DNA of 24,000 bases from an uncultured Clostridia bacterium (GTDB lineage Bacteria > Bacillota > Clostridia > Christensenellales > UBA1242): assembly GCA_930979925.1 (NCBI GenBank), contig CAKNIB010000003.1, positions 40,031 to 64,030 on the forward strand, in the 5' to 3' direction. The position numbers and the translations under genes were made by a program. Numbering within the stretch: position 1 is the stretch's first letter; every line of letters starts with the position of its first letter. The notes beneath the pieces were generated by a model. The model saw only the letters and a list, made by a program, of their open reading frames with translations. It was not told the DNA's origin and searched no databases. Shown in pieces: positions 1 through 24,000 of this stretch.

Positions 1-454
1 AATCAAAACCTTTACTATAATTTTTAATTATCTTTTTTAGTACATAAGGTTTAATAATGTAATCATCAATATCCTTTAGGTCAACCCATCGGTAGAGGTA
101 TTTTTCTCCTTCAATTCCACAAAATTCTTCTAGCTCTTCTAATTTTTTATGTTTTTCATCAAGTTCAACAACAAAGTTCATGGCTATTTCTTGAAATTCG
201 ACGTTATTAAAAATAAAAAAATTTTCCATAAAGAGCCTTTCTTTTGGCTCAATATCAACAAGACCGATTTCTTCTTTTAGTTCTCTTTTTATTGCCGTTT
301 TGCAATCCTCAAACCATTCTACTCTTCCACCAGGAAGAAGATAAAAATCGTAACCCTTAATAGTGTGCAACAAAACTTTTGTTTTATTTTTGTTTAGAAC
401 TATTGCTGACACTCTAAAATTAAATTTTTTGTTTTCCTCTTTAAATGAAATCAT
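1..454 (-). CDS. NUDIX hydrolase (3'-partial; the C-terminus lies left of the window)
   Basis: Absent from the ORF track because it runs off the window. Minus-strand ATG at 452-454 is preceded by GGAGGA (tcctcc at 461-466 on the + strand). My translation MISFKEENKKFNFRVSAIVLNKNKTKVLLHTIKGYDFYLLPGGRVEWFEDCKTAIKRELKEEIGL... contains a complete Nudix box G-x5-E-x7-REUxEExGU. The frame stays open to base 1. Confidence 0.85.
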   Translation of the reverse strand, partial: MISFKEENKKFNFRVSAIVLNKNKTKVLLHTIKGYDFYLLPGGRVEWFEDCKTAIKRELKEEIGLVDIEPKERLFMENFFIFNNVEFQEIAMNFVVELDEKHKKLEELEEFCGIEGEKYLYRWVDLKDIDDYIIKPYVLKKIIKNYSKGFD

Positions 455-510
455 ATTATATCCTCCATAACAAGTATATCATAAAAAACAACTAAATAAC
501 ACTTTATTTT

Positions 511-631
511 ATTTCTTATCTCAAAAATAATCCGATGTCAAAAGAAGAGTGAAAAGTGAAAAAAGAAGAAATAAGAGTACAGACAAAAATAACCCTCGAA
601 CAAAGTTCTCGGATTATTTTTGCCTGGTGCG
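511..631. repeat. 121-bp direct repeat, copy 1: ghost 3' end of an LSR gene, ending in TGGTGCG
   Basis: Matches 859-979 with one mismatch by eye. In one + strand frame it reads ...KNNPRTKFSDYFCLVREMG, which parallels the C-terminal ...EKEQPSGSDYSHLVREMG of the intact recombinase at 3228-4829. Confidence 0.7.
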
Positions 632-642
632 GGAGATGGGAG
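625..642 (-). other. Displaced 18-nt copy of the tRNA-Leu 3' end (TGGTGCGGGAGATGGGAG)
   Basis: Identical to 4717-4734, the 3' acceptor and T-stem part of the intact tRNA-Leu. After GGGAG it diverges: ccc here versus tcgaaccc in the tRNA. Confidence 0.7.
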
Positions 643-679
643 CCCTTGCCCTAAAAATCTAACGATTTTCAGGGAACCC
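638..679. repeat. Block gggagccc-(ttg)-26-nt hairpin-aaccc, left copy
   Basis: The hairpin ccctaaaaatc-taac-gattttcaggg (649-674) is identical to 4921-4946. The flanking gggagccc and gggaaccc are also shared with 4898-4951. On the minus-strand RNA the single stem mismatch becomes a G-U pair. Confidence 0.6.
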
Positions 680-858
680 AAACGAACTCGCGGTTCGACT
701 CTTCTCACGAACTAAGTATATTTTAATGTTTAGTCGCCCATTAATAAATAGAATAAAGGTACTTTCAAACCGCGTGGCGTTGCACACTTAAACTTTAGTA
801 GTAAAGTCGTGTATTATTACATAATTTCATTCTCACACACTTTTATTTTTTCTTTTTT

Positions 859-979
859 ATTTCTTATTTCAAAAATAATCCGATGTCAAAAGAAGAGTGA
901 AAAGTGAAAAAAGAAGAAATAAGAGTACAGACAAAAATAACCCTCGAACAAAGTTCTCGGATTATTTTTGCCTGGTGCG
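859..979. repeat. 121-bp direct repeat, copy 2; it forms the left flank (attL side) of the intact LSR element
   Basis: Near-identical to 511-631. It ends in TGGTGCG (973-979) and then diverges into element sequence (acaagtgataaag...). Confidence 0.7.
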
Positions 980-1058
980 ACAAGTGATAAAGTATCCGAA
1001 CCGCCTACAAGTCCAAGTTGGTTTAGGTTATGTAAGATTAACAGTAAAATTTAATATT

Positions 1059-1466
1059 TTATCTATAGTTTACTAAACTTAATTCGCTTAAATTTTTTGA
1101 TAATGTAATTGTTTCTTTAGAAATTTTGATAAGAGCATTGTTCACTGCGACATAATTTTCAAAACTTAATTCAAATCCCAATTTTCTTATTTCATCTTGT
1201 ATGTAATGAAGTTGAATGCAATGAGGAGATTTATCAACACTTGCAAAAACAATTCTTCTAATTTTGTTTGCTCTGATCATTCCCAAAATCTTTGTGATTG
1301 CCATATTGATGTGAGTTTGTTCTAGGCATATTTCAAAAATTGGCAAATTCATATTTTCTATTTCTTCAAAAGCTTTTGGTTGCATTGCTTTTAAACAACT
1401 ACCAACAATTATTATTTCATCAGAGCAATCGTAGATATTGCTTTTCAACAAATCTTTCATAAACAC
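1059..1466 (-). CDS. Hypothetical protein (135 aa), cargo of the LSR element
   Basis: ORF track entry. No family recognised. The motif VFASVDKSPHCIQLHY is faintly reminiscent of Cys/His metal-binding folds, which is not enough for a call. Confidence 0.5.
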   Translation of the reverse strand: MFMKDLLKSNIYDCSDEIIIVGSCLKAMQPKAFEEIENMNLPIFEICLEQTHINMAITKILGMIRANKIRRIVFASVDKSPHCIQLHYIQDEIRKLGFELSFENYVAVNNALIKISKETITLSKNLSELSLVNYR

Positions 1467-1507
1467 CCACCTTTTAGCATTTTTATTATATCATAGAACT
1501 TTCATAT

Positions 1508-1548
1508 TTCAAAACAAAAGAGAGAAGCTTGGATTGGACTTCTCTCTT
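1508..1548 (-). terminator. Intrinsic terminator after the 84-aa gene
   Basis: Minus strand reads AAGAGAGAAG-11 nt loop-CTTCTCTCTT followed by TTGTTTTG. It lies 8 nt past the TAG stop at 1556-1558. Confidence 0.6.
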
Positions 1549-1555
1549 CGTTGTC

Positions 1556-1810
1556 CTAATTGTTGGATTTGATTATGTCCGAAAGGAGTGAGTAAACACT
1601 TTTTGCGGACAGGTTTATCAAATCTCCGCCGTTGTCAAAATAGTCCATTAAGTCGTGAGCAAACTGAAAGGCAATTTCTTTCATTTGCTTTTTGCCGAAC
1701 TTACAGCAACCTATTGTGAGTTCGTTTGTGGACAAGTTGCAACGGGCGGTGTTCTTGCTTTGCAAGGAACTATTACAACAATCAAGACTATCCATTTTGT
1801 TGTTTTTCAT
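1556..1810 (-). CDS. Hypothetical small protein (84 aa) with a Cys-rich N-terminus
   Basis: ORF track entry. Has CC-x10-C-x11-CC spacing near the N-terminus and its own downstream terminator. No family recognised. Confidence 0.5.
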   Translation of the reverse strand: MKNNKMDSLDCCNSSLQSKNTARCNLSTNELTIGCCKFGKKQMKEIAFQFAHDLMDYFDNGGDLINLSAKSVYSLLSDIIKSNN

Positions 1811-1914
1811 AGTCCCTCCAAAGAATAAATCTTTGTGAGGAATAACCTATGGAATTGGTTAACAAATTGGATAAATCAAGTATAACATATTTCATAATAT
1901 TTTGCTATATTTTT

Positions 1915-1949
1915 AACAAAAAAAAGACAAGTGGGCGTCCCACTTGGTC
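1915..1949 (-). terminator. Intrinsic terminator (minus strand)
   Basis: Minus strand reads GACCAAGTGGG-ACG-CCCACTTGTC followed by T8. It lies ~180 nt downstream of the 130-aa gene stop. Confidence 0.55.
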
Positions 1950-2129
1950 ATCAAAGGGGAATGACTCAAAATCGAAACTTCTTCTTTTTTAGGGTGAGTC
2001 GTCTAAAAGCCTTTATTTATAGGCATTTTAGCGAACAAAAACACGATTTTGAGCCTATTCCTTATCCTGCTTACTGTAAATTTATATACTTTTCACTTAA
2101 TTTAATATATAGAGATATTCATTTAACAA

Positions 2130-2522
2130 TTATTTTGTTTCTAAATACAGTTTTCTTTTTTTATCAACATAGAGGAAAATATCTTTAAAACAAATTATTT
2201 CTTTAATTTGTTCAAGCCATTGTGGTCTATCCAAATATCCTTTTAAGATTTTTCCATCAACTTCAATTTCCCATCCATCTCCATCACAACCATCCTCTGA
2301 AGTGTTTGTTTCTGGAATGTTGATTTTTGCAAGTTCTTTTAAAGCCACTTTGTTATCAAGCTTGTATGTTTTATCGATTACAGTAAATCCACGATTATCT
2401 CCTGTGGAAAATGTAATTATTGGATTAAACTCATTGTCCTTTATCTCGATTGAAAAATATTCAATATCATAACCTAATCTCATCATACCATAATTTTTCC
2501 AAGTAAATTTAAAATTTTTCAT
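2130..2522 (-). CDS. Hypothetical protein (130 aa), cargo of the LSR element
   Basis: ORF track entry. Lies 14 nt downstream of the transglutaminase-like gene, so the two probably share an operon. No family recognised. Confidence 0.55.
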   Translation of the reverse strand: MKNFKFTWKNYGMMRLGYDIEYFSIEIKDNEFNPIITFSTGDNRGFTVIDKTYKLDNKVALKELAKINIPETNTSEDGCDGDGWEIEVDGKILKGYLDRPQWLEQIKEIICFKDIFLYVDKKRKLYLETK

Positions 2523-2536
2523 ATATGTTTCTCCAT

Positions 2537-3100
2537 TTAATTTCTCTCTAATTCACTTTTATCTTCGTGAATTATGAATTTATTATTTTGTTGTGTCCTA
2601 AGTTTTCCCATATAAGTTTTATAACAAGGGGTAAGGTCAATTGTTGACCATTTGCCGTTCAAGAAGACTTCATTCCACGCATGTGGTATATTTTTTAAAT
2701 TAACAACATTTTCATCTCGTCCTCGGATAATTTTGCAATCAACATCAATTAAATCACAAAAATCTTTAAAAACAATTGAATAAGATTGGCAAACTCCTTT
2801 ATGCAATAGGATAGGAGCATATTTTTCACCACAATGAATAACGCAGTCTTTGTAAGGATATTGAATTGATGTAAAAGCATTATTATTGTTTCGCATTTTG
2901 AGAATGTCATTATCATAACTAACATTTGCAAAAAACCAGTCATAGAACCTTTTTATCAGTTCTTGTTTAGTTATAAACTTTTCGCCACTTCTTAACTGTC
3001 GCAAAATGCGATTTAATTCTTCTTTATATTCAGTTTCTAAATTTTTTCTCGCAATAGAAGCCTTTTCATTGGTTTTGATTGCTTTTATTTCGAATTTCAT
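2537..3100 (-). CDS. Transglutaminase-like (papain-fold) cysteine peptidase domain protein
   Basis: Contains GVCQSYSIVF...IPHAWNEVFLNGKWSTIDLT. This matches the Cys...His-Ala-Trp-x-Glu...Asp-x-Thr pattern of transglutaminase-core domains. Confidence 0.6.
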   Translation of the reverse strand: MKFEIKAIKTNEKASIARKNLETEYKEELNRILRQLRSGEKFITKQELIKRFYDWFFANVSYDNDILKMRNNNNAFTSIQYPYKDCVIHCGEKYAPILLHKGVCQSYSIVFKDFCDLIDVDCKIIRGRDENVVNLKNIPHAWNEVFLNGKWSTIDLTPCYKTYMGKLRTQQNNKFIIHEDKSELERN

Positions 3101-3178
3101 TTATTGATTAACTCCTTTTTTATTATATCACATTCAAAGATAATTTGGAATACTTTTTCAAAAATTTTATATTTTATG

Positions 3179-3207
3179 CTGACTTTTTTGAGGTATAGCG
3201 GTATAAT
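3179..3207 (+). promoter_or_regulatory. Putative sigma-70-type promoter of the recombinase gene
   Basis: CTGACT (3179-3184), 17-nt spacer, TATAAT (3202-3207). If real, the TTG at 3207 used by the ORF track cannot be the start codon. Confidence 0.45.
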
Positions 3208-3227
3208 TGGTTAAAAGGTGGTGGAAT

Positions 3228-4829
3228 GTGAAAAAAGCAGTAATCTATGCAAGATATTCAAGTGATAGTCAGTCAGAGCAAAGTATTGATGGACAACTTA
3301 GAGTTTGCAAAGAATATGCAGAGCGAGAAAATATCAAGATTGTGGATACCTATATCGACAGGGCTATGACAGGCACAAATGACCATCGTCCAGACTTTCA
3401 AAGAATGCTGCGTGACAGCAAGAAGAAAGGTTTTGATTATGTGCTTGTGTATAAGTTTGATAGATTTGCTCGTTCTCGCCATGATAGTGCTGTGAATAAG
3501 GCGATTTTAAATCGCAATGGTGTTAAGGTTATTTCTGCCACTGAACAAATTTCGGACACACCAGAAGGCATAATACTTGAAGGAATGCTTGAAAGTTTTG
3601 CCGAGTATTATTCTGCCGAGTTATCACAAAAAGTCAAGCGTGGGCGAAAAGAAAGCAGAATAAAGGGTTTGTATGTAGGCGGTCGAGTTCCGTTTGGATA
3701 CATGGTGGAAGATAAAATTGTTAAAATCAACGAAAAGCAAGCAGATATTGTTAGACAAGTTTACAATGACTATATCTCAGGTATGGGATTGAAAGATATT
3801 GCAACCAAACTTAAAAAGCAGGGAATAAAGACAAACAACGGCAATGACTGGACAATAAATCAAATATCAAGAATGCTACGAAGTCCGTATTATTGCGGAA
3901 AGGTTTATGCTGACAACACGGTTTATACAAATATCTACCCACCAATTATTAACGAAGAATTGTTTGACAGGGTTAACAAGAGTTTGCAAACAGGTAAACG
4001 CACAGCGGCACAAAAGAAAGCGCCAATTCCTTTTATTTTGTCAGGCAAACTTGTTTGTGGAAAATGCAAAGCAAATATGACTGGTGACAGCGGAACAGGA
4101 AGAAATGGCATTCACTATTATTACAAATGCGTGAATAGAAAAAGAAAACACACTTGCGATAAGAAGAGTGTTGAGAAAGACTATATTGAAAACTATGTTG
4201 TTTGTGCTGTGAAAGAGTTTTTAAAGCACAATAGACAACTGAAAGAATTATCACAAGCAGTTGCGAATATATTTAACGAATATATCGGCAAAGATGTGGT
4301 GTTAAACTCTCTTAATGCACAAATGAAAGAGATAGATAGACAACTTAATAATTTAGCAAATGCAGTGGCGAATGGAATATTCTCAAAAACAACAAATCAA
4401 AAACTTAACGAACTTGAACAAGAAAAAGAAGATTTAGAAATTAAAATTGCAAGACAAAAAGCAAAGACAATCACTCCACTTAATGCCGACAAAGTTTACA
4501 ATTGGTTTTTATCATTTCAAAACATTGACACAACCGACAAACTTGCTTGTAAAAGAATGATTGATATGTTCGTGAACAAAATTGTTTTGTATGACGATTA
4601 TTTTGACATATACTTCAACACTTCGGATGATGAAAGCAAAAATATTAAACTGGACAATCAAGAAGATTTTGAAGAAATAGAAAAAGAGCAACCCAGCGGT
4701 TCGGATTACTCTCACTTGGTGCGGGAGATGGGAGTCGAACCCACATGGTATTGCTACCACAAGCACCTGAAACTTGCGCGTCTGCCATTTCGCCACTCCC
4801 GCTTAATTTTTAAACAAATTATAATTTAA
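3228..4829 (+). CDS. Large serine recombinase (integrase)
   Basis: N-terminal resolvase catalytic domain (AVIYARYSSDSQ...DRFARS), a recombinase domain, a zinc ribbon (CGKCKANMTG...YYYKCVNRKRKHTC) and a coiled-coil region. I prefer GVG-type start GTG at 3228 (RBS aaggtggtgg at 3214-3224) over the track's TTG at 3207. The last 34 codons (4725-4826) are read antisense through the tRNA-Leu gene. Confidence 0.9.
   Translation: MKKAVIYARYSSDSQSEQSIDGQLRVCKEYAERENIKIVDTYIDRAMTGTNDHRPDFQRMLRDSKKKGFDYVLVYKFDRFARSRHDSAVNKAILNRNGVKVISATEQISDTPEGIILEGMLESFAEYYSAELSQKVKRGRKESRIKGLYVGGRVPFGYMVEDKIVKINEKQADIVRQVYNDYISGMGLKDIATKLKKQGIKTNNGNDWTINQISRMLRSPYYCGKVYADNTVYTNIYPPIINEELFDRVNKSLQTGKRTAAQKKAPIPFILSGKLVCGKCKANMTGDSGTGRNGIHYYYKCVNRKRKHTCDKKSVEKDYIENYVVCAVKEFLKHNRQLKELSQAVANIFNEYIGKDVVLNSLNAQMKEIDRQLNNLANAVANGIFSKTTNQKLNELEQEKEDLEIKIARQKAKTITPLNADKVYNWFLSFQNIDTTDKLACKRMIDMFVNKIVLYDDYFDIYFNTSDDESKNIKLDNQEDFEEIEKEQPSGSDYSHLVREMGVEPTWYCYHKHLKLARLPFRHSRLIFKQIII
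4717..4802 (-). tRNA. tRNA-Leu(CAG): tRNA-Leu (anticodon CAG), class II with a long variable arm and encoded CCA
   Basis: Minus strand reads GCGGGAGTGGCGAAATGGCAGACGCGCAAGTTTCAGGTGCTTGTGGTAGCAATACCATGTGGGTTCGACTCCCATCTCCCGCACCA. Hand fold: 7-bp acceptor stem, anticodon stem CAAGT/GCTTG with loop TTCAGGT, variable arm TGGTAGCAATACCA, and T-loop TTCGACT. Confidence 0.9.
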
Positions 4830-4875
4830 TGATTGAGTATACTCTTGCGCAAGTTTCTTGAAACTCGCGACTTTA

Positions 4876-4900
4876 CCCATTAAATTTGAAATTTAATGGG
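4876..4900. repeat. Perfect 11-bp-arm palindrome in the tRNA-Leu leader
   Basis: cccattaaatt-tga-aatttaatggg. Its 3' arm runs directly into the ATGGGAG tRNA-fragment junction. Confidence 0.7.
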
Positions 4901-4968
4901 AGCCCAAACTGCCACTACCACCCTAAAAATCTAACGATTTTCAGGGAACCCGGTTCCGCCACTCCCGC
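4898..4968 (-). pseudogene. Scrambled tRNA-Leu-derived fragment upstream of the intact tRNA
   Basis: The minus strand starts with GCGGGAGTGGCG, identical to tRNA-Leu positions 1-12. It then contains the 26-nt hairpin shared with 649-674, TGGTAG (as in the tRNA variable arm) and GGGCTCCCAT (T-stem 3' side). It does not fold into a cloverleaf and has no TPsiC loop. Confidence 0.5.
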
Positions 4969-5028
4969 ATATTTTTTAAATTTGATTTTATCTTGTTTTT
5001 TTAGGCTACTTGCAAAAGATACCTTTGT

Positions 5029-5057
5029 ATTATAATATATTTTTTATTTTAAGTCAA
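5029..5057 (-). promoter_or_regulatory. Consensus promoter driving the tRNA-Leu locus
   Basis: Minus strand reads TTGACT (5057-5052), 17-nt spacer, TATAAT (5034-5029). The transcript would run through 4968-4898, the spacer and tRNA-Leu. Confidence 0.6.
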
Positions 5058-5173
5058 TTGTCCACATATAATTTCGTCCAAAATTAGGTGAGCTTATAAT
5101 AAGCCCTATTTTTTATATAATTTTAATAAAAACTTTTAATAATAAATTTAATATGATATAATAATTATTAAGA

Positions 5174-6049
5174 ATGAAAAAAGAGACAAAATCAAAGATA
5201 ATAAAAGTTGTAATTATTATTGTAGCGCTGTTGTTAATTGCGCTTGCCATTTACCTGCCACTTGAGCTGACTGGGACTATTGATAAAATAGATAGTGCCG
5301 AAGAGCTTGGGCAGATTATAAGAGATGGTGGCGTTTACAGCTACATTATATTTGTTGTAGTACAGTTTTTGCAGGTTACCTTTTTGCCCTTGCCAGCAGC
5401 AGTGACCACAATTGCAGGTACTTTAGTATTCGGACCTTGGATAACTTTAGGGCTAAGTTTGTTTGCAGTGCTACTTGGCTCAGCATTTGCCTTTTTCTTA
5501 GGCAGAAAGGTGGGGCGCCGTCTAGTTGTATGGGTTGCAGGCGAGAAAGATGCTATCAAATGGGAGGAGAAGTTAAAGCGCGGTAAATATGTATTTTTCT
5601 TAATGATGCTTTTCCCTGTCTTCCCAGATGATATCCTCTGTATTGTTGCCGGCTGTATTGGTATGAATTGGAAGTTTTTTATGATAACAAACCTAATTAC
5701 AAGACCATTGTCAATCGGAGCCCTTTGCTTCTTTGGGAGCGGACAGGTTATACCATTTAGTGGTTGGGGAATACCTGTATGGATTGTGCTTGTTGTTTTA
5801 GGAATTATTGCCATTTACCTCAGTGTTAAGTATCAGCCACAAATAGAAAACTTTATAACAAAACTAGGAGTTCGACTTACAAGAAGGTTTAGACCTATTT
5901 TGAAATCTAATAGTAAAAATAATATTAAAATGCTATCCATTCCTTCAACATTTAAAATAAAACAAAATGTGCAAAATGAAAATCAAAAAAACAACGAAAT
6001 AAAAATAGAAAATAATAACAAAAATAAACAAAATAATGACAAAAAATAG
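5174..6049 (+). CDS. TVP38/TMEM64 (DedA-related, SNARE-associated domain) membrane protein with an N/K-rich C-terminal tail
   Basis: Multi-pass membrane protein. The core VVQFLQVTFLPLPAAVTTIAGTLVFGPW...GSAFAFFLGRKVGRRLV is typical of the VTT/DedA-like family. The C-terminal ~50 aa are low-complexity. Confidence 0.7.
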   Translation: MKKETKSKIIKVVIIIVALLLIALAIYLPLELTGTIDKIDSAEELGQIIRDGGVYSYIIFVVVQFLQVTFLPLPAAVTTIAGTLVFGPWITLGLSLFAVLLGSAFAFFLGRKVGRRLVVWVAGEKDAIKWEEKLKRGKYVFFLMMLFPVFPDDILCIVAGCIGMNWKFFMITNLITRPLSIGALCFFGSGQVIPFSGWGIPVWIVLVVLGIIAIYLSVKYQPQIENFITKLGVRLTRRFRPILKSNSKNNIKMLSIPSTFKIKQNVQNENQKNNEIKIENNNKNKQNNDKK

Positions 6050-6088
6050 CTAAAAATACCTATTTTTGGTAAATTTAGCTATTTTTTG
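6045..6088. terminator. Bidirectional intrinsic terminator
   Basis: Arms AATAGCTAAA / TTTAGCTATT with an inner TACC/GGTA stem. An A-run lies upstream and a T-run downstream. It sits between the convergent genes ending at 6049 (+) and 6147 (-). Confidence 0.6.
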
Positions 6089-6146
6089 TTTATTTTTTTA
6101 TTTTAAAAATTTTATACAAAAACATTTATTGTTTTATTTTAAGATA

Positions 6147-6329
6147 TTAATCAATAAAGATAACAACTTCGCTGTCAGGTGTAACCTGCTCGTTTTTGTC
6201 TTTTAAGTCGTCAAGTTTTTGTTTCTGGTCGTTTATAACAATAGATGTAATCACAACAAAAGCTATTAGGACGATAAGTCCTATTATGCACGACCATTTA
6301 ATTATTTTTTTCTTTTTTTCTTCCTGCAT
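6147..6329 (-). CDS. Small bitopic membrane protein, DivIC/FtsB-like (call based mainly on position)
   Basis: 60 aa with one TM helix followed by a charged helical segment (QKQKLDDLKDKNEQ). It sits where divIC follows yabP-yabQ in Bacillus. It overlaps the yabQ 3' end by 32 nt. Confidence 0.4.
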   Translation of the reverse strand: MQEEKKKKIIKWSCIIGLIVLIAFVVITSIVINDQKQKLDDLKDKNEQVTPDSEVVIFID

Positions 6330-6651
6330 GTTTTTCTCTAAATCGATTATAGCACTTCTTTATACATTTTGTCCACAAAAATTTTGACAAAAGTCTTTCG
6401 ATTAATAGGGAGAGAAGAAAACTTAGTAGCACATAGATGCGAAATTGTCCATAGTTTACAGCAAGATTGACAACAAACAGTAGCCCAAAAGAAAGAATTG
6501 TGGCAAGAAAGTCAAAAAATATCTTAGAATACCTGTCATTACCACTTAAAAAGGTTAAAATTTTAAAAATATCAAATATCAGTCCTCCTGCCAAGCCTGC
6601 ACCAAATACGGCTAAAAAGACAAGAGGCTGAGATAGTGTCGGATAGAGCAA
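6298..6651 (-). CDS. yabQ: Spore cortex biosynthesis protein YabQ-like
   Basis: Small multi-TM protein. Its TTG start directly abuts the yabP stop (TAA-TTG). This is the conserved yabP-yabQ arrangement. Confidence 0.6.
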   Translation of the reverse strand: MLYPTLSQPLVFLAVFGAGLAGGLIFDIFKILTFLSGNDRYSKIFFDFLATILSFGLLFVVNLAVNYGQFRIYVLLSFLLSLLIERLLSKFLWTKCIKKCYNRFREKHAGRKKEKNN

Positions 6652-6900
6652 TTACTTAAAAATCCTTTTAAGAAGAGGCTGTTTTTTGACGCTTGGCTGG
6701 TCAAGCTTTATCATGGTAAATTTTCCTTGCAAGCACACCTCGCCATCTTCAAGATTGAGCTTTTTAACCTCAATACCGCTGCCGGTAATTACCATTGAGC
6801 TCTCGACTGTCTCTAGTACAACCTGAGTCTGCGAGGACGAGACTATCTTGCTTGCTCCTTTAATAAGTAGCGTTTCGCCCTCTAAATGCAATAAATTCAT
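6652..6900 (-). CDS. yabP: Sporulation protein YabP
   Basis: 82 aa with the pattern L-I-G...V-S....LET..G.L.I.G..L.VKKLNLEDGEV.L.G, as in YabP-family proteins. RBS GGAGGGAG lies upstream. Confidence 0.75.
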   Translation of the reverse strand: MNLLHLEGETLLIKGASKIVSSSQTQVVLETVESSMVITGSGIEVKKLNLEDGEVCLQGKFTMIKLDQPSVKKQPLLKRIFK

Positions 6901-6997
6901 ACTCCCTCCAAAAGAAAAAGATTAAACATAATATGTATATTCGTTAAAAATATTAAAAATGATAGCCTTTTTAGCGAAATTATTGTAAAATAACTAT

Positions 6998-7819
6998 ATG
7001 AAAAAATTGGAGTTTATAAGCGAGGGTGGAAAAATCTCGATGCAACTAGAAAAAAGAGGACTATCATACAACTATGTACAAAGATTGCTAAGAAATAAAG
7101 ATGTGCGCGCCAATAACACAAAAATTGATAAGGACATCAATTTGCCAGCAGGGTGTGAGGTTACCGTTTTTTATGAAGAACAGGAAAAGACTATAGAAAA
7201 AATATATGAAGATGACAACATTATCATAGTTAACAAGCCTAGTGGCATTGAGGTTGAGGGCGAGGGAGGTGTAGCCAAAAGTCTCAAAGCAATAGCTGTC
7301 CACAGACTTGACCGAAACACTACCGGTCTACTAATTCTTGCTAAAAATGACGAGGCAGAGAAGGAGCTTAATAAAGCTATAAAAAACAGAACAATTACAA
7401 AAAAGTATCTAGCAGAGGTGGTGGGCGCAAGCAACTTTAATGGTGAAAAAAGCGCCTATCTTGTCAAGGATAGCGATAAAAGTCTTGTCAAAATCTTTGA
7501 CAAATCGGTGAAAAATTCTGTTTTAATTAAAACCATATTTAGAACGCTAAAATCAAATCCTTCATCCAGCATTGTGGAGTGCACACTTGTCACTGGCAAA
7601 ACCCATCAAATTCGCGCTCAACTTGCCCACTTAGGTCATCCAATAATAGGCGATGGCAAATACGGAAGAAACGAAGATAATAAAAAGTTTAAAAAGTCAA
7701 GACAGCAACTGCACAGCTACTACTTAAAATTAAACGGACTTGAAGGCAAACTGTCCTATTTAAATGGTCAGGAATTTGTAAACTATCCAGCATTTTTAAA
7801 AAATCAAGATAAGAATTAA
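6998..7819 (+). CDS. RluA-family pseudouridine synthase with an N-terminal S4-like domain
   Basis: Catalytic motif HRLDRNTTGLLILAKN and C-terminal GKTHQIRAQLAHLGHPIIGDGKYG. An alternative start at ATG 7040 has a better RBS (gagggtgga). Confidence 0.85.
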   Translation: MKKLEFISEGGKISMQLEKRGLSYNYVQRLLRNKDVRANNTKIDKDINLPAGCEVTVFYEEQEKTIEKIYEDDNIIIVNKPSGIEVEGEGGVAKSLKAIAVHRLDRNTTGLLILAKNDEAEKELNKAIKNRTITKKYLAEVVGASNFNGEKSAYLVKDSDKSLVKIFDKSVKNSVLIKTIFRTLKSNPSSSIVECTLVTGKTHQIRAQLAHLGHPIIGDGKYGRNEDNKKFKKSRQQLHSYYLKLNGLEGKLSYLNGQEFVNYPAFLKNQDKN

Positions 7820-7918
7820 AAAATCTTTACAATTTGCTTGACTTGGAGTTTACTCCAGATTGTAAAATTAAACTAGATTTTTTCTTTTATGGAAATAATC
7901 AATTTAAAAGGAGAGATT

Positions 7919-8278
7919 ATGGAAAAATCAAAAGTCTATTTTACCAAAGAAATTATCCCTGAAAGTTTGATTAAAATCTACCAAGCACTTGGCAGAGAAC
8001 TCAAAGGCAAGGTGGCAGTCAAGATTTCTACAGGCGAGCCTGGTGGACACGTTTACGGCGAGGTAATGAGCGAGGGCACATTAAAACTTTTAAAAGAGAA
8101 TAATATTCAAGCTGAGTATAAAACTTTAACTCCAAACATAATTAACCGTAAGGGCGACGATATATGTCCTATGGAGAAGGCGGTCAAAGATTGCAATGAT
8201 TTTGAAGAGGCTTATATTTTATTGCAATATAAATTAAAAGAAATTAAAACAAATATGCAAGCCACTAAAATAATTTAA
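7919..8278 (+). CDS. DUF362-like N-terminal fragment protein (possibly a truncated or rearranged gene)
   Basis: ATG 7919 with RBS aaaggagag is preferred over the track start at 7889. MEKSKVYFTKEIIPESLIKIYQALGRELKGKVAVKISTGEPGGH resembles the N-terminus of DUF362 proteins, which are usually much longer. The remaining ~70 aa do not look like that family to me. Confidence 0.4.
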   Translation: MEKSKVYFTKEIIPESLIKIYQALGRELKGKVAVKISTGEPGGHVYGEVMSEGTLKLLKENNIQAEYKTLTPNIINRKGDDICPMEKAVKDCNDFEEAYILLQYKLKEIKTNMQATKII

Positions 8279-8369
8279 ATAGCTAGGATTATATAATAAA
8301 CAAAAAACCTTTTAAAATAATATAATGTTGTATGCAAAAGCATGCGACATTTTTTATTAGAGAGAAATT

Positions 8370-8906
8370 ATGGTTAGATTTATAATAGCGCAAATTTTAG
8401 GACTGCTAGCACTTATATTAGTCTGCTTTTCATATGCCTTTAATGATAAGAAAAAATTTCTAGCCTACCAAATACTTTCAAATCTCTTTTATGCCTCTTC
8501 CTTTTTGGTGCTTAGCGTATTAGTAGGTGGTGTCAATACAATTATTTCCATAGCCCGCGTTTCCACCCTTTACATATTTGAAAGAAAAGACAAACGCCCG
8601 CCACTTGAACTTTATGTGCTCTTTTCTCTTTTGTATCTACTCTCAGGCAACCTCTTCTATCAGAGCCCGCTAGATATAATGGCAATCGTCGCTTATGAAA
8701 TGTTTAATATGGCAATGTTTATACGCGACATTGAGGTCACTCGTTTTATGATGGTTTTACCAAATATTATAATAGTAATTTATAACATCTTTTCATCCAC
8801 TTTTACCAATGCGCTTTTGGATTTTGTGGAGATAACAGTGCTCGTTTGCATGATTGTAAGGTTTTCATGCTCTCGACAAAATAAAAGATTTAAATATTTG
8901 CTGTAA
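8370..8906 (+). CDS. YgjV-like inner membrane protein
   Basis: 178 aa with about 5-6 TM helices. The duplicated-half architecture and composition resemble the YgjV family. This is a weak call made by eye. Confidence 0.4.
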   Translation: MVRFIIAQILGLLALILVCFSYAFNDKKKFLAYQILSNLFYASSFLVLSVLVGGVNTIISIARVSTLYIFERKDKRPPLELYVLFSLLYLLSGNLFYQSPLDIMAIVAYEMFNMAMFIRDIEVTRFMMVLPNIIIVIYNIFSSTFTNALLDFVEITVLVCMIVRFSCSRQNKRFKYLL

Positions 8907-9036
8907 AAACAGAGAAAATTTTAGCAAAATTGATAAATTTTAAGCTAATTTACGCTATTTTTAACGAGTTTTTACTATTTTTGTCACATGCAAATAATTT
9001 TTTAGTAATTTCTCAACATAAAAAAGAGGAGGAATT

Positions 9037-9777
9037 ATGAAAAGATATCTATCATTTATTTTGGCTTTTGCACTAATGCTTACATTGTTTGCAGGGCTTA
9101 GCATGACGGTAAAACCTCGTGTAATTGACTCTGTCGCGTCAGCTGAAACTGTAGAATATGCAGACGAGAACGATACAAAAGAGAAGTCTGACATGGAGAT
9201 ATGCGTTATAGGTAGTGCTAAAAAATCGGTTACTCCAGATTACGCCAAGGTCACTGCGGTGATTGAGACTTTAGACATGGACATGAAAAAATCCAAAGAT
9301 TGTAACTTTGAGTGTTTTGAAAAAGTTCTCTCAGCGCTCAAAGAGGGAGGAATAACAGAAGATAAAATCGTGCTTGATGGCTTTACTTCTTATCCTAGCT
9401 ATGATTATGCGCAGGGCAAAACACTTACAGGTTACTACTCAATTACTACCTTTACCTTTGAAGTAGAAAACTTAGAGGACATTAAACAGTTTGTAGATAT
9501 AGCTGTTGAAAATGGTACAACAAGCATATGCAATATTGGGTATGAGCTGTCCAGTCTTGACCAGGTATATCAAGATGTTCTTTTACAGGCTATAGAGAAC
9601 GCCAAACTCAAGGCTCAAAAGATAACAGGCAATGATAATATTACGGTAAAAAGCGTAAAAGAGGAATATGTTTACTCCTGCTCATCACTTTATAGAACCT
9701 ATTCTGACGTGCTAGATGGCACAAACTTGATTGGCTCTATTGAAGTAGAAGCTCGCGTAAATGTAGAGTTTGAATAG
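9037..9777 (+). CDS. SIMPL (DUF541) domain secreted protein
   Basis: Strong RBS AGGAGG and a signal peptide MKRYLSFILAFALMLTLFAGL. The core I-V-GSAKKSVTPDYAKVTAVIE...ELSSLDQVYQDVLLQAIENAKLKAQKI...EVEARVNVEFE fits the SIMPL domain pattern. Confidence 0.7.
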   Translation: MKRYLSFILAFALMLTLFAGLSMTVKPRVIDSVASAETVEYADENDTKEKSDMEICVIGSAKKSVTPDYAKVTAVIETLDMDMKKSKDCNFECFEKVLSALKEGGITEDKIVLDGFTSYPSYDYAQGKTLTGYYSITTFTFEVENLEDIKQFVDIAVENGTTSICNIGYELSSLDQVYQDVLLQAIENAKLKAQKITGNDNITVKSVKEEYVYSCSSLYRTYSDVLDGTNLIGSIEVEARVNVEFE

Positions 9778-9818
9778 AAAAAAGTATGATTTAAATAGAA
9801 AAAGTATGTTTAAATAGA

Positions 9819-9866
9819 AAAAACCATCTTTTTTAGCAAAATTATGCTACTAAAGATGGTTTTTTA
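9819..9866. terminator. Bidirectional intrinsic terminator between the SIMPL gene and the convergent membrane-protein gene
   Basis: aaaccatctttt..tagca-aaatta-tgcta..aaagatggttt forms a long two-tier stem. It is flanked by an A-run and a T-run. Confidence 0.6.
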
Positions 9867-9897
9867 GGTACGCAAGAATAACACGAAAGGAATGAGT
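9865..9897. repeat. Hairpin-motif repeat, copy A (degenerate 3' arm)
   Basis: taggtacgcaagaataacacgaaaggaatgagt. Matches copy B at 32 of 33 positions and sits 40 nt upstream of it. Confidence 0.7.
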
Positions 9898-9904
9898 TTT
9901 TCTT

Positions 9905-9946
9905 TAGGCACGCAAGAATAACACGAAAGGAATGAGTGTTATTCTT
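9905..9946. repeat. Hairpin-motif repeat, copy B (left boundary of the ncRNA-bearing segment)
   Basis: taggcacgc-AAGAATAACAC-gaaaggaatga-GTGTTATTCTT. The stem is a perfect 11 bp (9914-9924 / 9936-9946). It overlaps the stop codon of the 9945-10745 gene by 2 nt. Confidence 0.7.
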
Positions 9947-10745
9947 ATTTATCCTTATTTTCACTGCCGCTGTCATCTATTTCAGAATTAAGACTTTCAA
10001 CTTGGACATTATCATTATGCTGTGCTATGTTTTTTGCAGTGCTGTCTATATCTTCAGCTTTTGTAGTGCTGCCTATATCTTCTGCTTTTACATCGTTTTC
10101 AGATATTTGTTCTTCGCCTGTCTTTACATCTGCATTGTCGCTAGCCTTATTTTTTGTATTTTTCTTTTGACCCTTGTTCTTTTTAGATATATGAAAAATA
10201 CTTAGTATTTTACCTATTATCAATATAATTTGGTCGGCGTGCACCATGGAGTATCTTTTCATAAAGGCTTTGCCGGAGATAAGCAGGGCAGCAATAACGG
10301 CAGAGACTAGCGAAGCTACGACTATCTGCATAAAGCCGGTCATGCTTTCACGAATAAGAGCAGTTGCAACGGCGGCACCGGCAGCACCACTCAAGATACT
10401 GCAGATATCACCTAGAATATCTGCCACTATACTTGACACTCTGTCTGCTCTCTTTTGAAGCCAGATAGCCTCTTTTGCTCCGCGAACCTTTCTTGACGCC
10501 ATAGCTCTAAAGTTTTTCTCGTCACAGGATGTGATTGCAACACCAATCATATCGGTAAGTATTGCAATCACAAGAAAAACTACAATAACGACAATAGAAA
10601 TCGCAATGCCGGCTCCGTCAAGTGCCACCTCGCTAAGCACACCAAACGCCATGGATAAACTAAAAGAAAGTACAAGCACGATAAGTGGCCAGCGAAAATA
10701 TTTGTTAAATTTAGATTGTTTTTTGCCTTTTTTGGGGTTATCCAT
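9945..10745 (-). CDS. Membrane protein resembling a stand-alone CNNM/DUF21 transmembrane domain, with an acidic repetitive tail
   Basis: Has TM helices. The segment AITSCDEKNFRAMASRKVRGAKEAIWLQKRADRVSSIVADILGDICSILSGAAGA parallels the DUF21 pattern (E-x-A...R...G...A...L....L.t.lig....n). The tail contains the repeat KAEDIGSTT/KAEDIDSTA. Confidence 0.4.
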   Translation of the reverse strand: MDNPKKGKKQSKFNKYFRWPLIVLVLSFSLSMAFGVLSEVALDGAGIAISIVVIVVFLVIAILTDMIGVAITSCDEKNFRAMASRKVRGAKEAIWLQKRADRVSSIVADILGDICSILSGAAGAAVATALIRESMTGFMQIVVASLVSAVIAALLISGKAFMKRYSMVHADQIILIIGKILSIFHISKKNKGQKKNTKNKASDNADVKTGEEQISENDVKAEDIGSTTKAEDIDSTAKNIAQHNDNVQVESLNSEIDDSGSENKDK

Positions 10746-10924
10746 TTTTCTCCTTATAAATAATTAAATAATTAATTAATATTTTACACGATTTTATTAA
10801 AAATTTCAATAAAAATTGTGTTTTTTGCGTTTTTTATTAAATTTATTGTATTATATTTATAAATTTTATTTATTTAATTATTTTTGCATAAAATTTTCTT
10901 AATTATTAAAAATAAAATAAATTG

Positions 10925-10952
10925 CAAAAAAAATAGAGCCAAAAGGCTCTAT
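10925..10952 (-). terminator. Intrinsic terminator of the large ncRNA
   Basis: Minus strand reads ATAGAGCC-TTTT-GGCTCTAT followed by a run of 8 T. There is no T-run on the + strand side, so it is unidirectional. Confidence 0.75.
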
Positions 10953-11512
10953 GAAGATAGCAGAATTAGTAAACCTTGTGTCATAGGTTCGGTCGGATTT
11001 CCCGGACTTGAAGCACTCAATGTCGCCATATGAGCAGTTTCCTTTTAAGCCAAGCGTTTCACCGAATCGCCACTCAGAACACACTATAATCCTATTTCTG
11101 CCTGCGCGAAAAACGCAACAGTCTAGAAGTTTTCCTTGGCAATCGCAAGTATTATTCTCTTTTTTTGCAGATATAGTTTCATAGGCAGATATACGCAAAG
11201 TTGGCCAGTTAAAACGTATATGTTAACACCTAATCCCAGTATATCCACTCAAAGTAGGCTACACTGCACACGGCTTTTACCGCAATGCAGGTTCTTATCC
11301 CAGAGAGTGCAACTTGTGCACCCTGATGGGTCTCCGCGAAAATTGGGACGCCGGACCGTATGCCGTTACAGCCTGCCCAATAATCTTAACTTCCAGCACC
11401 AGCCCCAGTTTGGGCAACCAAAGCCAGCACCAGAAACTTCATCGATGTGCCTTTCGACGCCATTTACTTCGTCTTCCTAATAGTACGATTGACTAGAATA
11501 CTGCATCTTCGT
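10926..11512 (-). ncRNA. Large (~590 nt) structured non-coding RNA, class unassigned (ROOL/GOLLD/OLE-like size class; identity not established)
   Basis: GC jumps from 7/60 in 10801-10860 to 32/60 in 11341-11400. There is no credible ORF. The locus is delimited by a consensus promoter and an intrinsic terminator on the minus strand. Hand-drawn helices, given in + coordinates: 11299-11330 (AGGGTGCA-CAAGT-TGCACTCT extended by CCCA/TGGG); 11264-11290 (CTGCA...TGCAG enclosing GCGG-TAAAAG-CCGT); 11342-11381 (ATTGGG...CCCAAT); 10992-11007 (GTCCGG-GAAA-TCCGAC, a GNRA loop); 11103-11117. The decamer CUGGUGCUGG occurs twice (11393-11402 and 11424-11433). Confidence 0.7.
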
Positions 11513-11517
11513 TATAT

Positions 11518-11546
11518 ATTATATCATAATCATAAAAATATTGCAA
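11518..11546 (-). promoter_or_regulatory. Consensus promoter of the large ncRNA
   Basis: Minus strand reads TTGCAA (11546-11541), 17-nt spacer, TATAAT (11523-11518). Confidence 0.65.
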
Positions 11547-11633
11547 GTGGCTTTAATTTTTACGACTTTTGTTAAAGAAAACGTCAACTAAATATCTAAA
11601 TAAAAGTCTTTCTTTTTTAATTTTCCTTTCTAA

Positions 11634-12017
11634 TTATGGTATGATTATGAAGGCACTCAATACCTTGACACCAGCGTTAACATCAATTTTGACAACCTTG
11701 ATATTGCAGATATTGAGAGGATAACGATTGAGCTTTATCAAGATGACCAACTTCTTGGTAATGCAGTTTCAGAAGGGGACAATTTAGTAACACTTTTTAA
11801 AGATTGTGCCCAGTACTGGGAGGCGACAGCAGCCACCTATCTTGAAGTTAAAGGCGATAGAATAATAAGCTGTGCATTTACCACAAGAGATGAAGAGAAT
11901 GACAATGGTTTTTGGGTGCGCTCTGAGTGCTCAGCAACTCCAGCAAGCGTTCCAAATAAACTTGAAGTAAAAGTTCTAGCAGGTAGCACAGAATATCTTG
12001 CCGAATACGAGGCATAA
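11634..12017 (+). pseudogene. Start-less 127-codon open frame: probable 5'-truncated gene remnant
   Basis: The frame is open from just after TAA at 11631-11633 to TAA at 12015-12017. It has no ATG, GTG or TTG until near its end, which is why the ORF track omits it. The translation looks protein-like (...NLVTLFKDCAQYWEATAATYLEVKGDRIISCAFTTRDEENDNGFWVRSECSATPASVPNKLEVKVLAGSTEYLAEYEA) and a strong terminator follows. Confidence 0.35.
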
Positions 12018-12032
12018 AAATCAGTTTCAGCC

Positions 12033-12068
12033 AAAAAACAGCCATTTTTGTTAAAATGGCTGTTTTTC
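12033..12068. terminator. Bidirectional intrinsic terminator
   Basis: AACAGCCATTTT-tgtt-AAAATGGCTGTT is a perfect 12-bp stem flanked by an A-run and a T-run. It serves the + strand remnant and the convergent HAD gene. Confidence 0.75.
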
Positions 12069-12077
12069 TATAATTAA

Positions 12078-12659
12078 CTAATTTTTTTGTATCTCATAAA
12101 AATATCTATAGATATCTCCCCAGTTGTTTACCTCGCGAATATATTCCGTCTCCTCAAGCTTTTTCAAATTAGCATCTCTAAAATATAGTGTTTTTATCTT
12201 TGCGTCGCTTATTTGCTGTATTATTTTATAATCATCATCAATCATAATATCAATTTTTTCTTTTTGACAAATCTCTAACTTATTATGTATACACCAATAA
12301 TATTTATCAAACGTTACATTGTGTTCTTGCAATATTTTAATAGCACTATCTTTCATCTCTGACACGAGCCCACCTCTGGCAGTTATAACAACAAGTTTGT
12401 GTCCCAAATCTTTTAGACGCTGATATACAGGTAAAAATCCAGCCATCAAACCTGTTTCATTAGAAGCTCTTAAAAGATATTTTTTATTAAATCTATCTTG
12501 CTCTTCACTTGTCCAATTGTACCTTGTTTGATATTTAGGCTCTTCATAATTAATGATTTTTCTCTGTTCTAAATCTTCTATAGCAAAAATTTCTTCATAA
12601 ACTCTAAACGCCACTTCGCTATCAAAGACAACTCCGTCCAAATCAATCCCTATTTTCAC
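12078..12659 (-). CDS. HAD-superfamily hydrolase, 5'(3')-deoxyribonucleotidase-like
   Basis: GTG start with RBS GGAG. Has HAD motif I IDLDGVV, VVITARGG and IMIDDD. Size and motif layout resemble the NT5C-type nucleotidases. Confidence 0.55.
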   Translation of the reverse strand: MKIGIDLDGVVFDSEVAFRVYEEIFAIEDLEQRKIINYEEPKYQTRYNWTSEEQDRFNKKYLLRASNETGLMAGFLPVYQRLKDLGHKLVVITARGGLVSEMKDSAIKILQEHNVTFDKYYWCIHNKLEICQKEKIDIMIDDDYKIIQQISDAKIKTLYFRDANLKKLEETEYIREVNNWGDIYRYFYEIQKN

Positions 12660-12742
12660 GCTTTACTCCTATATGTTTATCAAAATTTAGTATACATATT
12701 CTAAATTATTCTATTTGACAAGTCAATAAAAAACACAAAAAG

Positions 12743-12783
12743 AAGAAAACACTCATTTCATTCGTGTTGTTCTTGCGTGCCTA
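12743..12783. repeat. Hairpin-motif repeat, copy C (inverted relative to copies A and B; right boundary of the segment)
   Basis: AAGAAAACAC-tcatttcattc-GTGTTGTTCTT-gcgtgccta. Its reverse complement matches copy B at about 88% over 41 nt by eye. Confidence 0.65.
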
Positions 12784-12811
12784 AAAAAATGCAGATAAGG
12801 TTACCTGCATC
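12782..12811 (-). terminator. Intrinsic terminator of tRNA-Asn
   Basis: Minus strand reads ATGCAG-10 nt loop-CTGCAT followed by T7. It lies 9 nt past the tRNA 3' end. Confidence 0.6.
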
Positions 12812-12819
12812 TTTTATTT

Positions 12820-12894
12820 TGGCTCCCCAGGTAGGATTCGAACCTACGGCCTATCGGTTAACAGCCGAGCGCTCCACCACTGAGCTACTGGGGA
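12820..12894 (-). tRNA. tRNA-Asn(GTT): tRNA-Asn (anticodon GTT), CCA encoded
   Basis: Minus strand reads TCCCCAGTAGCTCAGTGGTGGAGCGCTCGGCTGTTAACCGATAGGCCGTAGGTTCGAATCCTACCTGGGGAGCCA. Hand fold gives a cloverleaf with anticodon loop CTGTTAA and T-loop TTCGAAT. Confidence 0.9.
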
Positions 12895-12993
12895 ATAAGT
12901 TGTTCCTAATTAGCTATATGCTTTTTACTCTCATAAAGTTAATCATTGAGGGAAATATGAGGCAAACATCCTTTTCAGGATGATTGCTCTTAT

Positions 12994-13022
12994 ATAATAT
13001 CAAATAGTTTTTCTTTTGTCAA
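12994..13022 (-). promoter_or_regulatory. Consensus promoter upstream of tRNA-Asn
   Basis: Minus strand reads TTGACA (13022-13017), 17-nt spacer, TATTAT (12999-12994). This predicts a leader of roughly 90 nt. Confidence 0.55.
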
Positions 13023-13130
13023 CGATTTTTTGAAGATTTTTTAAGTTTTTTGATAAAATTTTTACTATAAACTTGTAGACAAGTATTATCACAGGAAATA
13101 TTTTTCTAAAATGTTTTAAGCTAGTGAAAA

Positions 13131-14048
13131 TTACTTATCATCTCTTAACCCTTTAAATACTGGCTGGCGCATAGCACCGTCCTTGGTGAGCATCATATAT
13201 TGCACAGTGCAGACAAGTTCGGGCTTTATCCAAATTATATCACCTGAAATATCTCCGAAAAATGCCTTTTTACTTTGATTTTTAAGGGCAAATGCGGTGA
13301 TTATCTCTTGCTCTTCTTTTGAAATATGCAAAAACACCTTGCCTCGATAGACAAGCTTTTTCTTTTTTTCCTGTCCTAAGATTAAATCTTTGATGTTGTT
13401 ATCTTCGTCAAGCGCAAAACCACAGATAAGAAAGTCCTCATCAATAAGATTTTTGACTTTTATCCAATTTTTACTGCGATTGCCAATTTCGTAACGGGAA
13501 TTTTTCTCTTTTGCAACAATACCTTCAAGTCCTCGGTCTTTAGTTAGAGAAAAAAGTTTTATTCCTTGCCCGACAATATAGCGGGATATTGCCAGAAGGT
13601 CATTTTCTACTATGTTTTTTGCTAAGAACTCCTTTCGCTTAAGAAGTGGCAAGTCTGTTAAATCATCTTTTCCAAGTTGTAAAATGTCGTATGCCACAAA
13701 GTGGACTTTATTTTTGCTTGCTTCGAGCTCTATCCTTAAAGGGTCGGTCATAAGACTTCGCTTTTGAAGAGCAAAAAAGTTTGGCGAGCCATCATTATTT
13801 AGCACCACAAGCTCGCCGTCTAGTACGCAAGGCTTTTTTGCCTGCTTAAATATGCTTTTTAACTCTGGATAGATGTCAATCAGCTCTTTGTTTCTCTTGT
13901 TTCTAATATAGACGGCATCTTTTTCAAGATAAGCAATGGCACGAATTCCGTCAAGTTTTAGCTCAAATATATAGTTTTCATCGTCAAAGGGCTCTTTTTC
14001 CTCTTCAAGTAGCATGGGAGAGATGTTTTTATCTACAAAAAAGTCCAT
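13131..14048 (-). CDS. ligD: ATP-dependent DNA ligase, LigD ligase-domain-only type (NHEJ)
   Basis: Motif I ELKLDGIRA (KxDG), plus FVAYDIL, EGIVAK and WIKVK. Its ATG directly follows the ku stop codon. Confidence 0.85.
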   Translation of the reverse strand: MDFFVDKNISPMLLEEEKEPFDDENYIFELKLDGIRAIAYLEKDAVYIRNKRNKELIDIYPELKSIFKQAKKPCVLDGELVVLNNDGSPNFFALQKRSLMTDPLRIELEASKNKVHFVAYDILQLGKDDLTDLPLLKRKEFLAKNIVENDLLAISRYIVGQGIKLFSLTKDRGLEGIVAKEKNSRYEIGNRSKNWIKVKNLIDEDFLICGFALDEDNNIKDLILGQEKKKKLVYRGKVFLHISKEEQEIITAFALKNQSKKAFFGDISGDIIWIKPELVCTVQYMMLTKDGAMRQPVFKGLRDDK

Positions 14049-14858
14049 TTACGCCTTCTTTTTTATCTTGACCACTTTGCTGTCTTTTTTAAGCTCTTCA
14101 ATATTTTTGACACTTTGTGTGAGCGCGTCCATAAGGTCGGTAATATTTACCGTTTTTTCGCTGTCAACCATTTTTATCTCCTTGCCTTTTGCTTTGTCTT
14201 TTATTGCTTGTTTTACGCGAGCGATGTATTCATCTTTGTAGTCACTGGCAACAAAAGTCCCGCTCATAGCGTCAATCATGGTTTTTGCAAGGGCTTGCTC
14301 CTGCTGGGTGAGTTGAGCTTTAATCGTGCTTGCCGGATTAAGTTGCACCTCTTCATCAAAAAATAGCCTTGAAAGCATTAAGTCATCCTCTTTTACCCAA
14401 AGTGCCACCACACATTCGGATGCACCAAGCATAGTCTTTGCAATTCCTACCTTGTTTTCGCTTTTCAAAGTGGTAAGTAGAAGAAAATATGCTTTTTCCG
14501 CGCCCTTGCTTTCAGGTACTACATAATATGTCTTATCAAAGTAAATAGGATTTATTTCAGAAAGTGAGACAAATTTGTCAATGATAATATTTTTATCTCG
14601 CTTGGTTTTAAGTTTTTCAAGCTCGCCTTCTTCAAAGATAACATAGTTATCCTCACTTATTTTATAGCCTTTTACAATGTCCTCATTTTTAACAACTTTG
14701 TCGCCACATTCTTCACAGGTCTTTTTGTACTGCACACGCGACTTTGTCTTTTTGTCAAGCATGTTAAAGCCGATGTCGTTGTTCTTTATGGTATTGTGTA
14801 AGGTAACCGGAATATATACCAGCCCAAAGCCGATAGATGTTTTGTAGCTATATGCCAT
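14049..14858 (-). CDS. ku: Ku DNA end-binding protein (NHEJ)
   Basis: ATG 14858 with RBS AAGGAGG is preferred over the track start at 14888. MAYSYKTSIGFGLVYIPVTLHNT...VQYKKTCEECG...IVKGY is a typical bacterial Ku N-terminus, and the C-terminal tail is basic. Confidence 0.85.
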   Translation of the reverse strand: MAYSYKTSIGFGLVYIPVTLHNTIKNNDIGFNMLDKKTKSRVQYKKTCEECGDKVVKNEDIVKGYKISEDNYVIFEEGELEKLKTKRDKNIIIDKFVSLSEINPIYFDKTYYVVPESKGAEKAYFLLLTTLKSENKVGIAKTMLGASECVVALWVKEDDLMLSRLFFDEEVQLNPASTIKAQLTQQEQALAKTMIDAMSGTFVASDYKDEYIARVKQAIKDKAKGKEIKMVDSEKTVNITDLMDALTQSVKNIEELKKDSKVVKIKKKA

Positions 14859-14921
14859 TTTGCCTCCTTGCCTTTTAGTATGGCGCAATAGAAGTGATTT
14901 TATAATACAATGAAAATATTA

Positions 14922-14950
14922 TTGAAAAATATAAACTGTTGTGATAGAAT
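14922..14950 (+). promoter_or_regulatory. Putative promoter of the 14966-17054 operon
   Basis: TTGAAA (14922-14927), 17-nt spacer, TAGAAT (14945-14950) preceded by TG (extended -10). The region is divergent from ku. Confidence 0.45.
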
Positions 14951-14965
14951 AAAAGAGGTGATAGA

Positions 14966-15277
14966 ATGAAAAGAGAAATAAAAATTGTGTTAAAAAACTT
15001 AAAATCAAGACAAGAGATATACATTGATTTGGAAAAAGAAAAGCTCTTTTTCAATGGAGAAGAAAAAGAGGTCGACGTACTCGGCATTGCGAGCAGAATT
15101 TTTTCGATTATATCAAACTGGAAAGATAACTACTATAGCGATGCAATTGTCGATGGTGGCGAATTTTCAGTGTCGTTCTTTGATGGGAAAAGGTCGCGCA
15201 AGATTTCAGGAAGAGGGCTATATCCTCAAAACTTTAAAGAGCTTGCAAAGCTTATAGGGGAGGTGCAAAATGCTTAA
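14966..15277 (+). CDS. Hypothetical protein (103 aa), first gene of a coupled pair
   Basis: ORF track entry with RBS AGAGGTGA. Its stop overlaps the next gene's start (ATGCTTAA, 8-nt overlap). No family recognised. Confidence 0.6.
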   Translation: MKREIKIVLKNLKSRQEIYIDLEKEKLFFNGEEKEVDVLGIASRIFSIISNWKDNYYSDAIVDGGEFSVSFFDGKRSRKISGRGLYPQNFKELAKLIGEVQNA

Positions 15278-17054
15278 ACTAGTGGTAGATGGACAAGATA
15301 TTTTTAACCCTATTGGAGACAAACTCCCTGAAATTATAGAGTATTTTGTTAAATTTTATGGAGAAAAATATAGACCGAGAATAGAAGAAAAACTAACAAA
15401 TGCTCTTTTCTTTTTTGTACCAAAAAGCGAGCAAGACTCAAAGCCGTCAACCATCCTTTCATCATACTATAAAGCTAGGAAAGAAGATGTTAAATGGTCA
15501 TTTTTTGATAGCTTTGATGAGAACTTTTATCAAAACATAGATGAGTATGATATACATATTGAAGCTCAAGACCTTAAAATCATAAAAGAAAAAATAGAGC
15601 AAGGCTCTTATGAAGATGCCGACAAAGTACTACTTATGATGGGCATTGAGCTTCCTGACGAAGAGGAAGAGAGAAAGCGCGAGGCCATAAAATTTTTATC
15701 CCGCAATGATTTTAAAGAGGGCGTAATAAAATGCCTTAATATGATGATAGGCGCTTGGGACAAGCATTTTCAGTCAGAAATAGAAAGGCTTGAAAAAGAA
15801 GAGAAAAAGACGGTAAAATATTTAAAAAGCATAGAAGAATTTGATGGCAAGCTTGAAGATGATTATGTTGAGGATATGCTTGATTTATTTGAAAGCTGTT
15901 TAGACAAGTTAGGCATAGAGTATAAAGAGGACAAAGAGCTCAGTAAACTCGCTGTAACTTTTATAGACTTTTTAAAAGAGGATATTGACAAAGTCACTTA
16001 TGATAATAAATATTACATCGCTTTATTTAACTTTTTAGGTATGTATCATGGTGATGAAATCAAACCATACCTATCAGACCATCGCCTTCATGAGATATTT
16101 AATGATGATTTGCGTAAACAATATGAGGTCATGACTGAAAATTTTAGACGCAAGTGTTTTGAAAACAATATTTACTTTAATGATATATTGCAAAACCTAT
16201 TTTCAAAAGGCAAGGTCTATGGCAAAAATCACATGGCACTTATATTATATAATTACCTTAATAATTCTTGCGATGTTGGCGCGTATATGAGTGCAATAAA
16301 GATAGATGACAGCGTTAAACCAATCTGCATTTTTCCTTTTGGACTGCTTATTGACAATGTCGTGTTAATACATGAGCTTAATCATGTGCTAGAAACAGAC
16401 TTTTACGCTGATGATAAAGAGCCTTTTATACGATGTGGTTTTAACAGGCATACTATAGACACCGATGAAGAAGAGCTTGATTACTCAAAAGTTGTCTCTA
16501 TTTATGACCATCTACAGCCTAAAGTTAAAAATAGCAATTGTACACTGCTCAACGAGGTTATTAATGACTATTTTGCTTCAAAGGTTGTTGGGTTAATAGG
16601 CGACAAGCTTACAATTGGTCATGCAAGCCCTTTTGTGTCCTTTTATAGCCATGCTTTTTATTTGATGTCCAATTTTATTGAAGAGAATAAAGATATTTTA
16701 ATTGAAAGTAGAATGTCAAATGACCATGACTTATTCGCTCGCTTTTTAGGGCAAGAAAACTTTGATAGACTTGCAAAGGCGGTTGAAGAATTGCTATCAA
16801 TAGATTTTTCAGAAGTTAGAACTCAATATAGATTATGGTACCTTGGCAAAGAGAGACTTGTTTTAAACTGGATACGTTCTATGCCTGAGGGCGAGCTAAA
16901 AGAAGAGGAGAAAAAAGTTCTCAATGCTTTTGACACCGTCAGCGAAATCAGCGTTTTTGCAAGAGAAAAGAGAAATTCTTTAAAAAATAACGATAAAAAC
17001 AACAAAAATATTGAAAATGCAGTTAAAAATACAGATGATAGCGAAAATAGTTAA
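15270..17054 (+). CDS. Hypothetical 594-aa protein with an HExxH motif (putative zinc metallopeptidase-like domain)
   Basis: VVLIHELNHVLETDF lies at about residue 370, in a hydrophobic context typical of zincin active-site helices. The N-terminal half is highly charged and helical, and the C-terminal tail is N/K-rich. No family recognised. Confidence 0.6.
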   Translation: MLKLVVDGQDIFNPIGDKLPEIIEYFVKFYGEKYRPRIEEKLTNALFFFVPKSEQDSKPSTILSSYYKARKEDVKWSFFDSFDENFYQNIDEYDIHIEAQDLKIIKEKIEQGSYEDADKVLLMMGIELPDEEEERKREAIKFLSRNDFKEGVIKCLNMMIGAWDKHFQSEIERLEKEEKKTVKYLKSIEEFDGKLEDDYVEDMLDLFESCLDKLGIEYKEDKELSKLAVTFIDFLKEDIDKVTYDNKYYIALFNFLGMYHGDEIKPYLSDHRLHEIFNDDLRKQYEVMTENFRRKCFENNIYFNDILQNLFSKGKVYGKNHMALILYNYLNNSCDVGAYMSAIKIDDSVKPICIFPFGLLIDNVVLIHELNHVLETDFYADDKEPFIRCGFNRHTIDTDEEELDYSKVVSIYDHLQPKVKNSNCTLLNEVINDYFASKVVGLIGDKLTIGHASPFVSFYSHAFYLMSNFIEENKDILIESRMSNDHDLFARFLGQENFDRLAKAVEELLSIDFSEVRTQYRLWYLGKERLVLNWIRSMPEGELKEEEKKVLNAFDTVSEISVFAREKRNSLKNNDKNNKNIENAVKNTDDSENS

Positions 17055-17070
17055 AAATTATATACAAAAA

Positions 17071-17095
17071 ATAGTCTAGATAGGCTATTTTTTGT
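17071..17095 (+). terminator. Intrinsic terminator
   Basis: ATAGTCT-agat-AGGCTAT (7 bp including one G-U pair) followed by TTTTTGTTTTT. Confidence 0.55.
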
Positions 17096-17276
17096 TTTTA
17101 GAAGAAATTTTAATAATTTTTGCGTATTTTTTAATAAATTTTTACTATTTTTTTAAATATTTTAGAAAATTTTTATTTTATTTTTTATTTTTATTGATTT
17201 TTGCAGAAAATAAATTTTGCATTTTTTTAATTATTATATTAATAATAATTATATTAGCCAAAAATCGTCAAAACAT

Positions 17277-17306
17277 TTGCTTCTTTGACTAAAAACGTGG
17301 TATTAT
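17277..17306 (+). promoter_or_regulatory. Putative extended -10 promoter of the giant lipoprotein gene
   Basis: TTGCTT (17277-17282), 18-nt spacer, TGgTATTAT (17298-17306). Confidence 0.45.
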
Positions 17307-17327
17307 GAAAATACTAAGGATGGGAAA

Positions 17328-20300
17328 ATGAAAAAAGGTTTATTTGGGACTATCGCGCTTTTGTTTATTGCCTGCATAACTCTCTCTGCCTGCAATAGCA
17401 AGCCAAGCGTTAGTGGAAATTTTAAAAAAGACAGCTATGTTGTGTCGATAAATGATACAATAAATTTTTATGATGAGCTAACCTCACTAGAAGGTGCAAG
17501 CATAGGTGAGGTAGAGATTGAGGTGTCAAACAGCGAGGTGTTGCAAGAGCGGGACAACACTTTTGTTGCTGTCAGCTTTGGCAATACCATGGTCTTTGCA
17601 AAATACAATGATAAAACCTTTGCCCAAACAGAAGTGACGGTCAAAAACAAATTTTCCACTCCTACAAATCTTCAGGTGGACGAAGACGGCGCTCTTTCCT
17701 GGGATAACTCCTTTGCATACTTTGATGAAAGCCTAAATACTGCCGATGATTATATTTTAGAATACGCAAATATTACCGGACTTGAAGAAATCGCAATAGA
17801 TGAGCTTGAAATAAGAAGAGAAGAGATTAGTGCAACTGCTGGTTTTTCGTTTGAAGAGGCAGGCTCATACTACGCAAGACTGACAGCAAATGGGAACGAC
17901 AATATTGATAGCTCTGACCCTTCTGAGTGGAAGATTTTAAACTATAACGCCATGGGACTTTTAGAGGATGTGTCTTTGATAGTTTCTGAAGAGATGGCAA
18001 ACGACAGCGCAACTCTTACCTGGTTTGAAAAAGAAAACGCCTCATACGACGTTTATATAGACGGCTTTAAGGTGGCAGAAAACCTTTTAACAAATAGTTT
18101 TACCTATGATTACAGCCTAGTCCAAGAAGGACAAAGTATAGAGATAAAAGTTACCGCTAGTGATAGCGAGTCCGACCGCATAGCTTCAACCACTAGACTT
18201 GAGGTTGAAAAACTGTTAACTCCTGAGCTTTTTTATAACAGAAGCACAACCAGCAACCCTTCAGGATATTTATACATTGAAGACAATCAAAATGCATCAG
18301 GTTTTGGACTTTATTTGGTTAAGCAATCAAGCGGACGATCTTTTTACTACAATGTATCAAATGAAGAGAATGATAGAATATTTTTTGAAGAACTTGAAAG
18401 CGGTTTATACAGCCTAAACCTTAAAGCGCTTGGAGGTAGCAACCTTAGTGGTCATTTCCTAAACAGTGCTTTAGCTAGCACCGTACGCATTGCAAAACTT
18501 GCAACGCCTACAATAGATGTACAGTTTGAAGGCGAAAATGCCATTTTAACATTTAGCGGAGATAGTTATAACAATAGGTACTTGATAACTTATGCGGATG
18601 AGACCTTGATTGCAACAGGCTCTAGTTGCCAGATAGACCTCTCTGACCTCCAGCCAGGAAATTATACTTTTGCGGTTCAAGCTCTGCCAAGTCTTTCAGG
18701 TACTGATATAATACCATACATTGAAGGTGGTTTAAACAGTGAGTACATTTTAAACTCAAATTCTGCTACTTTTGACTTTACAATACTTGAAGATATTGGC
18801 TATGTAACGCATGATTTATCTCTTGACCAGTCGCAGTCCACCTTTACCTTTGCAGAGGTGCCAGGCGCAAACTATTATGAGCTTTACATAAACGGCACTT
18901 TAAATCAAACGGTTGACGCAGAGGAAGCGGTTTTAAACGGCACAGTTAGCATAACTGTCAACAACTTAAAGGATATTGAGCCACAAGAAAATAATTACGT
19001 TATAGATATCGTCGCTGGAATAAGAGTTGAAGAACAAGAACGGGCGGTTAAATCAACTTATCAAAAGACGCTTTCTATTCTTCCAGCAGTCACGGCAGGA
19101 AGCGAGCAGACAAATGGCTATTACAGCTGGAACAAAGTTGAAGGTGAGGCGTACTACACCTATCAAATCTTTAAAACGGGCAGTGATTATTCGTTAGACG
19201 GCGCCGAGCTGATTGCTGAAGGCGGAACAAGCGAAGATACCATCAATGATAGACTTGACTTTGGCTACTATGTAATTAGAGTTTATACAACATCAATAAA
19301 CGAGGATAGATATTTAGACTCTACCTTCCATGACAGCGCAAATTATTTTGAAGCAAACTTTTTAGTTTACCAGCAGATAGACGCGCCTACCATAACCTTT
19401 GCGACCGAAGATGGTAGCTATGTATTATATATGTCAAAGGTAGAATATGGCGGAGGCTATACTATTGAGTTGTACTTGGACGGCTCGCTTGAAAGTACCA
19501 ACAGCATTTATTTCAATAGTGACCAAGAAAGAGCGAGATACGTCTTTGCAGAGGACAGTTTTGATAGCACCAACACCTATACAGTACAGGTGAGTGCAAA
19601 CAGAGGTCAGCTTGACGACAGCGCTTTGCATACTCCATCAGAAAAGAGCGAGCTTACTGTTACAAGACTAGCCCAGCCAACCTTTACCGTGCAAGAGGTG
19701 GTATCAAACGGACAAAAATCAGCAGAGAACCTTGCGGTTACTTTGGTAGACCACGCGTCACATGTTGTAATCGAGTTTGAAGAAAGTGTGGTAAATTACG
19801 ACTCTGAAAACGAGAGATATCAAAACAGCATCAACCTATTTAATCAACCGGGATATGATGAGGACTTTGTCTTGACCTTCACCTATGCAAGCGGGCAGGC
19901 AGAGGGCAATAACTACTTTATAGACAGCCATCCTTACGATGTAAACTTTAAACGGGCAGAAATGCCAAGCCAGATGGCATATCAAGATGGTAACTTGACA
20001 TTTACATGTAACGATGAAAATGTAGAAGGCTATTACCTTACAATCATATTAGTAAATAGTGACAACGGCAACTCATATTTTAGAGAATATGTGACAAGCA
20101 GTGGCACTATCGACCTACAAAGCATAATTGACAGGCTCTATAGTCAGGACCCTGTATTTAGTAGCAACTATGACCAAGCCGAGTCTATACAAATCGAGCT
20201 TTACTCATACAAAAATGGCTTTACCGGCGATGTATATTATCTTCCATCAGACAATGGCACAACACTGTCAGGACAGCCAATAAACATACAAAGACTTTCG

Positions 20301-23300
20301 CCATCAACTCTTACCTTTGATAAGGATAGCCTGACAATCAGTTGGAACCAAGTGGCACCAAACACCACATATGACATATATGTTGATGGTAGAGAAGCAA
20401 TCTCAGACTACAACAATCTAGGGCAGGATAACCGCGTTAGCATTAGCCTTTCAGACTTAGGCTATGACTTCCTCACACAAAGAAGAATTTATGTAGTAAG
20501 CAAAAATGCCTCATTCCTCGACTCGGCAAACTCAAATACCATATATATTAAAGAGCTTGCCTCAGTATCCTCAATAAATGTTGCAAATTCTGACGAGGAC
20601 ATTGTAGTAAGCTTTAGCCTAGCTCAAGACTATGCAAGCGCACAAGGAGTGCAAGTCAATGGTAGTGACATAGAAATCAGCACCAATAGAGGCAGTTTCT
20701 TACTTTCAGCCTTCCCAGACACCCAAAACTTTACCTTTAAAGTTATAGCTGGAGAGAGCAGTTCTAACTACTATTATTACAACTCACAAGAGACTACCTT
20801 CCAGCTTATAAACCTTTCTACTCAAGATTTAACTGTTTCAATTGCAAACAATGTTATCACTTGGGATAGTGTAGCCTCTGACTTTATAGGAGCAAGTCAA
20901 AATCCTTTAAGTTACCGCTTGCAAATTGCTTGTGGAGAGCAAAACTATACAATATCTACAACCCAAACTACTTTTGACCTTCAAGCTGTAGAAGAGACAA
21001 TAGGCGTAAAATTAAATGGTGATTTTGAAATCACAGTAGAGGCAATAATTGCCGACTATAACCTTACTTTATTAGGCGGACAGGCAAGAGGCTACTATGG
21101 TAGCAGGACCAGCCAGCCAGCGTCGAGTAAAAAACTTTCGGCTGTTGGACAGATAGACACTCTAGTTGTTGATGCTACTGACATGGGTAGCACTTTAGAG
21201 AATAAACTTAACGCCTCTGTTACTCTCTCATGGCAGGACGATTGGAGCAACCTAAGCCTTCCAAATGCCGTTTACTTTGAAGTGACAATAGCAGGGCAGA
21301 CAAACCCAATTGTTGTTACAAATGGCACCCAAGCCCAAGACTACAGCCTCAGCCTAGTAGATGGACAATACAATCTGTCACTTTCTGGAAGATATTTCAC
21401 GCAAAGCGAAACAGCCATATCAGTTAGAGTAGTTAGCGAGAATATGATAACATCAGAAGAGACAACGACTGCTGTCAACAGAATTACCAGCACCTACTCA
21501 ATCTCGCTTGACCAGGAAGGCATTTTGACAATAAATGATAGCGCAAATAATTCTTACCTTCTTCAACTTACTATAGGTAGCCTTGTTGTAGAACAGGCTT
21601 ACCTCTATGAGGAAGGTCAAGACAATAAGACCATCGACCTAATGCAAGAGGGCATGCTAAAAGGTGCTTATGGTAGCTATACTATATATGTTCTTGCATT
21701 TGATAGCTCATACGCTTCTCTACCTTCACTTGCCCCAGCCGAGAATATGGGTAGCAAGTTGCAGGGACTTAGCAGTGTTCTTCTTAGAGAAGACGGCAAT
21801 ATACATATGGAGCTATACAGTGACGACTTCGAAGGTCTTACCTTCAGCGTAAGAACGCTTGCAGGTGGTGACTATGTCTACAGAAGTTTCCTTCCAGATG
21901 GTACAACTTCAACATATTTTACACTTCATATCTTTGTCATCGTGGATAGTTTTGCTGACGCTGTATCTTTTGAGGCAGGCAGAAGCTACACCTTTGAGGT
22001 GGCAATCAATAAAAATGGTCAGGTAAACTCTGACTATCTAAGCTTTAGCTTTAGTTGTAGTGCAGATACCACTCCAACTCAATATAGAGGACTTGACCTC
22101 ACAAAAGACTATATCATATTTGATGTACCAGAAAATGACGACACAGTGTCGTTACTAGCAAGGGTATACACACTGCAAGGCAGTAGCTACACCTTTGACC
22201 AAAGCCTATACTTCCTAAGTGAAGATATTCGCGGATATTGGTGTCAGGATAGCGAAACTGGCGACAGCTACTTCTCAACAACAATTGACCCATCAAATGC
22301 TAATGTCACATATACCGAGTGCTACGCGCTCAGCCTTAACGACCTACTAGCCGAGTACGAATACGGCGCGTTCTATATAGACTTTGCTCGTTTTGGACAA
22401 AGTGATGGCGAGTACAAGCTATATTATAGATATAACTATAACCCATTAAAACTTAATACTGTTAACGAAGATATAGAACAGGGCACAGATACTATAGTAA
22501 GAGTTAATGGTAACAGCCTTGTATGGCAATGGCGCGCTCCAAGTGACCTTGCCCAGTTAAGCCAGTTTAGAGCAACAAGCTATTATGTAATAATAAGGTC
22601 GCTGACAGACGAAAACGAGTCATATAAGTTTAGAACAGATACCTCTAGCTTTGACCTTAGCGAAGCAAACCTCACAGCAGGGCAGACTTATCAAATTTAT
22701 GTAGTCGCAGCCTCCACAACGCGAGGAGTGGTAGCATCAAACGAGACCACAAATCCAGTTTTTGCACTGCAGTATAGCCAGCCACTTCCATTAGATGTAG
22801 TAGATGGACGATTAATGTTTAACGAAGAGTCCTTTGCCGATTCTGACTTTATGACAACCATAACCTCATACTTTGGTCAGACCTCTCATGCTCAGCCACT
22901 GTATGATATCATGGGCAATGGAACTTATCTTTCACCATACTACTTTACAACAGCAAATATTGCCGAGACCATGCTAACCATCCGCTTTACTTTGCAGGAT
23001 GAGTCAGGTGCAGATACCAACACCTATTATGAGGTAACGCTTGCAGGCTATGAGCTTCTTCCAGATATAACCATTACCAATGTAAATGGAGATATCAGTG
23101 GACAGCAAAGCGCTTCATACTTTGACCTACTTGAGGCATATGTAGAGACCATACAAGATGTCAACACCGAAAACGCCGTAAGATTTAAAGCGATGGTAGA
23201 GACACTGCAGGACTCTAACCGCGGTCTAGCAGGTGGCGGGGTACTCCTTGATGATATAGCAAGAAGGGTGCCAGCCGGCAAATACTCATTGTCGATAATT

Positions 23301-24000
23301 CATAAAGCAAACAACGGACAAAACATTGACTCCAAAGCTTCGGTAGCAATAGATGTCTATGTGACCGCAGCCCCAAGCGTTGAGCTCAATATTGAGCAGG
23401 GCGAAAACAGTGAAAACTATTACACGGCAACCTTTGGTAGTGCTAAAACTTATGTTCCTCAAAATGCAGGTAGCGACGGCAGAGGTGAAGATTACTCATA
23501 TCAAACGGTTACTCAGTATACAATGACCCTTCGATATGACTACTCAGTGACAAACAACGTAATATCTCATAGTGGATATGTGGAATTTGACATTGTCTAC
23601 CTTTCAAGCGGATGGCAACTTAGATTTGCAGGCTTCCCGCTTTCAGGTGGCGTTATAACAGATGTTCCAGGCGGTGATGTTCCAGGTTTTAAAATAAATG
23701 TGACAGCACTAAAACAGATGGTTGACTCAGTTGCCGGCATGTTTGGTCAAACAATTCCAACAAATAGAGATATCAGGGTGGACGTATACGCTCGCTCGGG
23801 CGACACTGGTTATGTACTCAACGGTAAGAGCGCTTACTTCAACCTCAGGTTCCTAGAGCTTCCAACCGACAGCATAGCTTTTGAGAATGGTCAAATGACA
23901 GTAACAACCACTCTTGACAGCACAAATGCTATTCTTATGAGATATCTAGTTTCTGGCAGTGAAGTTGCAACTCAGACCTTCCCACTGACCAACGGAATTG
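17328..24000 (+). CDS. Giant surface lipoprotein built from many degenerate Fn3/Ig-like beta-sandwich modules (3'-partial, more than 2,224 codons in the window)
   Basis: Absent from the ORF track because no stop lies inside the window. I read the frame codon by codon from ATG 17328 (RBS AAGGA) to 24000 and found no stop. The N-terminus MKKGLFGTIALLFIACITLSAC has a lipobox (LSAC). Module signatures recur, for example ATLTWFEKENASYDVYIDG, FAEVPGANYYELYINGT, YYSWNKVEGEAYYTYQIF, LTISWNQVAPNTTYDIYVDG and LVWQWRAPSDL...YYVIIRS. Confidence 0.85.
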   Translation, partial: MKKGLFGTIALLFIACITLSACNSKPSVSGNFKKDSYVVSINDTINFYDELTSLEGASIGEVEIEVSNSEVLQERDNTFVAVSFGNTMVFAKYNDKTFAQTEVTVKNKFSTPTNLQVDEDGALSWDNSFAYFDESLNTADDYILEYANITGLEEIAIDELEIRREEISATAGFSFEEAGSYYARLTANGNDNIDSSDPSEWKILNYNAMGLLEDVSLIVSEEMANDSATLTWFEKENASYDVYIDGFKVAENLLTNSFTYDYSLVQEGQSIEIKVTASDSESDRIASTTRLEVEKLLTPELFYNRSTTSNPSGYLYIEDNQNASGFGLYLVKQSSGRSFYYNVSNEENDRIFFEELESGLYSLNLKALGGSNLSGHFLNSALASTVRIAKLATPTIDVQFEGENAILTFSGDSYNNRYLITYADETLIATGSSCQIDLSDLQPGNYTFAVQALPSLSGTDIIPYIEGGLNSEYILNSNSATFDFTILEDIGYVTHDLSLDQSQSTFTFAEVPGANYYELYINGTLNQTVDAEEAVLNGTVSITVNNLKDIEPQENNYVIDIVAGIRVEEQERAVKSTYQKTLSILPAVTAGSEQTNGYYSWNKVEGEAYYTYQIFKTGSDYSLDGAELIAEGGTSEDTINDRLDFGYYVIRVYTTSINEDRYLDSTFHDSANYFEANFLVYQQIDAPTITFATEDGSYVLYMSKVEYGGGYTIELYLDGSLESTNSIYFNSDQERARYVFAEDSFDSTNTYTVQVSANRGQLDDSALHTPSEKSELTVTRLAQPTFTVQEVVSNGQKSAENLAVTLVDHASHVVIEFEESVVNYDSENERYQNSINLFNQPGYDEDFVLTFTYASGQAEGNNYFIDSHPYDVNFKRAEMPSQMAYQDGNLTFTCNDENVEGYYLTIILVNSDNGNSYFREYVTSSGTIDLQSIIDRLYSQDPVFSSNYDQAESIQIELYSYKNGFTGDVYYLPSDNGTTLSGQPINIQRLSPSTLTFDKDSLTISWNQVAPNTTYDIYVDGREAISDYNNLGQDNRVSISLSDLGYDFLTQRRIYVVSKNASFLDSANSNTIYIKELASVSSINVANSDEDIVVSFSLAQDYASAQGVQVNGSDIEISTNRGSFLLSAFPDTQNFTFKVIAGESSSNYYYYNSQETTFQLINLSTQDLTVSIANNVITWDSVASDFIGASQNPLSYRLQIACGEQNYTISTTQTTFDLQAVEETIGVKLNGDFEITVEAIIADYNLTLLGGQARGYYGSRTSQPASSKKLSAVGQIDTLVVDATDMGSTLENKLNASVTLSWQDDWSNLSLPNAVYFEVTIAGQTNPIVVTNGTQAQDYSLSLVDGQYNLSLSGRYFTQSETAISVRVVSENMITSEETTTAVNRITSTYSISLDQEGILTINDSANNSYLLQLTIGSLVVEQAYLYEEGQDNKTIDLMQEGMLKGAYGSYTIYVLAFDSSYASLPSLAPAENMGSKLQGLSSVLLREDGNIHMELYSDDFEGLTFSVRTLAGGDYVYRSFLPDGTTSTYFTLHIFVIVDSFADAVSFEAGRSYTFEVAINKNGQVNSDYLSFSFSCSADTTPTQYRGLDLTKDYIIFDVPENDDTVSLLARVYTLQGSSYTFDQSLYFLSEDIRGYWCQDSETGDSYFSTTIDPSNANVTYTECYALSLNDLLAEYEYGAFYIDFARFGQSDGEYKLYYRYNYNPLKLNTVNEDIEQGTDTIVRVNGNSLVWQWRAPSDLAQLSQFRATSYYVIIRSLTDENESYKFRTDTSSFDLSEANLTAGQTYQIYVVAASTTRGVVASNETTNPVFALQYSQPLPLDVVDGRLMFNEESFADSDFMTTITSYFGQTSHAQPLYDIMGNGTYLSPYYFTTANIAETMLTIRFTLQDESGADTNTYYEVTLAGYELLPDITITNVNGDISGQQSASYFDLLEAYVETIQDVNTENAVRFKAMVETLQDSNRGLAGGGVLLDDIARRVPAGKYSLSIIHKANNGQNIDSKASVAIDVYVTAAPSVELNIEQGENSENYYTATFGSAKTYVPQNAGSDGRGEDYSYQTVTQYTMTLRYDYSVTNNVISHSGYVEFDIVYLSSGWQLRFAGFPLSGGVITDVPGGDVPGFKINVTALKQMVDSVAGMFGQTIPTNRDIRVDVYARSGDTGYVLNGKSAYFNLRFLELPTDSIAFENGQMTVTTTLDSTNAILMRYLVSGSEVATQTFPLTNGI

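Follow-up and report, generated by a model that had tools for sequence, protein, structure and literature searches.

A GC-rich island on the minus strand

What kind of gene makes up the GC-rich island that interrupts very AT-rich DNA near the middle of the window (the whole stretch of DNA analysed here, 24,000 nucleotides from an uncultured Clostridia bacterium)? A sequence-only reading of this locus had taken the island for a structured, non-coding RNA gene on the minus strand, belonging either to a known class of large ornate RNAs or to a new one, and the contrast in composition to which it pointed is real: there are 7 G/C in 10801-10860 and 32 in 11341-11400, and the GC content of the island (44.6% across the OLE match described below) compares with 9.5% in the adjoining spacer at 10746-10924 and 35.8% in the window as a whole. 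An Rfam scan of the window matched the OLE model RF01071 to 11525-10938 on the minus strand at 362.8 bits (E 2e-103; gathering score, 50 bits), in an alignment that covers positions 1-616 of the 616 in the covariance model and is not truncated. OLE (ornate, large, extremophilic) RNA was reportedly described by Puerta-Fernandez et al. in 2006, in the Breaker laboratory; to our knowledge it is among the largest bacterial RNAs, and its biochemical function is not known, model species included. The RNA of about 585 nt is a member of this known family, which confirms the call of an RNA gene and removes its novelty, and we are highly confident that the island is ole, the OLE RNA gene, followed by oapA, the gene of the RNA's membrane-protein partner.

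The earlier reading had favored ROOL, with OLE as a mere alternative, and the size of about 580 nt, the Bacillota host and the proximity of a tRNA (the tRNA-Asn it had noted lies at 12820-12894) would indeed suit ROOL, GOLLD or a new large ornate class. However, a permissive scan of 9700-13100 returned OLE as the sole large-RNA family at E<=10 and zero matches to ROOL, GOLLD, RNase P, tmRNA or group I/II introns (ROOL and GOLLD are among the models of Rfam 15), and neither ROOL nor GOLLD appears at gathering score across the whole window. The partner gene oapA sits downstream, and the surroundings of the locus lack a phage or prophage context. Because OLE matches over its full length and ROOL and GOLLD are absent at E<=10, these readings, including that of a new class, are refuted, and we assign them a negligible probability. 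The dismissal of RNase P, tmRNA, rRNA and introns in the earlier reading agrees with the absence of RNase P, tmRNA and introns at E<=10.

Promoter and terminator

Both transcription signals proposed in the earlier reading are present and conserved in three relatives known from metagenome-assembled genomes (MAGs; L055, L098 and L102). A predicted sigma-70-type promoter, TTGCAA-17-TGnTATAAT, occupies 11518-11546 on the minus strand, with its -35 element TTGCAA at 11546-11541, a 17-nt spacer and an extended -10 element, TGaTATAAT, at 11526-11518; the TTG of the -35 element and TGnTATAAT are kept in the three relatives, at about 81% identity, and the sequence upstream has diverged. Promoter-like sites as a group are not enriched in the AT-rich region (17 observed vs 12.6 expected). 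Transcription would be expected to start near 11511-11510, at the first base of helix P1. At the other end, a predicted intrinsic terminator at 10925-10952 (minus strand) consists of the hairpin ATAGAGCC-TTTT-GGCTCTAT and a T-run, which in the RNA would read AUAGAGCC-UUUU-GGCUCUAU followed by a U-run; its stem is invariant in the three relatives, with a variable loop of 4-8 nt and diverged flanks. The ole transcript of about 585 nt is thus bounded by its own predicted promoter and intrinsic terminator, and a GC-rich island with signals of its own in an AT-rich genome, as a marker of structured RNA, is a heuristic validated here.

The OLE fold and its covariation

The RNA adopts the covariation-supported OLE fold, comprising the closing helix P1, P4-P9 and P10-P14.1. 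In the window, 129 of the 144 pairs of the RF01071 model are canonical and 15 are not. We compared it with 65 OLE sequences among the matches listed, a set collected by exact pattern matching to two conserved motifs, which covers at least a part of the family and is neither exhaustive nor unbiased. Across these sequences 85.0% of cells in paired columns can pair, as against 40-46% when partners are slid by 1-3 columns; double changes occur at 113 of 159 pairs; and the covariation score of 0.443 compares with 0.11-0.15 for slid and 0.19 for shuffled alignments, with none of 500 shuffles reaching the observed value. The window holds every column that is invariant across the 65 sequences (two such blocks having been required by the search pattern), and the near-invariant blocks that it shares with OLE, a family in which such nucleotides make up ~25% of positions, are GCAGUAUUCUAGUCA, GGCACAUCGAUGAAG, GUAGCCU, CUAGACUGU, GGAUUA..AGUGG and GGGAAAUCC.

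These comparisons also bear on whether the island might instead be a decayed or frameshifted protein gene, a GC-rich remnant that merely looks structured. Three overlapping open reading frames of 60-114 aa run through the region (10899-11198 on the minus strand, 11136-11480 and 11314-11496 on the plus strand), and a gene caller has accepted one of them, but none has a Pfam match, the RNA covariance model matches at E 2e-103, and substitutions between species are compensatory in helices rather than codon-like. We therefore reject a coding reading of the three frames, which the sequence-only reading had also deemed spurious, and give a decayed gene next to no chance. The accepted frame is annotated by a metagenome gene caller on L122 (gene 3-296), an example of how such programs place spurious reading frames on structured RNA genes.

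All helices of the OLE fold lie on the minus strand. P1, which closes the whole RNA, pairs GAAGAU (11505-11510) with AUCUUC (10953-10958), the latter directly before the terminator hairpin; among the 65 sequences 95% of its cells are paired, with double changes at 5 of 6 pairs, and the window carries a compensated variant of a helix that is mostly GGUGGU/ACCACC across species. A candidate P3/P3.1, a pairing assignment of our own, would join GCAGU-AUU-CUAG (11493-11504) to CUAG-ACUGU at 11126-11118, the block CUAGACUGU; its cells are 99-100% paired in the 65 sequences, its pairs are almost invariant and so give no covariation signal, and the invariance of the 5' strand was in part forced by the search pattern. 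A published hypothesis has the P3 stem spanning the membrane (PMC12265935). The P4 hairpin, GACGA-AGUAAAUG-GCGUC at 11456-11473, has a diverged L4 loop, and it is followed at 11437-11451 by the P4a and J4a-5 block GGCACAUCGAUGAAG, a motif that the search pattern required and that has been proposed as an OapA-binding region and as one strand of a k-turn (PMC12265935, PMC12286853).

The P5/P5.1 hairpin (11390-11436, loop GCCCA) has 20 of 20 canonical pairs in the window; it is 97% paired in the comparison set, with double changes at 12 pairs. The duplicated decamer of the earlier reading, CTGGTGCTGG, occurs exactly twice, at 11433-11424 and 11402-11393, where 0.02 would be expected, and its two copies (CUGGUGCUGG in the RNA) form opposite arms of this single G.U-rich hairpin. 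Assigned from the model match and the covariation table, P6/P6.1 lies at 11338-11385 with the loop AACGGCAU, whose GGC engages the GCC of the P5.1 loop in a kissing interaction (PMC12265935). The helices drawn by hand in the earlier reading correspond to P6 (11342-11381) and to P7 plus P8 (11264-11330); by segment length, both P7 (11299-11330) and P8 (11264-11290) are shortened. The long arm P9 (11158-11255) is of normal length and ends in the palindromic loop UGGCCA (11207-11202), with a GGCC that is invariant or near-invariant in the 65 sequences; in the OLE dimer this loop forms a symmetric kissing loop (PMC12286853). The dimerization loops of P5.1 (GCCCA), P6.1 (GGC) and P9 (UGGCCA) are present in the window, with L4 diverged.

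The 3' domain (10959-11117), assigned from the model match and covariation helices 18-25, comprises P10 (11117-11103), P11 (11102-11092 with 10969-10959), P12 (11083-11079 with 10981-10977), P12.2 (11066-11061 with 10993-10988), P14 (11056-11049 with 11014-11004), P14.1 with its GCGA tetraloop (11035-11015) and the block GGGAAAUCCG at 11003-10994.

oapA is the next gene downstream

The hallmark partner gene of OLE, which the sequence-only reading had overlooked, follows the RNA gene. This gene (9945-10745, minus strand; 266 aa), with the ribosome-binding site AAGGAG at 10755-10750, is oapA, as identified by synteny, motifs and fold. A separate promoter, TTGAAA-17-TAAAAT at 10781-10809 on the minus strand, is a weak candidate, being a consensus match in the spacer of 9.5% GC. 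Among the matches listed, 102 loci have room for a homolog of the 266-aa frame after OLE, and 100 of them carry one there in the same orientation, 580-1177 nt past the 5' anchor of OLE. In the motif D109-I-L-G-D113, residues D109, G112 and D113 are 99-100% conserved among the 100 OLE-adjacent proteins listed, 99 of which contain DxxxD.

Four hydrophobic segments (residues 20-38, 45-63, 113-131 and 138-156) are predicted transmembrane helices, the core is all helical in the predicted structure, and the loop between the second and third helices carries 9 K/R in residues 75-105, its cytoplasmic side being assumed from the literature. The Pfam family CNNM (DUF21, PF01595) scores 24.4 bits, under its cut-off of 28.4, with no other Pfam domain, and the NCBIfam scan gave no OapA model match, noise alone. 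The best sequence and fold matches in the PDB are CorB (7M1T/7M1U) and CorC (7CFG/7CFF), although the structural model has a mean pLDDT of 62.5 (70-83 in the core) and the E-values of the fold search are weak, at 0.02-1; a likeness of OapA to CorB and CorC has already been published (PMC11332333). At position 78 the protein has N, where 92% of the OLE-adjacent proteins listed have P, and at position 155 it has L, as against T in 95%. The last ~75 aa at its C-terminus are a charged tail of low complexity, and beyond the conserved K163 the protein continues for 103 residues (median, 39) that are rich in K, N, D, S and E and predicted to be disordered.

A reduced form of OLE RNA

Typical OLE RNAs are about 30 nt longer than the copy in the window. 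The P13 hairpin, which in other OLE RNAs comprises ~22 nt with a bulge and a GNRA loop, is replaced here by ~4 nt, GAAA alone between P12.2 and P14 (11057-11060, minus strand), and the P13 segment is 28 nt long, compared with a median of 46 (tenth percentile, 45) in the OLE set among the matches listed. In the same set, the segment from J6/7 to P8, which holds P7, has 42 nt vs a median of 55 and the P8 segment 29 nt vs 35; P9, at 57+37 nt vs medians of 56+39, is not shortened. L4 is AGUAAAUG where other OLE RNAs have a near-invariant CCUAAAAAUCC, a divergence confined, among the matches listed, to the window and the three relatives, which also share the loss of P13 and the short P7 and P8. The A-rich L4 forms dimer bridge B1 in a cryo-EM structure (PMC12286853).

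P13 is the primary OapB-binding site (PMC7936274), and its loss would leave the RNA without a primary docking site for OapB and turn a four-way junction into a three-way one. The absence of P13 does not disqualify the window copy as OLE, because published variant 1 OLE RNAs, too, often lack this OapB site (PMC11332333). By its predicted helices, the ole of the window is a reduced form like this variant 1, which is carried by gut Clostridia with reduced genomes and is a recognized and widespread class (PMC11332333). Because the docking hairpin is lost, the OLE RNA of the window probably works without OapB. A general link between the loss of P13 and a long OapA tail was considered and rejected, since at two other loci (L024 and L096) most of P13 is likewise gone but the tails are short.

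Could this copy be a non-functional relic that is degenerating in a reduced genome? Its Rfam score of 362.8 is the lowest among the 19 OLE RNAs scored (387-391 in the three relatives and 434-554 in the 15 others), the RNA lacks P13 and has short P7 and P8 helices and a divergent L4, 15 of the 144 pairs in the model are non-canonical, and rare defective ole genes are on record in the published account (PMC11332333). Yet the reduced architecture, promoter and terminator are kept across four species at about 81% identity, and this conservation implies selection; oapA is intact and has every invariant residue, whereas defective copies in the literature go along with a missing oapA; the copy retains the conserved blocks and the P5.1, P6.1 and P9 loops for dimerization; and the reduced variant 1 is itself an established class. 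We therefore regard a relic as highly improbable, although the diverged L4, which forms one dimer bridge, and the low score may point to some loss of function.

Neighboring genes and flanking repeats

Around ole and oapA lie a HAD-like gene, tRNA-Asn, and Ku/LigD, SIMPL and YgjV genes. A start-less open frame at 11637-12017 has no Pfam match and resembles neither the rest of the window nor the other loci, save for L121, which is a contig from this organism. An L10-leader match at 11983-12077 (27 bits vs a threshold of 44, E 0.13) was taken as chance.

The earlier reading had placed the RNA gene in a repeat-bounded accessory segment. The repeats are real: copies of ~45 nt flank the locus at 9860-9939 and 12748-12789, as an inverted repeat of 42 nt (90% complementary; 9899-9940 and 12748-12789) with a tandem copy at 9860-9899, and they enclose oapA, ole and the HAD-like gene. 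This arrangement, along with the finding that the relatives share ole and oapA but zero neighboring genes, could be taken to mean that the pair travels on a mobile or accessory cassette. The segment, however, has no transposase or integrase, and its repeats all lie directly beside intrinsic terminator hairpins, as does a 96%-identical copy at the same position relative to the terminator in L124, an otherwise unrelated metagenome contig. Since its copies abut terminators in both contexts, the flanking repeat is a putative dispersed terminator-associated element; the loss of synteny is to be expected of relatives that belong to different named taxa and share merely ~81% identity in ole. On the contexts of the repeat and its copy in the unrelated contig, we reject the cassette, which we consider very unlikely.

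How the particle may work

Published work on other species, namely H. halodurans genetics and biochemistry and cryo-EM of Clostridium OLE RNAs, suggests a mechanism that is in part speculative. The OLE RNA would form a homodimer to which OapA dimers bind (2:1), so that it is anchored to the cell membrane or possibly even threads through it; the particle may help cells withstand excess Mg2+, cold, short-chain alcohols and poor carbon sources, and OapA probably has a CNNM/MpfA-like role in divalent-cation homeostasis. The RNA in the window keeps the P5.1/P6.1 kissing pair and the P9 GGCC palindrome, loops that serve dimerization in OLE RNA, and the P4a block, the proposed OapA site; its gene is predicted to be a stand-alone unit rather than part of a long operon.

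More speculatively, the clade formed by the window and the three gut Clostridia MAGs might represent a naturally minimized, self-contained OLE particle: a stand-alone unit with a three-way junction in place of a four-way one, no hairpin for OapB to dock on, a redesigned L4 bridge and an OapA tail (the extra ~60 residues, charged and predicted to be disordered) that perhaps replaces OapB or OapC contacts. We hold this reading tentatively, and on balance doubt it; if true, the particle would offer a compact natural system for the minimal functional OLE ribonucleoprotein. The locus is otherwise one more OLE-oapA pair, in an uncultured gut Clostridia lineage and in a reduced form already published, and as such a correct detection of an RNA from a family already described; it opens no new question. 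Because the biochemical function of OLE is not known, compact natural variants without an OapB site or the full length of P7 and P8 are mildly useful for defining the essential OLE core.

Comparison with known systems

ROOL and GOLLD are likewise large ornate bacterial non-coding RNAs whose function is not known and which form homo-oligomers, but the window shows no sequence or structure match to either. Most ROOL and GOLLD genes belong to phages or prophages, the RNAs assemble into 8- and 14-subunit cages, respectively, and they lack an OapA partner (PMC12286853). The ole gene of H. halodurans is one member of a polycistronic operon that also carries isoprenoid and other housekeeping genes (PMC12265935), in contrast to the predicted stand-alone gene of the window.

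The OapA encoded in the window shares four predicted transmembrane helices, DxxxD and a basic cytoplasmic loop with the CNNM/MpfA/CorB/CorC family and with the OapA of H. halodurans, which we take to be WP_010898928; MpfA and CorB carry CBS or CorC_HlyC domains, and the window protein has neither.

With variant 1 (Fernando & Breaker 2024, PMC11332333), the window RNA shares short P7 and P8, the loss of the P13 OapB site and an uncultured host of the gut type with AT-rich DNA. Its model score looks intermediate too, but the 362.8 bits belong to the Rfam model and the variant 1 band of 310-390 bits to that of those authors. Variant 1 has a shorter P9, which in the window is full length, its genomes are characterized by the absence of oapB and oapC, and the divergence of L4 is not mentioned in the portions of that account drawn on here. 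Typical OLE RNAs have P13, longer P7 and P8 and CCUAAAAAUCC in L4, all of which the window copy lacks; what it shares with OLE RNA (RF01071) are the full-length model match, the helices and conserved blocks, the P5.1 GCC/P6.1 GGC kissing pair, the P9 GGCC loop, oapA directly downstream and relatives within the Bacillota, the closest OLE and OapA sequences listed being those of Clostridia MAGs, one of them Ca. Onthoplasma (Christensenellales in the NCBI taxonomy).

Identification of an OLE RNA

Searched in full against Rfam 15, the window returned a single large-RNA match, OLE (ornate, large, extremophilic RNA; RF01071), on the minus strand at 11525-10938, which scored 362.8 bits (gathering score 50; E 2e-103) and spanned model positions 1-616 of 616 without truncation. 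The sequence-only reading had called an unassigned structured RNA here and favoured ROOL: the full-length match upholds the RNA call but replaces ROOL with OLE, and 9700-13100, scanned at a permissive E<=10, matches none of the ROOL, GOLLD, RNase P, tmRNA and intron models, in agreement with the earlier remark that neither RNase P nor tmRNA could be seen. The OLE match and the lack of ROOL or GOLLD matches in that scan rule out both families and a new RNA class. The detection was correct and the description accurate; both the family and the reduced form seen here were already known.

The RNA is 44.6% GC, as compared with 9.5% in the spacer at 10746-10924 and a window average of 35.8%, and the G/C counts given earlier for two 60-nt segments (7 and 32) proved exact on recounting. 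The three overlapping ORFs in this region, previously noticed and doubted as genes, do exist, and a Pfam search matched none of them. On a metagenome contig (L122:3-296, equivalent to window 10899-11192, minus strand), gene calling had entered a spurious 99-aa ORF within the OLE RNA as a protein gene, an example of how OLE RNA gets mis-annotated.

Fold and gene boundaries

Projected onto the window sequence, the model structure has 129 of 144 pairs canonical. Gathering OLE loci by an exact pattern in two conserved motifs, with one genome per species, gave at least 120 among the matches listed, almost all from Bacillota. Three OLE contigs (L047, L062 and L108) come from MAGs labelled Fibrobacter, Deltaproteobacteria and Succinivibrio, which probably reflects binning contamination or gene transfer, as published work says of 24 non-Bacillota OLE matches.

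We aligned the window with 64 of these loci, without fitting to structure, and examined the projected model, together with the terminal stem P1 and a candidate P3, for covariation, which had been proposed earlier as a check on the RNA call. Across the 65 sequences, 85.0% of cells pair, and sliding the partners by 1-3 columns lowers this share to 40-46%. Both sides change in 113 of 159 pairs, and the covariation score of 0.443, reached by none of 500 shuffles, compares with 0.11-0.15 after sliding and 0.19 after shuffling. P1 clearly covaries, being GGUGGU/ACCACC in most species and GAAGAU (11510-11505) with AUCUUC (10958-10953) in the window. The helices originally drawn by hand correspond to P6, P7 and P8, and the decamer CTGGTGCTGG, likewise recognised as occurring twice (0.02 copies expected), is repeated because one copy lies on each arm of P5/P5.1, a single G.U-rich hairpin in which 20 of 20 pairs are canonical.

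The minus-strand promoter (11546-11518; TTGCAA, 17-nt spacer, TGaTATAAT) and terminator (10952-10925; hairpin ATAGAGCC-TTTT-GGCTCTAT plus T-run) are both present as first described. Promoter-like hexamer pairs show no enrichment in the AT-rich stretch (17 observed, 12.6 expected). In the three closest MAG relatives listed (L055, L098 and L102), whose RNA is ~81% identical, the -35 TTG, TGnTATAAT and the terminator stem are all kept, while sequence up- and downstream diverges and the terminator loop varies in length; such conservation is the stronger argument for the two signals. Because the 5' strand of P1 is placed at 11510-11505, P1 begins at the predicted transcription start, and its last base is followed directly by the terminator, which fits a primary transcript of ~585 nt that would need little or no trimming.

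The partner gene oapA

The next gene 3' of ole (10745-9945, minus strand; RBS AAGGAG) encodes a 266-aa protein that is OapA, since synteny, motifs, topology and fold agree. Of the 102 listed loci with enough downstream sequence, 100, including Bacillaceae such as Lederbergia, encode a homolog of it on the same strand, at 580-1177 nt past the OLE 5' anchor. In an alignment of 100 proteins from the matches listed, the window protein keeps the invariant residues D65, G68, S119-G120, G158-K159 and K163, as well as an invariant DxxxD (D109-x-x-G112-D113), the motif that sets OapA apart from CNNM domains. It has four hydrophobic segments, with nine K/R in the loop between the second and third, and scores 24.4 bits against Pfam CNNM, slightly below the 28.4 cut-off. 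The best PDB sequence match is CorB 7M1U/7M1T, at weak significance (E 0.37-0.44), and a Foldseek search of the PDB with the AlphaFold model (mean pLDDT 62.5; core 70-83; tail 192-266 below 50) placed CorB 7M1T/7M1U and CorC 7CFG/7CFF as the top four (E 0.02-1, probability 1.0-0.87). Fernando & Breaker reported the same weak CNNM similarity for OapA and named the structure CorB 7M1U as its best match (PMC11332333).

The only unusual feature of this OapA is its tail: 103 residues follow K163, whereas among listed OLE-adjacent proteins the median is 39 and the 90th percentile 48. Residues ~190-266 (window 9945-10170), of which ~50-60 are extra, are K/N/D/S/E-rich and predicted to be disordered, and long tails also occur in L055 (84) and L098 (91).

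Genomic neighbourhood

Beyond oapA, ole is accompanied by a HAD-like ORF (12078-12659, minus strand), tRNA-Asn (12820-12894), and SIMPL, YgjV and pseudouridine synthase genes. About 1.6 kb upstream, a Ku gene (279 aa) adjoins one for a LigD-like ATP-dependent DNA ligase (305 aa; pair at 13131-14888, minus strand), forming a bacterial NHEJ module; published work lists DNA repair genes as frequent ole neighbours. Of these neighbours beyond oapA, none is shared with the three relatives. A tRNA lies within ~0.3-4 kb of ole in all four (window 12820-12894; L055:3909-3980; L098:5638-5709 and 3113-3185; L102:6052-6123), which may be no more than chance.

The sequence-only reading had placed the RNA in a repeat-bounded accessory segment. 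The repeats are real: a ~45-nt element occurs in tandem right after the oapA stop (9860-9899 and 9900-9946, plus strand) and inverted near tRNA-Asn (12743-12791, minus strand). A cassette boundary is not supported, as each of the window copies is directly next to the hairpin of an intrinsic terminator, an otherwise unrelated metagenome contig (L124:400-448) has a 96%-identical copy just 5' of a terminator, and no recombinase lies between the copies. We read the element, which has no Rfam match, as a dispersed terminator-associated one. It can form a hairpin (AAGAAUAACAC / GUGUUAUUCUU) and, on the strand running into the adjacent terminator, presents a CU-rich, anti-Shine-Dalgarno-like loop (UCAUUCCUUUC); it may be a small RNA or 3'-end element.

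A 126-codon open frame (11637-12017, plus strand; WYDYEGTQYLDTSVNINF...), flanked by the ole promoter and a bidirectional terminator (12030-12062), has its first ATG/GTG/TTG at codon 94. It has no Pfam match and nothing similar elsewhere in the window, and may be what is left of a gene truncated at its 5' end, or else a gene that uses an unusual start codon. Farther away, a 540-aa ORF for a large serine recombinase (3207-4829; Resolvase, Recombinase and Zn ribbon) overlaps tRNA-Leu(CAG) (4717-4802, minus strand). The 3' end of this tRNA recurs in part at 609-642 and 957-990, one direct repeat spans 125 nt (507-631 / 855-979, 99%), and a 31-nt repeat is exact (649-679 / 4921-4951). Taken with the ORF, these features resemble the duplicated att sites of a small element that has integrated here. 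A single open frame of >2237 codons (17289-23999, plus strand), with a weak fibronectin type III match alone, runs off the window end and is probably a giant surface protein.

Reduced architecture and proposed function

Segment lengths between conserved anchors were compared across 107 OLE sequences from the matches listed. The stretch that usually bears P13 is 28 nt in the window (median 46, 10th percentile 45): between P12.2 and P14 the window has GAAA alone and the three closest relatives listed about 5 nt, at a place taken in other OLE RNAs by a bulged hairpin of ~22 nt with a GNRA loop. The protein partner OapB binds primarily at this P13 hairpin (PMC7936274); its secondary, weaker site in the GCGA loop of P14.1 is still present here. 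P13 loss has no general link to the long OapA tail, as L024 and L096 lack most of P13 yet are short-tailed. P7 (42 vs 55) and P8 (29 vs 35) are also short, and P9 is of normal length with its palindromic UGGCCA loop. The P4 loop, L4 (11461-11468), reads AGUAAAUG as opposed to the near-invariant CCUAAAAAUCC of other listed OLE RNAs; among these, only the three relatives have diverged likewise (AGUAAAUG or similar). Two further loci (L103, L040) have an intermediate P4 loop, UUAAAAUA. The A-rich P4 loop is a dimer bridge in the cryo-EM structure, through intermolecular A-A contacts (PMC12286853). On the Rfam model, the three relatives score 387-391 bits and 15 other OLE RNAs 434-554, compared with 362.8 for the window.

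Gene anatomy, fold, conserved interaction loops and partner gene are established by this analysis. From OLE RNAs of H. halodurans and Clostridium, the published mechanism is that the RNA homodimerises via P5.1/P6.1 kissing loops, the P9 loop and L4, and that OapA dimers attach near P4a and carry it to the membrane, with a proposed bilayer-spanning P3; cells that lose the particle become sensitive to Mg2+, cold, short-chain alcohols and poor carbon sources, and OapA, a distant CNNM relative, is anticorrelated with the Mg2+ exporter MpfA (PMC12265935, PMC12286853, PMC11332333). By analogy, our best guess is that the same membrane RNP would form at this locus and serve cation and stress homeostasis, presumably dispensing with OapB docking at P13. 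It is a speculative and rather doubtful prospect, of modest interest if true, that the OLE particle of this clade has been minimised in nature and works independently of OapB, with its dimer bridge altered and the tail of its OapA lengthened.

The profile of the RNA fits variant 1, a published class in which reduced-genome gut Clostridia have a short P7-P9, an often missing OapB site and largely absent oapB/oapC (Fernando & Breaker 2024, PMC11332333), with three reservations: P9 is short in variant 1 but normal here; the variant 1 score bands rest on a model other than the Rfam one that gives the window its 362.8 bits; and the nearest named relative, Ca. Onthoplasma, belongs to Christensenellales according to NCBI, with no TANB77 affiliation established. 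In H. halodurans, ole lies within a long operon, whereas the ole RNA of this locus would be expressed as its own unit.
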